Below are positions 1 through 61,562 of a stretch of DNA of 61,562 nucleotides, one piece after another. Both the position numbers and the translations under genes were made by a program. How positions within the stretch are numbered: position 1 is the stretch's first letter; the number at the start of each line of letters is the position of its first letter. The notes under the pieces are model-generated. The model worked only from the letters and a program-made list of their open reading frames with translations. It was not told the origin of the DNA and did no database searches. Source of the DNA: an uncultured Thermoplasmata archaeon (GTDB taxonomy: Archaea; Thermoplasmatota; Thermoplasmata; Halarchaeoplasmatales; Halarchaeoplasmataceae); NCBI GenBank assembly GCA_964486225.1, contig CAZAMQ010000002.1:1-61562 (forward strand), given 5' to 3'.

Positions 1-103
1 CAATTCATGTCTCTTGACTATATCGGGTAATGACAGGGGGCTTTTCTACAGTCTCTAATCCAAAAAATTTATTACAAACACATCTTTCTTCCAGGGTGTT
101 TAC

Positions 104-1003
104 ATGAAAAAATGGATCACATATCTGATAGTGGCGGTAATCATCGCCTCTATTGTCGGTGTTACAATCGCCTGGACTTCTTTACCTGAAGACGAAGAGG
201 AAATTATTGTCGTTGAGATGGGCGACACCATTACTGTTCACTACACCGGATGGTTGAGGGACGATAGGATATACGACAATAGACGGGTGTTCGATACATC
301 CCTAGATGTTATTTACGAAGAGACCACTGCTACCTTCCAGGATAGGGAAAGGGGAGAGCCATTCAAGTTTACCGTAGGAACAGGAGTCATAGACGGATGG
401 AGCGAGAATGTTCTAGGCATGAAAGAAGGCCAAACTGTGATATCGGATATACCACCAGAGAAGGCATATGACACCCGGACCGATGACTTGATTTATCAGG
501 TTGAAAGAACTGAATATCTTCCCGTGCACGAAACCATTAATTTGAATAAATTCCTCGAAGAGTACGGTATATACCCAAAGATCAACATGGTGGTCGAGGA
601 CACCTTTTGGACCTGGGACAAACTCATCATAGGCGTGGGCCATGAGCACGTGGAACTCAGACATGACCCGGAGGTCGGTCAGTACTACAATGCATACAGC
701 CAGGGAGGTCAGGGTTGGAGTTCAAAGGTCGTCTCGGTGGATTCTTCTGCTAACTCCGGTGAGGGAGAGATAGTGGTTGAGCACCATGTTGATGTAAAAG
801 ACGTAGTGGAGTCAAATCATCTTGAAAAACATGATGACAGATTTGCTGACGTATTGACTATAAAAAGTAATGTCGGCCAATCATCACGACCTGCAGGAGT
901 CGTCGTGGAGATTGATGATAAGATAATTATCGACTTCAACGAAGAGGTTGCCGGAAGAACTTTGACATTCAAGATCACCATTCTCGAGATAACAAAGGGT
1001 TGA
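104..1003 (+). CDS. membrane-anchored FKBP-type peptidyl-prolyl cis-trans isomerase
   Basis: 299-aa ORF. N-terminal TM helix (ITYLIVAVIIASIVGVTIAW), then FKBP core motifs VHYTGWL..FDTS and FKFTVGTGVIDGW..MKEGQ. Confidence 0.8.
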   Translation: MKKWITYLIVAVIIASIVGVTIAWTSLPEDEEEIIVVEMGDTITVHYTGWLRDDRIYDNRRVFDTSLDVIYEETTATFQDRERGEPFKFTVGTGVIDGWSENVLGMKEGQTVISDIPPEKAYDTRTDDLIYQVERTEYLPVHETINLNKFLEEYGIYPKINMVVEDTFWTWDKLIIGVGHEHVELRHDPEVGQYYNAYSQGGQGWSSKVVSVDSSANSGEGEIVVEHHVDVKDVVESNHLEKHDDRFADVLTIKSNVGQSSRPAGVVVEIDDKIIIDFNEEVAGRTLTFKITILEITKG

Positions 1004-1184
1004 GAACTCCCTATATACTATGTATATACTATGTAACGCAATCTAAATGTATAATCGATAAAGTTGATTGATGCAAATGCCGGGGGGAATTTAGAGATGG
1101 TTTCAATCCGGTTACGGGGGTAGCGCAGGAAACGAAAAGTTTCCTCCGACTAGCAGTTTTCACTCGTAAAACTCACAGCAAACT

Positions 1185-1269
1185 GCGGGGGTAGCCAAGC
1201 ATGGCCAACGGCGCTAGATTCAGGGTCTAGTCACATAGGTGTCCGAGGGTTCAAATCCCTCCCCCCGCA
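1185..1269 (+). tRNA. tRNA-Leu (anticodon CAG)
   Basis: 85-nt cloverleaf. Acceptor GCGGGGG/CCCCCGC, anticodon stem CTAGA/TCTAG with loop TTCAGGG, long variable arm, T-arm GAGGG-TTCAAAT-CCCTC. Followed by a T7 run. Confidence 0.9.
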
Positions 1270-1278
1270 TTTTTTTGC

Positions 1279-1661
1279 TTTACGAGTGTAGCGAGGAAAG
1301 TGAAAAAATGGGAGGAAGCTCTGCTTCCTGCAGCATTACTTTTTCTTTGAGTTTCCGAAAAGAAAAATGAATAGCAGGAACCTGTTCCTGCTGCATTTAT
1401 TTGTTTCAGGAGCGTAGCAGATGAAACGGATATAAAGGAGGAACGAGCGTTAACGAGTTCCTCACACATACTTTACTTTTCCAGAGTAGTGAAGGAAAGT
1501 GAATAAAAGTAGGACGACAGTCCTTTGCACTTTTTTACAGGCGGAACTTAGTGGAGGAAAGTGAAAAAGTAAGCAGAGTCTTTGATTCTGTGGCTTTTTT
1601 TATATACACGAGCAAAGTGAAGAAGCTAAAAAGTGGGTGGAGTTTGCATCTTGTGCATAAG
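1279..1661 (+). repeat. six tandem degenerate modules (purine-rich box + variable hairpin + T-run)
   Basis: Units at about 1279-1345, 1346-1403, 1404-1482, 1483-1536, 1537-1601 and 1602-1661. GGAAAGTGAA(A/T)AAA box at 1295, 1494 and 1556. Hairpins AGGAAGC/GCTTCCT, AGCAGGAAC/GTTCCTGCT, GAGGAAC/GTTCCTC, AGGAC/GTCCT, CAGAGTC/GATTCTG. Confidence 0.6.
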
Positions 1662-1689
1662 TCAATCTTTATTTATCTTCAATGAGCAT

Positions 1690-1741
1690 AACCGCATACC
1701 GACCAAAAAATATATAACCGCATACCGACCAAAAAATATAT
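1690..1741 (+). repeat. perfect 26-bp tandem duplication (AACCGCATACCGACCAAAAAATATAT x2) in the FAH-gene promoter region
   Basis: 1690-1715 and 1716-1741 are identical. Each copy ends in an A/T-rich TATA-like AAAAAATATAT. The second copy ends 25 nt before ATG 1767. Confidence 0.9.
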
Positions 1742-1766
1742 TTCTTATCATGCGATTTTATCAGTC

Positions 1767-2501
1767 ATGTTACAGATAAGATTCAAGGATACCACAGGCA
1801 TCATAAGTATAGGAGAATTCTCGGGCAACAGTATACTCCTCGAAGACCGGGAATACTCTCTGAACGAAATTGATGTTCTTCCACCGACACAGCCAAGCAA
1901 GATAGTATGCGTAGGATTGAATTATGCGGACCATGCCGCAGAAACCGCTAGGGAACCTCCATCACGCCCATCGCTCTTTCTCAAACCACCCAATACATTG
2001 GCCGGACACGAAGAGATTATCAGCCTTTTACCCAACATAAAAAGAATAGATTTCGAAGCGGAATTGGGAGTGATCATCGGTAAACGCTGCAGAAATGTAT
2101 CACTCAATAAGGCCATGGATGTGGTGGCGGGATATACATGCGTCAACGACCTATCAAACAGGGACGATCAGAGGAAGGAACAGAACTGGGTAAGAGGAAA
2201 AGCATTCGACAAGTCCGCACCCATGGGGCCTGTTATGGCTTCACCAGATAGTCTTCCCGAAGATGCCAGGATAATCCTCAGGTCCAACGGTATAACAAAG
2301 CAGGATTCATCCGTAGACGATATGATATTCAGTGTCCCCGAATTGATAGCGGAAATAACCCGGTATATGACCTTGGAGACGGGTGATGTCATCTCCACGG
2401 GTACACCGGCAGGTGTAGGACCTATAGAAGACCAGGATGTGGTTGAAGTGGAGATCCAAGGGATCGGTAAACTTACCAACAAATTCATAAAAAAGAAGTA
2501 A
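1767..2501 (+). CDS. fumarylacetoacetate hydrolase (FAH) family protein
   Basis: 244 aa. Motifs VGLNYADHAAE, LFLKPPNTL, FEAELGVIIGK, GYTCVNDLSNRD, RGKAFD, STGTPAGVGP. Confidence 0.85.
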   Translation: MLQIRFKDTTGIISIGEFSGNSILLEDREYSLNEIDVLPPTQPSKIVCVGLNYADHAAETAREPPSRPSLFLKPPNTLAGHEEIISLLPNIKRIDFEAELGVIIGKRCRNVSLNKAMDVVAGYTCVNDLSNRDDQRKEQNWVRGKAFDKSAPMGPVMASPDSLPEDARIILRSNGITKQDSSVDDMIFSVPELIAEITRYMTLETGDVISTGTPAGVGPIEDQDVVEVEIQGIGKLTNKFIKKK

Positions 2502-2518
2502 GGGGGGAAGGGGTTTGT

Positions 2519-4480
2519 CTATTTGCTGACCTGTTCCTTCAGCTTTTCGACGATTTCTGGATTTCTCAGTGTTGATGTATCGCCGGCTTCCTCACCAGCT
2601 TCCAGTTTTTTGAGGATTCTTCGCATGATCTTACCGGATCTCGTTTTGGGTAGGTCCTCCGTGAAATGAACGGTAGCGGGCTTCCCTATCGGACCTATGA
2701 TCTTACCGACGTGATTTCGTAGTTCCTGAACTAACTCGTCGGAACCCTTTCTATCGCCTTCGAGTATGACGTATGCCACGGGCACGTGACCCTTCAATTC
2801 ATCGGGGCTACCAACGACCGCAGCCTCGGCAACTGCGGGATGGTCAACCAAGGCGCTTTCCATCTCCATAGTGCTCAACCTATGACCGGCTACGTTCAAA
2901 ACATCATCGATCCTGCCAACTACCCAGAAATAACCATCTTCGTCTACTCTAGCACCATCACCGGCGAAATAGGTGTTTATACCGTACTCGCTCCAGTAGG
3001 TTTTCTTGAATCTTTCCGGATCTTTATAAAGTGTCCTCAACATCGAGGGCCAGGGTCTTTTCAGTACAAGATATCCGCCCTGATTCGGAGGTAAACTGTT
3101 TCCAGCGGTATCAAAGATATCCGCCTTTATACCTGGGAAAGGTTTCGTGGCGCTTCCAGGCTTAAGATCGGTAATACCGGGTAGTGGTGTGATCAATATC
3201 ATACCTGTTTCGGTCTGCCACCATGTATCTACGATGGGGCAATTACCGCCGCCGATGACATCATAATACCATTCCCATGCCTTGGGATTGATGGGTTCGC
3301 CGACACTTCCCAGAAGTCTAAGGGTTGAAAGATCGCACCTGTCAGGATACTTTCGACCCCACTTCATGAACAGCCTGATAGCGGTGGGTGCCGTGTAAAG
3401 CTTCGTCACTTTGTATTTTTCCACTATCTTCCAGAATCTATCCTTATCAGGGAAATCCGGTGAACCCTCGTACATTATGGTTGTAGTAGCGTTCGCAAGA
3501 GGACCATAAACGATGTAGCTGTGTCCTGTTATCCAACCTATATCAGCTGTACACCAGTACATGTCATCATCTTTGATGTCAAATACCCATTTGTGGGTAG
3601 TCATGGTGCCTGTAAGGTATCCTCCTGTAGTGTGTAGTACACCTTTTGGCTTACCCGTTGTACCACTAGTGTACATAAGGAATAACATATCCTCAGCATC
3701 CATCTGTTCAGGTTCGCATTCTAGAGGTTGATCGTCGACTAGGTCATGGTAATATGTGTCTCTGCCCTCGGATAGCGTGATATCATCTCTACCCAATCTG
3801 TCTACCACGATCACTTTCTGTACAGTAGGAGTACTTTCGAGAGATTCCAAAGCATTTTCCCACATATCTAACTTCTTACCTCGGCGGTAATATCCATCGG
3901 CAGTTACCAGTACCTTAGATTCGGAATCGTGTACCCTATCGGCAAGTGCTGTAGGTGAGAATCCACCGAAGACAACACTATGGGGGGCTCCAATCCGTGC
4001 ACACGCTAAAAGACCGATAGCTAGTTCGGGGATCATAGGTAGATAAAAGGTTACTAGATCTCCTTTTTCGACGCCAAGTTCTTTTAGCCCGTTGGCAAAT
4101 TTACAAACCTCATCTTTCAATTCGGAAAAAGTGTACTGCTTTGATTCGTCCGTAGGTTCTCCTTCCCATATAAGAGCTACTTTGTCCCCTTTGCCGTTTT
4201 CCACATGTCTGTCAACGCAGTTGTATGATACATTTATCTTACCGTTGACAAACCATTTTGCAAAGGGTGCGTCCCACTCTAGAACCTTGTCCCACTTCTT
4301 GTACCAATCGAGCTTCTCTGCTTGTTCCGCCCAGAATTCTTCGTAGTTTTCTTCTGCATATTTGTATATTTCGGGGTCCTTTATGTTCGCTTTTTTCTTG
4401 AATTCCTCAGATGGAGAATAGATGTCACTATCCTCCATTCTCGCTTCTATGTGACTTTCTTTCTTTCCCATTTTTAACAC
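2519..4480 (-). CDS. acs: acetyl-CoA synthetase (AMP-forming acetate--CoA ligase)
   Basis: 653 aa. YTSGTTGKPKGV AMP-binding motif, WWQTETG, YFAGDGARVDEDGYFW, PKTRSGKIMRR. The start may be an internal Met. Confidence 0.9.
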   Translation of the reverse strand: MLKMGKKESHIEARMEDSDIYSPSEEFKKKANIKDPEIYKYAEENYEEFWAEQAEKLDWYKKWDKVLEWDAPFAKWFVNGKINVSYNCVDRHVENGKGDKVALIWEGEPTDESKQYTFSELKDEVCKFANGLKELGVEKGDLVTFYLPMIPELAIGLLACARIGAPHSVVFGGFSPTALADRVHDSESKVLVTADGYYRRGKKLDMWENALESLESTPTVQKVIVVDRLGRDDITLSEGRDTYYHDLVDDQPLECEPEQMDAEDMLFLMYTSGTTGKPKGVLHTTGGYLTGTMTTHKWVFDIKDDDMYWCTADIGWITGHSYIVYGPLANATTTIMYEGSPDFPDKDRFWKIVEKYKVTKLYTAPTAIRLFMKWGRKYPDRCDLSTLRLLGSVGEPINPKAWEWYYDVIGGGNCPIVDTWWQTETGMILITPLPGITDLKPGSATKPFPGIKADIFDTAGNSLPPNQGGYLVLKRPWPSMLRTLYKDPERFKKTYWSEYGINTYFAGDGARVDEDGYFWVVGRIDDVLNVAGHRLSTMEMESALVDHPAVAEAAVVGSPDELKGHVPVAYVILEGDRKGSDELVQELRNHVGKIIGPIGKPATVHFTEDLPKTRSGKIMRRILKKLEAGEEAGDTSTLRNPEIVEKLKEQVSK

Positions 4481-4576
4481 CTGTATTTCAAGTGAACTTT
4501 TGCCGCATATTGGAACTACTATAAAGGTATTTTTGGGGAACTTTGGGGAACATTACATATTAAATCAAAAGTTTAA

Positions 4577-4677
4577 TAGCGGGGAGTGGATTTGAACCAC
4601 TGGTCTCCGGGTACCTCAAACACGTATAATGCGTGTTTTATGAGCCCGACGGGATTTCCTGGCTACCCTACCCCGCT
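4577..4677 (-). tRNA. initiator-type tRNA-Met (CAT) with ~26-nt intron at 37/38
   Basis: Minus-strand sequence AGCGGGG..CCCCGCT-A gives an A1:U72 pair. Anticodon stem TCGGG/CCCGG has three G:C pairs next to loop CTCATA|A. Intron AAACACGCATTATACGTGTTTGAGGT contains a hairpin. T-arm AGTGG-TTCAAAT-CCACT. Mature length 75 nt. Confidence 0.85.
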
Positions 4678-4807
4678 GCTGCGATTATGAAATATATCGA
4701 ATCCCTTACAACCAGTCTTGTATAAAAAATCTTTCCTGACATGTCACACCCATGGGAAAGATTGATATATTGAATGATAATTTAGGTAGTAGGATAAGGG
4801 AAAGTCT

Positions 4808-5836
4808 ATGGAGCCGAAAGACATTATAAAAAATAACACACGAAAAGAGATGAACCACATGGCTGAAACTCTAGGTGCTGACAATCCTGAAGGGTACCCT
4901 AACAAAGCTGCACTGGCGGAAGAGTTGATACAGCTATTGGAAGACGATGAGACTCATAATAAGATCTCGGGATATATTAAAGATATAAAATCTACACTTA
5001 AAAATGCAAGAAATGCCGAATTCGATATCAAAAATTTTAAAGAAAATTTTAAAGAACTTATGAATACGAAGAAAGAGGGAGACATATTTAAGGTTCTTGA
5101 TATGATAGAAGATGTAAATAAACAAGGTGAAGATATAATCATACTGGATGGCTTGGTGAAAAACACCAAAGAACGGATCAAAGATATTAATGGTGAACAA
5201 ACTCGTGAAGAGTTTAACGAAAAATTGAAAGATATATTAGATGCTTGCGGGCAAGGCCAATACGCTCAATCAAAGGCTGATTGCGAAAGATTAAGAGAAG
5301 ATATCAATACCTTTATCGAAGAGCAAGACGATTATGAAAAAAAGTTGCTAGAAAATCTTGATATCGCAAAAGAACGGTTATCCATATTGCGCGATACGAA
5401 GATCGAAATCGATCATGTAAAAAAACTCATTCACAATGCAGTAGATGCTCATAAGGCAGGTGATCTTAATAGAAGTTTTGAAAATATTGAGGAGGCACTT
5501 AAATGTTCAGAATATATCCTGGCAATCTACGAAAAGATCAAGGAAGGTAAGAAACAAATTAAAAAGATACAAGAGAGCGGCAAGAAGATAGATGACTACC
5601 TAGAGGTGCTTAAGAAGGGAAAGAAAAAGGCAGATGAAAAAGAGTATAAACATGCCATGCAAATTTTAGATGACGCGCTAATTGAGATAGAGAGGGATCA
5701 AGAAGAAGTTTTGAAACGTGAGGAAAATAAGATAAACCAAACAACACTAAAGATCAATAATATTTACAAGAAAATAGTCGCTATAGAAAAGGCACTACAG
5801 CATGTTAAAAAAGACCTGGAGAATCTTAACAAATAA
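4808..5836 (+). CDS. hypothetical K/E-rich coiled-coil protein
   Basis: 342-aa ORF with long heptad-like charged sequence. No recognisable catalytic motif. Confidence 0.5.
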   Translation: MEPKDIIKNNTRKEMNHMAETLGADNPEGYPNKAALAEELIQLLEDDETHNKISGYIKDIKSTLKNARNAEFDIKNFKENFKELMNTKKEGDIFKVLDMIEDVNKQGEDIIILDGLVKNTKERIKDINGEQTREEFNEKLKDILDACGQGQYAQSKADCERLREDINTFIEEQDDYEKKLLENLDIAKERLSILRDTKIEIDHVKKLIHNAVDAHKAGDLNRSFENIEEALKCSEYILAIYEKIKEGKKQIKKIQESGKKIDDYLEVLKKGKKKADEKEYKHAMQILDDALIEIERDQEEVLKREENKINQTTLKINNIYKKIVAIEKALQHVKKDLENLNK

Positions 5837-5897
5837 AATTTCACCATCGGTCAATAACCTTTTTATTAACCTGCGCAATCGCTATAGGCGTGTTAAG

Positions 5898-6635
5898 ATG
5901 AACAAAAAGATATGTCTTGCTACATGTATCATGGTCATGATGAGTTTGATACTGATGTCCGGAAATATGGTAAAGGCTAGTGATAATCCCGTTGCGGTTA
6001 TCGAAACCAACAAAGGTACTATCAGAGTAGAGCTATACCAGGACGATGCCCCCATCACCGTTCAGAACTTCATCAGATATGCTGAAGACGGATTCTACGA
6101 CGGATTGTTATTCCACAGAGTTATCAGCAATTTCATGATACAGGGCGGTGGATTCAGACCGGGTATGGAATATGTAGAACCCACATATGATCCCATAACC
6201 AACGAAGCTTCGATAAGCGGTCACCGAAACAATCGAGGAACCATAGCAATGGCGAGGACAGACGATCCTCATTCTGCTACCAGCCAGTTCTACATCAACC
6301 TAGCAAACAATAATAATCTCGATTATGATGCAGGAGTTTACTGCGTATTCGGTAAAGTCATAGATGGTATGGATGTTGTTGATTCTATCGCTACCGTTCA
6401 AACGACATCCGTAGGTGGATACGAAGATGTGCCAGTTGACGATGTTGTGATACAAAGTGTAACTGTTTCTGATTCCGCGCCCTCGAACGGTGAAGATTCT
6501 GTTAACGGTGATGATTCGGAGCCCTTCTACAAAAACATACTATTCCTGCAGATACTCGCTTCAGTCATAGTCGCAGCGGTGATCATATTATTCTTGCGAC
6601 ACCGAGAGAACATAGAAGAGGAAGGGAAAGATTAG
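5898..6635 (+). CDS. secreted, C-terminally anchored cyclophilin-type peptidyl-prolyl isomerase
   Basis: Internal ATG 5898 gives signal peptide MNKKICLATCIMVMMSLILMSG. Cyclophilin motifs FHRVISNFMIQGGGF, GTIAMARTDDPHSATSQFYINL. C-terminal TM helix. Confidence 0.85.
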   Translation: MNKKICLATCIMVMMSLILMSGNMVKASDNPVAVIETNKGTIRVELYQDDAPITVQNFIRYAEDGFYDGLLFHRVISNFMIQGGGFRPGMEYVEPTYDPITNEASISGHRNNRGTIAMARTDDPHSATSQFYINLANNNNLDYDAGVYCVFGKVIDGMDVVDSIATVQTTSVGGYEDVPVDDVVIQSVTVSDSAPSNGEDSVNGDDSEPFYKNILFLQILASVIVAAVIILFLRHRENIEEEGKD

Positions 6636-7405
6636 TCTTCTTCATCGGCCACCATATGAAATCCGCAGGATTTCAGCTGTTTTAAAGGTGTTTCTACGCT
6701 GTCGTACCACTGTCCCCATTTACGGGAGATATGTTCGGTCCAGCTGTAGTCGTCGTAGGTAAATCTATCTTCTTCGTCACCCGTCAAATTAATTTTGGCG
6801 TCAAGTTTACGATAATAGTCCTGTTCAAGGTATCCTTCGTCCATCTCATCCACTGCCTTTTCGATTAAGTCGTCGGTAAGTTCCGGATACTCGTTTTCGA
6901 ACAAAACAAAATCCATGGGATACCTAGGCCTTGGAGGTTCGTTTTCATCGGGATATCCCATGGCAAGCTGTACCAGTGGAAACACTTTATCAGGTAGATT
7001 GTATTCTTTCTTGATACTATCTGCGATATATATGGCTCTTCCCAAAAAAACACTTCCGATACCCATGCTTTCCCCTGCGGTGACCATGTTCTGTGCCATA
7101 TAGGCTGCATCCTGGATACCGAAGAGCAATAGAGAGAGGTCGTTGGTAACCATCTTCCACCCTTTTTTCTCCATTATCTTTTTCATCTTGTGTATATCGA
7201 CACAGATAGTGAACAGGAGGGGCGCTTTGAAGGGATGTTTTTCTCTGTCGCGTGATAAGAGAACGCTGTAGAGCTGAGATACGAAGGGGGCCTGCTGGCC
7301 GGCTCTGACTATCAACTCGATCTCATCCTGGGTCGGGGATTCATCTTTGTATTTTCTCACCGATCTGTGATTCAGTATCGTGGTGATTACTTGATTTCCT
7401 CTCAT
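6632..7405 (-). CDS. nitroreductase family protein
   Basis: 257 aa. N-terminal ILNHRSVRKY signature and overall nitroreductase-like layout. Confidence 0.7.
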   Translation of the reverse strand: MRGNQVITTILNHRSVRKYKDESPTQDEIELIVRAGQQAPFVSQLYSVLLSRDREKHPFKAPLLFTICVDIHKMKKIMEKKGWKMVTNDLSLLLFGIQDAAYMAQNMVTAGESMGIGSVFLGRAIYIADSIKKEYNLPDKVFPLVQLAMGYPDENEPPRPRYPMDFVLFENEYPELTDDLIEKAVDEMDEGYLEQDYYRKLDAKINLTGDEEDRFTYDDYSWTEHISRKWGQWYDSVETPLKQLKSCGFHMVADEED

Positions 7406-7555
7406 ATTATCGAGATACTATCGGCGAATACGTACATAAAGGTATTTGATTACGCAAAATCATAGCTTACTGCACCCATTATATTCGTTCGAAAACACTC
7501 AAGAATAATAATGGCACCGATGAATAAAAGATTCATCTTGCTTTACAATTTATTG

Positions 7556-7595
7556 CGCTAACGCTCAATAAATATGTAAAACGCCGAGGGGAAGA
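7556..7595 (-). repeat. partial duplicate of tRNA-Ser 3' end plus its 3' flank
   Basis: CGCTAACGCTCAATAAATATGTAAAACGCCGAGGGGAAGA (7556-7595) versus CGCTACGCTCAAAATAAAAAAACGCCGAGGGGGAGA (7697-7732). Confidence 0.7.
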
Positions 7596-7718
7596 CAAGC
7601 TAAGCTCCGCTTAGCGAGCTGGGGGAATACGAAGTATTTGCCCAAGTTTTCGAATCTCTCCTGAAAGTGAACGTTACTCTTGTCAAAACATTTTTTCGCT
7701 ACGCTCAAAATAAAAAAA

Positions 7719-7823
7719 CGCCGAGGGGGAGATTCGAACTCCCGAGGCGGGGGTCCGCCACCGGCTTGCTTGGAAAGACGGCTCTCAAGGCCGGCGCCTT
7801 GGTCCGGGCTTAGCTACCTCGGC
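7719..7823 (-). tRNA. tRNA-Ser (anticodon TGA) with ~17-nt intron at 37/38
   Basis: Minus strand: GCCGAGG acceptor, anticodon stem CCGGC/GCCGG, loop CTTGAG|A interrupted by AGCCGTCTTTCCAAGCA. Long variable arm GGCGG-ACCC-CCGCC. T-arm GGGAG-TTCGAAT-CTCCC. Mature length 88 nt. Confidence 0.85.
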
Positions 7824-7986
7824 ATGTAGAGCATATGTTGAGCTCGTGAGAGGGACACATAAGAGGATGTTCAATCCTCGATATGTTGGGTGGTCTCCAA
7901 TACTCCAATGGATAAAAATACTTTGGTTTGATTCTACGGATCACCAAAAAAATGTTATTAAATGAACATATGATAACAAAGAACCC

Positions 7987-9585
7987 ATGAAACCCAAGAT
8001 ATACTCGAATTTAAAAAACAATAAGGTCGGACCCCTTTGGGTTGTAACCTATCTGATAATCGTAGGGGCTATCAGCTTTGCCTTTAGAGCCGGCTTTAAC
8101 TCGAACGTAAGATATTCTTACCTTATACTTACTACCGAAATACTCGTACTCAGCCTGTATTTCTTTATCATCCTCATAATTTACAGAATTTTAGCTAAAA
8201 GAATACCTATCGATTATATTTTACAAAATACCATGTCCTTCTACTGGCTTTTGGCTCTGACACCGCTTATTACAGGTCTATCAGGAGAGGCTGTTAGCAA
8301 CACACGTTTAATCTCTGTATCAAATCTATTATGTATCCAAAACGAAACGGGTATCGTTTTATCGTTCGTGGTCATGATCTCCTTTTTATTTTGTTATCGT
8401 ATTTTCACTTACTATCCTACGGTACGCAACGGCCTAAAATATAGCTCTCTGGCCTTCACAACCTCACTTGTTTTTTCAATACCTACATTATTCATCAGAC
8501 GTGTAGTCATACAAGATAGCAAATTCTTACTTTACGCATTTATACAATCGGATTTACTTTCCAGTGGTGGATTACCATCTATCCAACAGCCTACCGCTCT
8601 TCTGATCAATCAAGGATATCATCTAAACCTCGTATTAATCTTGATCGAAATATCTGTTATCGTATCTGTTCTCCTGTATCTCACTTCAAAAAATTTTTTC
8701 ACCTCGTTGTTCAAGAACCTAAAACCCTTTCGCACACTTCACTTCATCATGTTAGTTATTATAGGAGTTATCGTGGTCAGAAAAGTGAGTCCCGATTACG
8801 TGCTAGATCCCTTGGCATTGAACCATTTTCCATTCGTTTTTATAGCTGTATTTTGCAGTGCTTTTTTCGTATGGCAATTCACATCGCTTCTTAACGACCT
8901 CTATGATGTTACAATAGATAAACTAGCCCATCCGGACAGACCACTGGTTATTGGTCATGGATATGAAAGCGTATACTTCGAACTGTGCATAGCGATCATT
9001 ATCGTCTCATCGTGGTTAACCCTCCTGTTAGGACCTTTGATATTCGCCTTGAACACCATTGCTATTGCTACCGCAGTTATTTACTCCGTTCCTCCCATAA
9101 GGCTAAGGAGCAGAGCATTTGGTCATATCTGCATAGGATTGGGAAGTGTAATAGCCTTACTAGTGGGCGTTTACTCACCTACTCGTTGGGTCTACGGCAT
9201 CGTATTCAATGACCCTTACCACATGAGGAACATACCATTTTATCCTGAGATCCTTCAGATAGCGATTTTACTCTTTATCGTTCTTTCCATCTCACCTCTT
9301 ATCAATGCGATCTCGGACTATGAAGGAGATCTAAGCTCAGGAGTAAAAAATGTTTATACCGTCTATGGTTTCGAAAGAGGGAAGAAGATAGTTTCTATAC
9401 TTATAGTTCTTCTATTCCTATCGCCTTTATTGATGTTTCAGAGCGTACTAGATATTATCCTGCTCACACTGGCAGCAATGATCTCTTCTATCATCTTCTA
9501 TAAAAAAGAGAAGTGGAGGATACTTTTTGGCCTTTATTTCCTCATCCTAATTTACTGCATGTTCAGATTTCTCGAGTTCATCTGA
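7987..9585 (+). CDS. polytopic membrane protein with C-terminal UbiA-family prenyltransferase domain
   Basis: 532 aa, hydrophobic throughout. Asp-rich motifs NDLYDVTIDK..HPDRPL and DYEGD in the C-terminal half. The N-terminal ~290 aa has no recognised motif. Confidence 0.65.
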   Translation: MKPKIYSNLKNNKVGPLWVVTYLIIVGAISFAFRAGFNSNVRYSYLILTTEILVLSLYFFIILIIYRILAKRIPIDYILQNTMSFYWLLALTPLITGLSGEAVSNTRLISVSNLLCIQNETGIVLSFVVMISFLFCYRIFTYYPTVRNGLKYSSLAFTTSLVFSIPTLFIRRVVIQDSKFLLYAFIQSDLLSSGGLPSIQQPTALLINQGYHLNLVLILIEISVIVSVLLYLTSKNFFTSLFKNLKPFRTLHFIMLVIIGVIVVRKVSPDYVLDPLALNHFPFVFIAVFCSAFFVWQFTSLLNDLYDVTIDKLAHPDRPLVIGHGYESVYFELCIAIIIVSSWLTLLLGPLIFALNTIAIATAVIYSVPPIRLRSRAFGHICIGLGSVIALLVGVYSPTRWVYGIVFNDPYHMRNIPFYPEILQIAILLFIVLSISPLINAISDYEGDLSSGVKNVYTVYGFERGKKIVSILIVLLFLSPLLMFQSVLDIILLTLAAMISSIIFYKKEKWRILFGLYFLILIYCMFRFLEFI

Positions 9586-9616
9586 TAGAGAGCATAATCC
9601 AACCAACAGATACGAT

Positions 9617-10090
9617 TCAAAAACCCCTTGTTGTTCTAACTTCTCCACCGCATACCTCACATTCTTCCACGCCCTCTCGATACCAGCGGCCGCACTTCCT
9701 GCATCTGTAACTCCACATGTATTCCTTTTTGATACCTTTTTGGGAGATCCCGCTGTAAGAGATATCCATATTTTTTGCCATGTTTTGAATCGAATAATCA
9801 TCTGTTAATATCTCGGCATTCAGATGTAAAGCAAGTGCGATCACCTCAACATCCGTTCTGGACAAACGCAAATAGTCTCCAGTACTCTTAGCTTTCTTTT
9901 CCACCGCCTCAATAAAGGCTCCCGGAGGAGTAACTACCTTAAGACCGGCGGCCATCATAAATTTGACCTTCCTGTACCACCTTCCGCCTTTTTTTATCTC
10001 ATCCAACACTCCAGGCGGTACGTATACATCAACGGTAAGAGGTAAATCCTTCCCGGATAATACAGCAGAGGTGTCAAGAACGTAACTCAT
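9617..10090 (-). CDS. Nob1-like PIN-domain endoribonuclease with C-terminal zinc ribbon
   Basis: Start taken at MSYVLDTSAV (PIN N-terminal Asp motif). C-terminal CRKCGRWY..CEVCGG zinc ribbon. Confidence 0.7.
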   Translation of the reverse strand: MSYVLDTSAVLSGKDLPLTVDVYVPPGVLDEIKKGGRWYRKVKFMMAAGLKVVTPPGAFIEAVEKKAKSTGDYLRLSRTDVEVIALALHLNAEILTDDYSIQNMAKNMDISYSGISQKGIKKEYMWSYRCRKCGRWYREGVEECEVCGGEVRTTRGF

Positions 10091-10166
10091 GTAATATAAC
10101 ATATACAAGGGAGGTAATATCATTTACCACCGCGAAACATATTTATCAGGGAACAAATCACCCTTT

Positions 10167-10691
10167 ATGACAATCTATGAATTTGAAGGGAGAACACCCC
10201 AAATACACAAGAGCTCGTATGTAAGTAAAAGTGCTGAAATCATCGGAGATGTGAAGATAGGAGAAAAATGCTTCATCGGACCTGGTGCAAAATTAAAGGG
10301 TGACTATGGAACCATCATCATCGGAAACAGTTCTAATGTACAGGAAAATTGTGTTATCCACGCAAGACCTGGTGAAAAGACGATGATAGGGGATTACGTT
10401 TCCATAGGACACGCTGCAATAATCCATGGTGCTACCATAAAAGATTATGCAGTTATAGGTATGGGTGCTATAGTTAGTGATTTCACTGAGGTGGGCGAAT
10501 GGGGTGCAGTGGGTGAAGGCGCGGTAGTTGTGAGTGGTAAAGAGGTTCCCGACCAAGGAATCGCGGTGGGTATACCTGCAAAAGTTGTGGGCTCTGTAGA
10601 CGAAGATTACAAGAAGATGTGGACCGAGTATAAGGAATTATACCGTTCCCTTGCAGAGAGATACAAGGATGGGTTGAAAGCCTTGGATTGA
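10167..10691 (+). CDS. gamma-carbonic-anhydrase-like left-handed beta-helix (hexapeptide repeat) protein
   Basis: 174 aa. Repeated hexapeptide pattern (IGDVKIGEKCFIGPGAKL..IIIGNSSNVQENCVIH..IGDYVSIGHAAIIHG). Confidence 0.8.
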   Translation: MTIYEFEGRTPQIHKSSYVSKSAEIIGDVKIGEKCFIGPGAKLKGDYGTIIIGNSSNVQENCVIHARPGEKTMIGDYVSIGHAAIIHGATIKDYAVIGMGAIVSDFTEVGEWGAVGEGAVVVSGKEVPDQGIAVGIPAKVVGSVDEDYKKMWTEYKELYRSLAERYKDGLKALD

Positions 10692-10693
10692 AC

Positions 10694-12325
10694 TCAATCT
10701 GAAAAAAAGGCATACCGGAGTATCCTCTTTGCGATATCTCTATCGTCTAACGCTGTCTGTAAATCATCCTCAGACGAAGGCCTTGCACGGAAGATATTTG
10801 CCGCCCTTTTTTCACCTACTCCAGGAAGTGCTTTTAATTCCGAAAAACTTGCCTTATCGATGAAGAAGGGATGGTGTAACCCGGTGATACTGCGGTACCC
10901 GTGATCGGTTATGATAACATCGTAGTACTCGCCTATCCTGAGAGGGTATTCAACACCGATCAAGATAGGGTAGGTACCTATTTGCCTACCAAAAGTTACT
11001 TTTCCTCGGTGTAACTCCATATAAACATCCCTAAGTACGGTTCCTTTAGGAAGCATATTCTTCAGCATTACTCTGTCGATTTTTTCCCTGACCATAGATT
11101 TGAATTTTTTAAATTTGTTCGGGTATCTCAGGTCATTTTCGATACGATGAGAGAGTACCTGACGTATATTTATCCTCCTCAAGAGCAGGCCAGAATCCAG
11201 TATCTTCTGCAAAAAAGAAAGATTTGTAGTAAAAGTTTCCGGTCTTTCCCCTTTCAACCCTACAAGGAAATTGATCCCAGGTAGCAATTCGGGCATACCG
11301 TTTTCCCCTTTACTAGCCCCTACCTTGTTTATCATCATCACCGACCTTTCAACATCCTCCGGTGTAGCGTTCAGGTTGTTGGCCTCTATAACCCGAGGGT
11401 CTGCAGATTCCATACCAAGTGCCAATATATTCCCAGATGTGGTATGTTCAACAAGTATATTCAATATCTCATTGGTTTCTTCGGGATGGGCGGCCATCAC
11501 CCCGGGATTGGCATTGTCGATATGTAGCACCCTAATATCAGGGCATCTACTGTTGATCCCTTGGAACAATCTTCTTAACTCGTCCGGCCTAGGGACCGGT
11601 CTTTCTTTGATCCCCACGTCTTCTGCTTTATAACTGATGATACAAGACTGCCCGCCCAACCTGAAATTTCGAATGCCTGATTTGTACAGCTCGGAAACTT
11701 CAGCTATCACGTCATCCTGTTCTCTGAATTCAGGTTTTCCGTATCCAGGCTCCGAACAAAATGAGCAACCGCCTGTAAAATAACGCACACACCCTCTGTA
11801 TGTGCTTACCTCCGCAAGAAGAGGGTCCGGGTATAAGTCGTGTCTTTGAACCACCTTTGCGCCCAGGATGAGCCATCTCTCCCTTTCTTCTATCGTCCCC
11901 CATCTGTCTTTAGGATCACCCTTCAACGATTCGTGCAGATAGGCAGAAAGGTCCTTCAAAGAGATATGGTCGTATGATATATCGTCCATTGCTCTTGCTA
12001 GTGGACCTCCCAGATACGTTTCTCTTTCGGTAATATTCTGTCCCAATTCTATGCACTCCCGTTGACTGAGAGGGGTACCGCCTAAATACTTGCCGGGCAC
12101 CGTAGTGCCTCCGTGTACAATAAGGATCTCCGAAGGGGGCAATCCGAATTTTCTGTACTCATCGGCTGTAATGTAATCCCAGGTTAGACCGGCTTCTTCG
12201 AGTACACCTGCTAATAACCTGGGCTCCGGTGATACAAATGGAGGCACCCCGAGCAAGGCTGGTTCGTCCACGTAGCCGTCAAGTATTACGGCATGGACCT
12301 TTTTTGGCCTAACACGAGATGTCAT
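10694..12325 (-). CDS. radical SAM protein with C-terminal helix-hairpin-helix
   Basis: 543 aa. Cys cluster GCVRYFTGGCSFCSEP. C-terminal LKALPGVGEKRAANIF HhH motif. Confidence 0.7.
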   Translation of the reverse strand: MTSRVRPKKVHAVILDGYVDEPALLGVPPFVSPEPRLLAGVLEEAGLTWDYITADEYRKFGLPPSEILIVHGGTTVPGKYLGGTPLSQRECIELGQNITERETYLGGPLARAMDDISYDHISLKDLSAYLHESLKGDPKDRWGTIEERERWLILGAKVVQRHDLYPDPLLAEVSTYRGCVRYFTGGCSFCSEPGYGKPEFREQDDVIAEVSELYKSGIRNFRLGGQSCIISYKAEDVGIKERPVPRPDELRRLFQGINSRCPDIRVLHIDNANPGVMAAHPEETNEILNILVEHTTSGNILALGMESADPRVIEANNLNATPEDVERSVMMINKVGASKGENGMPELLPGINFLVGLKGERPETFTTNLSFLQKILDSGLLLRRINIRQVLSHRIENDLRYPNKFKKFKSMVREKIDRVMLKNMLPKGTVLRDVYMELHRGKVTFGRQIGTYPILIGVEYPLRIGEYYDVIITDHGYRSITGLHHPFFIDKASFSELKALPGVGEKRAANIFRARPSSEDDLQTALDDRDIAKRILRYAFFSD

Positions 12326-12328
12326 GAT

Positions 12329-12628
12329 TTATTCCTCAAAAAGTATCTTTCGCACCTTCTTGATAGTTCCACTTGTTACAATGGTCTTCACCTTCCCACC
12401 TCCGATCTCCATTGAGTTGAGTAATTCTATGGTCCTATCTTTACCTGAATGTTTACACCTCAATATACCCTTACTATCGTTAAATATCGTGAGCCAGGGT
12501 TCGATGTCCGCGTATTCATCTCCACTAAATGATCTTCTGATTGTCCTGATCATATCCTTTCTATCTACCCCACGATCACCAATTATCTCAAAACCAACAT
12601 ACCTGTACCTCTTGTTCTTTACCGCCAT
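12329..12628 (-). CDS. RNase P protein component 2 (Pop5/Rpp14 family)
   Basis: 99 aa. KRYRYVGFEI, GILRCKH and C-terminal TSGTIKKVRK match the archaeal Pop5 pattern (KKRYI.F.., GIVRC.., SGTIKRLK). Confidence 0.75.
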   Translation of the reverse strand: MAVKNKRYRYVGFEIIGDRGVDRKDMIRTIRRSFSGDEYADIEPWLTIFNDSKGILRCKHSGKDRTIELLNSMEIGGGKVKTIVTSGTIKKVRKILFEE

Positions 12629-12853
12629 GTTTCATCACCGCCGAAGGTGTACAGATACTGGGTTTCCGTATCCATTATATCATACCAATAATATTGCCCG
12701 TATATAAAATTGTCCGACTGAATCATTCTATATTTATAGTGGAGAATGTGTCTGTTTTCATGATAACGACTTTTGCTTTAACACCTATTACCTCCCAAAA
12801 AACTGTTCTTTATTGATCTTCGGAAAGCCGTTAATTCTGTCATCAACGGTAGA

Positions 12854-13309
12854 CTAATAAGGAGGAATGTTATCTGTGAACGGTTCGCCCTGGAACCAAC
12901 TCGGTTCGAACCGAAGTATATCTCCTGTCTCATCCATGGGCACCTCGAAAACTACCCAGAAGGTGATGGTTGCCCCTGCTATAATCCTATCAGGGGCACC
13001 TTGAGTTCGTGCATTAACGTACACAGAACCTTCCGCGGTTAGCAGTTCAAAATACCATGCATGCAGTGATAGATCTTCTTTTTCGTTCAGGTTCGTTAGC
13101 TCCACTTGGACCCAGAGAAATTCGTATCCGTCTTTAGGGGTCATCCAAGTTGGGGTCCCGGTCATTCTCGCTTCCGCGTCCAATACCTCCATCTCCGCTT
13201 GTGCTTTATCTTCTTCCACACATCCCGTAAGGGCAGCTGCGGACAATATCATAACTCCTAGTATTAGAAATATGAATAGTTTATCACCGAGGCCCGCTCC
13301 TTTTATCAT
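12854..13309 (-). CDS. hypothetical lipoprotein
   Basis: 151 aa. Signal peptide with lipobox-like LTGC. Beta-rich acidic mature part. Confidence 0.5.
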   Translation of the reverse strand: MIKGAGLGDKLFIFLILGVMILSAAALTGCVEEDKAQAEMEVLDAEARMTGTPTWMTPKDGYEFLWVQVELTNLNEKEDLSLHAWYFELLTAEGSVYVNARTQGAPDRIIAGATITFWVVFEVPMDETGDILRFEPSWFQGEPFTDNIPPY

Positions 13310-13360
13310 ACAGAATTAATAAGACCTTAACTAAAAATACTTTGTGCTGCTAAATTTGGA

Positions 13361-13375
13361 TGCCCGATCCGGGAT
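13361..13375 (-). repeat. 15-nt exact copy of the tRNA-Arg 3' end
   Basis: TGCCCGATCCGGGAT at 13361-13375 equals 13540-13554. Degenerate similarity continues for ~8 nt. Confidence 0.7.
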
Positions 13376-13539
13376 CCATTCGGAATGCCTACTACGTAGT
13401 AATTCCAAAAGCTCGCAAAATCACAAGCGATTTTGCTCGTCGAACAAGTTCTCAGCTCGGAACGAGTTCCAAGCGTTCACAAATCATAGATTTGTTCTCA
13501 TCCCGTCTCGTTCACTTTTCCTCCCATCGGTCGTAAAAG

Positions 13540-13613
13540 TGCCCGATCCGGGATTCGAACCCGGGTAAGAGGCTCCGCAGGCCCCTATGATATCCAGACT
13601 ACACTAATCGGGC
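13540..13613 (-). tRNA. tRNA-Arg (anticodon GCG)
   Basis: 74 nt on the minus strand. Acceptor GCCCGAT/ATCGGGC, anticodon stem GGGGC/GCCTC with loop CTGCGGA, T-arm CCGGG-TTCGAAT-CCCGG. The D-arm pairs imperfectly. Confidence 0.8.
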
Positions 13614-13652
13614 TGTTAGATAAAATAGAGGATGATACGCTTCTAGTTTAAT

Positions 13653-14753
13653 TTATCGCTCTTTTTCGGCAATGGGCCACCTCTCCACCTCGAGAGCGTC
13701 TGCGGTAGGATATACCTCTATCCCATAGCATTTGTCATCCAACTTCGGTGCGATTTCTTCCAGTATCGGCAAGTATATCTCTACCCTATCTTTGCCAACA
13801 TCGTGCCATAACTTATGAGCGGGTACATCGTAATCCTTCACCAGCAACTCGATCATCTCTTCGGGCCTTTTGCAATCGATCACACCCTTTACAAGTGTTC
13901 CGTCATCGGTGATTATCTCCCACTCTCGTACCACACGCTGGGCTCTCCTCATTATTCTGTTCCTTAACTGTATGCCGTCCTTGAACGATGCCGAACAGTA
14001 ATGCACCGACGTCCCGTGGTCGATAGTCATCAACTCCAAGGCAAATTCTTGACTACCTCTCGCTGCACTAGAGACGTCGCTCTTTTCCTTGAACCCTCTA
14101 CTCAGCAATTCTTCCCAGTTGGTTGAAGAGAACTCCAGCTCGTTCAAATTCACAAAATCGACAAGGGGCCCTAAGATCTTCAGCAGATGAAGGGTCTCTT
14201 TGCTTAAAAAAGGTATCGAAGGTATCTCGATACCTACATCTATAGGGTATCTCTTCAATTCTTGCAGGATATGAGGATACTCGGTATCCTCGATGATATT
14301 CCATGTCTCCACCGGCGGATGAAACCTGATCTCGTCGAGACCCATCTGGCACGCCCTTCGTATCTTGTCGATATCGGTTATTTGTGTATATAGATGTATG
14401 TGATGGGCATCACCGAAAGCCTCCTTGAGAGCTGCTATGTATGCAAAGGTCTTGTCCGTCATCAGGGGGTCGCCTCCGGTTATTCCGGTTCCCAATGCCC
14501 CTATATCCCTCGCCTCTTGAATAATATCTTCTTCACCGGACGTAATAAGTTCATTCGCATATACTATATTCTTACCCTTTTTCTCTTCTGACAACGGACA
14601 GTACCAGCAACTACCTTCACAACGGCCGGTGACCAGGAGGACCATCTTCGCACCCAGTGTGCAGTAACTACAGCCCTTTGGTAAGTTACCGGTAAAGGCC
14701 GAATCATTGTCAAGCTTGTTCAATTTCACAGAAAGAATAGATTGAGAAGACAA
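13653..14753 (-). CDS. radical SAM protein (pyruvate formate-lyase-activase-related type)
   Basis: 366 aa. CxxxCxxC motif in GRCEGSCWYCPLS. GGDPL motif. Confidence 0.7.
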   Translation of the reverse strand: MSSQSILSVKLNKLDNDSAFTGNLPKGCSYCTLGAKMVLLVTGRCEGSCWYCPLSEEKKGKNIVYANELITSGEEDIIQEARDIGALGTGITGGDPLMTDKTFAYIAALKEAFGDAHHIHLYTQITDIDKIRRACQMGLDEIRFHPPVETWNIIEDTEYPHILQELKRYPIDVGIEIPSIPFLSKETLHLLKILGPLVDFVNLNELEFSSTNWEELLSRGFKEKSDVSSAARGSQEFALELMTIDHGTSVHYCSASFKDGIQLRNRIMRRAQRVVREWEIITDDGTLVKGVIDCKRPEEMIELLVKDYDVPAHKLWHDVGKDRVEIYLPILEEIAPKLDDKCYGIEVYPTADALEVERWPIAEKER

Positions 14754-14802
14754 TATAATCTTTACGCTGGGAAAATGTTTTACACCCCAAACCGATAGCA
14801 GG

Positions 14803-15612
14803 ATGATGATTTACTTGGGACCCGGGGGTACACCCCACGGAGTAAAGGGAACAGAGGCGAGCATGGCCTACTTAGCCGAAGAAGGATTGAACGCTATGGA
14901 AGTTCAATTTGTTAGAGGAGCTAGGATGAAGGAATCAACTGCAGAGAGGATCGGTGAGGAGGCCGCTAAAAATGGTATACGCCTGAGCATCCACGCTCCG
15001 TACTATATCAACCTCAACTCCGATAAGGACGACATAATAGCAAAAAGTAAAGAGCGAATAATGAAGAGTGCACGTCTGGGCGATATAATGGGTGCTAAGG
15101 TTATCACAGTACACGCAGGTTATTACGGTGAACTAAGCAGTGAAGACGCCACAGATATTATCGGTAAGAACGTCGTCGAATGTGCTGAGATGATAAAAGA
15201 AGAGTCCTTGAATGTGAAGATAGGCCTGGAACAGATGGGGAGGAAGAAAAGCTGGGGCACCCTGGACGAGATCGCCAAGGTGATGAGAATGACTGAACAC
15301 ATCGTTCCCGTACTGGACTTCGCCCATTACCATGCACGTTATGATGGTATTCTGAAAACGGAAAACGATTTTCACGAGTTGTTGAACAAGTACGAGAAGA
15401 TCCACAAGGGACCACTGCACTCGCACTTTTCCTCCATCGAGTACAACGATACCGGGGAACGCTCACATCTTAACGTTGAAGACAGGGACCCTGATTTCTC
15501 ACTTCTCGCACCCGTGCTAAAGGAAAAAGACTACGATATCACAGTGATATGCGAGACGCCCGAACTGGACCGTGACAGTCTGCGGATGAAGAAGATGCTG
15601 GAGTCCGTCTGA
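14803..15612 (+). CDS. endonuclease IV-like TIM-barrel protein (AP endonuclease family 2)
   Basis: 269 aa. LSIHAPYYINLNS, ITVHAGYY, GLEQMG, DFAHYHA, HSHFS, VICETP metal-ligand-like pattern. Confidence 0.65.
   Translation: MMIYLGPGGTPHGVKGTEASMAYLAEEGLNAMEVQFVRGARMKESTAERIGEEAAKNGIRLSIHAPYYINLNSDKDDIIAKSKERIMKSARLGDIMGAKVITVHAGYYGELSSEDATDIIGKNVVECAEMIKEESLNVKIGLEQMGRKKSWGTLDEIAKVMRMTEHIVPVLDFAHYHARYDGILKTENDFHELLNKYEKIHKGPLHSHFSSIEYNDTGERSHLNVEDRDPDFSLLAPVLKEKDYDITVICETPELDRDSLRMKKMLESV
15518..15602 (+). repeat. 85-bp direct repeat, proximal copy (attL-like), inside the 3' end of the endonuclease IV-like CDS
   Basis: 84/85 identical to 27446-27530. The single difference is GAC versus GAT. 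Confidence 0.95.
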
Positions 15613-15798
15613 TCTAGTTTTCCACCGGTCCGTTCTATCTATATTAGGGAAAGCTGTAATAGAGATATATGTTATTTAATTTACCGGAGTTACGGTTATA
15701 AAATATTGTTCGGACCGAGTTTCATCTTGCTTTTTATTGGGGTTTCGATTCTAGAAGAATTTATGATTTAGTCTTTGGGTGCGTTCGCCACAATAGTA

Positions 15799-15854
15799 TT
15801 ACTTATTAAGGTAATAATACGAGTATACTTACTGTAAAAGGTAAGTTTATATAC
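15799..15854 (+). promoter_or_regulatory. two operator-like 16-bp sites plus TATA box upstream of the AbiEi-like gene
   Basis: TTACTTATTAAGGTAA (15799-15814) and TTACTGTAAAAGGTAA (15829-15844) lie 30 bp apart, each with TTAC/GTAA inverted arms. TTTATATA at 15847-15854 ends 22 nt before ATG 15876. Confidence 0.45.
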
Positions 15855-15875
15855 CTGTATAGAAATATCGTAACG

Positions 15876-16706
15876 ATGACGGATAAAAAAACCATACTTC
15901 AGCAGCTTTTCGGGACCACTACGAAGGTCAAGATACTAGAACACTTGATAATGGAAGGCGATGGCATCTCCAGGTATGCTTTAAGTAAAATGGTCGGAAC
16001 CGGTGTCGGCCCAACATACAACCAGGTGGATCAATTGATCGCTGTCGGGGCCTTGAGAGAATCCGACGATAAGATAGTGTTGGATACCTCATTTCCGTTC
16101 TATGAATCTATCGAGGATCTTGTGGTTTCAACGAATGACTATCTGGACGACCTACGTATCTTGCTCCAACGGTTAGATAGACTATATAGCCCCGATTATT
16201 ATATATCAGGATATCTGGCCGCTTGTCAAAATGGTTTTCCCATGGACCATGAACAGGACACTGTGCTTGTGGCACTTGTGAACCCCGATCACCGATCAAA
16301 AAGGTATGTCAATGCTCTGTCGGAATGTACGTCTACCCACCTGCGATTGTTCCCCGTTGAATGTATAGAACGCGACATCAAAAGGATCGACATATATGGC
16401 TCAGAGATATGGCTTGCCTCCTTCGAGAGAGGGATTGTGGATTGTATCGCATACGATGAAAGCGGGATATATCCTGTTGCCTTGCTTCTTATCCAGAATG
16501 CCATAAAAGGAGATGTACGATGGGACATGTTGCTCCGGATAGCCGAAGAAAGAGGAGTACTGGATATGTTTTCGAAGATCCTCCGTGAGATCAGCCTTAC
16601 CTCCATAGAGATACCCGAAGATATCCTTACGGGACAAAAGGTCGAAAGTGATAACGAGGTAAGAAAAACCGTCATGAATGCTTTAAACACTGTGAGAGGG
16701 GGATGA
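15876..16706 (+). CDS. AbiEi-like antitoxin / wHTH transcriptional regulator
   Basis: 276 aa. N-terminal wHTH (KVKILEHLIMEGDGISRYALSKMVG). C-terminal domain with an ASFERGIVDCI-type motif. The stop overlaps the start of the next gene. Confidence 0.55.
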   Translation: MTDKKTILQQLFGTTTKVKILEHLIMEGDGISRYALSKMVGTGVGPTYNQVDQLIAVGALRESDDKIVLDTSFPFYESIEDLVVSTNDYLDDLRILLQRLDRLYSPDYYISGYLAACQNGFPMDHEQDTVLVALVNPDHRSKRYVNALSECTSTHLRLFPVECIERDIKRIDIYGSEIWLASFERGIVDCIAYDESGIYPVALLLIQNAIKGDVRWDMLLRIAEERGVLDMFSKILREISLTSIEIPEDILTGQKVESDNEVRKTVMNALNTVRGG

Positions 16707-17668
16707 ACATGTGGATACAACTATCTCACTTGGAAAAGATGAAGGTGATGTCGATTGTTGGATCGTGGGAAAGGGAACAGATAACCCAGGAAGTCTTGCG
16801 TAGTATCCAGAAGGATATCGGGATCCCAGCTAGGTATGTTGAAATAATGTTTTGGCATTATGATATATTATCTCTATTTGCAGAGACTGATTGGTTGATA
16901 TTTAAAGGGGGAACCTGCGTTCAGTCCTTTATTCGACCGGGATATCAAAGGGCATCGATGGATCTGGATTTTAATTCTTCTATAGGAAATCCAAACGCCA
17001 TCAAATGTGAGATAAGTATACTCAACAAGATGATGGATAAAAAAGGAGCCCACGTAACAGTTCAAGGGATAGATTTCGGAAAGATCGAATTCATCGAGGA
17101 CGATGTACACAGCGGGACCTTAAATTTTATCAGAAGGATGCCGACTCGATTCGGAGATATGGAAAAGGTAGGGGATGACAGGATACAAGCAAAAAGTATC
17201 AGGATACAGATCAATTACAAGAATGCCTGGCTCCCGGCACTCTCACCCATAGACAAGGTACCGGAATTCTTCATCTTGGATTATCAGAAACCGAAGAAAC
17301 TCATCAACATGACACATTCGAGCAAGGAGGACCTGATCGCGGATAAGGTCCTTGCGACCTGTAATGTCGGTGGTTTCGGGAGAGAGCGTTTCAAGGATAT
17401 CTATGATATAGGGATGTTACTGAAGGATGGTTATGACAAGGAAACAATATCCAAAAAACTCGGATTGGTGGGTAAAAAAGCAAAGATCGAACCCACATCG
17501 CTGATAAAGGGCGCGGTGGAGACCATCTCAGATTTTGCGATAAGAGGCGTAGAAGCCAGAGGTTTTGCTTCCATGGTAGCAAATGCCGGCCAGGATCACG
17601 TCAAAGATTGGGAGAGTTTTTGTTTCCGTATCGCGGACGAATTAAAGGGCTTACGAGGCTACGTTTGA
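16703..17668 (+). CDS. AbiEii/AbiGii-family nucleotidyltransferase (type IV TA toxin-like)
   Basis: 321 aa. FKGGTCVQSF and RASMDLDFNS match the family GG-T and R.S.D.D motifs. 4-nt overlap with the upstream gene. Confidence 0.65.
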   Translation: MNMWIQLSHLEKMKVMSIVGSWEREQITQEVLRSIQKDIGIPARYVEIMFWHYDILSLFAETDWLIFKGGTCVQSFIRPGYQRASMDLDFNSSIGNPNAIKCEISILNKMMDKKGAHVTVQGIDFGKIEFIEDDVHSGTLNFIRRMPTRFGDMEKVGDDRIQAKSIRIQINYKNAWLPALSPIDKVPEFFILDYQKPKKLINMTHSSKEDLIADKVLATCNVGGFGRERFKDIYDIGMLLKDGYDKETISKKLGLVGKKAKIEPTSLIKGAVETISDFAIRGVEARGFASMVANAGQDHVKDWESFCFRIADELKGLRGYV

Positions 17669-17964
17669 CAGTAAGAGATATAAGTTGCTCTTAGCTCTGT
17701 TAGTTTCATGCAAACAAAACTAACATCACTAAGAACAAGAAACATTACGAAAAAAAGAGAATGACTTATTTTTCTCCGATTGACTCATCACAAAGCATGC
17801 ACCATATACCTTGTAAATCGTTATAAAACCGAACAAAGATATATATCTTCAGATAGGAGCGGACTATCAAACTCGGACTGTATCGAATTCGACATTATAT
17901 CAACGTAAAAACTATATAGTTATTCATATTGCCTATATAGTAATGTCACAATATATATATGAGT

Positions 17965-18004
17965 ATGTATGTATGTATGTATGTATGTATGTATGTATGT
18001 ATGT
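17965..18004. repeat. (ATGT)10 tetranucleotide microsatellite
   Basis: Ten perfect ATGT units. The array ends 15 nt upstream of the TATA box of the S8 protease gene. Confidence 0.95.
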
Positions 18005-18114
18005 TTCTATATAGGAAAATTTATATAGTTTTTATTACGTACCCTATCACGAGGTTACGAAAATGAAACAAAAAGCAAAATTGAAGGGAGCAATACTCTG
18101 TGCGATGCTACTCT
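17997..18114 (+). repeat. promoter + 5' coding segment of the S8 protease gene, copy 1 of a ~118-bp duplication
   Basis: Matches 25064-25182. 18020-18114 versus 25088-25182 shows 2 mismatches in 95 bp. Confidence 0.9.
18020..18027 (+). promoter_or_regulatory. TATA box (TTTATATA) of the S8 protease gene
   Basis: Preceded by purine-rich GGAAAA (BRE-like). 35 nt separate it from ATG 18063. GAGGT lies 8 nt before the ATG. Confidence 0.6.
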
Positions 18115-21014
18115 CCGTTACGTTCTTTGGAGGGTTTGTTGTCGCCGAAGGAAACGAAGTGGAATCGAATGTGGCGATGATCGAAGTACGCAGCGGTGCG
18201 GATCAATCTCTGCTGGATGTGTACGATGTTGAGATCATGGAGTGGTACGACAATGCGGTACTCGCCCGTGTCGATAATGATACACTCGATCTGCTGGAAA
18301 TAGCGGGTTTTACGGTAGATACTCTGCCCAAAAGGACGACTATATATGTTAAGGGGTACGAGTTCGACTTCACCGAAGGAGAACCCGATATACCGGCAGC
18401 CCTCAGGGTGAACGACTACGAACCCGGAGAGAAGGGGCTGTATATCGTCCATATGATCGGACCGATAGCAGCTGGTTGGCGGCCGACCCTTGAAGAGATG
18501 GGTGTGCAGGTATTGAACTACATGCACAATCATGCATACCGTGTGAGGATGACCCCGGAACTCGCAAACGAGGTATCCGAGCTGTACTTTGTGGACTGGA
18601 TCGGAATATACCATCCGTACTACAAGATACAGCCGGGGCTGGAGGCTGGAATTGTCGAAGTCATGCTTTTGGCCGAATCGAGTGAGGATAGTGTTACCAC
18701 TGTTTTTGAAACGGCGGATATTCTTTCCTTTGCTGAGTTCGCTACCGGAGAATACTACTTTAGGGCACACGTTATTTCGAGAGATAAATTACATCAACTG
18801 GCAAATATAAATGATGTGAGTTTCTTAACGCGATATACCGAACCTGAACTTTTTGATGAAATCGCAACCCAATTGATCGGAGGCGGTTGTTGGTTCTTCG
18901 ATGATGAGGATGACGACCCATCCACACCATATAGAAAACATGGTGATTATGGTTCCTACATGAACCAGATCGGTTACGAAGGCGAAGGCATCATAATAGC
19001 AATCGCCGATACTGGTATCGGTGCGAGAGCACATGACCCACCCCATGATGATTTCCAGGAACGAATAATAGGTAGGTACTCTTACGATAGTACGTTGGGA
19101 GATTTTGACGGTCATGGAACACATTGTGCAGGATCTGCAGCAGGCAATACATATGAAGGTACCGAAGAAACTATTCAACATGGTTACTATGCCGGCCAGG
19201 GTTCAGCACCCGCAGCAGAACTATATGATATAAAGGTATTCACCAGGACTAGTGAGCATGGAGACTTAATATATATCGGTCCTGACCCTTATATCTATGA
19301 TATACTCCTGAAAGGAAGTCAAGGTGGTGCAGCCGTTCATTCTAATTCATGGCGTATTGGAGACGGACAAGGTACCTACGGAACTTATTCATCCCAATAT
19401 GATAAGGGGGTCAGAGATTTCGATATGGTGGTAACGGTAGCTGCAGGTAACAGTGGTTCGAATCACCAGACAATAACTCAACCCGCAACAGGAAAGAACG
19501 TTATAACCGTTGGTGCAACATTGAACTCTGCGAGTTCATCTGCTGAATACATATGGAGTTCTAGCTCCCGTGGTTGGACTCAGGACAACCGTATCAAGCC
19601 TGATGTGATGGCACCTGGTGTGAGTGTTACTTCAACTTGGATTGATTGGGAATGGGATGAGGGTTTTGAAGTACCGATATCTTATGAATATGGCTATTCA
19701 ACCAAGAGTGGTACTTCAATGGCAACACCTGCCGTGGCAGGGGCGGCAGCGGTCACGATGGAATGGTACGAGGTGAACCACGGAAGTAATCCGAGCCCAG
19801 CGATGGTGAAGGCACTTCTCATCAACACAGCAAACGACCTGTGCAACGAAAACGGCAACACCGGTCCCATCCCCAACCGTGACGAAGGCTGGGGCATAGT
19901 TGATATCTCGAAGTTGGAACGACCATTGGAAGATCCCGTGCCCTTTTATCTGTATGACCAGGAACATGTATTCGATGAAAGTGGACAAATACACGAACAC
20001 CTGATAATACCCGATAGGGAAGGAGTACCACTGAAGTTCAGCCTTGTATGGACGGATAAAGAGGCCGGAAATGTAGGTGATGATCCGACGTTGATGAACG
20101 ACCTGAATCTAGAAGTCATCGCACCTTGTGGCGCGGTATACCGCGGTAATGCGTTCAATATGACCGGTGAAGGAAGTGTGAGTGACACAGGTTACACCTT
20201 CCCCGATGTGGATACCATGACAGACTTCGACAGGAATGAAGACGGTTGGGACGATACCAACAACGTTGAGAATGTGTACATACCTGCCGAAGACGTAGTG
20301 ATCGGTAATTATACTGTACGGATAAGGGCAAAATCGATAACCGAAGACTCCGTCGGTCTTGGCCTTACTAATAGCCAGGACTATGCGTTGGCGGTTTATA
20401 ATGCGGAATTGGGTAATGTGTTCCCAACGGTATTCAATATGCGGGGACACCAACACATGGTGAACTATCTCGAAGCTTACAAATTAACCAACCCTTCGTC
20501 GTATGAACTCAATCTGGAAAGCTCGACCATTCAGTATTCGACAGATTATGTTCAAGGAGAAGAATATACTGTACTCTGGGGCATCAGGGTTTTCATAAGA
20601 GATGTAAACGGTGATGAAACGCAGTTGGATCCTTTCTACGGCCCTAAGGCGATTGTCAGTAGAAATAGCGTAGGAGAAGGTTATCAGAATGCACTTTTCT
20701 CCTATTATATGGGAGATATACCCGTCGAAGATGATGACGCGATCGTAGTGAGAGTATATTCCAAGATCGAAGGACCTCAAGGTGGGACATTATGGACAGA
20801 GCAGGCTTCCTTTATAACCGATAAATTAGAGGAACACCTTAACGGAAGTACATATATCTATCAACCAAACTGGAACATCACTTATTACACACGGTATGAT
20901 CAGGGAATATCATTAGGATTCCCAGCGCAAAGACATGTAACGGGAACCTTCTATTGGGGTAATATGGATAAGAATTCACGAGTGGAAGGCATCCTTTTTA
21001 CTCAAATAACTTAA
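18063..21014 (+). CDS. secreted subtilisin-like (S8) serine protease with long N- and C-terminal extensions
   Basis: 983 aa. Signal peptide. Catalytic triad motifs AIADTGIG (D), DGHGTHCAG (H), SGTSMATP (S), and AAGNSG. Confidence 0.9.
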   Translation: MKQKAKLKGAILCAMLLSVTFFGGFVVAEGNEVESNVAMIEVRSGADQSLLDVYDVEIMEWYDNAVLARVDNDTLDLLEIAGFTVDTLPKRTTIYVKGYEFDFTEGEPDIPAALRVNDYEPGEKGLYIVHMIGPIAAGWRPTLEEMGVQVLNYMHNHAYRVRMTPELANEVSELYFVDWIGIYHPYYKIQPGLEAGIVEVMLLAESSEDSVTTVFETADILSFAEFATGEYYFRAHVISRDKLHQLANINDVSFLTRYTEPELFDEIATQLIGGGCWFFDDEDDDPSTPYRKHGDYGSYMNQIGYEGEGIIIAIADTGIGARAHDPPHDDFQERIIGRYSYDSTLGDFDGHGTHCAGSAAGNTYEGTEETIQHGYYAGQGSAPAAELYDIKVFTRTSEHGDLIYIGPDPYIYDILLKGSQGGAAVHSNSWRIGDGQGTYGTYSSQYDKGVRDFDMVVTVAAGNSGSNHQTITQPATGKNVITVGATLNSASSSAEYIWSSSSRGWTQDNRIKPDVMAPGVSVTSTWIDWEWDEGFEVPISYEYGYSTKSGTSMATPAVAGAAAVTMEWYEVNHGSNPSPAMVKALLINTANDLCNENGNTGPIPNRDEGWGIVDISKLERPLEDPVPFYLYDQEHVFDESGQIHEHLIIPDREGVPLKFSLVWTDKEAGNVGDDPTLMNDLNLEVIAPCGAVYRGNAFNMTGEGSVSDTGYTFPDVDTMTDFDRNEDGWDDTNNVENVYIPAEDVVIGNYTVRIRAKSITEDSVGLGLTNSQDYALAVYNAELGNVFPTVFNMRGHQHMVNYLEAYKLTNPSSYELNLESSTIQYSTDYVQGEEYTVLWGIRVFIRDVNGDETQLDPFYGPKAIVSRNSVGEGYQNALFSYYMGDIPVEDDDAIVVRVYSKIEGPQGGTLWTEQASFITDKLEEHLNGSTYIYQPNWNITYYTRYDQGISLGFPAQRHVTGTFYWGNMDKNSRVEGILFTQIT

Positions 21015-21095
21015 CGGAGGTATTATTCAAAGGCGAAAAACTTGAAGGACAACGAAGATTGTACGTGGAAAGCGAACACAAAAACCTGTTCGAAC

Positions 21096-21120
21096 GAGGG
21101 GCCGCCGCCCTAGGCCCCTC
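21096..21120 (+). terminator. GC-rich hairpin followed by a T-rich tract
   Basis: GAGGGGCC-N9-GGCCCCTC, then TCTTATTTCC. 80 nt after the S8 stop codon. Confidence 0.5.
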
Positions 21121-21176
21121 TCTTATTTCCCATCTACAGATAAATTATATAAAGTAGCGATAGGATATATGATAAC

Positions 21177-24100
21177 ATGGAGACACGGAGAAGAGGAAGG
21201 AGAGTAATCTATCTTATGACATGCATCGCTTTATGCGTGATACTCGTTTTCTCCGGTTTGAACTTTGCTGTATCGTCAGGTACGGAAAATATTGATGACC
21301 TTTTGGAAAAGAACGAATCCGTGGTTACGGATGAGTACGAAACAGAACCCTATGAAGAACCATACATGTTAGAGTTTAGTTCAATAGATGTAGCCACATC
21401 TTTCGCCAGAGGAAGCGGAACACTGGAAGACCCGTATATGATTTACAACGTTCATGATTTGCAGAACATGAGTGGCGATTTAAGTGCACACTATGCACTG
21501 GCTAATGATATAGAAGCAAGTGAGACCAGGGAGTGGAACTGGAACGGGACTGGATACGAGGGATTCGTGCCTATCGGTGATTCAGACTATACATTCACAG
21601 GCACCTTCGACGGGCGTAACCAAACCATAATTGGGTTGTACATAAACAGATCGTACATTTATTTTGCCTATGTGAGTCTATTTGGATTTGTTGATGATGG
21701 CAGTGAAGTACGCAATGTAGGTATGGTTGATGTGGATATTAATGGACACTCAAATAGGTACGTAGGCGGACTCGTAGGAGAGAACAGAGGTAATGTTTAC
21801 AACTCCTATGCAACCGGTGATGTGATAGGGTATTGGGGCATAGGCGGGCTTGTAGGCCGGAATTTTGGAAAAATTGCGAATTCTTATGCCAGTGGAGAAG
21901 TAAGAGGAAACATCGCAGTTGGCGGATTGGTTGGACATAATTGGGGTGGCACGGCGGAGAACTCATATGCATCGGTCAACGTTACAATAAGGAAATCGTT
22001 AGGATATATCAATTCAAATATGGGCGGGCTCGTGGGATTGAACAATGGTGCGGTGTCCAACTCCTATTCCGAAGGTAATGTTTATGCAGGTGAATCAAGT
22101 GATGGACTTCCCCATACTTCTGTAGGGGGGTTGGTGGGAAGTAACGGGGGTGCGGTGTCTAACTCGTATTATAACATCGACACCGTTCTTATAAATAACG
22201 CTCATCATGTAACCCTTGGAGGTTTATATAACGAACAATACAATGATTGGATCGCTAACGACCTATATCTTGATATATCGGATTATAGTGACACATTGGT
22301 CCCTACTGGTGATAGTTACGTGATCAGCGAGATCCAGGGATTTAAGGACCTCCTTGGTTTTTCTGGAGATGGATACACCTTCATACTTGGTTCGAACATA
22401 GATTTATCATCGTCCCCTGGTCATTACATACCTTCTTTCAAGGGTATATTTGATGGTAACAATCATACCATCTCTCACTTGAACATAAATCAACCTTTTT
22501 CTCAAAATGTAGGTTTGTTCGGCTACCTTTTTACTGGTAGCCAGGTGGTGAATGTTGGATTGGTTGACATCAACGTGACCGGGTACTGGATAGTAGGCGG
22601 GCTAGTAGGGTTTAACTACTTTGGCGCAATAGATAATTCATACACCATAGGTGAAGTTAATGGGTACAGTAATATAGGGGGGCTGGTGGGATTAAACCGA
22701 GACGGTTCTGTTTACAACTCCTATACTACAGGTAAAATTGGTTCGATAGAAGTGAATTATGCAGGTTTTGAACCTCGTTATGCAGGGGGACTGGTTGGAT
22801 ATAACCGGGATGGTACTATATCCACATCGCATTCTTCGTGTGATATTAATGTCCTTGGATATTTTATCAGCGGAGGACTAGTCGGATACAATCGAGGAGG
22901 ACTTATTACTGATTCATATACTACAGGAAATGTTAGCGGAGGAGATGTGGTTGGCGGGATAGTCGGCGAGAACATTGGCACGGTGTCGAACACGTATGCA
23001 ACGGGAACCGTGAGCGGGGGCTCATATGTAGGCGGGCTCATGGGATGGAACTGGGGCACGGTGTCTAACTCGTATTCAACGGGAGCCGTGAGCGGGGGCT
23101 CATATGTAGGCGGGCTCGTGGGACGGAACGAAGGCGGCACGGTTAGCTACTCGTATGCAACGGGAACCGTGTGCAGTGAGTGGGGGGAGGTAGGCGGGCT
23201 CGTGGGTGTGAACTCAGGTAGGGTGTACAGCTCGTATGCTACCGGAAACGTAAGCGGAAACTTTGGAGTCGGTGGGCTCGTGGGATTCATGGGCGGCAGT
23301 AACAGTTTGATCGCAAATTCTTATTCTACTTGTAATGTAAGAGGTAAGGGTCTGGCGGGTGGATTGATTGGTTCCAACGGCATTGATGGTGATATGCCTA
23401 TTCCGGGTGGCACTGTGACAGATTCATATTCAAAAGGTGATATAACACGAATAATGGATTCGTCAAATTCGAGATTAGGTGGATTCTTGGGATTTAACTA
23501 TAGGGGAAAGATAATCAACTGCTATTCCACCGGGAGTGTTCAATACGAGGATGCTTCCGATCCAACAGACAAGGGCTTCGCCGGCCCAGTTGATACTGGC
23601 GGCGACTATGAGATGACCGGTAATTTCTGGGATGTTGAAACCAGCGGACAGATCAGCACGGCCGGCAACGCCACAGGTAAAACCACCGCGGAGATGATGG
23701 ATATCGATACCTACGCTAACGCCGGCTGGAACATTGTGTCAGTCGATGATGCAAATGATCGGAATATGTTTTACCTCTGGAACATCGTTGATTATGAGAC
23801 ATACCCATTCCTCAGCTGGGAAGGGTTCACCTTGAAAATATTTACATCGGGTAACGGTACAGTGGATATCGAACCCCAACGTCACACTTATCCTTATGGT
23901 ATGGAAGTTATAGTAACAGCCTTGTCCGATGTTGGATGGTACTTCAGCCACTGGACCGGAGATGTGCCCGATGGGCAGGAAGCGGACGAAGAGATCACAA
24001 TCGTCATGGATGGGGGCAAAACTCTAACCGCTCACTTCGCACAAATATATCATGACCTTAATCTAACCCTAGAAGGTGAGGGTACTACCGTGCCTGAGGA

Positions 24101-24998
24101 AGGTAATCACTCTTATCTATACGGTTCTGATGTGAATATAACAGCGATACCAGATGAGGGTTGGTACTTCAGTCACTGGTCCGGTGATGTACCCGGTGGC
24201 CAGGAAACGAACGAAAACATCACTATCGTGATGGACAGCGATAAAAACATCACCGCACACTTCGAACAGATATATCACAACCTTACTGTCTCCATCATCG
24301 GCGAAGGTACCACCGATCCTCCGACAGGCAATCACACTTACACCTACGGCACGTCGGTGAACATAACAGCAACATCCGCCGCCGGCTGGCGGTTCAGCCA
24401 CTGGACCGGTGATGTACCCGAAGGAAACGAAACGAACGAGAATATCACCGTCCTGATGGACCGTGACATCAACATCACCGCGCACTTCCAGGAACTTCTG
24501 TTTATACCCGAGAATCTCTCGCTCACTGTAACACCCTTGGAGGGCGAGACACCCCTGGAAGTGACCATCACCGTAGGTGCTAATAACTCCGGACTGCTGG
24601 AAGGCTCTATCGATGTGGTCGTGGACGACGAGGTGGTTTACACACTCGTCATACCTGCGGAGGGCACTGCTGAGCATACCTTTGATCATACATTCGAGAG
24701 TGCGGGTACCTTCGAGATAGTCTTCGGTGAGCTGTCGAAAAATGTGGTGGTGCGTGAGGTAGAGGAAGAGGTAGAGCCAGAGGATGCGGGTTTCCCACTA
24801 TGGGGTCTACTACTCATCGCTGCCGTCGTGATCGCTCTAGCCGCCGTGCTCTTCATGATGAAGAGGAAACCAAGAGAGGAGGAGGCGATACAGGATGAAG
24901 AAGAGTCGAGTCCGGATGAGGAAGAAATGTTAACTGAACAAGACGAGGAGCAGTCCTCTCAGGAAGACGAACCTCTGTCGGAAGATGTGGATTATTAG
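21177..24998 (+). CDS. GLUG-repeat surface protein with three InlB-B-repeat-like modules and a C-terminal TM anchor
   Basis: 1273 aa. N-terminal TM/signal. Many (V/I)GGLVG.N.G.(V/I).NSY(A/S)TG repeats. Three ~76-aa repeats with GW(Y/R)FSHW(T/S)GDVP. Anchor LLLIAAVVIALAAVLFMMKRKPREEE and an acidic tail. Confidence 0.8.
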   Translation: METRRRGRRVIYLMTCIALCVILVFSGLNFAVSSGTENIDDLLEKNESVVTDEYETEPYEEPYMLEFSSIDVATSFARGSGTLEDPYMIYNVHDLQNMSGDLSAHYALANDIEASETREWNWNGTGYEGFVPIGDSDYTFTGTFDGRNQTIIGLYINRSYIYFAYVSLFGFVDDGSEVRNVGMVDVDINGHSNRYVGGLVGENRGNVYNSYATGDVIGYWGIGGLVGRNFGKIANSYASGEVRGNIAVGGLVGHNWGGTAENSYASVNVTIRKSLGYINSNMGGLVGLNNGAVSNSYSEGNVYAGESSDGLPHTSVGGLVGSNGGAVSNSYYNIDTVLINNAHHVTLGGLYNEQYNDWIANDLYLDISDYSDTLVPTGDSYVISEIQGFKDLLGFSGDGYTFILGSNIDLSSSPGHYIPSFKGIFDGNNHTISHLNINQPFSQNVGLFGYLFTGSQVVNVGLVDINVTGYWIVGGLVGFNYFGAIDNSYTIGEVNGYSNIGGLVGLNRDGSVYNSYTTGKIGSIEVNYAGFEPRYAGGLVGYNRDGTISTSHSSCDINVLGYFISGGLVGYNRGGLITDSYTTGNVSGGDVVGGIVGENIGTVSNTYATGTVSGGSYVGGLMGWNWGTVSNSYSTGAVSGGSYVGGLVGRNEGGTVSYSYATGTVCSEWGEVGGLVGVNSGRVYSSYATGNVSGNFGVGGLVGFMGGSNSLIANSYSTCNVRGKGLAGGLIGSNGIDGDMPIPGGTVTDSYSKGDITRIMDSSNSRLGGFLGFNYRGKIINCYSTGSVQYEDASDPTDKGFAGPVDTGGDYEMTGNFWDVETSGQISTAGNATGKTTAEMMDIDTYANAGWNIVSVDDANDRNMFYLWNIVDYETYPFLSWEGFTLKIFTSGNGTVDIEPQRHTYPYGMEVIVTALSDVGWYFSHWTGDVPDGQEADEEITIVMDGGKTLTAHFAQIYHDLNLTLEGEGTTVPEEGNHSYLYGSDVNITAIPDEGWYFSHWSGDVPGGQETNENITIVMDSDKNITAHFEQIYHNLTVSIIGEGTTDPPTGNHTYTYGTSVNITATSAAGWRFSHWTGDVPEGNETNENITVLMDRDINITAHFQELLFIPENLSLTVTPLEGETPLEVTITVGANNSGLLEGSIDVVVDDEVVYTLVIPAEGTAEHTFDHTFESAGTFEIVFGELSKNVVVREVEEEVEPEDAGFPLWGLLLIAAVVIALAAVLFMMKRKPREEEAIQDEEESSPDEEEMLTEQDEEQSSQEDEPLSEDVDY

Positions 24999-25063
24999 AT
25001 ACGGGTGCTGATATCCCTACTATAATAACTTCTTGATTCGGTCACCCTTGATGGTGATCTGGA

Positions 25064-25182
25064 ATGTATGTATACTATGGAGGAATTTTTATATAGTTTT
25101 TATTTCGTACCCTATCACGGGGTTACGAAAATGAAACAAAAAGCAAAATTGAAGGGAGCAATACTCTGTGCGATGCTACTCT
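25064..25182 (+). repeat. copy 2 of the S8 promoter/5' coding duplication
   Basis: Contains (ATGT)2, TATA TTTATATA at 25088-25095, and ATG 25131 followed by the first 17 codons of the S8 gene. Confidence 0.9.
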
Positions 25183-25289
25183 GGCTCTCCTCTCTCTTCA
25201 CTTTTTTCGACCATATCATATTAAGAAAATCACGAATAATTATATATATGTGCACGTCCGTATGTAATAAAAAGGAGGCAAACCGATGA
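25131..25289 (+). pseudogene. remnant of the S8 protease 5' end acting as a 52-codon upstream ORF
   Basis: Encodes MKQKAKLKGAILCAMLL (identical to the S8 N-terminus), then unrelated sequence. Its TGA overlaps ATG 25286 of the next gene (ATGA). Confidence 0.6.
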
Positions 25290-27268
25290 AAAAAAGGAGG
25301 TCGGATAGAAAGAAAGTGCCCGTGTCAATAAGATACGGCTCTATTGACCAAATACATAGGATATATACCGTATTGCTCATCCTCTCTCTTTTTGTATCGA
25401 CGATGATTTCCGGCCTTGCCGTAGGCATGTATACGCAAAACACTTCATTACAGGAATATGAAAATACATCGGGATCAACGCACATTTCTTCAAACCATCC
25501 GTTCGCTAGGGGCAGCGGTACACTGGAAGACCCGTATATGATCTACAATGTGCATGACCTCCAGAATATGAGCAAAGACCTGAGTGCGCATTATGCACTG
25601 GCTAATGATATAGATGCCAGCGAGACGAGTGGGTGGAATGATGGTGCGGGGTTCGAACCAATTGGTGACTTGGATAATAGGTTCACCGGTAGCCTCGACG
25701 GACTTAACCATATCATATCTGGGTTACACATCAACAGGGGGCGTATCAACGGTGTTGGTCTTTTTGGTGGTGTTGGTTCTGGCGGTGCAATTAGCAACGT
25801 GGCTGTTGTTGATGCAAGTGTAAACGGGAATAGAAACGTAGGGGGGCTCGTGGGACGGAACAGGGGCAAGGTTGAGAACTCGCATGTAACGGGGAACGTG
25901 AACGGAAATGAGCGTGTAGGCGGGCTTGTGGGATGGAACAGGGGCACGGTTGAGAACTCGCATGTAACGGGGAACATGAACGGAAATGAGCGTGTAGGCG
26001 GGCTTGTGGGATGGAACGATGGTACGGTATCCAACTGTTATACCAACGGCAGCGTGACCGGGGACGGTTCCGTTGGTGGCCTCATCGGATACATTTCTTA
26101 TCCTACGATCCCTTTCATGCCCTCTCCTTCTCCTTCTCCGGAATCTGTAGTGTTCAACTCCCATTACAACATAGACACCGTACTGATCAACGGTGGGCAT
26201 CATGTTACAATCGGTGGTCTATTCGATGAACAATACAATGATTGGTTCTCTAATGGCCTGACACTTGAGATTACAGATTATAGTGATACGCTCGTTCCTT
26301 CAAATGGGTACTATGAGATAGACCGTATGCGTGGTTTACGTGACCTTCTCGGTTTTACGTATGTCGAAGAATATAATTTTCGCCTAGGTGCGGACATAGA
26401 CCTTTCCACTGTTTCAGGTCTGTACATACCATATATCACCACAGTGTTTGATGGAAACAACCACACCATATCCAACTTGCACATAGAAATGCCATTTTCC
26501 TCTAACATAGCCATGTTCGGATACATATACGGAGGGTCAATTAGCAACATTGGGCTTAAAGATGTGAATATAACTGGTGAAAATGCTGTAGGCGGACTTG
26601 TTGGGTACAACATCAAGGGCACGGTTGAGAACTCGTTTGCAACGGGGAACGTGAGCGGAAACGATTATTTAGGTGGGCTCGTGGGATACAACCTGATTAG
26701 CACTATGAACAACACGTATTCAACTGGAAGCGTGAGCGGTGGTGGGTATATCGGAGGGCTCTTAGGTGTTAACTGTATTAGCACACTGTCAAACTCGTAT
26801 TCAACTGGAAGCGTGAGCGGAAATGAGCATGTAGGCGAGTTCGTGGGAAGAAATTATGGCGGCACTGTGTCCAACTCCTTCTGGGACAACGAAACAAGCA
26901 GTCAAAGCACCAGTGCTAGCGGGGAGGGGAAAACCACCACTGAGATGAAGGATATAAACACATATCTTAACGCTGGCTGGGACATCGTTGCGGTATCTAA
27001 TCCTGATGACAGTAACCCCGATTATACATGGAATATTGTGGACGGAGAGAGCTATCCCTTCCTGAGCTGGGAACATGAACCTAGTTCGGGATCACCATGG
27101 CGGATCCTACTGCTCATCGCCGCTATCGTGATCGCACTGGCAGCCGTGCTCTTCATGATGAAGAGGAAACCAAGAGAGGAGGAGGCACAAGACGAGGAAC
27201 CGTCCACTCAGGACGACGAACCACTTATGGAAGAACTTAACTTACCAGACCTCTTGGACGGATACTGA
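25286..27268 (+). CDS. GLUG-repeat surface protein (shorter paralogue) with C-terminal TM anchor
   Basis: 660 aa. GGAGG lies 8 nt before the ATG. Shares the N-terminal module FARGSGTLEDPYMIYNVHDLQNMS and the anchor LLLIAAIVIALAAVLFMMKRKPREEE with the 1273-aa protein. Confidence 0.8.
   Translation: MKKRRSDRKKVPVSIRYGSIDQIHRIYTVLLILSLFVSTMISGLAVGMYTQNTSLQEYENTSGSTHISSNHPFARGSGTLEDPYMIYNVHDLQNMSKDLSAHYALANDIDASETSGWNDGAGFEPIGDLDNRFTGSLDGLNHIISGLHINRGRINGVGLFGGVGSGGAISNVAVVDASVNGNRNVGGLVGRNRGKVENSHVTGNVNGNERVGGLVGWNRGTVENSHVTGNMNGNERVGGLVGWNDGTVSNCYTNGSVTGDGSVGGLIGYISYPTIPFMPSPSPSPESVVFNSHYNIDTVLINGGHHVTIGGLFDEQYNDWFSNGLTLEITDYSDTLVPSNGYYEIDRMRGLRDLLGFTYVEEYNFRLGADIDLSTVSGLYIPYITTVFDGNNHTISNLHIEMPFSSNIAMFGYIYGGSISNIGLKDVNITGENAVGGLVGYNIKGTVENSFATGNVSGNDYLGGLVGYNLISTMNNTYSTGSVSGGGYIGGLLGVNCISTLSNSYSTGSVSGNEHVGEFVGRNYGGTVSNSFWDNETSSQSTSASGEGKTTTEMKDINTYLNAGWDIVAVSNPDDSNPDYTWNIVDGESYPFLSWEHEPSSGSPWRILLLIAAIVIALAAVLFMMKRKPREEEAQDEEPSTQDDEPLMEELNLPDLLDGY
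25870..26025 (+). repeat. near-perfect 78-bp (26-codon) tandem duplication inside the GLUG gene
   Basis: GGTTGAGAACTCGCATGTAACGGGGAAC(G/A)TGAACGGAAATGAGCGTGTAGGCGGGCTTGTGGGATGGAAC occurs twice in tandem. Confidence 0.85.
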
Positions 27269-27401
27269 CAGCGACCAAACGATTCTCTTATTTCCCAAAC
27301 TCTTCCGGTTTGAAGATCAACAGCGTGAGCGTTCCGTCCGAATTCCATGATATAGTCGAGAACCGAACGTGTATGACTTATTATCTGTTTTTTGACTATA
27401 T

Positions 27402-27443
27402 GTGGCACACGAATTTGTAGGTCCTGACGCGTACGTGTGCCAC
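27402..27443. repeat. 10-bp perfect inverted repeat (GTGGCACACG / CGTGTGCCAC) with a 22-nt spacer
   Basis: 27402-27411 and 27434-27443. It ends 2 nt before the distal 85-bp repeat. Confidence 0.85.
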
Positions 27444-27445
27444 TA

Positions 27446-27530
27446 TAAAGGAAAAAGATTACGATATCACAGTGATATGCGAGACGCCCGAACTGGACCG
27501 TGACAGTCTGCGGATGAAGAAGATGCTGGA
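27446..27530 (+). repeat. 85-bp direct repeat, distal copy (attR-like): orphan 3' fragment of the endonuclease IV-like gene
   Basis: 84/85 identical to 15518-15602. Continues in frame to LDAV-TAA at 27540. An upstream in-frame TAG at 27418-27420 shows that only the 3' fragment is present. Confidence 0.95.
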
Positions 27531-27536
27531 TGCGGT

Positions 27537-29957
27537 TTAAATCGAAGATGCCTGCTCCACCCGTGAAACGCCGTCCTCTTTTTTTACTAAGTACTCAACG
27601 TCAGCGAGATTGACGATCTCGTTCTCGTGTGATACTATCACGATCTGATCGGCCGTTACCTTCGCCATAACATCCTTTAGCCGTCTCAACTGTTCACGGC
27701 TGAAGCCCGTTGTCGGCTCGTCCAGTACCAACAAGTTGCTCTCAAGTTCAAGCTCTTTCTTTATCATGGTGTTGAACGCCAGCCGGTAGGCCAAAGCCAC
27801 CGAAGTCCTTTCGCCACCGCTTATATCATCAACAGAGGTAACATGATTCTGTACGGTGATCACAGGTGCGAAGTTTTCATCTAAGGTGGCGTTTATTTCC
27901 GGATCATCCAATATCTCATCGAACCATGCCCTGAAGTAAGATTCAAAGTCCATGTTCAACTGCGCCATCCTGTGCTCTTCCATGGAACGAATACATTCCT
28001 TGAGATCCCTGGTTATCCACGTTTGCATCGAATTTAATTCTGATGCCCTAACTTTGCATCGTTCCATCTTCTTCAACTCCCGCTCCAGCGCCTCTATCTC
28101 TTTATCCAACCGCTTTATGGTACTATTATGATAGTTCTGCTTCTCCTTTAACTTGCTGGTTTCCTTTATCAATCCCTCGTATTCCCCTTTCAGCTTAAGG
28201 AATTCCTCCTGTGAAAACTTCTCCTTAAGTTCCATAAGTTTTTTTTCTATATCCGCCAGCTTTTTCTCTGTATCTTCGAGTTTACCCTCTTTGTCCTCTT
28301 TTTTCTTAACCAGTTCATCCTTTTTAGCTATCTTTTCTTCCAGCTGTAACTTTCTGTCCCTGTACTTGCGAAGCTCTATTTTTCTTTTTTCGAGAGTCTG
28401 TAGATCTTCTTTGCTGTGTTCGAACTCACCTATCATATCTTTTAGCTCTACCATCTTTTTTTCTGTGGACTCGACCTTATCCTGGATATCAGGTAACGAT
28501 TTTATCTCCTTTTCCAACCTTTGCTTCTCCTTTTTCCTGTATCCGATATTCCTTTCAAGCTTTTCCATACACTCTACTGCCTCCGTCAATGTACGGTGTT
28601 CTTTCCTCTTTGTTTCCAGTCGCTCTATTAATTCTACCTCTTTCTCTTTCTTTTTCGCCTTCTTACTCTCCAATTCCTTCAATATGTTATCGATGTGCTC
28701 TTCGCTTATGGGTTGTTTACACTTGCTACATTCACCCTGGCCCTCCAAACCTGCCATCTCCTCCTTCTCTTCCTCTAACGCTTTTATTTCGTTCTGCGCG
28801 GTCCTAAGGTCACCCTTCAAATCGGTGATTTCACTTCGCATGTCCTCTTTTCGCTTTTTCGTCTCTTCCGATCCCTCCGTCTCTTTTTCCAGCTTTTCTA
28901 TCTCCAGGATTATCTTATGTACGGCTTCTTCCTGACTGTTCAACCTTTCAAGCTTTTCTGTTAAGTTCTTATGCTCGACCTGTAGGGTCTCCAGTCTTCG
29001 CTCCTTATCCATCCGTTCTTGGATCCCTTCCCTCATCGCACCCACTTTTTCAACGACTTCAACGTACTCTTCGAAGTTCTCCCTTATATCATCTAGTTCT
29101 TTCTCTCCCTTTGAGATATCTTCGAGTTCCTTATCTATATCATCGATATTCTCTTGTAAAGACTCAGCCAGGCTTTTGAAACGTTCACTCTGGGACTGTG
29201 TCTTGTTTTTCACATCTCTCAACTCCTCGAGCTCCTTCTTTCTAGCGACGATGTCCTCCAAGGTAGCGGTTTTTTCTTCAAGCTCCTTCACGGTATATTT
29301 TTTTTCTTCATTCTCAAGTTTTAACTCCTTTGTCTTCTCTTCATGTTTCTCCCTGTATTCTTCTATCCTCTCAGCTCTGGTGATCAATCTAAGTATCTCT
29401 TTCTCCAGCCCCTTTTTTATCACCGAGATATTATCAACTGCCCTTTTGTACTCTTCCAGATTGAATATCTTGCGTACGGCTTCGAGCCGCTCTTCGTCCC
29501 TCATAGACAATATCGAATTCATCTGTTCCTGTGGTGTGAATATGCTCATGTGAAATGTCTCGACCTTACCGCGGCTCTTCTCCCTTAATCTCAAAAGCGA
29601 GAGTATCTTTTCCCTCATCTCCTCAGGACTGAGCTCTGTCTTTACATCGCCCGAAACTAGATACGATTTGTCGGGCTTCATACCGTTACTCGTCCTCTTT
29701 ATGCTTCGGTAGGCGGTATAATCCGTTCGATCCACTGTAAAATCAAGCTCAACACTCGCACCGGTAGAATCATGCCGGGTTATCTTGTCGTAAAATCCCT
29801 GGTTTATCGCTCCGAAGAGCACGAATTCCAGACCTAGAAGTATGGAAGATTTTCCGGAGCCGATGTCGCCCTGAAACAGCAGGACGCCCTCCTGGAAATC
29901 GATGGTTTCCTTCTTGTAGCTCCGAATATTCTCCAGCTTCATCCGTCTGAGCATCAT
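27537..29957 (-). CDS. rad50: Rad50 DNA double-strand break repair ATPase
   Basis: 806 aa. Walker A GDIGSGKSS, long coiled coil, zinc hook CSKCKQP, signature SGGERTSVALA, Walker B LLVLDEPT, IVSHE. Confidence 0.9.
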   Translation of the reverse strand: MMLRRMKLENIRSYKKETIDFQEGVLLFQGDIGSGKSSILLGLEFVLFGAINQGFYDKITRHDSTGASVELDFTVDRTDYTAYRSIKRTSNGMKPDKSYLVSGDVKTELSPEEMREKILSLLRLREKSRGKVETFHMSIFTPQEQMNSILSMRDEERLEAVRKIFNLEEYKRAVDNISVIKKGLEKEILRLITRAERIEEYREKHEEKTKELKLENEEKKYTVKELEEKTATLEDIVARKKELEELRDVKNKTQSQSERFKSLAESLQENIDDIDKELEDISKGEKELDDIRENFEEYVEVVEKVGAMREGIQERMDKERRLETLQVEHKNLTEKLERLNSQEEAVHKIILEIEKLEKETEGSEETKKRKEDMRSEITDLKGDLRTAQNEIKALEEEKEEMAGLEGQGECSKCKQPISEEHIDNILKELESKKAKKKEKEVELIERLETKRKEHRTLTEAVECMEKLERNIGYRKKEKQRLEKEIKSLPDIQDKVESTEKKMVELKDMIGEFEHSKEDLQTLEKRKIELRKYRDRKLQLEEKIAKKDELVKKKEDKEGKLEDTEKKLADIEKKLMELKEKFSQEEFLKLKGEYEGLIKETSKLKEKQNYHNSTIKRLDKEIEALERELKKMERCKVRASELNSMQTWITRDLKECIRSMEEHRMAQLNMDFESYFRAWFDEILDDPEINATLDENFAPVITVQNHVTSVDDISGGERTSVALAYRLAFNTMIKKELELESNLLVLDEPTTGFSREQLRRLKDVMAKVTADQIVIVSHENEIVNLADVEYLVKKEDGVSRVEQASSI

Positions 29958-31204
29958 TCGGACTCGCCTCCGAAGTCTATCAACGATACCTGGCCCGACG
30001 TACCTTTTTCAGAGGGTGCCTTACCTATCTTAACACCGCTGATCAAGGCCCATGCATCACTCCATAAACGCCCTTCGTAGTCGTCCTTTCTCTCACCGTC
30101 TGCCTGCTCCGACTTTAATATACTCAACAATTGACCTGCGAATGATATGTCCACACCTTCGGGTGTCCCGTACTCTTCCAGCAAGCTCTCCTCTACCTTT
30201 TCGGTACTTTCTTCCCTTACCTTGATCCTTTCCAGGTTCTTTCCCGAGAGCTGTCTCCGATTGACGAACACCGTTTTAGCTCCCGCCTTCTCCAGACTCC
30301 GCTTTACCTCGTTGAAGTCTATATCTTCAGGTACACCTTCGGTGAGCTCTCCGTGTACTTTCAGCAAGAGTATTTCTTCTGATATCCCTTCCGAACCGAG
30401 TGCCGATAGCTTTTCTTCCAGCTCCCTTATCTTCATCCCGGTGGCGTCCACTTCTTCGCGCCTTATACCGTAGGGATCCAATTCGATATACTCAGGCGTC
30501 CAGTCGTTGACTATGAAAAAACCTCTATGCTCTTCATTCTCCAGGTCAGTATATGACGAACCGAAGGTAGCACCCGGATAGGTGACCGGTGCGCCGTCTT
30601 TGGTATGTTCTAGCAACCGGTGTACATGTCCCCCTGCGTAGTATTTGTAGCCATCGGGCAGTGATGACATGGGCACGGTCTCCGCCTCGTGTATATCAAC
30701 GGGCTTCATCTCAGCTATGGGTGTGTGAAAGACGAAGATAGCATCACCCTCGGGCTCTTGAAAATCTATTGAATCATAGTAACCGGCATCCATGCGGTTC
30801 TTCCTGCCGCTCATCCCTGAGATGTATATCCCCGTAGGATCTACAACATGTGATAGTTTACCTTCGTCGTGAAGATACTGCACCACTTTTTTGAATACCT
30901 GTGCACTTTCAAGTACATCTATCAAAGATGCCTTGGAGATGTTGAAGTCGTGGGAGCCGTAAACCGCATATATCCTGATACCATGGCTCCTTGCCTCTAT
31001 CATGGCCTTCACCGCCCTGTTGACAACATCCATATCCGGATGGGGGTTATGGAACAGGTCTCCGGCGATGATGATAAAATCCACCTCTCTTTCGATGCAT
31101 ATATCAACAGCCTCTTCGAAGGCCCGGAGGTTGTATTCCCTAAGATCCGGGTTGCGTCCGAAGGCGCCGAGATGACAATCTGCCATATGTGCGAACCGGA
31201 CCAT
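29954..31204 (-). CDS. mre11: Mre11 nuclease
   Basis: Start taken at MVRFAHMADCHLG. Phosphoesterase motifs IIAGDLFH, GSHD, GGHVH. The stop overlaps the rad50 start. Confidence 0.9.
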   Translation of the reverse strand: MVRFAHMADCHLGAFGRNPDLREYNLRAFEEAVDICIEREVDFIIIAGDLFHNPHPDMDVVNRAVKAMIEARSHGIRIYAVYGSHDFNISKASLIDVLESAQVFKKVVQYLHDEGKLSHVVDPTGIYISGMSGRKNRMDAGYYDSIDFQEPEGDAIFVFHTPIAEMKPVDIHEAETVPMSSLPDGYKYYAGGHVHRLLEHTKDGAPVTYPGATFGSSYTDLENEEHRGFFIVNDWTPEYIELDPYGIRREEVDATGMKIRELEEKLSALGSEGISEEILLLKVHGELTEGVPEDIDFNEVKRSLEKAGAKTVFVNRRQLSGKNLERIKVREESTEKVEESLLEEYGTPEGVDISFAGQLLSILKSEQADGERKDDYEGRLWSDAWALISGVKIGKAPSEKGTSGQVSLIDFGGESE

Positions 31205-31208
31205 TATC

Positions 31209-32705
31209 TCACCCGAAGAACTCCAACTTCGTCTTTTTTCTACCTTCGACAACATCATCGAATAGATCTATTTTTATGGGTACGGCGAACTTGGTGAATA
31301 TGCTGCTTACAAGAGCTTCGCCCTTGTCCAAGCTAGCGATATTCTTTCCGTCCTTTGACAGGTCCTGTGCCGCACTACCGATTATCGCTTCTCGCTCGCT
31401 CTTCATCTCGTTACCGAGTATGATCTTGGTGTTCATGTTGGCCAGTATCTCCCTTGGTATCATGCTGGACAGCTGTGTGATGGCGATGAGTCCGACGCGG
31501 AACTTTCGCCCCTCTCTAGCTATCGAGTGGAAAACATTCCGACCTCCCCGTTCACCAAGTACCCTTGGTGCTTCCTCGATCACTATACCGATGGTCGGTT
31601 TACTGTCTAGTTCCCCCAACTCTTTGTACTTTTTATATCGATTGAATACCCTGTCGGTTATCATACCGGCTATCAACAACTCCTTATCACCGGACATGGA
31701 ACTAGTGTCTAAAATCACCTTTCTACCGTCCTCCAGTGCGTCGGCGATCTCGTTGACCATATTGCCGGAACCTTGGGTAACGAATATACTTCCTCTAGGC
31801 ACTACCTCGCCGTTGATCATACGTACGTCAAAGGCAAGCTGCAATTTGCGCTGGAGAACATTAAGAGTTGTTTCGTGGATACCGTGTTCCCTAGCATCTT
31901 CGGCTTCCGCACTTAGGACCGCCTCCAGCCAGTTATCTTGGTATATATTGTAGTAGACGTACATGGCCTGACTTTGGGCGTCCGTTATCTCGATGATCCC
32001 CCTGAGATTCCATGGTCTAAGCAGGGATATATTGATCCTCAGGCTATAGCCACCTTTCGGCGGGTTCGGTGAATAGTACAGTACTTTATCTCTGGCATCC
32101 GGATGGTCCTTTATACCTATCTCGTTACGACCGAAGTATTCATCGTGGGGGTCTATCACCAGGACCCCACACCATTCCTTGGGAACCATGTCCCACAGCA
32201 TCACCTTGACCAGGTTACTCTTTCCGCGTCCCGTGGTTGCAGGTATCAATATATGGTGAGAGAGAGCCTCCTTGCCGTTTATCTTTACCGGTACATCCAA
32301 TACCATGCTGCCGCTCCGTACCCTGCCGAGATACAGGCTGTTATCCGGTTCCTCCATGAAATAAAAATCGTCCTTCTTGACCCTGTCCACCGTACCGAAG
32401 AAACCCGGCAATCGTTTTGGTATCTTGGCAACCCCATTTTTGACGTGTACCAGGGGCTTTGCCTTGGCACTTACATAATTCCTTATCTCCTCCTCCATCA
32501 GTGAGGTATCTTCGTAACCTTCCAGCTGCATGCCGCTCATCCTAGCGATGTCCGTATCTTCCAACAGTGAGCCGTAGGCAAGGTCGTACACTTGAAGGAT
32601 GATGTCGTCTATGGACAGTAAGTCACCTATCTCTATTATCTGCCCGCTCTTTTGCCTTACCAGCAATTCGCCGTATTCTCCGCCTATTATCTGTCCTACT
32701 ACCAT
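31209..32705 (-). CDS. herA: HerA hexameric DNA helicase/translocase
   Basis: 498 aa. Walker [12 protein letters not shown], Walker B VIEEAPRV. Adjacent to nurA and mre11. Confidence 0.85.
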
Positions 32706-32715
32706 ATGATCTCAC

Positions 32716-33735
32716 CTAAATATCACTCAATAAATCGTGGGCGTTCATGGAGTTCACCCTGTAACGCATGGACTTGCCCATCATGCCCGTTCCCAATGTT
32801 CTGAGGTACTTCACCTCTTCATCGGTTACACGTGCCCTTTTGTCCGCATCCACAAGCCCGTAGGGATAGCCCAGGAACACGGGGTCCTTTGCCTGTACCC
32901 CGAGTTCGCCCAGTACCTCATCTACCGGAATATCTTGTTCTCGATGGAACTCCGTGCGAAAGACGTAGTCCGAAGATGCATGGTATTTTACCACGTACAT
33001 ATCTCCCATGTGGTCAGGATGCCGGTTAGATGCCATCGGATGGTAGTTCCATCTTCCGTATCCGGTATCTTCCGCAAGGGTCCTTATAGCCGCTAGCAGT
33101 GGATATCCCGTGGTGGTCATGAGGGAACTAGTCTTTGCTATGCCTGTGAGTATAACACCCTTTCCAAGGCACGTCCGGTAAAGGTCATTTGCGTAACCAC
33201 GTTCTTCCTCCACGCTCGTCTGGAGTACACCGTCCTTTACCAGTATATCACCTTCATTCATATACTCTTTTGCTGCGTACTCGGCCACCAACCATTCAAG
33301 GTAACGTCTTACGGTGTGTCCGGCGTTCATCATGCTTCCGCCGTCGACCTCATCTCTGTTAAGCACGAATTTACGTTCCCCCAAAGGGATGGTAGAGTTT
33401 ATGGGATATAGTACAGAAACTATCGAGTCCTCAACAGGTCTTGAAACGAGGTAACCGCTGAAGGGTTCGATATTCTTAAGCCTCGTCCTACCCCTGAAGA
33501 GGTTGAAATATACCCGAAGAAGGTGTATGCATTCCGACGGTGACTCAAAGATGGTGTTGTTGCCTCCGTCCACACTACAGACAACTCTGTTATTACTTAC
33601 CGACTCAAAAGGATGGAAGTTATCCGTTGACAATGGAAAGGGGTCATAGTAATGCTCCTGTTTAAAATAAGGCAGCCCCCACTCTTCCGGTATGTGATCG
33701 ATATCACTCAACAGATCCATCAGTTCACGTATCAT
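32716..33735 (-). CDS. nurA: NurA 5'-3' nuclease
   Basis: 339 aa. VDGGNN N-terminal acidic motif. Position directly upstream of herA. Confidence 0.75.
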   Translation of the reverse strand: MIRELMDLLSDIDHIPEEWGLPYFKQEHYYDPFPLSTDNFHPFESVSNNRVVCSVDGGNNTIFESPSECIHLLRVYFNLFRGRTRLKNIEPFSGYLVSRPVEDSIVSVLYPINSTIPLGERKFVLNRDEVDGGSMMNAGHTVRRYLEWLVAEYAAKEYMNEGDILVKDGVLQTSVEEERGYANDLYRTCLGKGVILTGIAKTSSLMTTTGYPLLAAIRTLAEDTGYGRWNYHPMASNRHPDHMGDMYVVKYHASSDYVFRTEFHREQDIPVDEVLGELGVQAKDPVFLGYPYGLVDADKRARVTDEEVKYLRTLGTGMMGKSMRYRVNSMNAHDLLSDI

Positions 33736-33835
33736 TCTTATACCACATATAACGAGTGGTACTTAAAGGTTAAAGTTAGGGCGCGGTGAAAGTGGTCTCC
33801 TACCGGATAAAATTTTAATAAAATTAAACCGTTCA

Positions 33836-34903
33836 TTAGCGGGGTCCAGCGGCATCGAGCATCCGGTTGAAAAGATTGTAACAATCTTCTATCTCACCTT
33901 CGTACCTGTGTCTCAACATGCCGACGTCGAGACAGGTAGGTTTCGAGTTATCCAAAAAGTCAAGGAGGGTTTCCCTCGAACGTTCGAATATATCTTCTAT
34001 GAATTCCGGCCTGTCGTGGAGTACGGACCTACCGAATACTGAAAGGTACTTGAACGAGTTTCCCCCGTACATTTCGGCCTCATCTGTTTCCGATACCATC
34101 TTCAAAAAGGACACACCGATAAGATATGGAATACCGATGACCTTTTTCATCACCTTGTCGTGATCCTTTGCATCGATCTGGAGCATTTCGAAACCCATAG
34201 GCTGGAAGACGGACCTTACTGCTTCGGCATCGGCCTCCCTTCCCTCTACAGGTACGATGACCACTCTTTTGCCTTCGAGGTTCTTTGAGCCGCAGCCGAA
34301 CATGGGATGTACACTCGCTACCTTGACGGAATCGGGAAATTTATTGTAGATACCGAGTACTTCATCCTTAAAGGTGGATATGTCGAAAACCGCCTTTTCA
34401 TTCCCTGAAATCGCCATATCAGCGAGCTCTTCAACTATTCCGGGTACGGTATCCGTCGGTGTGGCTATCATTATAAGATCGCAGTCCCTGTAAAGCTCAC
34501 TTATGGATGAGTAGCAGTGGAAATCATCGGTTATATCTTTGGTATCGTAAAGGCCGACCTCCATCTTCATAGAGAAGTCTTCCGCCAATAACTTCCCCAT
34601 TCTACCGTATCCGATTATGCCCATCTTCTTATTACTGAGATGGCTAGCATCCGTGCTGCTCATGCTCGAAAGTTCTTCTCGCTTTGTCTTGCTGATTATA
34701 CGATGAAATATGTCTCGGTAGTCCCCAGCTCTCTCTAACACCTTCATCTCCCGGCCCAAGTCTTCGACGGATAAATTCCTAAGGACCTTTAGCTCCCCTA
34801 TCTTACAGCCTAGCTTGACCCTTTTATCGAGTAACTCAATCATCGCCTCGTCTATCTTGTCTATCTCTTTCCTTAGTTCATATATCTCTTCCAAGGGAAC
34901 CAC
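33836..34903 (-). CDS. tyrA: bifunctional chorismate mutase / prephenate dehydrogenase
   Basis: 355 aa. N-terminal CM helix LRKEIDKIDEAMIELLDKRVKL. Rossmann MGIIGYGRMGKLLAED. Confidence 0.8.
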   Translation of the reverse strand: MVPLEEIYELRKEIDKIDEAMIELLDKRVKLGCKIGELKVLRNLSVEDLGREMKVLERAGDYRDIFHRIISKTKREELSSMSSTDASHLSNKKMGIIGYGRMGKLLAEDFSMKMEVGLYDTKDITDDFHCYSSISELYRDCDLIMIATPTDTVPGIVEELADMAISGNEKAVFDISTFKDEVLGIYNKFPDSVKVASVHPMFGCGSKNLEGKRVVIVPVEGREADAEAVRSVFQPMGFEMLQIDAKDHDKVMKKVIGIPYLIGVSFLKMVSETDEAEMYGGNSFKYLSVFGRSVLHDRPEFIEDIFERSRETLLDFLDNSKPTCLDVGMLRHRYEGEIEDCYNLFNRMLDAAGPR

Positions 34904-34970
34904 CTGTGGACTTAAGAAGGTCTAATCTATATCTATTTTTGGCAAAGATTTGCGTTATGCATTAGCGGAT

Positions 34971-35780
34971 TCAGCCCGTAGTGGGTGCTGTACCAAGAGA
35001 TGTTTTCATCCACGGGCCGACTTCCCGCATAAGTTGGTTGAAATCTTCGAACCTCAAACTCTGATTGCCGTCACATAATGCATTTTCGGGTTCCGGGTGT
35101 ACCTCGATCATGATCCCGTCCGCTTCGACAGCCACCGCTGCCTTTGTAAGGGGTGTGATCAGGTTTCTTTTACCTGCAGCATGGGACAGATCAACGACTA
35201 TAGGCATGGAACAGCGTTCTTTTACCACCGGTACTGCCGATATATCAAGAGTGAACCTGGTAGAGGTCTCGAATGTCCTTATACCCCTTTCGCACAGTAT
35301 CACATCCTCGTTCCCTTCGCTGATTATGTATTCCGCCGACTGGAGCCATTCCTCTATGGTGTTACCGAAACCTCTCTTCAACATCACCGGTTTGTTTGTC
35401 CTTCCAACTTCCTTTAAAAGGTCGAAATTCTGGCTGTTCCGGGCCCCGATCTGTAAGATATCTATGTACTTACACAAGAGTTCTACTTTCCTAGTGTCCA
35501 TCACCTCGCTTACCGTGGGCAAACCGTATCTTTTACCTGCGTCGCTGAGCCATTTGAGGGCTTTTTCCCCATAGCCCTGGAACGAGTAGGGCGACGAGCG
35601 TGGCTTGAAGGCACCTCCCCTGAGAACATCCACGTCTATTCCCTTCAGAAAGCTTGCGGTTTTCATTATCTGCTCTTTACTTTCAACAGAACACGGTCCC
35701 GCGATCAAGACGATGTTTTCACCGAACTTGACGCTGCCGACCTTTACCATTTTTCTCTCATTGTCGATCTGGTCGTTCAT
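34971..35780 (-). CDS. 3-deoxy-7-phosphoheptulonate (DAHP) synthase, KDO8PS-like class I-beta
   Basis: 269 aa. LIAGPCSVES, RGGAFKPRSSPYSFQG, MLKRG, CERGIRTFE, DLSHAAGKR. Confidence 0.85.
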   Translation of the reverse strand: MNDQIDNERKMVKVGSVKFGENIVLIAGPCSVESKEQIMKTASFLKGIDVDVLRGGAFKPRSSPYSFQGYGEKALKWLSDAGKRYGLPTVSEVMDTRKVELLCKYIDILQIGARNSQNFDLLKEVGRTNKPVMLKRGFGNTIEEWLQSAEYIISEGNEDVILCERGIRTFETSTRFTLDISAVPVVKERCSMPIVVDLSHAAGKRNLITPLTKAAVAVEADGIMIEVHPEPENALCDGNQSLRFEDFNQLMREVGPWMKTSLGTAPTTG

Positions 35781-36250
35781 CTATCTTTCACCTCTTCGTA
35801 GTCTATCGTTATTATATCCCGTATCATCTTTCCGTAGGATGTAAGGGTCACCGGAACAGGGTCGTCCCTGCAGCCATAATCTATAAGGTAAAGATCTTTA
35901 AGTATACGGGCATTAAGTTTGAGGGTAGATACCGGTTTCTCGTACCTATCAGAAAGGTGGTTGAGCAATTTATTCAGGGACTTTTTATCCCCGTTGATAT
36001 GCTCTAGTAGGAATCTCTGGTTATCGTTCAAAGCCCTTAAGAACAGATTTCTAAATACTTCAACGTGCTCTTCGGCGCTACCCTCTAGCAGGGCAACAGA
36101 TATTGGCCGGGCATCACGACCATACTCTTCTCGAATTGGCAGGGCATCACTATCACGTTCATCACAAGCAAAAGGGCTCCTATTTAAATCATTGGATTGG
36201 TCTACCTGTCTATATGGATTCATGGTATCATCATGTAAGTATTCGGACAT
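35777..36250 (-). CDS. hypothetical wHTH-like protein, first gene of the DAHP synthase/tyrA unit (start uncertain)
   Basis: 157-aa ORF. The C-terminal ~85 aa is wHTH-like (LLEHINGDKKSLNKLLNHLSDRYEKPVSTLKLNARILKDL). The N-terminal ~55 aa is acidic and low complexity and contains the shared 23-bp element. The stop overlaps the DAHP synthase start. Confidence 0.45.
   Translation of the reverse strand: MSEYLHDDTMNPYRQVDQSNDLNRSPFACDERDSDALPIREEYGRDARPISVALLEGSAEEHVEVFRNLFLRALNDNQRFLLEHINGDKKSLNKLLNHLSDRYEKPVSTLKLNARILKDLYLIDYGCRDDPVPVTLTSYGKMIRDIITIDYEEVKDR
36101..36188 (-). promoter_or_regulatory. TATA-like box plus two copies of the shared aromatic-locus element
   Basis: Read on the minus strand: TTTAAATA (36188-36181), a 24-nt gap, GTGATAGTGATGCCCTGCCAATT (36156-36134), then an 18/23 copy at 36123-36101. 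Confidence 0.5.
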
Positions 36251-36521
36251 CTTTATCCCCCCTAGTTGTTCTAAAGTTGAGTGACCATGGAACCGGTCAT
36301 CTTTCAGGGCTCGGCCAAACTAAATCCCTTCTTGTCATATGTTCATGCTATGTAGATGTAGTATTTAATACTTTGGTGTACAAAATTATACACTATACCC
36401 AACCAAATATCCTACGAAGAACACTATGATCCCTAATATTCAACAGCGACTTAATAAACCGGCCGGCGTTACCAAAAGTATATACAGACCGTCCTTCGCC
36501 TTCAGCATATAGGTGTATGAT

Positions 36522-36695
36522 ATGAAAGAACCCATTTGTTTTATAGGGATAACTAAGGAATCTGACCTTCTCAAGGCAAAGGTCCAAAGCAACCAAGGAA
36601 GGTACATAGAAATAGAGAACCAGGATCTAGATTATCTTCTGGAGATGGTATACCAGGATATATCGATGGAGATAGACGAAGAAGAATACTGGTAG
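36522..36695 (+). CDS. small acidic hypothetical protein
   Basis: 57 codons from ATG 36522. TATA-like GTATATAC about 40 nt upstream. No recognisable motif. Confidence 0.25.
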   Translation: MKEPICFIGITKESDLLKAKVQSNQGRYIEIENQDLDYLLEMVYQDISMEIDEEEYW

Positions 36696-37079
36696 ATCTG
36701 TCTGATTCTCAAAGAGATGTTAAGGTTGAGCTTCGAGGGGTGAAGTGCAAGGTTTCCGGTACCTCCAGTCCTTCTTCCACCAGCCGGAGGACTATCTCCT
36801 TATCACCATGCAGTTTGTAACCGGTAAAGGACGTGTCGAACAAGAGTGTACCGTCCATGTTTCTCCAACCGTTCCATCTCCTTTGTCCTGCCCGTCAACT
36901 TGGGGATCAATGAAAGGCCATGAACGGTCTCATCCATATATCATAAAATTCCCGTAATGTATAAAATCTTTGCCTCTTGAAACCTTTTCCTACCGGATGG
37001 TGTGACGAACATCATATTGTTTGTGATGGGTTAACGTTGAAAGACGGTAGTCGATACCATACACCGGCCTGTACAAGCT

Positions 37080-39368
37080 CTACAATCTATCCAGGATATC
37101 TTTTTTCTTGCTCTGGAATTCCTCTTCTGTTATCAGCCCACGGTTTTTCATGTCTTGGAGTTCCTCAAGTTTGGTTGTGATGGATTCGTCTACTACCGCA
37201 GGTGTCTGTTCCGGTGGAGCATCTGCAGGAGGAGATTCCGGTACACCGTGCACTGGTTCGGAAACAGGAGTTCTTTTTTTCTTTAACAATAGGACCAAGG
37301 CTAGTAAAACTACGATACCGATTATTATCAGAAAGATCCACCAATAGGACGAAAGAAATCCCTTTTCAGACTCGTCCGTATCAGATTCACCGTTACTTTC
37401 CTCCGAAAAGGGTGTGCCGCTTTCCTCGATAGATCTGGCACCTTCCCCAGCACCATTCACCGCACTGACCTGGTAATAGTAGGTCTGATCGTTGGTCAAA
37501 CCGGTGTCGACATACGAGGTATTGGAACTGCCTTCTTCGTGAAGAAAACTCAAACTGCCGCTGGTGGTTCCCCGATATATCCTGTATCCGGTTATATCGC
37601 TACCTCCGTCGTCCGCGGGTTCAACCCACGACAACGTTATTTGCTCGTCTTTCGGGGACGCTTGAAGATCACGTGGTACCGAAGGCATGGTGATACCCGA
37701 AGAGGGGGTAACACTCACCTCGTCCGACCTGTTTCCTTCCCTAACAGCGTTCACCGCGCTGATCTGGTAATAATAGGTCTGATCGTTGGTCAAACCGGTG
37801 TCGATGTAAGAATAGATGTTACCTGCAACACCGTAATGATAACTTAAACTTCCGCTGACGGTTCCACGATATATGTTGTATCCGGTGATATCACTGCCGC
37901 CGTCGTCTTCGGGCGCACTCCAGGAAAGTGTTACCTGTTTATCTCCCGCTCCGGCGGCAACGTTATGAGGTACGGATGGGATCCCCTCTGGCATAGCGCT
38001 TACTTCGGCACTAAACTCACCTTCCCCTGCACCGCTCTCAGCGGTTACTGTGTAGTAATATGTCTGGCCGTTGGTAAGGCCGGTGTCGTTATAAGATAAT
38101 ATGTTTTCGTCAACACTATCATGGTAACTAAGGTTTCCACTGGATCCTCCGCGATATATATTGTATCGAGTGATACTACCGCCGCCATCGTCGGAAGGGG
38201 CATCCCATAAAAGTGATACCTGCTTATCACCCGGAACCACTTGTAGATCTTCTGGCGCACCCGGGGCTTCGATCATGGACCTAGCGTACTTCAGATCTTG
38301 ATTGGTGCTGTCTATATAACTGATGTATGCGTTACCTATGCCGTCAAGGGCCATGGACGAGTGAGAGCCAACAGAATCACCACTAGTGTCCGGATCTGTG
38401 ATCCGCCATTCTGTCCCGGTCCACCTGGCATATCTGAGGATGTTATCGGTGCCATAACGGGCATAACTGATATGAGGATTATCACTGCTGTCCAAAGCTA
38501 TGGTCGAGACATCGCCTATGGCGCCATCACTGTCAATGGTTTCGATAAACCATTCTGTACCATTCCATCTGGCATATTTAAGATTGTACAATCCGGAGTG
38601 ACAGTAACTTATATGTGGACTATCATCGCTGTCCAGGGCGATGGAGGTCCCTCTGGCAAAATCTCCCTCGTTTATGTTATCCACCGTCTCGATGTTCCAT
38701 TGACTTTCGGTCCACCCGGCGTACTTGAGATTCAAGTTTCCGTCATAATAACTGATATGGGGGTTATCGTCGCTGTCCAAGCTTATGGAAGTGGACCTAC
38801 CCACATCACCGTTACTATCCACGGTCTCGATGCTCCATTCGCTACCGGTCCATCTGGCGTATTTGAGATTATTGTTTATACTATCAGAATAACTTATATG
38901 AGGACGGCCGTTTCCGTCGAGGACTATGGAACAATAAAAACCAACGTCACCGTCGCTGTCCACGGTCTCGATGTTCCACGTACCCCCTGTCCACTTGGCA
39001 TACTTTAGATTTTCGTTAGTATTATCTCGATAACTGATATGGGGATTCCCTGTCCCGTCAAGAGCTATGGATGTGCTCCAGCCCACATCGCCATCGCTAT
39101 CCACTGTATCTATATCCCATAAACTTCCTGTCCATGCGGCGTACTTCAGGTTGCCGTTAGTGTCATCATAATAACTGATGCGTGGACGTGAATTCATATC
39201 AACAGCTATGGAATTGAAACGACCTACGTATCCATCACTGTCAATGGTCTCGAAGTTCCATTCCTCCGCACCCCGGGCGGTGTCTATCGATAGATTCATG
39301 GTTCCCAATAACATAGCACTGACTAACAGCACCGTCAAGCCCAGCGTTAGATTCTTTTTGGTTTTCAT
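37080..39368 (-). CDS. surface protein: 7-bladed beta-propeller repeats + 3 fibronectin type III domains + TM anchor + cytoplasmic SHOCT tail
   Basis: 762 aa. Signal peptide. Seven ~46-aa repeats (W.IETVDSDGDVG..TSIALD..G.PHISY....NLKYA.WTG). Three FN3 units (..DDGGS.ITGY.IYRG...LTN.QTYYY.V.A). TM IFLIIIGIVVLLALVLLL. C-terminal LEELQDMKNRGLITEEEFQSKKKDILDRL. Confidence 0.8.
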   Translation of the reverse strand: MKTKKNLTLGLTVLLVSAMLLGTMNLSIDTARGAEEWNFETIDSDGYVGRFNSIAVDMNSRPRISYYDDTNGNLKYAAWTGSLWDIDTVDSDGDVGWSTSIALDGTGNPHISYRDNTNENLKYAKWTGGTWNIETVDSDGDVGFYCSIVLDGNGRPHISYSDSINNNLKYARWTGSEWSIETVDSNGDVGRSTSISLDSDDNPHISYYDGNLNLKYAGWTESQWNIETVDNINEGDFARGTSIALDSDDSPHISYCHSGLYNLKYARWNGTEWFIETIDSDGAIGDVSTIALDSSDNPHISYARYGTDNILRYARWTGTEWRITDPDTSGDSVGSHSSMALDGIGNAYISYIDSTNQDLKYARSMIEAPGAPEDLQVVPGDKQVSLLWDAPSDDGGGSITRYNIYRGGSSGNLSYHDSVDENILSYNDTGLTNGQTYYYTVTAESGAGEGEFSAEVSAMPEGIPSVPHNVAAGAGDKQVTLSWSAPEDDGGSDITGYNIYRGTVSGSLSYHYGVAGNIYSYIDTGLTNDQTYYYQISAVNAVREGNRSDEVSVTPSSGITMPSVPRDLQASPKDEQITLSWVEPADDGGSDITGYRIYRGTTSGSLSFLHEEGSSNTSYVDTGLTNDQTYYYQVSAVNGAGEGARSIEESGTPFSEESNGESDTDESEKGFLSSYWWIFLIIIGIVVLLALVLLLKKKRTPVSEPVHGVPESPPADAPPEQTPAVVDESITTKLEELQDMKNRGLITEEEFQSKKKDILDRL

Positions 39369-39489
39369 TTTACCCCGTCCATTCTGCCAACAGAAATTAT
39401 ATCATATCTAAATAAAGATTATGGTTAAGAAACTAAACATCCTGGAAAACTATTATTACTCAGCACACCAAAAAAACTCACTAGACCCA

Positions 39490-40317
39490 TCACGGTACCG
39501 GATAATCATCTTCAAGGTAGCATCCTAGGTATTTAAAAGATAAGGCCTTATCTTCAGCTTTTTTTAGGGCCATTCTAACGGCTTCGTCCCTGATATCACC
39601 TCTGAGATCAAGAAAAAAATTGTACCTCCATGGCTCTTCTCTCGTAGGTATAGATTCTATACGGGTCAGATCTATTCCCGCCGCGGCGAATATTTCGAGT
39701 ACACTGTATAGGGCCCCGGGTTCGTGAAAGGTGGAAAAGACGATGGAAATTTTATCTCCACTTTCCTTACCATCTTTCCCTATCACCACAAACCTTGTCA
39801 TGTTATTTTCCCTATCCTCTATACCGGATGCTAGTATATCCAGCTCGTAAAGATCGGCGCATTCCCTCCGGGCTATGGCCGCGGTTCTCTTCGGTCTGTC
39901 CCGGGCCAGCATCAGGGCAGCCCCTGCGGTGTCGTAATAGGGTACGGGTTCCAATTTTTTATGCCCGATGAATTCCCTGCACTGCCCCAGGGCCTGGAGA
40001 TGCGAATACACATATCGGATATCTTCCGGGTGGGTACCTCTGTTGATAAGGAGACAGTAACGTATCGGCAGGTTCAATTCGCCCACTATCATGTGATCAT
40101 TATCGATAAGCAGTTCGTTCACTTCTTTTATCCTTCCTTCCAGGGAATTTTCTACGGGTAGTATAGCGAGTTCGATATCATCATTCTCAAGAGCTTCGAA
40201 TACCTCATAGAAAGTATGGAATGGTGTATGCTGTGCCCACGGCGAAAACTTAATGGCCGCGGCCTCGCTGTTGCATCCCGGAACTCCCTGATATCCTATG
40301 GATTTAGCATTTTTCAA
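39490..40317 (-). CDS. pheA: prephenate dehydratase with C-terminal ACT domain
   Basis: 275 aa with a TTG start. GYQGVPGCNSEAAA, TRFVVIG. ACT segment ISIVFSTFHEPGALYSVLEIFA. Confidence 0.85.
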   Translation of the reverse strand: MKNAKSIGYQGVPGCNSEAAAIKFSPWAQHTPFHTFYEVFEALENDDIELAILPVENSLEGRIKEVNELLIDNDHMIVGELNLPIRYCLLINRGTHPEDIRYVYSHLQALGQCREFIGHKKLEPVPYYDTAGAALMLARDRPKRTAAIARRECADLYELDILASGIEDRENNMTRFVVIGKDGKESGDKISIVFSTFHEPGALYSVLEIFAAAGIDLTRIESIPTREEPWRYNFFLDLRGDIRDEAVRMALKKAEDKALSFKYLGCYLEDDYPVP

Positions 40318-40329
40318 CAGGTCTGTGTA

Positions 40330-40383
40330 AATTGGCAGGGCATCACTATCACTTGCAGGTTTGAATAAATACGTATTATATAT
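40330..40383 (-). promoter_or_regulatory. TATA-like box plus the shared aromatic-locus element upstream of pheA
   Basis: Read on the minus strand: ATATATAA (40383-40376), a 23-nt gap, GTGATAGTGATGCCCTGCCAATT (40352-40330), then 12 nt to TTG 40317. Confidence 0.5.
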
Positions 40384-40521
40384 GCCTTTAGACCGCTCTA
40401 CCTGGCTATGTTATCCGATAGGATATGACACCTTTGTCTTTTTTGAAATTGTAAATTATCAGCCGTAACGAAATCACTTAACATTAAACTTAAATATCCA
40501 TCCCAGTTCTCATAAAATATC

Positions 40522-41799
40522 ATGAGTGAAGAAAAGTGGAAATTGGAGACCATTTCAGTACACGGCGGTCACGACCCCCGGGACGACTCTAACTCCAGGG
40601 CCGTACCCATACATCAGACCACTTCTTATGTGTTCGAGGACGTTGACCACGCTGCTAGGCTGTTCGACCTTGAGGAAGAGGGACACATATATTCCCGCAT
40701 ATCGAATCGTACCACAGAAGTACTCGAGAAGAGATTGGCAATGATGGACGGCGGCAGCGGTGCACTGGTGGTATCTTCGGGTCAGGCGGCCATAGCCACC
40801 GCCGTTTTGAATATCACGAGCACCGGGCAGAACATCGTCTCATCGTCACACCTCTACGGCGGTACCTACACCCTCTTCCAGCACACTCTGGCCAAGATGG
40901 GCATCGACGTAAGATTCGTGGATCCCCGGGAACCGGATAATTTTTTGCGTGAATTGGATGAAAACACACGCTGCATATATCTGGAGACCATACCTAACCC
41001 TCGAAACTCCGTAGCGGATTTCGAGGCCATCGCCGAGATAGCCCATGACAATCAAATACCCTTGGTGGTGGACAGCACGGTGACCACACCATACCTCTTC
41101 GATGCCTTCCGACACGGTGTTGACATCGTGGTCTATTCACTTACCAAGTTCATGGCGGGTCACGGTAACTCCCTGGGAGGTGCCATAGTGGATTCCGGCA
41201 ATTTTAGCTGGGATAACGGCAAATACCCGGAGATCACCGAGGGTGACCCGTCCTATCACGGGATATCCTACTGGGAAAAATTCGGCAAAACCGCTTACGT
41301 AACCAAGGCAAGGGCACAGTACCTGAGAGATCTCGGCCCTTGTATCTCACCCTTCAACTCCTTCCTCATAATGCAAGGTATGGAGACCCTCACACTACGC
41401 ATGGAGAGGCAGTGCGATAACGCTTTGAAGGTGAGCCGCTGGCTTGAAGAGCAGCCCCAGATATCATGGGTCAACTATCCCGGGCTGGATAGTCACCCGG
41501 AGCACGAGCTGGCCAAGAAATATTTCAATGCCTACGGTGCTATACTGTCCTTCGGTGTTAAGGGCGGTTTACAGGGAGGAAAAAAATTGATCAACTCGGT
41601 AAAGATGATATCACATCTTGCCAACATAGGAGATGCCCGTACATTGATAATACATCCCGCATCAACAACCCACAGGCAGCTGAGCGGTGAGGACAGGAAA
41701 AGAGCAGGGGTCACCGACGACCTTATACGATTGTCAGTGGGCTTGGAACATCCGGATGATATAATAGAAGACCTGAAGGGAGGTTTGTGTAATATATAG
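40522..41799 (+). CDS. metY: O-acetylhomoserine sulfhydrylase (PLP-dependent)
   Basis: 425 aa. PLP-lysine motif SLTKFMAGHGNSLGG. Cys/Met-metabolism family layout. Next to metX. Confidence 0.85.
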   Translation: MSEEKWKLETISVHGGHDPRDDSNSRAVPIHQTTSYVFEDVDHAARLFDLEEEGHIYSRISNRTTEVLEKRLAMMDGGSGALVVSSGQAAIATAVLNITSTGQNIVSSSHLYGGTYTLFQHTLAKMGIDVRFVDPREPDNFLRELDENTRCIYLETIPNPRNSVADFEAIAEIAHDNQIPLVVDSTVTTPYLFDAFRHGVDIVVYSLTKFMAGHGNSLGGAIVDSGNFSWDNGKYPEITEGDPSYHGISYWEKFGKTAYVTKARAQYLRDLGPCISPFNSFLIMQGMETLTLRMERQCDNALKVSRWLEEQPQISWVNYPGLDSHPEHELAKKYFNAYGAILSFGVKGGLQGGKKLINSVKMISHLANIGDARTLIIHPASTTHRQLSGEDRKRAGVTDDLIRLSVGLEHPDDIIEDLKGGLCNI

Positions 41800-41820
41800 T
41801 GGATCGGTGGTTATTTTCCC

Positions 41821-43011
41821 ATGAGCGTCAGTGATAAGTACGATGGACCGGATTCGCAGAGTTCCGTAGGGTGGGTAAAGCCGAAGAATGTGAGACTGGC
41901 TACTGGGGATGAACCTCTTGAATTGGAGTGTGGCGAGGAACTTTATCCCGTAGACGTTGAGTACGAGTGCTACGGTGAATTGAACGAAAGGAAAGACAAT
42001 GTCATCCTTATATGCCATGCACTCACGGGAGACGCCCACGCCGCCGGCTGGGACCCGGAAGCGGATAAGAGACCCTGGAGACAGGACAGACCCGGGTGGT
42101 GGGACGGTATGATAGGCCCGGGCAAACCCTACGATACCGACAAGTTCTTTGTGGTGTGCTCCAACGTACTGGGCAGCTGTTACGGCACCACTGGTCCAGG
42201 CAGTACGAATCCGGAAACCGGTGAACACTACGGCATGGATTTCCCCGTTATTACGGTAGGAGATTGGGTGAGACTGGAGAGGAGACTGCTGGCTCATCTG
42301 GAAGTAGGATCGATACACACGCTCAGCGGAGGCTCCGTTGGAGGAACCCAGGCCATGGAATGGGCCCTTGAGTACCCAGAGATGGTCAATAACGTTCATA
42401 TCATAGGTGCATCAGATAAGCTCAGCGCTCAGGGTCTGGCATTCAACGCGGTGGGTAGGTACGCTATCATGTCGGATCCCAGGTTCAACAGTGGTAATTA
42501 CTACGGCAAGGAACAACCCCTGGACGGTTTATCGGTTGCCAGAAGACTTGCTCATATAACCTACCTCTCTGACAAGGCTATGGAGAAGAAGTTCGGGAGG
42601 GTGCTGAAGAACGGCAAAAAACCTCGCTACGAGATCGCACCCGAGTTCGAAGTGGAAGGTTACCTCGACCATCAGGGTGACAAGTTCGTACGCAGGTTCG
42701 ACGCCAACAGCTACATATACATCACCAAGGCCATGGACTACTACGATGCATCGTCCCGTGGTAACGGTAACATACAAAAATCCTTTGAAAACTGCAACTG
42801 CAGGTTCTTGCTGGTTTCATTCACCAGCGATTGGCTGTACACACCCTATCAGATGAAGAGGCTGACCAAGGAACTGGTAACGGGCGGTAAGATGGTTTCT
42901 TATGTGAACATACCATCGGATGCAGGACATGATTCATTCCTTACCGAGATAGACAATCTGGGTGCTGTTGTGGATGCACATATGGGAGCAGTCGGTGGTA
43001 ACCATGACTGA
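41821..43011 (+). CDS. metX: homoserine O-acetyltransferase
   Basis: 396 aa. Alpha/beta hydrolase with GGSVGGTQAMEW nucleophile elbow, CHALTGDAH, SDWLY, GHDSFL. Confidence 0.9.
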   Translation: MSVSDKYDGPDSQSSVGWVKPKNVRLATGDEPLELECGEELYPVDVEYECYGELNERKDNVILICHALTGDAHAAGWDPEADKRPWRQDRPGWWDGMIGPGKPYDTDKFFVVCSNVLGSCYGTTGPGSTNPETGEHYGMDFPVITVGDWVRLERRLLAHLEVGSIHTLSGGSVGGTQAMEWALEYPEMVNNVHIIGASDKLSAQGLAFNAVGRYAIMSDPRFNSGNYYGKEQPLDGLSVARRLAHITYLSDKAMEKKFGRVLKNGKKPRYEIAPEFEVEGYLDHQGDKFVRRFDANSYIYITKAMDYYDASSRGNGNIQKSFENCNCRFLLVSFTSDWLYTPYQMKRLTKELVTGGKMVSYVNIPSDAGHDSFLTEIDNLGAVVDAHMGAVGGNHD

Positions 43012-43600
43012 GCGGTGGGACCATGAGGTCATACACGAGATCATACCCAAAGGCAGCAAGGTCCTTGACCTGGGGTGCGGGACCGGTTCTCTGCTGGAAA
43101 CCCTTGTTGAGGGCAAGGAAGTTGTAGGGTACGGCGTGGACAAGGATTGGAGGAACGTAAGGGACGCAGTATCCAGAGGAATTTCATCGTTGAACATGGA
43201 TATCGACGAAGACCTAGAAGATATACCGGAAGATTCCTTCGATTACGTTATACTTGAAAGGACACTGCAGGAAGTTAGACGTCCCGGGGAAGCCTTGAAA
43301 CAGTCCTTGAGGATCGGCAGGTACGCTATCGTGAGTTACCCAAACATCTCGTACTGGAGGATCGCCCAGTCACTTGTTTCGCAAGGCAGGATGCCAGTTA
43401 ACGTGGCAACGCCTTACTCGTGGCACGAGGGAAAAACGGTACACATGATATCCATACACGATTTTCTCGACTGGACTGTGGATAACAACGTGGACATAAT
43501 AAAGGGATACTGTCTGGTGGAGGACTCCGTTGAAAAGTACAATACCATGCACGGTACCACAGCCAGTGAAGCTCTTTTTGTACTATCCGAGAAGGGATGA
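43004..43600 (+). CDS. metW: methionine biosynthesis protein MetW (SAM-methyltransferase fold)
   Basis: Start ATG 43004 overlaps the metX stop. VLDLGCGTGSLL motif. Confidence 0.8.
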   Translation: MTERWDHEVIHEIIPKGSKVLDLGCGTGSLLETLVEGKEVVGYGVDKDWRNVRDAVSRGISSLNMDIDEDLEDIPEDSFDYVILERTLQEVRRPGEALKQSLRIGRYAIVSYPNISYWRIAQSLVSQGRMPVNVATPYSWHEGKTVHMISIHDFLDWTVDNNVDIIKGYCLVEDSVEKYNTMHGTTASEALFVLSEKG

Positions 43601-43710
43601 TACCTGGCTAAGGCTGAAGGGTATTTTTGTGAAGCGGTTTCGAGAAATGAAAGGATATTCTGTATAACCTTTCCGGAAGACTGGATCAACCTAAAATATA
43701 CCGTAAAAAA

Positions 43711-45084
43711 TCAACCGAAGAATTCCCTGTGTATCGCCTTCAGGGCACGCTCGACGTCCTTATCCTTGACGATGAAGTAGTAGGCCACCTTCGATGCTCC
43801 GCCGGACAGCATCTCGACGTTTATCTCCTGATCGGCAACGGCTGAAAATACCCTTGCGGCAAGTCCTTTGGTCTCCAACAGCCCTTCGCCCACCACCGCT
43901 ATGAGTGCGATATCCTCCTCCACGGTTACCTTGCCGATTATGTCTCCTGCAAGCTTTTTCACTGCCCTGAGACTTTCCTTTGAATCCTTCTCGTTAAGCA
44001 GCAGGTTGATGCACGTCTGTGAAGTAATTATGGAATATATGTTGATGCCCAGCTCAGATAAGTTGTTTCCGATATCCGAGATTATACCGGGCTTGTAACC
44101 GACGCCTGCACCGAATATCCTCAGCACGGATATCTTATCATTGTAGGTAACGCTCTTGATCACTCCTTCACGCTTGGTGGCCACAGAATGTATCTTCGTA
44201 CCCTCCGATCCCGGCTTGTGTATGTTACGTATGTAGATGGGTATACCGAGTTCGTTAAGGGGTTCCACCGTACGCGGATGCAGTATGTGGGCACCGAAAT
44301 AGGAGAGTTCCGCCGCCTCGTAGTACGATAGCTGTTCTATTCTTCGAGCTTCCCTGACCATCCCTGGGTCGGAAGTCATGAACCCGTCCACATCCTTCCA
44401 TATCTCAAGCGACTCCGCGTCAAGGGCGTTGGCGACCACCGCTGCGCTGTAGTCCGTTCCGTTGGGTCCGAAGGTGGTTATCTTACCTTCCTCGGTACAC
44501 CCGAAAAATCCCGTTATCACAGGTATCTTTCCATCTTTAACTACCGGTAATACTGACTGCTCGAAGTTTTTCTTTACAAGGGGTAGATCCGCGGTGGCGT
44601 TATCGGGATAATCATCTGTAAAAAGACCTATCTTATCGGATTCCATGGCAACGGCTTCTTTACCGCGGCCGGTGATCATACCGGCGAGAAGTACGGCCGA
44701 CAGTCTTTCGCCATATGATAATATGGTCGCTCTAACGTTCTCGCTGAGCTCTTCGGTGTAGGCGATCCCGTATAACAATCGTTCGAGTTTATCGAGTCGT
44801 AAGTCGATGGACTCCAGGGTCCTTTTCTTGATACGGATATCAGAAATACACGCTTCCGCCATCCCAGTGTGAATTTCACGTACGGAGGCTATCACCTTGG
44901 GTACGCTCTTCTCGGTAAAGACAGCCTTTTGGATCCCGTTCCTAAGCATTTCGGTAACACCGTACAGAGCGGATACCACAGGTATCTGATACTCCTCACT
45001 GCAGATGATGGTTATCACTCGTTCGAAGGTATCTTTATCCCTTAGACAATTCCCTCCGATCTTCAGTACTTTCATGACTAGCAT
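43711..45084 (-). CDS. aspartate kinase with C-terminal ACT domains
   Basis: 457 aa. KIGGN, GPNGTDYSAAVVANAL, WKDVDGFMTSDP. Overlaps the asd stop. Confidence 0.85.
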   Translation of the reverse strand: MLVMKVLKIGGNCLRDKDTFERVITIICSEEYQIPVVSALYGVTEMLRNGIQKAVFTEKSVPKVIASVREIHTGMAEACISDIRIKKRTLESIDLRLDKLERLLYGIAYTEELSENVRATILSYGERLSAVLLAGMITGRGKEAVAMESDKIGLFTDDYPDNATADLPLVKKNFEQSVLPVVKDGKIPVITGFFGCTEEGKITTFGPNGTDYSAAVVANALDAESLEIWKDVDGFMTSDPGMVREARRIEQLSYYEAAELSYFGAHILHPRTVEPLNELGIPIYIRNIHKPGSEGTKIHSVATKREGVIKSVTYNDKISVLRIFGAGVGYKPGIISDIGNNLSELGINIYSIITSQTCINLLLNEKDSKESLRAVKKLAGDIIGKVTVEEDIALIAVVGEGLLETKGLAARVFSAVADQEINVEMLSGGASKVAYYFIVKDKDVERALKAIHREFFG

Positions 45085-46163
45085 ATCCCCCTTTCCCTGA
45101 AGACGCCTTTCTTGAAGGCATACTCGGCGTTGAGCATACTTGCTCCCGCGGCACCCCTCACCGTATTGTGTACCAGTACCCAGAAATTGATCATGTTATC
45201 TTCCTTCTTCCTCACACATCCTACGGAAACGGCCATTCCCGCTGCCATTTCGGGTTTGCCGGCGTTCACGTCCATTGCGGGCTGCGGCCTGTCCTCCTGG
45301 TCCATGAACAGTACCGGGCTTTCCGGTGCGGACGGCAATCTGAGTTCCTGGGCAGGTCCTCTGAAGTTCTTCCAGATCCTTTCAAGCTCGTCGGTTTCAA
45401 CGTTACCCTCGAATTCGACGTTCACGTTCTCCAGATGCCCGTTGATCACAGGTACCCTTGCGCAGCTTGCGTGTACCGGCGTTTCCAGTTCGACTATCCT
45501 TCCCTTTTCATGGTCGAACCTGCCGAGTATCTTCTTGGTCTCGGCCTCCATGGCCTCTTCCTCGTTCCTTATGAACGGTATCACATTTCCCAGTATCGCC
45601 AGTGACGGTACGCCGGTGAGCCCGGCACCGCTGAGAGCCTGGTAGGTGACCACATTCACCGACCTGACCCCTAGTTCGAGGAGTGGGTACAGCCCCATGG
45701 TAAGGCCTGAAGCGGTGCAGTTGGAGTTGGTGACTATGAATCCCCGTTCAAAATTTTGGTGTTTGATGATATCAAGGTGCTCGCTGTTTATCTCGGGCAC
45801 TAGTATGGGAACCTTTTCTTCCATGCGGTTCGCCCGGGCGTTGGAGAATACCGGTATATCTTCCTTCGCAAGGTCTCTTTCGATGTCCTTGGCCGGTGCC
45901 GTAGGCAGTGCGGAGAATACGACGTCCACTTCATTCTTTTTTATCTCTTCAGTGGTTGTCCTTTTAAGCTCACGTTCCCTTACATACTCCGGCATCTCGT
46001 TACCCAGTGACCAGTTAACGTACTCACCGTACTTCATCCCTACGGATCTTTCCGATGAGGTCAGCATGACCAGCTCGAAATAGGGATGTTCGTCCAGCAT
46101 CCTGACGAATCGTTGACCTACCATTCCCGTACTGCCTATTATACCTGCTCTTATACGTTCCAT
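45078..46163 (-). CDS. asd: aspartate-semialdehyde dehydrogenase
   Basis: Start at MERIRAGIIGSTGMVGQRF. Active-site SNCTASG. Confidence 0.9.
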   Translation of the reverse strand: MERIRAGIIGSTGMVGQRFVRMLDEHPYFELVMLTSSERSVGMKYGEYVNWSLGNEMPEYVRERELKRTTTEEIKKNEVDVVFSALPTAPAKDIERDLAKEDIPVFSNARANRMEEKVPILVPEINSEHLDIIKHQNFERGFIVTNSNCTASGLTMGLYPLLELGVRSVNVVTYQALSGAGLTGVPSLAILGNVIPFIRNEEEAMEAETKKILGRFDHEKGRIVELETPVHASCARVPVINGHLENVNVEFEGNVETDELERIWKNFRGPAQELRLPSAPESPVLFMDQEDRPQPAMDVNAGKPEMAAGMAVSVGCVRKKEDNMINFWVLVHNTVRGAAGASMLNAEYAFKKGVFRERGIC

Positions 46164-46278
46164 TCCTTGATCACCTGGTTTGGCAATTCCGAATATGATG
46201 TGCATAAATAAAACTTTCGACAGGTGAGCCTGTCCCAAATCACAATATTAATTAAGTAGTATATTGTCAGAAATAGAC

Positions 46279-47040
46279 ATGGAAATAGTATTCATAGGAG
46301 GCGGTACCATCGCCAAGGCCATCTACAAAGGTCTGCCCAAGGAGCACGAGTACGTTGTGGTCAAGAGAAACCTCCAGGATGAGTTCTGGACTGGTGAGGC
46401 GGATCTTCAGCCGGCCGGCACGCCGGTCGAAGGTGATGTATACATACTGGCGGTAAAGCCCCTTTCCTTCGAGAAGGCCGTGGAACCCTTCAGGGGCAAT
46501 AGTCAAACCATCATATCGGTGATGGCGAGTATAAACTCCGAGATGCTGGTGAAACATCTAGATAACGAGAACGTAGTGAGATGCATGCCCAACCTGTCGG
46601 TGTGCATAGGCGAAGGTTACATACCCTACTGTTCGACCAGCGAGAAGGCTGAGGAAGATTTTACCGCAGTTTTCGGTAACCTGGGACACCTGGAGAGGAC
46701 GGAAGAGGAGTACATGGATGCTTTAACTGCTTTAACGGGTACGTCACCCCTGTACATCTCGGTATTCATCGATGCACTCCTGGACGCCGGCATCAAGGTG
46801 GGACTACCCAGGGAGATGGTCAGGAAGGCGGCAGTACAGTGTACCATCGGCGGTGCCAGATACCTTGAATGCGAGAAGATACATCCCATGGAACTCAAGG
46901 ACATGGTCTCATCACCCGCGGGTACCTCCATACACGCACTTCACAACCTGGAGAAGAGCGGTGTAAAGGCTGCGATCATAGACGCCGTGGAGATAGCCTA
47001 TTACCGGGCAAAGGAACTCAAGAGGATAAAAGAGGTTTGA
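46279..47040 (+). CDS. proC: pyrroline-5-carboxylate reductase
   Basis: MEIVFIGGGTIAKAI Rossmann motif. C-terminal SPAGTSIHALHNLEKSGV motif. Confidence 0.8.
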   Translation: MEIVFIGGGTIAKAIYKGLPKEHEYVVVKRNLQDEFWTGEADLQPAGTPVEGDVYILAVKPLSFEKAVEPFRGNSQTIISVMASINSEMLVKHLDNENVVRCMPNLSVCIGEGYIPYCSTSEKAEEDFTAVFGNLGHLERTEEEYMDALTALTGTSPLYISVFIDALLDAGIKVGLPREMVRKAAVQCTIGGARYLECEKIHPMELKDMVSSPAGTSIHALHNLEKSGVKAAIIDAVEIAYYRAKELKRIKEV

Positions 47041-47135
47041 ACGATACACTTTTATCTTACCCTTTCCTGCATATGCCAAGGAATGTCTACGAATGTATAA
47101 TTATATACATCGCATCTACATTCGGAGATGAAAGG

Positions 47136-47930
47136 ATGAAGAAGGATCTATTCACGGAATCGGCAAGACTTGCCAAGGTAACCAAGAGTCTCAGGGAGAG
47201 CTTTGAGATGTGGAACTACAACGAGATCTTCCTGCCGTCGGTGGAGAGGTACGACCACGGGCTGAGGAAGGGGCTCAAGATGGCGACCCATGACGATTAT
47301 TACTTGATAAAGCCGGACGTTACATCACAGATAGCCGTCAACATAAAGGACGACAGAAGTTTGAGGCTGTTCTACATCTCGGAGGTACTCGACGGTCTGT
47401 CGGGTGAATGGCAGGCGGGTATAGAGTTCATCGGTGGCGAAAGAAATGACATGGAGGCGGAGGTGCTGAGGATAGTCATGGACAGTCTGGACAAACTGGA
47501 TATTACCGATTTCTATGTGGATATAGGCAGTCTCAAGGTATGGAAAGATGCCGTAAGAGATATACCAAAAAACGAAAAGGCGGTATTCAACGCGCTGAGA
47601 AGCAGGAACTTCGGTATCATCGAGGAACTGGACCTTAAAGAGGATAAGACGGAAGAGCTCTGGAACCTGTTCAACTTCAGGGGTAAAGAGTGCGGCAGCG
47701 CAAGGATAGACGACTTGGTGAAGGAGGTAGACGACGACAGGATATTCATCGATTTCGGAACGGTAAGACCTCTTCCCTACTATGATGATATGATCGTCGA
47801 GGTGTACTCCCCTGAACTTGGATACCCCATCGGTGCCGGGGGGGACTACGTGATAAACGGTTTGCAGGCCTTCGGATTCGCCTTCAAACTCAAAGGGCTG
47901 GTGGAGCTACGGGGAGGTATGATACCCTGA
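47136..47930 (+). CDS. hisZ: ATP phosphoribosyltransferase regulatory subunit (HisRS-like)
   Basis: Start at ATG 47136 (MKKDLFTE). Class-II aaRS-like core without an anticodon-binding domain. Immediately precedes a short-form hisG. Confidence 0.65.
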   Translation: MKKDLFTESARLAKVTKSLRESFEMWNYNEIFLPSVERYDHGLRKGLKMATHDDYYLIKPDVTSQIAVNIKDDRSLRLFYISEVLDGLSGEWQAGIEFIGGERNDMEAEVLRIVMDSLDKLDITDFYVDIGSLKVWKDAVRDIPKNEKAVFNALRSRNFGIIEELDLKEDKTEELWNLFNFRGKECGSARIDDLVKEVDDDRIFIDFGTVRPLPYYDDMIVEVYSPELGYPIGAGGDYVINGLQAFGFAFKLKGLVELRGGMIP

Positions 47931-48544
47931 AGATAGTACTTCCAAAAGGAAGGCTCTACGACGACTGCTACCGCTTACTGCGCAAGGTGGGCGTGGATAT
48001 AACCTCGCCTGAAAACAGAAAACTTACCTCAAGAACGGACGATTACCAACTCTTCTTGGCTAAAGCCTTCGACGTGCCGGTTTATGTGGAGCACGGAGTG
48101 GATATCGGTATATCCGGTATGGACGTACTACTGGAGCAGGGCAGCGATGTACTGGTGCCCCTGGAGCTTCCCTTCGGAAAGTGCCGGTTATCACTGGCCA
48201 TGCCGGAGTGGAACGTGAAGGAGCCGGAAGAGCTGGATGGGTACAGTATCGGTACGACCTACGTAAATATAGTACGCAAATATTTCGACGAGATGGGCGT
48301 TGATGTGGAAGTGTTCAAGCTCAACGGTGCCGTCGAGCTGGCCCCCAGCATAGGTATCGCTGATGCGATAGTTGATATCGTGGAGTCCGGCAGCACTTTG
48401 AAGGCGAACGGTATGGTGGAAGTACACAAACTGATGGATATCTCGGCCATACTGATAGTGAACCGGGTTTCCCAGAAGATAAAGTACGAAAACGTTAACG
48501 CTCTTATAAGGAACATACGGAAGGTGATCAAAGATGGATATTGA
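47927..48544 (+). CDS. hisG: ATP phosphoribosyltransferase, short form (start codon unresolved)
   Basis: The conserved N-terminus LKIVLPKGRLYDD begins at CTG 47927. The first canonical start (GTG 47987) lies after it. GISGMDVLLE and DIVESGSTLKANG motifs. Confidence 0.8.
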   Translation: MKIVLPKGRLYDDCYRLLRKVGVDITSPENRKLTSRTDDYQLFLAKAFDVPVYVEHGVDIGISGMDVLLEQGSDVLVPLELPFGKCRLSLAMPEWNVKEPEELDGYSIGTTYVNIVRKYFDEMGVDVEVFKLNGAVELAPSIGIADAIVDIVESGSTLKANGMVEVHKLMDISAILIVNRVSQKIKYENVNALIRNIRKVIKDGY

Positions 48545-49655
48545 AAAGTACGTAGCGGGTATACTGGAGGATATCAGGGAGAGGGGTTTGACCGCCGTAC
48601 AGGAATATTCGGAAAAGTTCGACGGCTACGGCGGTGATATAAAGGTATATCCGGAAGAATTTACCGAAATAGATTCCATACCGGACGAGCACAAAGAGGT
48701 CATCCGCAAAGTGATAAGCAGGGTGATGAAGGTACACGAAAAACAGGTGAGACCGGACGAATTGTACCATGAAGATGGCGTTACCTACGGGTTGATGTAC
48801 AGATCTATCCACAGGGTGGGGCTCTACGTTCCCGGGGGTAGACCCCTGCCATCGTCCCTTATCATGATGGGAGTTCCCGCTCGGCTGGCAGGTGTTGATG
48901 AGATAGTCGTCGCCACTCCCTCACCTAATGGACGTATCGACCCCTACACTCTTTTCATAGCCCGGGAGCTCGAGATAGACGAGGTGTACAAGGTGGGCGG
49001 TGCCCAGGCAGTGGGGGCCATGGCATACGGCATAGGCATGAAGAGTGTTGACAAGATATTCGGCCCGGGTAATAGATACGTTACCGAGGCGAAGAGGCAG
49101 GTATACGGAACCGTTGGTATAGACTGCCTTGCAGGGCCTTCGGAGGTATGCATAATCGCAGATCACACCGCGTCAAAGGAGCGGGTACTAGCGGACCTCA
49201 TGGCCCAAGTCGAGCACGGGAAGGATTCAAGGGGATGGTTACTGAGCACATCGAAAGAGTTGTGCGAGTACTGCGACAGAGAGGGTGTTTCGGTTTATCA
49301 CGAAAGAAGTCTGGAGAGTTGTGTGACGATCTCCAACAAACTGGCACCCGAACACCTTCAGCTCATGACCGAAAGGAATTCGGAGCTGCTGCAGGAGATA
49401 AAAAGTGCCGGTGCTGTCTATATGGGTGAATATACACCCGCCGCCGCTTGCGACTACTTCGTTGGTGTGAATCACGTTCTACCTACGGGAGGTGCGGCGA
49501 ATTATTCTTCCGTACTTACAGTTCTTGATTTCATGAAACGCATTTCCCTTGCAGAGATGTCCGAAGAAGAGTACGGATCCAATAAGGCTCTGGGTGTATG
49601 CATGGCAGAGATCGAAGGTTTGAAAGAACACAAAAGATCAATGGAGGAAAGATAA
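48534..49655 (+). CDS. hisD: histidinol dehydrogenase
   Basis: 373 aa. GGAQAVGAMAYG, GPGNRYVTEAKR, AGPSEV, EHL. Confidence 0.9.
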   Translation: MDIEKYVAGILEDIRERGLTAVQEYSEKFDGYGGDIKVYPEEFTEIDSIPDEHKEVIRKVISRVMKVHEKQVRPDELYHEDGVTYGLMYRSIHRVGLYVPGGRPLPSSLIMMGVPARLAGVDEIVVATPSPNGRIDPYTLFIARELEIDEVYKVGGAQAVGAMAYGIGMKSVDKIFGPGNRYVTEAKRQVYGTVGIDCLAGPSEVCIIADHTASKERVLADLMAQVEHGKDSRGWLLSTSKELCEYCDREGVSVYHERSLESCVTISNKLAPEHLQLMTERNSELLQEIKSAGAVYMGEYTPAAACDYFVGVNHVLPTGGAANYSSVLTVLDFMKRISLAEMSEEEYGSNKALGVCMAEIEGLKEHKRSMEER

Positions 49656-50185
49656 TGGAAAGAAAGACGAGAGAAGTAGAGATATCGGTTAATATAGATG
49701 AAGAAGGCGAGATAGATACCGGTGACAAGGTATTCGACCACCTGCTTACCTCTTTATCCTTTTACATGGAGAGAGAGTTGGCGATCAAGGCGTCGTGGGA
49801 TCTAAGGCACCACCTATGGGAAGACCTGGGTCTTACATTGGGTGAAGAGCTCAGGGATGATATCAAGGACAAGAACATAGTTCGTTTCGGCAACGCCGTT
49901 GTGCCCATGGACGACGCACTTGTACTGGTTTCAGTCGACATTTCAAGACCGTACCTTAAGTTCGATGTGGATATATGCGAGCCCGAGGAGGGCTTCCAGG
50001 AGACACTTGCTAGGGAATTCCTGTGGGCGCTTGCCAAGAGTCTTAGTGTAACGGTACACGTAAAACAGCTCAACGGTATAAACGGCCACCACGTCATCGA
50101 GGCGGTTTTCAAGGCCCTGGGCATGGCGTTGAAGGATGCCATGAGCGACAGTGAGGGGTTGAGATCGACCAAAGGAGTGCTCTGA
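49655..50185 (+). CDS. hisB: imidazoleglycerol-phosphate dehydratase
   Basis: ATG 49655 overlaps the hisD TAA. RKTREVEISVNID, HHLWEDLGLTLG, GINGHHVIEAVFKALG. Confidence 0.9.
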   Translation: MERKTREVEISVNIDEEGEIDTGDKVFDHLLTSLSFYMERELAIKASWDLRHHLWEDLGLTLGEELRDDIKDKNIVRFGNAVVPMDDALVLVSVDISRPYLKFDVDICEPEEGFQETLAREFLWALAKSLSVTVHVKQLNGINGHHVIEAVFKALGMALKDAMSDSEGLRSTKGVL

Positions 50186-50785
50186 TTGTCAAACGATACG
50201 GTGATCCTGGACCTCGGCATAGGCAACCTTTCCAACGTCCAAAAGGTGACCGGCGGTAAGGTGACCCACGATACGGATGATATATCACGGGCAGAAAAGA
50301 TAATACTTCCAGGTGTGGGTAATTTCGGAGAGATTATGAGGTCGTTACAGTCCGTAAAGAACGATATCATAGATGCTGCCAAAGAAGACAAATACATACT
50401 AGGTATATGCCTCGGCATGCAGCTTTTTTTCGATACGAGTGAGGAAGGCAAAGGTGAAGGACTCGGTCTTATCGACGGGGTCGTATCCAGGTTCAAGGGC
50501 GTGAGAACACCTCACATCGGCTGGAACAGGCTATTTATCGAGAGGGAATGTCCCCTGTTGCGGGGAATAACAGATGAAAGCTACTTTTACTTCGTGCATT
50601 CCTACTTCGTAGAACCGGAGGATACGAACTGTGTGGCGGGAACCACCGTCTACGGAAAGAAATTTACGGTAAGGTTCCCATCGGTCATCTGGAACGATAA
50701 TGTATTCGGCGTACAGTTCCACCCGGAAAAATCCAGTGCCGTCGGCTTAAGGCTGCTGAAAAACTTCAAGGAGCTCAGTACATGA
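50186..50785 (+). CDS. hisH: imidazole glycerol phosphate synthase, glutaminase subunit
   Basis: 199 aa. GICLGMQ nucleophile, VQFHPEKS. Confidence 0.9.
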   Translation: MSNDTVILDLGIGNLSNVQKVTGGKVTHDTDDISRAEKIILPGVGNFGEIMRSLQSVKNDIIDAAKEDKYILGICLGMQLFFDTSEEGKGEGLGLIDGVVSRFKGVRTPHIGWNRLFIERECPLLRGITDESYFYFVHSYFVEPEDTNCVAGTTVYGKKFTVRFPSVIWNDNVFGVQFHPEKSSAVGLRLLKNFKELST

Positions 50786-51483
50786 ATATTTATCCGGCGA
50801 TAGACCTTATGGACGGCAGGGCGGTGAGGCTGTTCAAGGGCGAGAAGGAGAGCAAGAAGGTTTACGGAGACCCACTGAAGATGGCCGAGGATTTTTCACA
50901 TGTAGTGGACAAGATACACGTGATCGATCTTGACGGCGCCTTCCAGGGAGGTTCCAGGAACCTGGAGGTGGTGGAAAGCATTATAGCGGAAACGGGGCTG
51001 AAGGTACAGTTGGGAGGAGGTTTCAGGGATATTGGAGGGGTGAGGAAGGCGTATTCGGCGGGTGTTGAGAACGTGATCATCGGTACCAAGGCTTTCGACT
51101 TCGGTTTTTTACGTGCGGTGACGGACGAATTCGACGGTATAACCGTGAGCCTGGACTGCCGGGCCGGTAAGATAGCTCTTTCAGGCTGGGAAGAACAGGT
51201 CGATATCGCACTGAGTGATGCATACGACATGGTAAGAAAGTACGTTGACAGGATGATCTACACGGATATAGAAAAGGACGGTACCCTTGACGGCATCTCA
51301 TTGAAGGATAAGTTCTGGGATGACGATGAGATGATATACGCGGGCGGTGTGACCGGTATGGAAGATATCGTTAAATTGAACGACATAGGCTTTTCCGGTG
51401 TCATCATCGGTAAGGCGATCTACGAAGGAAATTTAAATATCAACGAAGTGATGGAAAAAATAGGTGAATTACATGTTGGCTAA
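50782..51483 (+). CDS. hisA: ProFAR isomerase
   Basis: 233 aa. IYPAIDLMDGRAVRL, GGGFRD, (beta/alpha)8 pattern. Confidence 0.9.
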   Translation: MNIYPAIDLMDGRAVRLFKGEKESKKVYGDPLKMAEDFSHVVDKIHVIDLDGAFQGGSRNLEVVESIIAETGLKVQLGGGFRDIGGVRKAYSAGVENVIIGTKAFDFGFLRAVTDEFDGITVSLDCRAGKIALSGWEEQVDIALSDAYDMVRKYVDRMIYTDIEKDGTLDGISLKDKFWDDDEMIYAGGVTGMEDIVKLNDIGFSGVIIGKAIYEGNLNINEVMEKIGELHVG

Positions 51484-52225
51484 GAGGATAATCGCGGCAC
51501 TGGACATAAAGGGCGGCAGAGTTGTAAAAGGCGTAAAGTTCGTCAATCTCAGGGATGCGGGAGACCCCGTGGAGCTTGCCAAGAGGTACGAGGATGAAGG
51601 CGTGGACGAGATAGTATTTTTGGATATAACAGCATCCAACGAGAAACGTGATATACTGAAGGAACTGGTCAGGACCGTCGCCACGAACGTAAACATTCCC
51701 TTCACCGTGGGCGGAGGACTAAAGGATGTCGACGGTATAAGAGAGATAGTTAGGGACGGTGCGGACAAGGTGTTCATCAACACCGCCGCCGTTGAAGGCC
51801 CTGGTTTGATAAGGGAAGTATCGGAAACCCTGGGCTCTTCCAACCTGGTTATCGCCGTTGATGCCAAGTGGAACGGCGACTACTGGGAGGTTTACACCCA
51901 CGGCGGGCGAAAACCAAGAGGTATCGATGTGATAGAATGGGCAAAGGAGGTTGAAGAGTTGGGTGCCGGTGAGATACTCCTCACTTCCATGGACACCGAC
52001 GGTATGAAGGACGGTTACGATATACCCATGCTCAGGGAGGTGGTTAGTGCCGTAAGCATACCGGTGGTGGCCTCCGGGGGCGCCGGTAAACCGGAACATT
52101 TCAAGGAGGCTTTCGAGGTGGATGCGAGCGCAGCACTGGCGGCTTCGGTATTCCACTACGAAGAGATCAATATCGGAGAGTTAAAAAAATATCTGGATGA
52201 GAGTGGTATAGATGTCAGACTCTGA
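51473..52225 (+). CDS. hisF: imidazole glycerol phosphate synthase, cyclase subunit
   Basis: [45 protein letters not shown]. Confidence 0.9.
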
Positions 52226-52850
52226 GAAGAAGCTTGAAGAGGTAAGATGGGGGCCCGATGGCCTGGTTCCCGTGGTTACACAGGAGATCGACGGAGAGGT
52301 GCTTACGCTGGCCTATCTTGACCGGGAAGCACTTCGAAAGAGTATCGAAACGGGTTACGCACATTACTTTTCAAGGAGCAAGAACAGGATACGGATGAAG
52401 GGAGAGACCAGCGGTAACGTTCAACGGATAATCAAGATGATGACGGACTGCGACGAAGATGCGGTACTGTTCGTGGTAGAACAGGAAGGTGATGCGTGCC
52501 ACACCGGCAGAAAAACATGTTTCCACAGAGAGCTGGGGGCAGAGTTAGAAGAGCGCGAAGGCGGTATCGACTACTCGCTGCAGATACTGAAGGAGTTAGA
52601 GGCATTGATCAGGGAGAGGAAGAGAGAGCCAGTGGAGGGTTCTTACACCTGTAAACTCTTTGAAAAGGGTAGGGAAAAGATATACAAGAAGGTAGGCGAA
52701 GAACTTGTCGAGGTTTTGATCGCTGAGAAAAGAGATGATATAACCTACGAAAGCGCGGACCTCCTTTACCACTTACTGGTTTTACTCGCGTACAACGATA
52801 TCGAGCTGGCAGAGGTGATGGAGGAACTGAACCTTCGACGGAAGGGGTAA
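52212..52850 (+). CDS. hisIE: bifunctional phosphoribosyl-AMP cyclohydrolase / phosphoribosyl-ATP pyrophosphatase
   Basis: 212 aa. DGLVPVVTQE, DCDEDAVLFVVEQEGDACHTG, then C-terminal ELVEVLIA..ESADLLYHLLVLL. Confidence 0.9.
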   Translation: MSDSEKKLEEVRWGPDGLVPVVTQEIDGEVLTLAYLDREALRKSIETGYAHYFSRSKNRIRMKGETSGNVQRIIKMMTDCDEDAVLFVVEQEGDACHTGRKTCFHRELGAELEEREGGIDYSLQILKELEALIRERKREPVEGSYTCKLFEKGREKIYKKVGEELVEVLIAEKRDDITYESADLLYHLLVLLAYNDIELAEVMEELNLRRKG

Positions 52851-52859
52851 GGTGGTCAG

Positions 52860-53867
52860 ATGTTCAGGAAGGAAGTAAGATATTTCGAAAGCTACGAGAC
52901 GATGAAGGGTGACCACCGTATATGGCTGGACAAGAACGAATCCCCCTTCGATATACCCGATGAGCTAAAGGATAGGATATTCGACGAACTGAAAAAGATA
53001 GAGTTCAATCGCTATCCCGACATAAGCGGTCTTCCTCTGAGAGAGAAACTCGCCACTCACCTCAGTCTCGACGTGTCCAATATCGTGGTGGGTAACGGCA
53101 GTGACCAGCTAATCGATGGCATACTCGACCTCTTCGTGGGTAACCAGGTCGTCATACACTCGCCCACCTTCGGAATGTACTCGTTCTACGCCAAAAAGAA
53201 GGGTCTTGAACTCGTGGATATACCACTGGACGAAGATCACGACCTGCCGTGCATGGATAGCTACGGAGACGATGTAAAGGTAATCTTCATCTGCTCGCCC
53301 AACACACCCACGGGTAATATGATCAGCAGGGATAAGATAGTGGATGTACTGGAAAAGGGATATCCTGTGGTACTCGACGAGGCCTACATCGACTTTGCCC
53401 GGGGAAGTAACATCGACCTGGTGGAAGAGTATGAAAATCTCATAGTACTTAGGACCCTTTCCAAGGCATACGGCCTGGCAGCCATGAGGGTGGGATATGC
53501 GGTTGCTCAACCCTCGGTGATGCTGCAGTTATCCAAGATAGTGTCGCCCTTCATCATCAATAAGATATCCATGAAGATGGCTGAGATGATGCTTGAACAG
53601 AAAGAGCTGATTCGTGAACGGGTAGAATACATAAAAAACGAACGTGAAAAGTTGATCTCCGAGTTTTCCGAGTATGCGTATCCGTCGGAGACAAATTTTG
53701 TGATGTTGGATCTCGATGCCTACGAGTATTTACTTGAACAAGGGATAGTGGTGAGAAAGCTGGACGGCAGGCTGAAGGGCAAGATACGGGTAACGGTTGG
53801 CACCGTTGAAGAGAACAGAGAAGTGACAGATGCGTTGAAGGATTTTTTATGTTCGCAAAGGTGTTGA
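52860..53867 (+). CDS. hisC: histidinol-phosphate aminotransferase
   Basis: 335 aa. LDKNESPF, NPNTPTG-like SPNTPTGN, PLP lysine in LRTLSKAYGLAAMRVGY. Confidence 0.9.
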   Translation: MFRKEVRYFESYETMKGDHRIWLDKNESPFDIPDELKDRIFDELKKIEFNRYPDISGLPLREKLATHLSLDVSNIVVGNGSDQLIDGILDLFVGNQVVIHSPTFGMYSFYAKKKGLELVDIPLDEDHDLPCMDSYGDDVKVIFICSPNTPTGNMISRDKIVDVLEKGYPVVLDEAYIDFARGSNIDLVEEYENLIVLRTLSKAYGLAAMRVGYAVAQPSVMLQLSKIVSPFIINKISMKMAEMMLEQKELIRERVEYIKNEREKLISEFSEYAYPSETNFVMLDLDAYEYLLEQGIVVRKLDGRLKGKIRVTVGTVEENREVTDALKDFLCSQRC

Positions 53868-53868
53868 A

Positions 53869-54582
53869 TTGAACTGGGTAGTCTTCGATGTGGACGGTGT
53901 ACTTATCGATGTGACCGAGAGTTATGATATAGCGGTGAAGCTTACGGTTGAATATTTTCTTGATACGGTCGTTGATAAGCGGTACATCGAAGAACTGCGT
54001 ATAAAGGGAGCCCTGGGTGACGATTATAAGCTGTCGGAAGCCCTGTTGTGCGGTTACCGTACGAAAGACATCGAAGGGTTCGTCCACAAATTTCCTTCCG
54101 GCGGTACGGTAGAGTGGTTGAGGGAGAACCATGAACTGTCCGTTTCTGAAGAAGACATCAAAAGGGTATTCGATACATATTATCTAGGAGAGATGTACGA
54201 TGAAAAACTCTTCGACTTCGACGGACTGTGGAAGATGGAAAAGAGGATTATCGACCTGGAACTTCTTGATAGAATGAAAGAACACTTCGAACTCGGGATC
54301 GTCACCGGCAGAAGCGGTATGGAGATGGAGCTGGCCGAGAGGGTGATAGGCCGTGAGTTCACTAACAAGGTGACCAGTGATGAGTACCTGAAACCAGACC
54401 CTAAAGCGCTTGAAGCGCTGGTTGGTGAGGACGATGGCGTGTACATAGGCGATTCCAGGACGGACGAAGTGCTGGTTGAGAGGTACAACCGCAAGTACGA
54501 AGGAAAATTCGGATTCCTGATGGTACGCAGGGACGTTGACGACGTTAACGATGCCGTCCGGCGTATCCTTGGATTCTCGTAA
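53869..54582 (+). CDS. HAD-superfamily hydrolase, last gene of the his operon
   Basis: 237 aa with a TTG start. Motif I VVFDVDGVLID, motif II GIVTGR, motif IV YIGDSRTDE. Confidence 0.7.
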   Translation: MNWVVFDVDGVLIDVTESYDIAVKLTVEYFLDTVVDKRYIEELRIKGALGDDYKLSEALLCGYRTKDIEGFVHKFPSGGTVEWLRENHELSVSEEDIKRVFDTYYLGEMYDEKLFDFDGLWKMEKRIIDLELLDRMKEHFELGIVTGRSGMEMELAERVIGREFTNKVTSDEYLKPDPKALEALVGEDDGVYIGDSRTDEVLVERYNRKYEGKFGFLMVRRDVDDVNDAVRRILGFS

Positions 54583-54686
54583 TGGAGAGATGCATTTACC
54601 GGGACAAGTTTTTATATTGCCTCTTACCTTAATGTATTAAGTACAAAAACTCCTTTGCGGGTGGTGGGCTATCCCAGGTGTATCAA

Positions 54687-56280
54687 ATGATACCAAAAAG
54701 GACGAGGGTAGCGTTCATGGCGGTTTTGCTGATCGTTGGTTCAGTCGGTGTAGTGTTCGGGTCTGTTGGTGACGCGGACGAGGATGTTCGGGTGGATGTT
54801 TTAACATCCTTCGCAGGAGGAAGATAACACCAATATCGCAAAAGGCCACGGCATCTGGGTTACCGGGAGCACGCCTCGCATCGAGAACGTTTCCGTTAAG
54901 TACAACCGGCAGGACGGCATCCGCGTTGAATCGTCCGTGAACATACCGGAGGCCGCGGAGTTCGAGAACTACGCATCGGAGATATACGACCGTCGATTGA
55001 CCTTCGACGGCGAGAACTCCGTACAACCACGCATCGCGGTGGAGGGGGACAGGGTATATATGGCGTATCTGAGGGCCGACTCGAACATCGTCAGCATGAA
55101 GATATCGGATGACAGAGGGATGACTTGGAACGAGCCGATAACGCTTTTACAACCGACGAACGAAGTGGAGCGTGTCGAGATGGCCGCCGACGGTGATAAC
55201 CTTTCGGTGGCGTGGGAAGTATGGACCGAATGGTTCCCGGGTGAACCGGAATTAACTCCCGAGCTTCATGTTCAATACAGTTCGGACAGCGGCGATTCGT
55301 GGGTCGATGAAACATATGTACTGGATTATTCCTGCTACCCCTCAATTGAAGTTATATCGGGCGATGTTTACCTTGCATACCTTTATCGTCCACATCCTCC
55401 GCTACCTATAGCAGGATCCGTAAGGCTAAGGTGGACAGTCGATGGCTGGGCTCTGTACGAACACGATTTTGAGATAGAATACGGTATACCGGAGATAGCT
55501 GTCGTGGGTGGTTATGAGGACAATATTATACACGCTGTAATCGCAAGCGAGGGATATATGTACTACACCAGAAGTGACGACAACGGACATACGTGGACGG
55601 ATTTTGAAGTTATCTCGGTATATACCGATGAGTTGCCCTACGGCTATATCGCTATGGAAGCGATTGAAGACCGTGTGTACATCGCTTGGAGCATGAATGG
55701 CGAGTATAATGGTATAGCTTTACCCCATAAGGTTTACGGGATGTATGCCGCATACGAAGAAAGCGACGGCTGGAACTTCCTGTCGTTCCCCTTAGTACCC
55801 ATCGACACCACCGTACCCAACGTACTCAGCAGTATCGAGGGCAGCTACGACACTGTACTGTCGTTCCAGAGCGCACGGGAGGAGATACTCCATGTTACGG
55901 AGGAAGATTCTCCCGAATGGAAGTCGTATGTACCTGATAGGCCGGATCATTACAACACATTGAAGGTACTGAACAACATACACGGCTTCTGGATACGGAT
56001 GACCGAAGACGCAAATCTTACCATCTACGGGTATGCTCCTGAAGAACATACCACAACACTCGTACTCGAACCCGGTTGGAACATGGTGGGCTATCCCAGC
56101 ATATCCGAAGGTAACAATAATCTACCGGAGGAAGTGGATATCATCGGCTACTTCGATGAAACAGAAGAATACAACCTCGCATACGATCACAATCCAGAAA
56201 CATTCGTGTTCGAGCCGGGTAAAGGTTACTGGCTGTACAACAGTGCCGATGAAGCTGTGGTCTGGACAGTCGAATACTGA
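54687..56280 (+). pseudogene. BNR-repeat surface protein paralogue with internal deletion and frame break after the signal peptide
   Basis: ATG 54687 encodes MIPKRTRVAFMAVLLIVGSVGVVFG and stops at TAA 54825. The homologous body is open from 54805 in another frame (..EEDNTNIAKGHGIWV..) to 56280. Asp-boxes SDDRGMTW, SSDSGDSW, SDDNGHTW. Confidence 0.6.
55253..55490 (+). repeat. 238-bp segment identical to 59931-60168
   Basis: Base-by-base comparison of the two paralogues found no mismatch. The flanks are clearly diverged. Confidence 0.9.
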
Positions 56281-56370
56281 ACCGTGACGAAACCAATATG
56301 CACACGGTACATTTAACCTACCAGGTTTGAGTTAAGGTGAACTTTGTCTTACGTGTCGTAAGTAGACTGG

Positions 56371-57684
56371 TTACCCCTCAAAACGCCTCTTCCTGTGGAT
56401 GGAGATCGCCACACCCACTATCAACAGCGTTGCAACCACCGGCACTACCAACGAAGAAAACTCGGATATCGGCTCGTCGTCGAAATCCGGATTCCGCTTG
56501 TAGTAGAGCTCGTAGTAGTCACCGTCACGGTCATCGTGCCAGGCGACGTGGATCATGTCACCCGATAGGGAGATAGCGGGTGTACGGGACCTGCTAGAAG
56601 AGTATGTAAGTCTAGTATCTCCTTCCCATGTGATCCCACCGTCTACCGATTGTTTGAAGTATATTTCATCAGGTCCGTCACGGTCGTCGAACCATACGAT
56701 GCATATGTCACTACCTGTTGTTGCTATTCTTGGAAAACCTACGTAAGTGGTAGGTCCAACTATAATGTTAGATGGCTCCCATGTGCTTCCATTGTTAGTC
56801 GAGCGGCGATAATGTATTATATGCTCGCTAGCAGATAGTCGTTCGTACCAAACCACATGCACGTTCCCGCCCCAGACAGCCACATCTGCATCTCCTTCCG
56901 AGTTCGGGCTGTCAGATAGTGCGACTTCTTCCCCCCATGTGGCACCGTTATCCGTAGAACGCCTGTAGTATATGTCTGTCAGCATGTATCCTTTCCGCTC
57001 GTCATACCATACAAGGTGTACTGTGGAACCGTCAACAGCAAGCCGCGGTACGGTGGAATGCCAAATTGCTTCGGTGATCCTTACTTCTTCCTCCCATGTA
57101 ACACCTCCGTCGGTGCTGCGTATGTAATATATATCCGTATCCAGTATACCGCCGTGCCTGGCATCTATCCAGGCAACGTGAACTATCATACCGCCGTCGC
57201 TGACGGCTATGGTGGGACCGCTCTTGTGTTCACCCGTTGGCTGCGTGATCTGCTGTTCCTCTTCCCATGTATCGCCTCCGTCGAGTGAACGGCGGAAGAA
57301 TATCTCGCGGGCACCTGCTGGTCCTCTCTGACTCCACACGACGTAAACAGTATCTTCGTGTACTGCTATATCATGGCCCCTAACAACGTACTCAGTATCA
57401 GAAATTTCAAACATTTCAGACCATGTCATGCCCCCGTCATCTGAATTCTTATATGATATAATATCTTTCCATCCGTCTCCCTCTGGCGTTGTTCTACGCC
57501 ACAATATATGAACTCTATCAATATGTGAAGTAATACTAACACTCCTGTCTCCTCCCTCTTCGTGGTATGTCAACCTGACATCCTCGCTCCACCCTTCAGG
57601 CGGCTCTGCAGCACTGACGATAGGTGTGATAAGTGCGATTGACATCACAATAACCACGACCATCGAGGACAAAGTTTTTGTCAT
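56371..57684 (-). CDS. BNR/Asp-box (sialidase-like beta-propeller) surface protein with C-terminal TM anchor
   Basis: 437 aa. Signal peptide. Six S.D.G.TW boxes (SDDGGMTW, SLDGGDTW, STDGGVTW, STDNGATW, STNNGSTW, SVDGGITW). C-terminal TM LVVPVVATLLIVGVAI. Confidence 0.8.
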   Translation of the reverse strand: MTKTLSSMVVVIVMSIALITPIVSAAEPPEGWSEDVRLTYHEEGGDRSVSITSHIDRVHILWRRTTPEGDGWKDIISYKNSDDGGMTWSEMFEISDTEYVVRGHDIAVHEDTVYVVWSQRGPAGAREIFFRRSLDGGDTWEEEQQITQPTGEHKSGPTIAVSDGGMIVHVAWIDARHGGILDTDIYYIRSTDGGVTWEEEVRITEAIWHSTVPRLAVDGSTVHLVWYDERKGYMLTDIYYRRSTDNGATWGEEVALSDSPNSEGDADVAVWGGNVHVVWYERLSASEHIIHYRRSTNNGSTWEPSNIIVGPTTYVGFPRIATTGSDICIVWFDDRDGPDEIYFKQSVDGGITWEGDTRLTYSSSRSRTPAISLSGDMIHVAWHDDRDGDYYELYYKRNPDFDDEPISEFSSLVVPVVATLLIVGVAISIHRKRRFEG

Positions 57685-57820
57685 CTATTATAAATGTAAC
57701 TAGGTGTAAATAGAATTTTCCCTCCTATTTTGAATTGATTATATATATATATAGGTATTAAACGAAAGATTTATGTACCTCTAGCCCCCTATCCTCTTGA
57801 TTTACAAGGAGGAAAAAAAT

Positions 57821-60487
57821 ATGTTTTCAGACGCAAAAATAGGGAGCAGATTGATGTCTTTTATGACCGTGGGTATAATCCTGTTGTCAGTGTTTGCAGG
57901 AGTCGGGATCGCTCAGGAGGATGATACCGCTGATAACACCGCCATGGTAACGTTGAGGGACGGAAATGATGGACTTGAAAAAGATTATGAAAGCGTACTT
58001 GAGCCAACAGGATCGGATATGACCGATGAACACTGGGGTGGAGAGTATGACCGCTGGATAAAAGAGAGCGAATTACCACGGTTTTTTACGGAGGACACCT
58101 TTGGTTATCCACGATTGAATATGGATCTTAACGATGAAGATGAGGGATCCGAAGGACTTGAGAGGACTTTCATCGGAGTTACCGACCTTCGGGCTGATAC
58201 ACACTCGATATACCTGGACGAGGACAACCCGATACATATCACCGTCAGAAACATCGGCGGAGATGCTGGTGATGCAGCATATACTGAGAACATCACCGCA
58301 ACTATCGGTGAGATCGAAAATATGATAGATGAGTACAGTAATCATCCACGCGTGGGTCAGCTCGAAAAGGCGGTGGAACGACTTGATGAAGCTTTGTTGC
58401 TGGTATCGGAGCACCAGCGTGAAGAGTCTATCAAATCCGTTCGTCAGGCGGTTGTTCACTTAAACGCCGCTGGCCAGGGAAGGCAGGGTATACCGACGGA
58501 AGAGATAATAGTCGAACTCGGAGAGGTCGTACGGTTGAAGGTGGGCACGGTGCTTGATGAAGCAGTTCGAAACTTCGGCTCCGAACATCCCGATGTACAG
58601 GAGGCTGAAGATATCTACGAAGAGGGAGTCGATAAGCTAGAAGATGGTAAATACATACCCGCACTGAACAGATTTAGAAAGGCCTTTGAAGTAGTTCTCG
58701 GTGCATATGTGTGTGATGTGAACATCGATGCGTACTCGTGGATGCCTGACGGTCATGAAGAAGATATATGGAGCGGAGAGGTAGAACAGTTGGAAGCCGA
58801 ATCGAAAGAAGTTCTAACGTTCAACTGGCACCCGACCAGGCGCGGCATACATTACCTGCGGTTCAACATGACCGGTGAGTACGAGGTCTACAGGTCACCA
58901 CCCGGGACGGAGGAGAGTCCGTTCAGGATGATGAGCTTTGGGGTGTCAGTGATACCGATGGCTGATGAGGAGATAGAGTGGCCCGGTGGAAAAACCATTG
59001 ACGAAGAGGTTGAGTTCCCAAGTGATGGATATGACAGTACGATAATCTACATGTATGAACATGAAAATGAGGGGAACCTCACCATAGAAGACGGTGGCGC
59101 ACTCATCTTCAGAGATAACGTGTATTTCATCATCGAGAATGAAAAGGAAGGTGATTACGGTATCAATATCAAGCACGGAGGAAGGTTCGAGATCGACAGT
59201 CCTCTGCGGACGACGACCATCAAGACCTATGATGATAACCTCTTGAAAACATACTTCTTCCACAATCACGGCAACGTTCACTTCACAGGTGCAACCGTGA
59301 TGCGTACCTTCGGCCCTGACGACACAACCCTCCCCGGCGGCATCCAGAACTTCGCCGGCAGTACGTGCGTGCTGAACAACACCAGCGTCCTGGAGGCCGA
59401 CACCCACAGCGTGTATGTAGTGGAAAATTCCGATGTTCGTATCATGGGTGCCGGTACTGTCATCGGGCGTGACCTGGATGGGCAGGAGGATAACACCAAT
59501 ATCGCAAAAGGCCATGGGGTTTTCGTCGATGGGGCAGTGCCGAACATACGTGATGTTTCGGTGAAGTACAATCAGAGGGATGGGATACATGTGAGTGACT
59601 CACAGCCCGGGCCGATACCAGCGGCCAACTTACATTATTATGCATCGGGCGACTACGACCGTCAGCTTACAGATGATGGAAGAACATCCACTCAACCGCT
59701 GATCGTAGCAGGTAACAATAATCTGTACATGGTGTACCTCGACGAGGATGCACAACATATCAACTTCATGAGGTCGGAAGACAAAGGTATATCATGGAGC
59801 GAGCCGACGATAGTTCCCGGGAGTGCCATCGAAGAGGGGCATATTGGAAATATCGATCTTGCCGCCGACGGTGACAACTTGGCCGTTGCGTGGGAAGTGT
59901 GGACCGAATGGTTCCCGGGTGAACCGGAACTAACTCCCGAGCTTCATGTTCAATACAGTTCGGACAGCGGCGATTCGTGGGTCGATGAAACATATGTACT
60001 GGATTATTCCTGCTACCCCTCAATTGAAGTTATATCGGGCGATGTTTACCTTGCATACCTTTATCGTCCACATCCTCCGCTACCTATAGCAGGATCCGTA
60101 AGGCTAAGGTGGACAGTCGATGGCTGGGCTCTGTACGAACACGATTTTGAGATAGAATACGGTATACCTGAGATCGCAGTCGTCGGCGATACCGTACACG
60201 CTGTAATCGCAAGCGAGGGATATATGTACTACGCACGAAGTGACAACAACGGTCATACATGGACGGATTTAGAAGTTATCTCGGAATATACCGATGAGAT
60301 GCCCTACGGCTATATCGCTATGGAAGCGACCGAAGACCGCGTGTATCTCGTATGGAGCATGAATGGTGATCATAACGGTATAGCTTTACCCCATAAGGTT
60401 TACGGGATGTATGCCGCATACGAAGATGGCGAGTGGGTAGAAATCTTTTTTACGTTCCTATTCCATAGAGTAAACGGAGGCACATAA
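57821..60487 (+). CDS. large surface protein: signal peptide, N-terminal domain, beta-helix-like region, BNR region (C-terminally truncated relative to the paralogue)
   Basis: ATG 57821 preceded by AAGGAGG. 888 aa. The region from 59478 is homologous to 54814-55760. The ORF ends 20 codons after homology with the paralogue is lost. Confidence 0.75.
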   Translation: MFSDAKIGSRLMSFMTVGIILLSVFAGVGIAQEDDTADNTAMVTLRDGNDGLEKDYESVLEPTGSDMTDEHWGGEYDRWIKESELPRFFTEDTFGYPRLNMDLNDEDEGSEGLERTFIGVTDLRADTHSIYLDEDNPIHITVRNIGGDAGDAAYTENITATIGEIENMIDEYSNHPRVGQLEKAVERLDEALLLVSEHQREESIKSVRQAVVHLNAAGQGRQGIPTEEIIVELGEVVRLKVGTVLDEAVRNFGSEHPDVQEAEDIYEEGVDKLEDGKYIPALNRFRKAFEVVLGAYVCDVNIDAYSWMPDGHEEDIWSGEVEQLEAESKEVLTFNWHPTRRGIHYLRFNMTGEYEVYRSPPGTEESPFRMMSFGVSVIPMADEEIEWPGGKTIDEEVEFPSDGYDSTIIYMYEHENEGNLTIEDGGALIFRDNVYFIIENEKEGDYGINIKHGGRFEIDSPLRTTTIKTYDDNLLKTYFFHNHGNVHFTGATVMRTFGPDDTTLPGGIQNFAGSTCVLNNTSVLEADTHSVYVVENSDVRIMGAGTVIGRDLDGQEDNTNIAKGHGVFVDGAVPNIRDVSVKYNQRDGIHVSDSQPGPIPAANLHYYASGDYDRQLTDDGRTSTQPLIVAGNNNLYMVYLDEDAQHINFMRSEDKGISWSEPTIVPGSAIEEGHIGNIDLAADGDNLAVAWEVWTEWFPGEPELTPELHVQYSSDSGDSWVDETYVLDYSCYPSIEVISGDVYLAYLYRPHPPLPIAGSVRLRWTVDGWALYEHDFEIEYGIPEIAVVGDTVHAVIASEGYMYYARSDNNGHTWTDLEVISEYTDEMPYGYIAMEATEDRVYLVWSMNGDHNGIALPHKVYGMYAAYEDGEWVEIFFTFLFHRVNGGT
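59931..60168 (+). repeat. 238-bp segment identical to 55253-55490
   Basis: See the partner feature. Confidence 0.9.
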
Positions 60488-60496
60488 TTGCCTAAA

Positions 60497-61562
60497 ATGC
60501 CGATCACGAGGGTGCGGCGTGCACAAAAAGGGAAGCAGGAGAGGAATTTTAGATTGAGGTCTGTTTCCATCGTCGTCGCTTTTTTAATGATGGTTGCGAT
60601 TATACTGGGCGGCGTGACGTTTTCCAATATGAATTACAGTTCAACCGCATACGATTACACGACGAGAAGCCCGGATGGGTGGAGCGAGGACGTGAGGATA
60701 ACTGTCAATCAAGATGCACCGGATAGGGAACCAGCGATAGCTGCGAGTGGTGAAAACATTCATATCGTTTGGACAGGCATGGAGTATGCTGGCGCTAGAC
60801 AAAAGATAATGTACACCAAGTCTAATAACCATGGTGAAACATGGAGTGAATTTCAACAGTTGAGTTTCGATGGTATGAATTCAAAAAGGTCATCCATTGC
60901 AGTAGTAAGCGATAACATCCATGTGGTATGGGACGATACGGGCGGTATTGCAGCCTATGAAATAAGATACACACGTTCAACTGATGGTGGCATCACTTGG
61001 AGCGAACCTATGTTTATCTCATCGAACGATGGGCATAACTCGCAGGCACCGAAGATAGCCGTTAGCGAAGATGGGTTGGACGTACATGTGGTTTGGGTGG
61101 ATAGAAGACATGGGAGCGAATCATCACCGCCGAACACCGAGCTGTACTACAACCGCAGTCTTGATGGAGGGATCACGTGGGAGGGAGAGGTGCGGATCAC
61201 CGAAGCACCGTATGCCTCTGCGGGTCCCAACATTGCCGTGAAAGGTTCTAACGTACATTTAGTATGGTCAGATGAACGTGCTGGGAAGTTCGATATATAT
61301 TACAGGCGCTCACTGAACAGCGGGGCTACATGGCAGAACGAGGTAGTACTTGCGGACGGAAGTAATTGGGAGGTTGGGCCTGATGTAGCTGTATGGGATG
61401 GGAACGTGCATGTTGTTTGGGTAGAAACTAACAGCGAAGACATAATCTTACACCGCAATTCTACTGGTAGCGGAGATTGGAGCGACGCACAGGTACTTAC
61501 CAGCTCATCCATCCGTGCAGTGCGCCCTCGGATAGTTGCGATAGAAGATGAAGTACACATGG
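60497..61562 (+). CDS. BNR/Asp-box surface protein, 3'-partial at the window end (absent from the ORF track)
   Basis: ATG 60497 is open to the end of the window. TM SVSIVVAFLMMVAIILGGV. Asp-boxes SNNHGETW, STDGGITW, SLDGGITW, SLNSGATW. Paralogous to 56371..57684. Confidence 0.8.
   Translation, partial: MPITRVRRAQKGKQERNFRLRSVSIVVAFLMMVAIILGGVTFSNMNYSSTAYDYTTRSPDGWSEDVRITVNQDAPDREPAIAASGENIHIVWTGMEYAGARQKIMYTKSNNHGETWSEFQQLSFDGMNSKRSSIAVVSDNIHVVWDDTGGIAAYEIRYTRSTDGGITWSEPMFISSNDGHNSQAPKIAVSEDGLDVHVVWVDRRHGSESSPPNTELYYNRSLDGGITWEGEVRITEAPYASAGPNIAVKGSNVHLVWSDERAGKFDIYYRRSLNSGATWQNEVVLADGSNWEVGPDVAVWDGNVHVVWVETNSEDIILHRNSTGSGDWSDAQVLTSSSIRAVRPRIVAIEDEVHM

Follow-up and report, generated by a model that had tools for sequence, protein, structure and literature searches.

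A Repeat-Bounded Island of Surface and Defence Genes Between an Endonuclease IV-like Gene and rad50 in an Uncultured Thermoplasmata Archaeon

Introduction

In an uncultured archaeon of the Thermoplasmata, an endonuclease IV-like gene is separated from a convergent rad50-mre11-herA-nurA cluster by an 11.8-kb block of DNA, at both borders of which the same 85 bp of a protein-gene 3' end are found. This arrangement raises the question of how the block came to lie there and whether it brought along its own means of moving. The locus is part of a metagenome contig of 61,562 bp (GCA_964486225.1 CAZAMQ010000002.1:1-61562), which was analysed over its full length and is referred to as the window. An earlier note on this DNA had described an insertion of ~11.9 kb, had read the two repeat copies as attL and attR, i.e., as the signature of site-specific integration into a gene 3' end, and had put the pattern forward as undescribed; a lack of compositional contrast and the origin of the distal repeat from a larger decayed paralogue had been named there as findings incompatible with this reading.

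Two Ends of One Gene

The features of the locus are compiled in Table 1. The product of the endonuclease IV-like gene at the left border matches the Pfam families AP_endonuc_2 (E 9.6e-30) and UvdE (8.6e-07) and is 89% identical to its orthologue at the related locus L001. The last 95 nt of this gene consist of the proximal copy of an 85-nt direct repeat, named R, and a replacement tail; R recurs at the right border at a spacing of 11,928 nt (99% identity in a repeat search). The anatomy given in the earlier note was reproduced in every detail, including the agreement of the two copies at 84 of 85 positions, with a single synonymous difference (located here to repeat position 14, GAC versus GAT, both Asp), the endings LESV and LDAV, the in-frame TAG upstream of the distal copy, and the overlap of the TAA of the 95-bp distal orphan with the rad50 stop within TTTAAA. 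The junctions read GTGTGCCACTA where the cargo end enters distal R, GTCCGTCTGATC after proximal R and TGCGGTTTAAATCG after distal R. A repeat with 84 of 85 matching positions cannot have arisen by chance within 61 kb, and coding conservation alone does not explain it either, because the nearest relative differs from R at 9-10 of the 85 positions.

Table 1. Features of the island and its borders (positions counted from the first nucleotide of the window).
Feature	Position	Strand	Evidence
Endonuclease IV-like gene (xylose-isomerase-like TIM barrel), target gene	14803..15612	+	intact 269-aa ORF
Proximal R copy, coding for (L)KEKDYDITVICETPELDRDSLRMKKML	15518..15602	+	repeat family D16
Proximal tail GTCCGTCTGA, closing the gene as ...LESV-TGA	15603..15612	+	sequence alignment
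AT-rich spacer (GC 0.33) between gene end and toxin-antitoxin pair	15613..15875	.	six-frame: no protein-family match
AbiEi-like partner, 276-aa winged-helix DNA-binding protein	15876..16706	+	PADLOC AbiEi 3.7e-4 (residues 159-236), weak
AbiEii-family nucleotidyltransferase toxin, 321 aa	16703..17668	+	Pfam PF08843 2.2e-15; PADLOC AbiEii 2.8e-09
(TATG)n microsatellite in spacer upstream of S8 gene	17952..18011	.	repeat family D12
Secreted S8 (subtilase) serine protease, 983 aa	18063..21014	+	Pfam PF00082 1.1e-41
First GLUG surface protein, 1273 aa	21177..24998	+	Pfam Glug 3e-59, Flg_new_2 7.5e-41
Copy of S8 TATA box, leader and first 17 codons, upstream of second GLUG gene	25088..25182	+	98% to 18020-18114, family D13
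Second GLUG surface protein, 660 aa	25286..27268	+	Pfam Glug 1.7e-25
Spacer at right end of insert	27269..27445	.	no endonuclease-gene homology, no protein-family match
Distal R copy, orphan 3' fragment	27446..27530	+	repeat family D16; in-frame TAG upstream at 27418
Distal tail TGCGGTTTAA, ending ...LDAV-TAA (stop at 27538-27540)	27531..27540	+	sequence
rad50, first gene of convergent rad50-mre11-herA-nurA cluster (right flank)	27537..29957	-	ORF and family match; 88% identical to L001

The earlier suggestion that the distal fragment is the original gene end was supported, because the 11-nt run CGGTTTAAATC (27533-27543), which extends 3 nt beyond the stop codon, is identical in L001 at the same offset after the repeat, and because of the stop overlap with rad50; the tail-to-tail junction with rad50 is also kept there. 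In an alignment with the native gene end of L001, the distal tail plus 3 nt scored 22, compared to a shuffle mean of 13.4 (sd 2.1). The proximal tail, which mismatches the distal tail at 5 of 10 positions, the tails of L002 and L003 at 2 of 10, and that of L001 at 4 of 10, presumably arrived together with the inserted DNA.

Both R copies carry all 8-9 substitutions that separate the lineage of the window from L001, and they differ from one another at 1 of 85 positions, while the tails, although still homologous, are mismatched at 5 out of 10 (Fisher p = 2.5e-5). R is, therefore, resident DNA that is present twice, with the sequence type switching exactly at its right end. Over its last 19 nt, R is the same in the window as in L001 and L002, and this stretch offers a natural crossover place between diverged alleles. 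Resident-type repeat copies followed by divergent tails are explained by a doubling of resident DNA no less readily than by an attP x attB exchange.

Contents of the Island

Five cargo ORFs are enclosed between the R copies, and the toxin-antitoxin pair, S8 protease and two GLUG proteins recognized earlier were all recovered, by Pfam matches and, for the AbiEi-like partner, by weak PADLOC matches. The AbiEii match to PF08843 reaches 57.7 bits (cut-off, 22.5), and the closest relatives of this toxin are at most 59% identical. Its start codon region is overlapped over 4 nt (16703-16706) by the stop of the AbiEi-like gene, whose 276-aa product has relatives matching MarR/HTH families and a family profile matching winged-helix (wHTH) regulators in the PDB. 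A single-sequence AlphaFold model of this protein (pLDDT 40) was unusable, and the profile searches gave a wHTH only. The two-gene module is also found in relatives, where it adjoins S8 or beta-helix surface genes and is not accompanied by integrases.

Aside from the toxin and its partner, the cargo consists of exported proteins with signal peptides. The closest relatives of the S8 protease (67% and 61% identical) are encoded in related Thermoplasmata at other genomic locations; the region 19710-21321, which spans the junction between the S8 gene (3' part) and the first GLUG gene (start), is 77% identical at the nucleotide level to L082 (HAP24), at a different locus. The 1273-aa protein comprises GLUG repeats, three InlB-type B-repeat domains, a C-terminal transmembrane anchor and an acidic tail, and the second GLUG protein is its paralogue at the N-terminal domain and the C-terminal anchor (repeats D11, D15, D17-D19). 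These paralogous gene ends, together with the truncated S8 5'-end copy, show that recombination has taken place inside the island; the S8 copy is a scar of an internal duplication and deletion. Judged from the relationships of its genes, the cargo is typical of the local Thermoplasmata gene pool. No RNA genes were found in the island by Rfam; a scan for bacterial-type promoters and terminators, which is uninformative for an archaeon, returned counts equal to the shuffle expectation.

Mobility Genes and Composition

Neither a recombinase nor a transposase nor a replication gene was detected in the five cargo ORFs, in the six-frame translated spacers or in antisense ORFs (Pfam, NCBIfam, PADLOC), and no gene of these kinds is present within the 15-kb flanks (20 flanking genes). 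The absence of such genes noted earlier, thus, holds for ORFs, spacers and flanks alike, and the six-frame search for recombinase remnants that had been advised was negative for the island spacers. Hallmark genes of conjugation or virions and Cas1 were equally missing from the ORFs and six-frame translated spacers of the island, no relatives were present in IMG/VR, and a repeat search revealed no terminal inverted repeats at the borders. Except for the S8 promoter copy, no spacer sequence recurs elsewhere in the window.

The tetranucleotide distance of the island (0.0126) lies mid-range among those of equal-sized windows (0.0073-0.0184), and its GC content (0.455) lies between those of the two flanks (0.435 and 0.486). 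The long AT-rich spacers reported before are real, with GC values of 0.30-0.45. GC3 values of the cargo genes (0.45-0.51) are slightly below those of the immediate neighbours (0.54-0.59) but not outside the values found for other genes of the window. Compositional foreignness was, hence, rejected on the basis of tetranucleotides and GC; the earlier note itself had declared the absence of a contrast to be evidence against its reading.

The Junction in Related Genomes

The endonuclease gene and rad50 face each other tail to tail, ~10-40 bp apart and with no gene between them, in 22 species-representative Thermoplasmata relatives and in 16 JGI soda-lake contigs, all of the same order. This supports the view, taken already in the earlier note, that the 11.8-kb block was inserted into an ancestral layout of this kind. 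The order of a radical-SAM gene, the endonuclease gene and rad50-mre11-herA is conserved across the archaeal order, and both flanks of the window are collinear with L001 at a uniform nucleotide identity of 80-95% up to the junctions. The search for an empty site was, thus, successful at the genus level and above, but only there, because the collections searched contain no conspecific genome (an exact-protein look-up was empty, and the proteins of the window are singletons).

Where most relatives hold nothing at this junction, the window holds 11.8 kb; occupants in other clades are a 296-aa membrane gene in L001 and L002 (an insert of ~1 kb in L001) and a 237-aa gene in L020 and L033, in all cases without repeats. 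L001 and L002 share a 2267-bp block across the junction at 86% identity, with neighbouring genes being at most 68% identical, which points to a recombinational allele exchange at this place. A tRNA-Arg 3'-end scar is situated 2 kb away.

The endonuclease gene end is present once at each of about 60 loci of relatives; neither an additional nor an orphan copy was encountered at the 30 closest loci, in 17 JGI contigs or in the viral contigs of IMG/VR, and an exact-pattern scan of R gave no match in JGI metagenomes or IMG/VR. Together with the resident type of both R copies, this speaks against the attL/attR interpretation. An arrangement that could have served as donor, i.e., the cassette downstream of an endonuclease allele, was not found in these data either. 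The genomic contexts of endonuclease relatives with ~80% identity (P0003, P0005, P0006) were uninformative, displaying another synteny with a T2SS-type ATPase gene downstream. An apparent homology of the spacer following proximal R to the sequence that follows the gene in L001 and L002 was set aside as a 13-nt TATA-like run at another distance, scoring at the top of the shuffle range.

Possible Origins of the Island

The explanation that we prefer, to which we would give slightly less than an even chance, is a one-off insertion, by host recombination, of a variable surface/defence cassette that was anchored on a conserved gene end. On our best reading, the island is a lineage-specific island of the variable genome and not a self-mobile element. 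We infer the following scenario as to what the donor was, in which order the steps took place and by which exact route the DNA recombined. Starting from an endonuclease IV-like gene that converged directly on rad50 with overlapping stops, DNA from a Thermoplasmata relative that carried a comparable cassette downstream of a diverged allele of the endonuclease gene would have been joined by the host's own recombination. At the left junction, the two alleles would have undergone homologous crossover within the conserved final ~19 nt, leaving the resident gene with donor codons at its end (ESV-stop), and the right end of the incoming DNA would have been joined 85 bp upstream of that crossover. A fragment that had closed into a circle could have integrated by a single crossover (a natural "pop-in"), or chromosome copies could have engaged in a one-sided-homology or unequal exchange; by either route, 85 bp of resident sequence would be duplicated and the original gene end orphaned against rad50. 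Later remodelling in place may have involved a tandem duplication of the S8-GLUG unit, followed by a deletion.

Several points count against such a one-off event. Placing the right junction upstream of the left crossover demands that the incoming DNA was circular or that two copies of the chromosome took part. A repeated gene 3' end with a stop supplied by the element is exactly the trace of tyrosine-recombinase integration in archaea (PMC6563490); an integrase gene could have been lost in the rearrangements of the island, and an attP copy that differed at first could have been made uniform by gene conversion between the repeats. The cassette was not encountered downstream of an endonuclease allele, the empty site is seen at the genus level and above, and toxin-antitoxin pairs are common on mobile elements.

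A serious, though less likely, rival is that the island is the remnant of an integrase-mediated element. Here, an attP site corresponding to the last ~95 nt of the endonuclease gene would have recombined with attB, yielding attL (proximal) and attR (distal), and the integrase would have been lost or would act in trans. Repeats bracketing the whole block, a target gene rebuilt with a new stop, a persisting original end and an empty site in relatives are all accounted for in this way, and the same anatomy is known from 14 of 68 thaumarchaeal integrated elements that occupy 3'-distal regions of protein genes (PMC6563490). The AbiE pair adjoining attL, the deletions suffered by the island and the tRNA-Arg scar, indicating that integrative elements visit this lineage, are also in line with it. 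However, no island frame and no gene within 15 kb encodes an integrase or a fragment thereof, replication, conjugation and virion genes are lacking, and the composition is that of the surroundings. The site is not reused, with ~60 loci of relatives and 17 JGI contigs being single-copy and IMG/VR being empty, and R, at 85 bp, is longer than crenarchaeal att sites, for which lengths of 29-69 bp are cited (PMC6563490). Moreover, resident-type R copies next to a tail with ~50% divergence would call for an attP recently copied from the same lineage or for subsequent gene conversion. Regardless of its cause, the repeat/new-stop pattern is not undescribed, contrary to the earlier claim, because archaeal integration into protein-gene 3' ends with an element-supplied stop has already been published (PMC6563490).

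We consider it improbable that the island is a recombinase-less but mobilisable cassette that moves from one Thermoplasmata chromosome to another and uses a short copy of the conserved gene end as a "homology handle", with pop-in and pop-out by host recombination and stabilisation by AbiE, or that is moved in trans by an integrase encoded elsewhere.

Slightly less credit still is given to an assembly artefact, by which two molecules sharing R (an empty-site chromosome and a circular or other R-bearing DNA, or two strains) would have been threaded into one path. The proteins of the window, which comprises an entire metagenome contig, were seen on no other contig; furthermore, R (71 bp of it exact after the mismatch) is longer than common k-mer sizes and, therefore, an assembler could resolve a figure-of-eight graph as the integrated form. 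Yet the junctions from cargo end to R (27445/27446) and from R to the proximal tail must both exist in reads, so that DNA with R beside the cargo is real in any case. The R copies, owing to their one-base difference, were assembled as distinct sequences, and reads of 150 nt span 85 bp. The chromosome-like composition of the cargo together with the lack of a replication gene makes a free replicon unlikely.

The case for a mobile cassette with an unrecognised recombination function in its own genes or non-coding spacers is built on negative evidence, namely a block that is precisely repeat-bounded in the absence of a known recombinase and a 276-aa protein that had no Pfam or NCBIfam family before the present analysis, and we deem it very improbable. 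This protein is of the wHTH type and in relatives always paired with AbiEii, as expected of an antitoxin or repressor; of the remaining four proteins, one is a nucleotidyltransferase toxin and the rest are exported. Matchless, unrepeated spacers (apart from the S8 promoter copy), the lack of terminal inverted repeats and the lack of a second instance anywhere searched add to this.

Finally, an in-situ segmental duplication, which would make the distal fragment the last bit of a decayed second endonuclease copy with the cargo being ancestral at this place, might draw on the other internal duplications in the island, but it is equally improbable and we take it as refuted, given that upstream of 27446 no homology to the endonuclease gene remains (local alignment score 17, shuffle mean 17.8; 13 of 60 positions identical without gaps), that a paralogue so old that the rest of it has vanished could not differ at just 1 of 85 positions, and that relatives have no cargo at the same place.

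Significance

If the preferred reading of a one-off, host-mediated insertion is right, the window documents a natural archaeal gain of a 12-kb surface/defence cassette for which a few tens of homologous bases at one end sufficed, and this in the immediate neighbourhood of the cell's own recombination genes. The resulting 85-bp duplication can be mistaken for an attachment site, which calls for caution in pipelines that treat any gene-3'-end repeat as attL/attR. The locus also contributes a small data point on the turnover of the variable genome in uncultured haloalkaliphilic (soda-lake) Thermoplasmata. The one-off reading needs no new mechanism and opens no long-standing question; wider interest is limited to the minority reading of a cassette that moves repeatedly without a recombinase of its own.

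Comparison with Known Systems

Transposons and casposons differ from the island by their terminal inverted repeats and their transposase or Cas1, and the 85-bp duplication is far longer than known target-site duplications. In SSV-type integrase "gene capture", split integrase halves are found at the borders, whereas the borders of the island are made up of endonuclease sequence and spacers without protein match. With AbiE type IV toxin-antitoxin systems, the predicted pair shares the AbiEii nucleotidyltransferase domain and an overlapping upstream wHTH gene with a weak AbiEi C-terminal match; it differs in that the antitoxin-like protein belongs to a small, divergent, mostly archaeal family below Pfam/NCBIfam thresholds.

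Integration by tyrosine recombinases in archaea leaves a direct repeat of the gene 3' end and an element-supplied stop (PMC6563490). The integrated elements described there resemble the island in that gene-3'-end repeats flank the block, the insert supplies a stop, the original stop is retained in the distal repeat, and an empty site exists in related genomes (for the island, at the genus level and above). They are set apart from it by their integrase, their plasmid or virus hallmarks, a shorter repeat and reuse of the site, as well as by the host-like composition of the island and the resident type of both its repeat copies.

Recombination-driven duplications (merodiploids) bridged by incoming DNA have been described by Johnston et al. 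2013 (PMC3784515). As in these transformation-induced duplications and in Campbell-type single-crossover "pop-in" events, the insert in the window is flanked by a direct duplication of short homology, in a manner attributable to host machinery with no site-specific enzyme. The known cases are laboratory or bacterial ones with longer homologies or repeats; the event in the window would be natural and archaeal, would have involved at most 85 bp, and is deduced from one sequence.

Variable islands of exposed surface genes that are swapped by homologous recombination in flanking core genes are known from the work of Lopez-Perez et al. 2014 (PMC4033161). Classical replacement islands do not duplicate a flanking gene, whereas the window has a homologous junction at one flank and 85 bp duplicated. 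In common with these flexible islands, the block in the window lies between syntenic core genes, carries exported or surface proteins and a defence module, differs in content among lineages and shows no compositional contrast, and the same junction appears to have undergone a recombinational allele transfer in a relative.

Genomic Setting of the Island

The window is an entire metagenome contig of 61,562 bp from a haloalkaliphilic representative of the Thermoplasmata; MAG HAP25 (locus L001, JAFDTZ010000001) is its best relative. Both sides of the island are collinear with this genome at ~87% nucleotide identity, which stays uniform (80–95%) right up to the island junctions. The left flank comprises acetyl-CoA synthetase, prolyl isomerases, tRNA-Arg and a radical-SAM gene, and the right flank rad50-mre11-herA-nurA followed by aromatic amino-acid genes; no recombinase is found among these flanking housekeeping genes.

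The 3' end of the tRNA-Arg(GCG) gene has a partial second copy (TGCCCGATCCGGGAT) ~170 bp downstream of the gene (13359–13378, 13539–13613), and L001 contains a 31-bp exact copy (8586–8616) ~110 bp from its tRNA; this resembles an att scar left by an old integration at the tRNA, the cargo having since been lost. A third tRNA of 105 nt (7719–7823, minus strand; Rfam, 44 bits), absent from the ARAGORN output, probably contains an intron. The lowest-GC kilobase of the contig (5001–6000, GC 0.34) shows a strong purine skew, and the low-GC stretch includes a 342-aa ORF without a Pfam family (4808–5836). The tetranucleotide deviation of the window's first 12 kb is greater than that of the island.

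Features of the island and its junctions
Feature	Position	Strand	Remark
Endonuclease-IV-like gene	14803–15612	+	intact 269-aa ORF, contains proximal repeat copy
Proximal repeat copy	15518–15602		
276-aa protein	15876–16706	+	4-nt overlap with AbiEii gene
AbiEii toxin	16703–17668	+	family search
S8 protease	18063–21014	+	family search
GLUG-repeat protein 1	21177–24998	+	family search
GLUG-repeat protein 2	25286–27268	+	family search
Distal repeat copy	27446–27530		
rad50	27537–29957	convergent	stop TTA overlaps TAA of distal copy (27538–27540)

The Repeat Pair and the Ancestral Layout

A repeat search of the window recovered the 85-nt direct repeat (99% identity, copies 11,928 nt apart) exactly where the earlier note had placed it, with a single synonymous difference at position 14 (GAC vs GAT, both Asp). 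The 269-aa ORF, a xylose-isomerase-like TIM-barrel or endonuclease-IV-like protein (Pfam AP_endonuc_2, 9.6e-30; nfo and UvdE weakly matched), terminates in LESV-TGA, while the distal copy reads on to LDAV-TAA. These endings, the overlap with the rad50 stop, and an in-frame TAG at 27418, upstream of the distal copy, were all found as described in that note. Repeat positions 19–33 (15536–15550, 27464–27478) form a perfect 7+1+7 palindrome, ATATCAC-A-GTGATAT, which codes for DITVI and reads as imperfect in L001–L003; it is possibly due to chance.

Within the order, 22 species-representative genomes have the endonuclease gene tail to tail with rad50, ~10–40 bp apart, and so do 16 of 16 informative JGI soda-lake contigs, which were retrieved by searching with a degenerate form of the repeat and some of which share populations with the genomes. 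Since the two genes meet directly in these relatives, an empty site is seen at genus level and above, and the island is an insertion relative to the ancestral layout. The distal fragment retains this arrangement with rad50 and, after the repeat, has the 11-nt run CGGTTTAAATC in common with the native gene end of L001, at the same offset; both support the proposal of the earlier note that this fragment represents the original gene end. Upstream of 27446, no homology to the endonuclease gene is detectable (local score 17 vs a shuffle mean of 17.8; 13 of 60 positions identical without gaps). Because nothing resembling that gene precedes the fragment, its assignment to a larger decayed paralogue, which the earlier note had considered as a sign of segmental duplication, was rejected.

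Cargo Genes

All five enclosed genes are on the plus strand. The 276-aa AbiEii partner is the sole cargo protein without an assigned family, its own family being small, with 29 clusters at 50% identity. Proteins of this family match MarR/HTH families, the family profile matches wHTH regulators in the PDB, the C-terminal part of the protein shows a weak AbiEi match, and the homologues in relatives are always upstream of an AbiEii gene; on this evidence, the protein appears to act as an antitoxin or repressor and not as a recombinase.

The cargo belongs to the local gene pool. The closest S8 proteases (67% and 61% identical) occur in related Thermoplasmata, and HAP24 has, at an unrelated genomic place, a stretch with 77% nucleotide identity to 19710–21321 that runs from the 3' part of its S8 gene through the intergenic region into the beginning of the large surface gene that follows. 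In two other relatives, an AbiEi-like/AbiEii pair (55–59% identical) adjoins S8 or beta-helix surface genes, without integrases.

The S8 TATA box, leader and first 17 codons (18020–18114) recur as a 95-nt copy (25088–25182, 98% identical) in a truncated 73-aa ORF (25068–25289). Because this copy now lies isolated ahead of the second GLUG gene and the two GLUG genes are paralogous at both ends, the sequence implies that the island was remodelled, an S8-GLUG unit having been tandemly duplicated and then subjected to deletion. Directly upstream of the S8 promoter lies a (TATG)n microsatellite of ~15 units (17952–18011), at which phase variation or slippage could occur; a short (TATG)n remnant near 25061–25075 precedes the promoter copy. 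The two GLUG proteins share a C-terminal module, made up of a hydrophobic anchor (LLLIAA.VIALAAVLFMMKRKPREEE) and an acidic tail of 25–40 aa, with 86% nucleotide identity across the anchor (24807–24998 vs 27107–27268).

Mobility and Sequence Types at the Junction

Evidence on the status of the island as a mobile element is mostly negative. Neither the five ORFs, nor six-frame translations of the five spacers, nor the longer antisense ORFs contain integrase, transposase, replication, conjugation or virion genes, confirming the reported lack of a recombinase. Measured against the remainder of the contig, the island has a tetranucleotide distance of 0.0126, in the middle of the range covered by all windows of its size (0.0073–0.0184), and its GC of 0.455 falls between the values of the two flanks; hence, there is no compositional contrast in these measures, an outcome the earlier note had listed as a refutation. 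The site is not reused: no second copy of the gene end occurs in the 30 closest loci, each of the 17 JGI contigs contains it once, as part of a full-length gene, and neither the gene end nor the AbiEii toxin was found in IMG/VR. Of the postulated attL/attR-type element, the repeats and the orphan original end stand, while integrase, contrast and site reuse are missing.

The endonuclease gene/rad50 junction is a soft spot. In L001 and L002, a 296-aa membrane-protein gene lies between the two genes without repeats, and in two loci of another clade, L020 (4944–5657) and L033 (436–1152), a third kind of occupant is present, likewise without repeats; this 237-aa protein may have a metallo-beta-lactamase fold, based on its HxHxDH-like motif. 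The membrane-gene loci L001 and L002 were also compared with each other. These two MAGs share, at 86% identity, a 2267-bp block (L001 10004–12270 vs L002 10001–12267) that comprises the endonuclease gene, the 296-aa membrane gene and 450 nt from the 3' end of rad50; outside it, mre11 is ~68% identical and upstream regions are unalignable, which indicates recombinational allele transfer between genera across the junction.

Both repeat copies share all 8–9 substitutions separating the window's lineage from L001; over the 85 positions, they differ from L001 at 9–10, from L002 at 11–12 and from L003 at 15–16, and from each other at one. The adjoining 10-nt tails are still homologous, each coding for x-x-Val-stop in register, but half of their positions (5 of 10) are different (Fisher p = 2.5e-5). 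The proximal tail differs at 2/10 from the L002/L003 type and at 4/10 from L001, the distal tail at 2/10 from L001. The simplest account of these patterns is resident DNA present twice, with the sequence type changing where the repeat ends on the right. There, the window, L001 and L002 agree in all of the final 19 nt, and such an end, conserved between alleles, is the expected place of a homologous crossover with a diverged allele.

Origin of the Island

As the most likely origin, we tentatively favour a one-off insertion for which the host's own recombination was responsible. Homology at the conserved endonuclease gene end would have provided the anchor for the incoming DNA, its other end being joined 85 bp upstream, either through single-crossover integration of a circularised fragment or because two chromosome copies underwent unequal or one-sided-homology exchange; the outcome would be a natural “pop-in” structure.

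The main rival, a decayed or trans-mobilised integrase-dependent element, is a serious and somewhat less probable alternative. Its anatomy is known in archaea, including 3'-distal protein-gene integration with an element-supplied stop (PMC6563490), and, as shown by the tRNA-Arg scar 2 kb to the left, the lineage is visited by such elements. However, attP × attB or Campbell-type exchange with a diverged element copy predicts a donor-type distal repeat, which is not seen here; exchange with an element-borne copy holds only if that copy came recently from the same lineage or the repeats were later gene-converted. A cassette without a recombinase, moving repeatedly through a homology handle or an unlinked integrase, is improbable, and an assembly artefact slightly more so, given that the junctions putting cargo beside the repeat must exist in real DNA regardless. 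A novel recombination function encoded by the cargo and an in-situ paralogue are both poorly supported or refuted and very improbable.

We class the island as variable and lineage-specific, the gene-end duplication on its flanks being a probable product of recombination. Its practical value lies in a caution: a repeated gene 3' end alone does not make an attachment site. For insertion by host recombination, precedents exist in variable surface-gene islands exchanged via homologous recombination (PMC4033161) and in duplications created by incoming DNA that forms a bridge between two copies of the chromosome (PMC3784515). The pattern, put forward as undescribed, is already known, its cargo is ordinary for the group, and a new mechanism is not required.

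Follow-up and report, generated by a model that had tools for sequence, protein, structure and literature searches.

A 23-bp sequence repeated at two aromatic amino-acid promoters of the DNA analysed here (the window, the whole stretch of 61,562 nucleotides) appears to comprise the initiation region and the first five codons of a leader mini-ORF on which the ribosome would sense the supply of aromatic amino acids, with a -1 shift as the favoured output; we put the probability of this reading at about two in three. The architecture of the sequence is conserved across phyla, the fifth codon matches the gene downstream, and the mini-ORF stops early. With Met-Pro-x-Gln and one codon for Phe, Tyr or Trp, the leader gene, present in several archaeal phyla, has the look of a sensor of aromatic supply that works through the ribosome and has not been described before. 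To our knowledge, control of amino-acid genes by a leader peptide has not been established by experiment in any archaeon, and a search of the full-text literature for this leader element returned no description.

The sequence AATTGGCAGGGCATCACTATCAC occurs with 23/23 identity at 36134-36156 and 40330-40352 (+ strand coordinates), as the initial annotation had reported, and no match of this kind arose in 100 dinucleotide-preserving shuffles of the window. Direct reading confirmed a further copy (18/23) at 36101-36123, and the core GTGATGCCCKGCCAAT has three minus-strand occurrences in the window (36102-36117, 36135-36150 and 40331-40346). On the coding strand, TATA-like boxes lie where they had been placed, TTTAAATA (36188-36181) 24 nt and ATATATAA (40383-40376) 23 nt 5' of the element. 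Similarity had been said to end abruptly beyond the 23 bp; this is incorrect, since the promoters share a second block, TAGNCAGGTAGANC, 10-11 nt 5' of their TATA boxes (36199-36212 and 40395-40408), a pattern with just two exact matches within the window, one per promoter. The 23-mer has neither dyad nor repeat symmetry. Its mRNA strand reads GTGAT (Shine-Dalgarno-like, SD-like), AGTG and then ATG CCC NGC CAA T(T/A)Y, which amounts to a mini-ORF encoding M-P-x-Q-F/Y with a stop a few codons on.

At the pheA locus, on the minus strand throughout, the repeat (40330..40352) supplies GTGAT, AGTG and ATG CCC TGC CAA TT to a mini-ORF running from ATG to TGA (40314..40343; MPCQFTQTC, then stop), with TTT at 40329-40331 as its Phe sensor codon and GTG at 40352 as an alternative possible start. 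The stop TGA shares bases with the TTG start of pheA (TTGA), which encodes prephenate dehydratase with an ACT domain (39490..40317), is contiguous with the element and is read one base upstream (-1) relative to the mini-ORF. In the orthologous locus L004 the TATA box ATATATAA (40376..40383 in the window) is identical, the spacer between box and element is again 23 nt although its sequence has diverged, and the leader, MPCQFTPDR followed by a stop, shows the same stop/start overlap.

The second locus, likewise on the minus strand, carries two units in one frame. Copy 1 (36134..36156) provides the SD-like GTGAT and the Phe unit ATG CCC TGC CAA TTC, and the 18/23 copy (36101..36123), 33 nt or 11 codons further 3', is a Tyr unit, GTG ATG CCC GGC CAA TAT. 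Together they form the mini-ORF MPCQFEKSMVVMPGQYLLPC, then stop (36085..36147), with sensor codons TTC (36133-36135) and TAT (36100-36102), in the +1 frame of a long ORF of 157 aa (35777..36250) that is preceded by the SD-like GGGGGGAT 5 nt before ATG 36250. The TATA box TTTAAATA (36181..36188) lies within this long ORF. The suspicion that its first codons are not ordinary protein is supported: some 64 N-terminal codons contain the leader mini-ORF as well as the internal promoter, fall outside the TK0271 profile and show neither amino-acid-level constraint nor codon-position bias (changes at the three positions 9:9:10, versus 14:9:34 in the HTH domain). From the units to Leu74 there is no ATG, GTG or TTG.

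Residues 65-151 of the same ORF (35798..36058) form a winged-helix domain of the Tar (TK0271) family, matching NCBIfam NF053753 over profile positions 1-87 of 89 (E 7.3e-34). Because its score of 115.9 bits is under the curated cut-off of 130 of this narrow 'exception' model, we regard the protein as a family-level homolog, not an exact equivalog. The profile search ties it to Thermococcus and Pyrococcus proteins. As the family has been described (PMC6737238), the remark in the initial annotation that it knew of no archaeal regulator for such a site is not supported. In line with membership of the Tar family, the gene heads an aro-type operon, with an aroF-type DAHP synthase (34971..35780) that overlaps the tar stop codon and then a chorismate mutase/prephenate dehydrogenase, tyrA (33836..34903); related tar genes are located within trp/aro/phe clusters. 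In gene predictions for homologs, the tar TATA box is translated as a conserved pseudo-peptide, 'NDL(N/Y)'. 'GRDAPPI' was likewise rejected as a motif of the Tar protein: its variable residues obey nucleotide logic (NGT, CNG) and not amino-acid logic, and the same DNA is present in pheS leaders that are non-coding, with a stop upstream closing the frame. Among Tar and PheA homologs, many of the N-terminal extensions in gene predictions ('GRDAPPI', 'NDLY') are promoter and leader sequence translated as protein.

The unit is short and sharply defined, and was found in at least four archaeal lineages as 54 distinct copies. It consists of a (G)GTGAT-like SD, GTG ATG, YYC, NNC, CAA and then TTY (Phe), TAY (Tyr) or TGG (Trp). 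Thermoplasmatota carry it in pheA, aroF and tar leaders, Thermococcales in tar leaders, Bathyarchaeia and Aenigmatarchaeota in pheS-pheT leaders and Hecatellales before pheA; it also heads one asd-aroA'-aroB' operon. The proposal that the element is functional and part of an aromatic amino-acid regulon is supported, the element recurring in orthologous promoters (L001, L004) and in more distant lineages. The SD-like GTGAT or GGTGA lies 4 nt 5' of the ATG, GTG directly precedes the ATG in 53/54 units, and the stop follows 0-8 codons past the last sensor codon. Codon 5 is TTT in 35 units, TTC in 5, TAT in 9, TAC in 4 and TGG in 1, with no others, so that synonymous codons are both in use (TTT/TTC, TAT/TAC). 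It specifies Phe in all 29 distinct pheS-pheT leaders and in all pheA leaders (window, L004, L013/L158, L250); the tar, aroF and asd-aroA'-aroB' leaders have Tyr units, with or without Phe and Trp. Several tar leaders concatenate F, W and Y units in one frame, as read in L253 (MSRQFTKSSNQVMSRQWVMPYQY, then stop), L255 (MPRQFTQSKVMPRQWVMPCQYL, then stop) and L257, and in Thermococcales relatives such units stand directly ahead of tar. Tandem units are spaced by 33, 36, 18 and 48 nt, every one a multiple of 3. Codon 3 is always NNC despite a variable amino acid, CAA is never CAG, and Pro is CCC in 49/54 units; these constraints are nucleotide-level invariants beyond what the peptide explains. 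Most pheS units were retrieved by a pattern search in which the core was prescribed, so the invariance of the core rests mainly on the approximately 30 units found via protein homology.

A scan of genome contigs with TGATGCCCNGCCAAT was too unspecific, the 120 matches listed being mostly chance bacterial ones; seven archaeal matches were informative. The metagenome scan gave many chance matches in GC-rich bacterial contigs, as well as about ten matches encoding MPCQYRHK and a stop, preceded by a GCTAGCGAGAG...CTCTCGCTAGG hairpin, which we set aside as an unrelated repeat; the contigs that carry it are poor in ORFs and eukaryote-like, and it matches no Rfam family. Sequencing runs containing the window sequence were DNA runs from microbial-mat metagenomes only, with no RNA run among them.

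Offset by one base upstream from the mini-ORF is a frame (frame a) that runs open from the unit into PheA, into Tar or into a long uORF that ends where the main gene begins, and selection keeps this path into PheA, Tar or the coupling uORF open. Between unit and pheS start, frame a is stop-free in 24 of 28 pheS leaders, with a mean of 0.14 stops versus 3.8 and 2.4 in the other frames, and in 17 leaders it stops 8 nt past the pheS ATG. In those leaders that were read directly, frame a is closed by a TGA just 5' of the unit (e.g. GG TGA AGT GAT, L010). The frame frequently has no canonical start codon (e.g. L132), and for the L115 Tar and the L250 PheA it has no ATG, GTG or TTG start at all. Because frame a is open and often startless downstream of the unit, a -1 frameshift at a hungry codon is the favoured explanation. 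Other entries also fit some loci. In Thermoplasmatota frame a is open for a further 31-86 codons 5' of the units, and in L251 and L252 its start codons overlap the stop of the upstream gene; together with the SD and ATG at 36250 of the window, this makes a long Tar isoform possible without a shift. Some tar genes have a canonical start that overlaps the leader stop or sensor codons: L128 has AUGA, T. gammatolerans has TTG, and in L255 the AUG lies inside the W unit, so that termination-reinitiation or ordinary initiation would serve there as well. The putative shift site, C CAA U(U/A/G)N, differs from the canonical slippery heptamer X XXY YYZ, and tRNA(Gln) would have a middle-base mismatch after a -1 slip on C CAA. 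Folding of the window leaders gave no conserved hairpin 3' of the units; a candidate frameshift-stimulating hairpin 3' of the window Tyr unit (GUUGCCCU..AGGGUAGC) was discarded, since a reading of L113 and L126 showed no conservation of it.

Among Tar-lineage promoters the TATA box lies 29-31 nt 5' of GTGATG in the window and in 12/20 of those scored, so the spacing noted in the window is kept in most related promoters examined; in 27/29 pheS leaders of the Bathyarchaeia type a TATA-like box starts 39-47 nt 5' of the ATG. A dyad with at most 3 mismatches to TGGACA-N8-TGTCCA (consensus from PMC6737238) stands 5' of the TATA box in 10/20 Tar-lineage promoters, versus 0.4% of random positions. 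Over the whole window the same threshold gives 24 matches versus 27 expected, a count that is uninformative without position. In the window, TAGACA-GGTAGACC-AATCCA (36193..36212, minus strand; 3 mismatches) lies 4 nt 5' of the internal tar TATA box, and TAGCCA-GGTAGAGC-GGTCTA (40389..40408, minus strand; 4 mismatches), a candidate Tar activator site, 5 nt 5' of the pheA TATA box; neither is significant alone. The L004 pheA promoter has TGGACA-GGTTGAGC-GATCCA at the same position, with 2 mismatches. The Tar operator is likely to be this candidate dyad 5' of each TATA box, not the 23-mer. Given the dyad at both window promoters, the Tar homolog itself is the probable activator of their transcription, and autoregulation by the winged-helix protein, as the initial annotation had it, is plausible; the site would be the dyad and not the repeat.

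From these elements we propose the following mechanism. In the window, one Phe unit would head the pheA transcript, and a Phe unit followed by a Tyr unit in one frame the Tar-DAHP synthase-TyrA transcript; judging from the TATA spacing, both transcripts would start about 10 nt 5' of the mini-ORF ATG. When the cognate aminoacyl-tRNA is scarce, the ribosome would pause at the single aromatic codon and expression would be switched on. As the favoured output step, peptidyl-tRNA(Gln) paired with CAA would slip -1 onto CCA while the A site is empty, stimulated by GGUGAU 6 nt 5' of C-CAA; the A site would then hold AUU, AUA or AUG, and further translation in frame a would yield PheA or Tar, or would take the ribosome through the coupling uORF as far as pheS or aroF. 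The strong form of this proposal, a modular archaeal recoding switch in which each GGUGAUG-YYC-NNC-CAA-UNN unit shifts the ribosome by -1 at a hungry Phe, Tyr or Trp codon, is tentative, and we would not give it even odds. Were it true, Tar, PheA and, via the uORFs, PheRS and DAHP synthase would be made only under shortage of aromatic aminoacyl-tRNA, the Tar regulon would have the amino-acid sensor that it has so far lacked, and this would be the first regulatory hungry-codon frameshift in Archaea, spanning Thermococcales and Thermoplasmatota to Bathyarchaeia and DPANN; a hungry-codon output would in itself be a new regulatory use of recoding.

The same leader sensor might act without any frameshift, which we consider somewhat unlikely: a stall would alter mRNA fate, or terminating ribosomes would reinitiate, and the genes would use their own or reinitiation starts. 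In variants of this scheme the stall prevents pairing of element and anti-element, or blocks premature termination or polarity of the FttA/aCPSF1 type. It gains from the SD and start codon that pheS, aroF and asd each possess, from the stop/start overlaps of the window pheA and of the L128 Tar, from an AUA that overlaps the leader stop in L004, L113, L115 and L255, from UUGGGGGCAUCA in L100, and from a conserved CTTTTATT tract in subfamily 1 leaders that could serve as an archaeal oligo-T terminator. Bathyarchaeia subfamily 2 leaders also keep GGGCAUC(R) about 50 nt 3', pairable with GUGAUGCCC in a 9-bp consensus helix, but this helix was drawn from leaders whose search pattern fixed the element, which precludes covariation, and folding of the window leaders gave no element/anti-element helix of this type. 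Nor are the codons at the leader stop clearly enriched for starts (ATA 10, GTA 6, TTA 4, CTA 3, GTG 2, ATG 2, CTG 1, TTG 1), and reinitiation there was rejected as a general entry to frame a. At the window pheA, moreover, a ribosome stalled at TTT covers the TTG 14 nt downstream, so that pure reinitiation would lower PheA when Phe is scarce, the wrong direction, and the stop-free frame a of leaders that have no canonical frame-a start is left unexplained. We judge improbable a nascent arrest peptide comparable to TnaC, SpeFL or AAP that senses free Phe, Tyr or Trp, abundance causing a stall that blocks the downstream start as negative feedback. The conserved M-P-x-Q-aromatic sequence, the frequent Pro at or near the stop as in TnaC (MPCQFP, MPRQYELP and MSRQFELP, each before a stop), downstream starts within the footprint of the leader ribosome and the homeostatic direction of regulation would suit it; however, a peptide of 5-12 residues cannot fill the exit tunnel, the 0-8 codons past the aromatic one are variable, and neither the NNC, CAA-only and internal GTG-before-ATG constraints nor the relay through long startless frame-a uORFs would be accounted for.

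The initial annotation took the 23-mer for a repressor operator over the transcription start site (TSS), bound by the Tar-like winged-helix protein or another repressor, the mini-ORF features then being incidental. The fixed distance at which the element follows the TATA boxes, its nucleotide-level conservation (R/S/C/G = NGT and L/P/R = CNG in conceptual translation) and the recognition helix STLKLNARILKDL, invariant among Tar homologs, agree with such a role, which we nevertheless hold to be highly improbable. An archaeal repressor operator would be a symmetric site with a co-distributed regulator; the element has no dyad, and it stands before pheS-pheT in Bathyarchaeia and Aenigmatarchaeota, where no regulator gene is linked to it, the first protein search having given no Tar homologs in Bathyarchaeia. 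The spacing from the TATA box is not kept in the L126 aroF leader, where the element lies 56 nt past the box and hence not at the TSS. An operator would leave unexplained the SD, the ATG, the early in-frame stop, the tandem spacing in multiples of 3 and a fifth codon that is always aromatic, varies synonymously and tracks the function of the downstream gene, and the dyad 5' of the TATA box is a much better candidate for Tar. Hardly credible, finally, is a T-box-like RNA motif read by tRNA or protein, with the aromatic triplet as an untranslated specifier. The conserved context does surround just one triplet specific for an amino acid, and both synonymous triplets are used, as in T-box specifiers, but the unit falls short of the length of a T-box and shows no conserved stem about the triplet, its upstream SD and ATG, in-frame stop and multiple-of-3 spacing indicate translation, and an Rfam search of the window and related leaders gave no family but tRNA at gathering score.

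The translated leader as aromatic sensor can be set beside several known systems. One is the Tar regulon of T. kodakarensis (Yamamoto et al. 2019, PMC6737238), whose TGGACA-N8-TGTCCA site has putative counterparts here in the similar dyads just 5' of the BRE/TATA at aro, tar and pheA promoters; the Thermococcales relatives L255-L257 share the order Tar box-TATA-leader with the window. The window differs in its degenerate dyads and in the long unconstrained N-terminal extension of tar, and the activator role of its homolog is predicted. The loss of any single aromatic amino acid induces all Tar-dependent operons of T. kodakarensis although Tar binding is unaffected by Trp, Tyr and Phe, and that paper mentions no leader ORF, nor did its authors identify an amino-acid effector of Tar (PMC6737238); a tar leader with F, W and Y codons would explain this behaviour.

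With TnaC, SpeFL and the fungal AAP the archaeal leader has in common a small uORF with a conserved peptide, downstream genes of the same pathway and frequently a Pro by the stop. Its peptide is much shorter, however, and its codon identity matches the regulated pathway. Systems of -1 frameshifting (dnaX, Gallant-type leftward shifts, archaeal fucA1) similarly have overlapping -1 frames, a startless downstream frame and an SD-like sequence 5' of the putative shift site; the archaeal unit differs in having C CAA UNN in place of the X XXY YYZ heptamer and in having no conserved downstream structure. A review gives only one case of archaeal -1 PRF, and a shift at this unit would be a regulatory amino-acid sensor, not described in Archaea.

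The leader also resembles bacterial attenuators. In E. coli pheL-pheA, pheM-pheST and trpL, too, a short 5' ORF precedes pheA, pheST and common-pathway operons, the ribosome is the sensor and codons for the monitored amino acid are read; the archaeal units, with SD, ATG and early stop in all 54, would play the same part before the same gene classes (pheA, pheS-pheT), which bacteria regulate by Phe and Trp leader peptides. Bacterial attenuators use a run of regulatory codons, whereas the archaeal unit has one codon in a fixed M-P-x-Q context with nucleotide-level invariants, and leaders with several such codons arise solely by concatenation of the modular F, W and Y units. Mutually exclusive hairpins with a U-run, the terminator and antiterminator of bacteria, were not found in the window leaders, the one long-range helix seen being that of one Bathyarchaeia subfamily. 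Unlike their bacterial counterparts, the archaeal leaders are transcribed from TATA/BRE promoters and are overlapped by a -1 frame that is open into the regulated gene.

All relevant aromatic genes of the window lie on the minus strand, namely pheA (39490..40317, TTG start), a 157-codon ORF (35777..36250) encoding the TK0271-family winged-helix protein Tar, and the genes for DAHP synthase (34971..35780) and chorismate mutase-prephenate dehydrogenase (33836..34903). The initial annotation had reported a repeated 23-mer in front of pheA and tar. Both exact copies of AATTGGCAGGGCATCACTATCAC (36134-36156 and 40330-40352) were recovered, direct reading gave the same 18/23 match for a third copy (36101-36123), and the TATA-like boxes stand 24 and 23 nt from the element as described there; transcription start positions were derived from this TATA spacing. 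The 23-mer was found in none of 100 dinucleotide-preserving shuffles, and its 16-nt core GTGATGCCCKGCCAAT occurs three times in the window, each time on the minus strand.

The element is kept in two related MAGs while its flanks diverge. Tar identity to the window protein is 90% at locus L001 and 72% at L004, and the L004 pheA leader has an identical ATATATAA, a 23-nt spacer of other sequence and 28 nt that are the same as in the window. A genome scan for the element returned mostly chance bacterial matches; the archaeal matches had one common layout, with a TATA box, approximately 30 nt, and then GTGATGCCCNGCCAAT. The unit lies upstream of the PheRS alpha and beta subunit genes in Bathyarchaeia (L010, L100, L121) and Aenigmatarchaeota (L092), and upstream of pheA in Hecatellales (L013). 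Scanning metagenomes added approximately 27 further distinct pheS leaders and one leader before asd, a DeoC-type aldolase gene (aroA') and DHQS-II (aroB'), which together make up the alternative route into the shikimate pathway. A repeat family from the same material (L144, L156, L157, L167, L174, L199, L206, L207, L209, L217) is apparently unrelated to the archaeal element; it occurs on ORF-poor, eukaryote-like contigs, with GTGATGCCCTGCCAATAT after a GCTAGCGAGAG...CTCTCGCTAGG hairpin, and no Rfam match to it was found.

When the reading frame is moved one base downstream from the annotated one, the element becomes (G)GTGAT or GGTGA, four nucleotides, and ATG CCC NGC CAA T(T/A)Y, and a stop comes after a further 0-8 codons. 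The window pheA leader would thus encode VIV-MPCQFTQTC, its TGA overlapping the pheA TTG, and the tar leader VIV-MPCQFEKSMVVMPGQYLLPC before the stop. Among 54 distinct units, the ATG is preceded by GTG in 53, codon 2 is CCC (49), TCC (4) or CTC (1), codon 3 varies in amino acid yet is always NNC, codon 4 is CAA throughout, and codon 5, the putative sensor codon, is TTT (35), TTC (5), TAT (9), TAC (4) or TGG (1); the lineages behind these counts are non-independent samples, and most pheS units were gathered by a pattern with the core fixed, so that core invariance rests mainly on approximately 30 units obtained by Tar homology. Codon 5 specifies Phe in all pheS and pheA leaders, and Tyr, at times plus Phe or Trp units, in tar, aroF and asd leaders. 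The strongest cases are tar leaders in which three units share one reading frame up to the stop: L253 (MSRQFTKSSNQVMSRQWVMPYQY), L255 (MPRQFTQSKVMPRQWVMPCQYL; a Thermococcaceae genome with tar-tkt-aroF-aroB-aroD-aroE) and L257 (MSRQFTRPSNQVMSRQWVMPRQY). The T. gammatolerans leader ends in ...VMPHQYW and a stop. Spacings between units (33, 36, 18 and 48 nt) are multiples of three throughout. Together, these features fit a translated leader peptide with regulatory codons and are not predicted by a repressor operator covering the transcription start, as which the element had initially been interpreted. We put the probability of the element being a translated leader that senses aromatic amino acids at roughly 0.8.

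The initial annotation knew of no described archaeal regulator with this site; residues 65-151 of the 157-aa ORF match nearly the whole 89-position NCBIfam TK0271-family model (E 7.3e-34), making the winged-helix protein a known kind of regulator. T. kodakarensis Tar (TK0271) binds TGGACA-N8-TGTCCA upstream of BRE/TATA, binding is unaffected by Trp, Tyr, Phe or chorismate, and the study left open by what means a lack of any single aromatic amino acid is sensed (PMC6737238). A Tar-box-like dyad lies directly upstream (gap 4-5 nt) of the TATA boxes preceding the units: TAGACA-GGTAGACC-AATCCA at the window tar promoter (36212..36193), TAGCCA-GGTAGAGC-GGTCTA at the window pheA promoter (40408..40389), TAGACA-GGTCGACC-TGTCCA at the L128 aroF promoter, TGGACA-AGTTTACC-TGTCAA at L252, TGGACA-GCTCAACC-TGTCGA in T. 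gammatolerans (L256) and TGGACA-GGTTGAGC-GATCCA at the L004 pheA promoter. At this position, 10 of 20 promoters show at most three mismatches to the Tar consensus, against 0.4% of random positions, and only the two window promoters carry the block TAGNCAGGTAGANC without mismatch. The layout of these predicted sites reproduces the published Tar site architecture. This makes it likely that each of the two TATA boxes, the one within the long tar ORF among them, belongs to a Tar-dependent promoter, and Tar probably binds the dyad immediately upstream of TATA.

Translated in the annotated frame, the element appears as a conserved [G/S][R/S]DA[P/L/R]PI in 26 Tar homologs. A protein motif was rejected, as what the variable residues have in common lies in their codons and not in amino-acid properties: only NGT is shared by R, S, C and G, and only CNG by L, P and R. 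Judged by this codon logic, the conserved peptide is a conserved nucleotide motif. A second pseudo-motif, [S/P][N/K]DL[Y/N], corresponds to the TATA box, TTTATATA or TTTAAATA, whose distance is constant. In the extension upstream of the element, differences fall on codon positions 1:2:3 without bias (9:9:10, 9:8:10 and 7:7:9), with a synonymous to non-synonymous ratio of approximately 3:16, compared with 14:9:34 and 30:17 for the HTH domain. This supports the earlier suggestion that the first codons of 35777..36250 may be leader rather than protein. An SD-like GGGGGGAT lies 5 nt before ATG 36250 (36250-36262, minus strand), and the equivalent codon in L001 is CTG, with the frame still open; a long N-terminally extended isoform may or may not be produced. 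In public gene calls, the N-termini of PheA and Tar homologs are extended across promoter and leader DNA (L250:1442-2428, L004:6563-7426, and many Tar homologs, P0004-P0043), which generates the spurious conserved motifs 'GRDAPPI' and 'NDLY' and makes the true start codons uncertain.

The annotated frame (frame a, GAT GCC CNG CCA ATH) overlaps the mini-ORF (frame b). Between unit and pheS start in 28 pheS leaders, the mean number of stops is 0.14 for frame a, 3.8 for frame b and 2.4 for frame c; frame a has zero stops in 24 of the leaders, and in several this stretch is devoid of any ATG, GTG or TTG. In leaders read directly, a TGA immediately upstream of the unit closes frame a. Its end falls 8 nt past the pheS ATG in 17 leaders; in L126 and L128 it overlaps the start of aroF. 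Fusion of frame a with PheA is seen in the window, L004, L013/L158 and L250, and every homolog has it fused to the Tar HTH domain. Past the units, the window has its first canonical frame-a start in a TTG at Leu74, within the conserved LRALN motif, and none was found in L115 Tar or L250 PheA. Since frame a is open from the unit, often without a start of its own, ribosomes appear to enter it at the unit.

Data from T. kodakarensis (PMC6737238) and pathway logic imply that expression should rise on amino-acid scarcity. Simple coupling, by which leader ribosomes would serve a nearby start, could draw on the window pheA TTG, 14 nt after the sensor codon, or on a CTA likewise placed and overlapping the tar leader stop; however, a start at this distance would be covered by the ribosome when it stalls at codon 5, which gives the wrong sign. 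With a -1 shift at the hungry codon, when the cognate aminoacyl-tRNA is scarce, the sign would be right for all unit types, single-unit leaders included. Peptidyl-tRNA(Gln) would slip from CAA to CCA, and the A site would then read AUU, AUA or AUG. Such a shift would account for the invariant C ahead of CAA, for CAA but never CAG, and for the retention of GGUGAU 6 nt ahead of C-CAA even in internal units, a position from which it could act as an SD-like -1 stimulator (geometry argued from dnaX and prfB).

Against frameshifting, the site is no canonical heptamer and the slipped pairing has a central mismatch. In Thermoplasmatota frame a is also open upstream of the units, with start codons overlapping upstream genes, the window has the SD-like GGGGGGAT and the ATG at 36250, and canonical Tar starts overlap the leader in L128 (AUGA), T. 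gammatolerans (TTG) and L255 (W-unit AUG). In one Bathyarchaeia subfamily a conserved anti-element, GGGCAUC, could pair with GAUGCCC, so that RNA refolding may contribute. We propose the -1 frameshift as output only tentatively, whereas the combined reading, a conserved leader mini-ORF sensor with frameshifting as its favoured output, seems reasonably likely; all functions of leader and Tar are here inferred from sequence.

Twelve Bathyarchaeia-type pheS leaders (L131, L135, L175, L185, L196, L202, L214, L218, L225, L229, L237, L247) carry an invariant GTAGAAACTTCTATACGATG and an anti-element, GGGCATC, approximately 50 nt past the unit. Conservation of both extends over every codon position and points to a function at the RNA level. 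Another such subfamily has a conserved GCATACTTTTATTAAAAC, a possible oligo-T terminator.

Another conserved, leaderless-looking mini-ORF lies at 36297-36338 (minus strand; TATA 36362-36369): ATTAAATA, 23 nt, and an ATG opening MTRRDLVWPSPER and a stop. It recurs at L001, L004, L128:16978, L250:1387 and L252:1343, upstream of trpE (L252), a PALP/trpB-like gene (L128), pheA (L250, L004) or tar (window, L001). Its core, [R/E]RDLVW[P/R], has a single Trp codon, and the mini-ORF may encode a Trp-specific leader peptide of another type. An inverted repeat TGTAC-N16-GTACA (e.g. TGTACACCAAAGTATTAAATACTACA) straddles its TATA (window ~36355-36385, minus strand) and is present at the equivalent promoter in L001, L004, L128 and L252. 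The TRP-box consensus of the methanogen repressor TrpY is TGTACA, and the repeat could serve as a repressor operator at this promoter, the upstream one of the tar operon.

Between the two aromatic loci, 37080-39368 (minus strand) encodes a predicted 762-aa surface protein. It carries about eight repeats of ~45 aa (…NLKYA.WTG..W.IETVDS.GDVG…) and three fibronectin-III-like ones, and a transmembrane segment lies at its C terminus. The protein is absent from L004, where pheA directly adjoins tar, so that the gene looks like an insertion splitting one pheA-tar operon. Directly downstream of tyrA, 31209-33735 (minus strand) encodes a DUF87/HerA-like ATPase (498 aa) and a NurA-like protein (339 aa), and in L001 genes resembling Mre11 and Rad50 follow the same pair; together they make the archaeal DNA end-resection cluster in its usual form.

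No Rfam family matched the element, neither an archaeal aromatic leader peptide nor a pheS uORF or an arrest peptide turned up in full-text literature searches, and the Tar paper describes no leader (PMC6737238). Among known systems, the bacterial pheL, pheM and trpL attenuators come closest. The element differs from these in lacking their codon runs and their terminator/antiterminator hairpins, and it would share with them a ribosome-read leader with cognate codons, placed ahead of the same genes.
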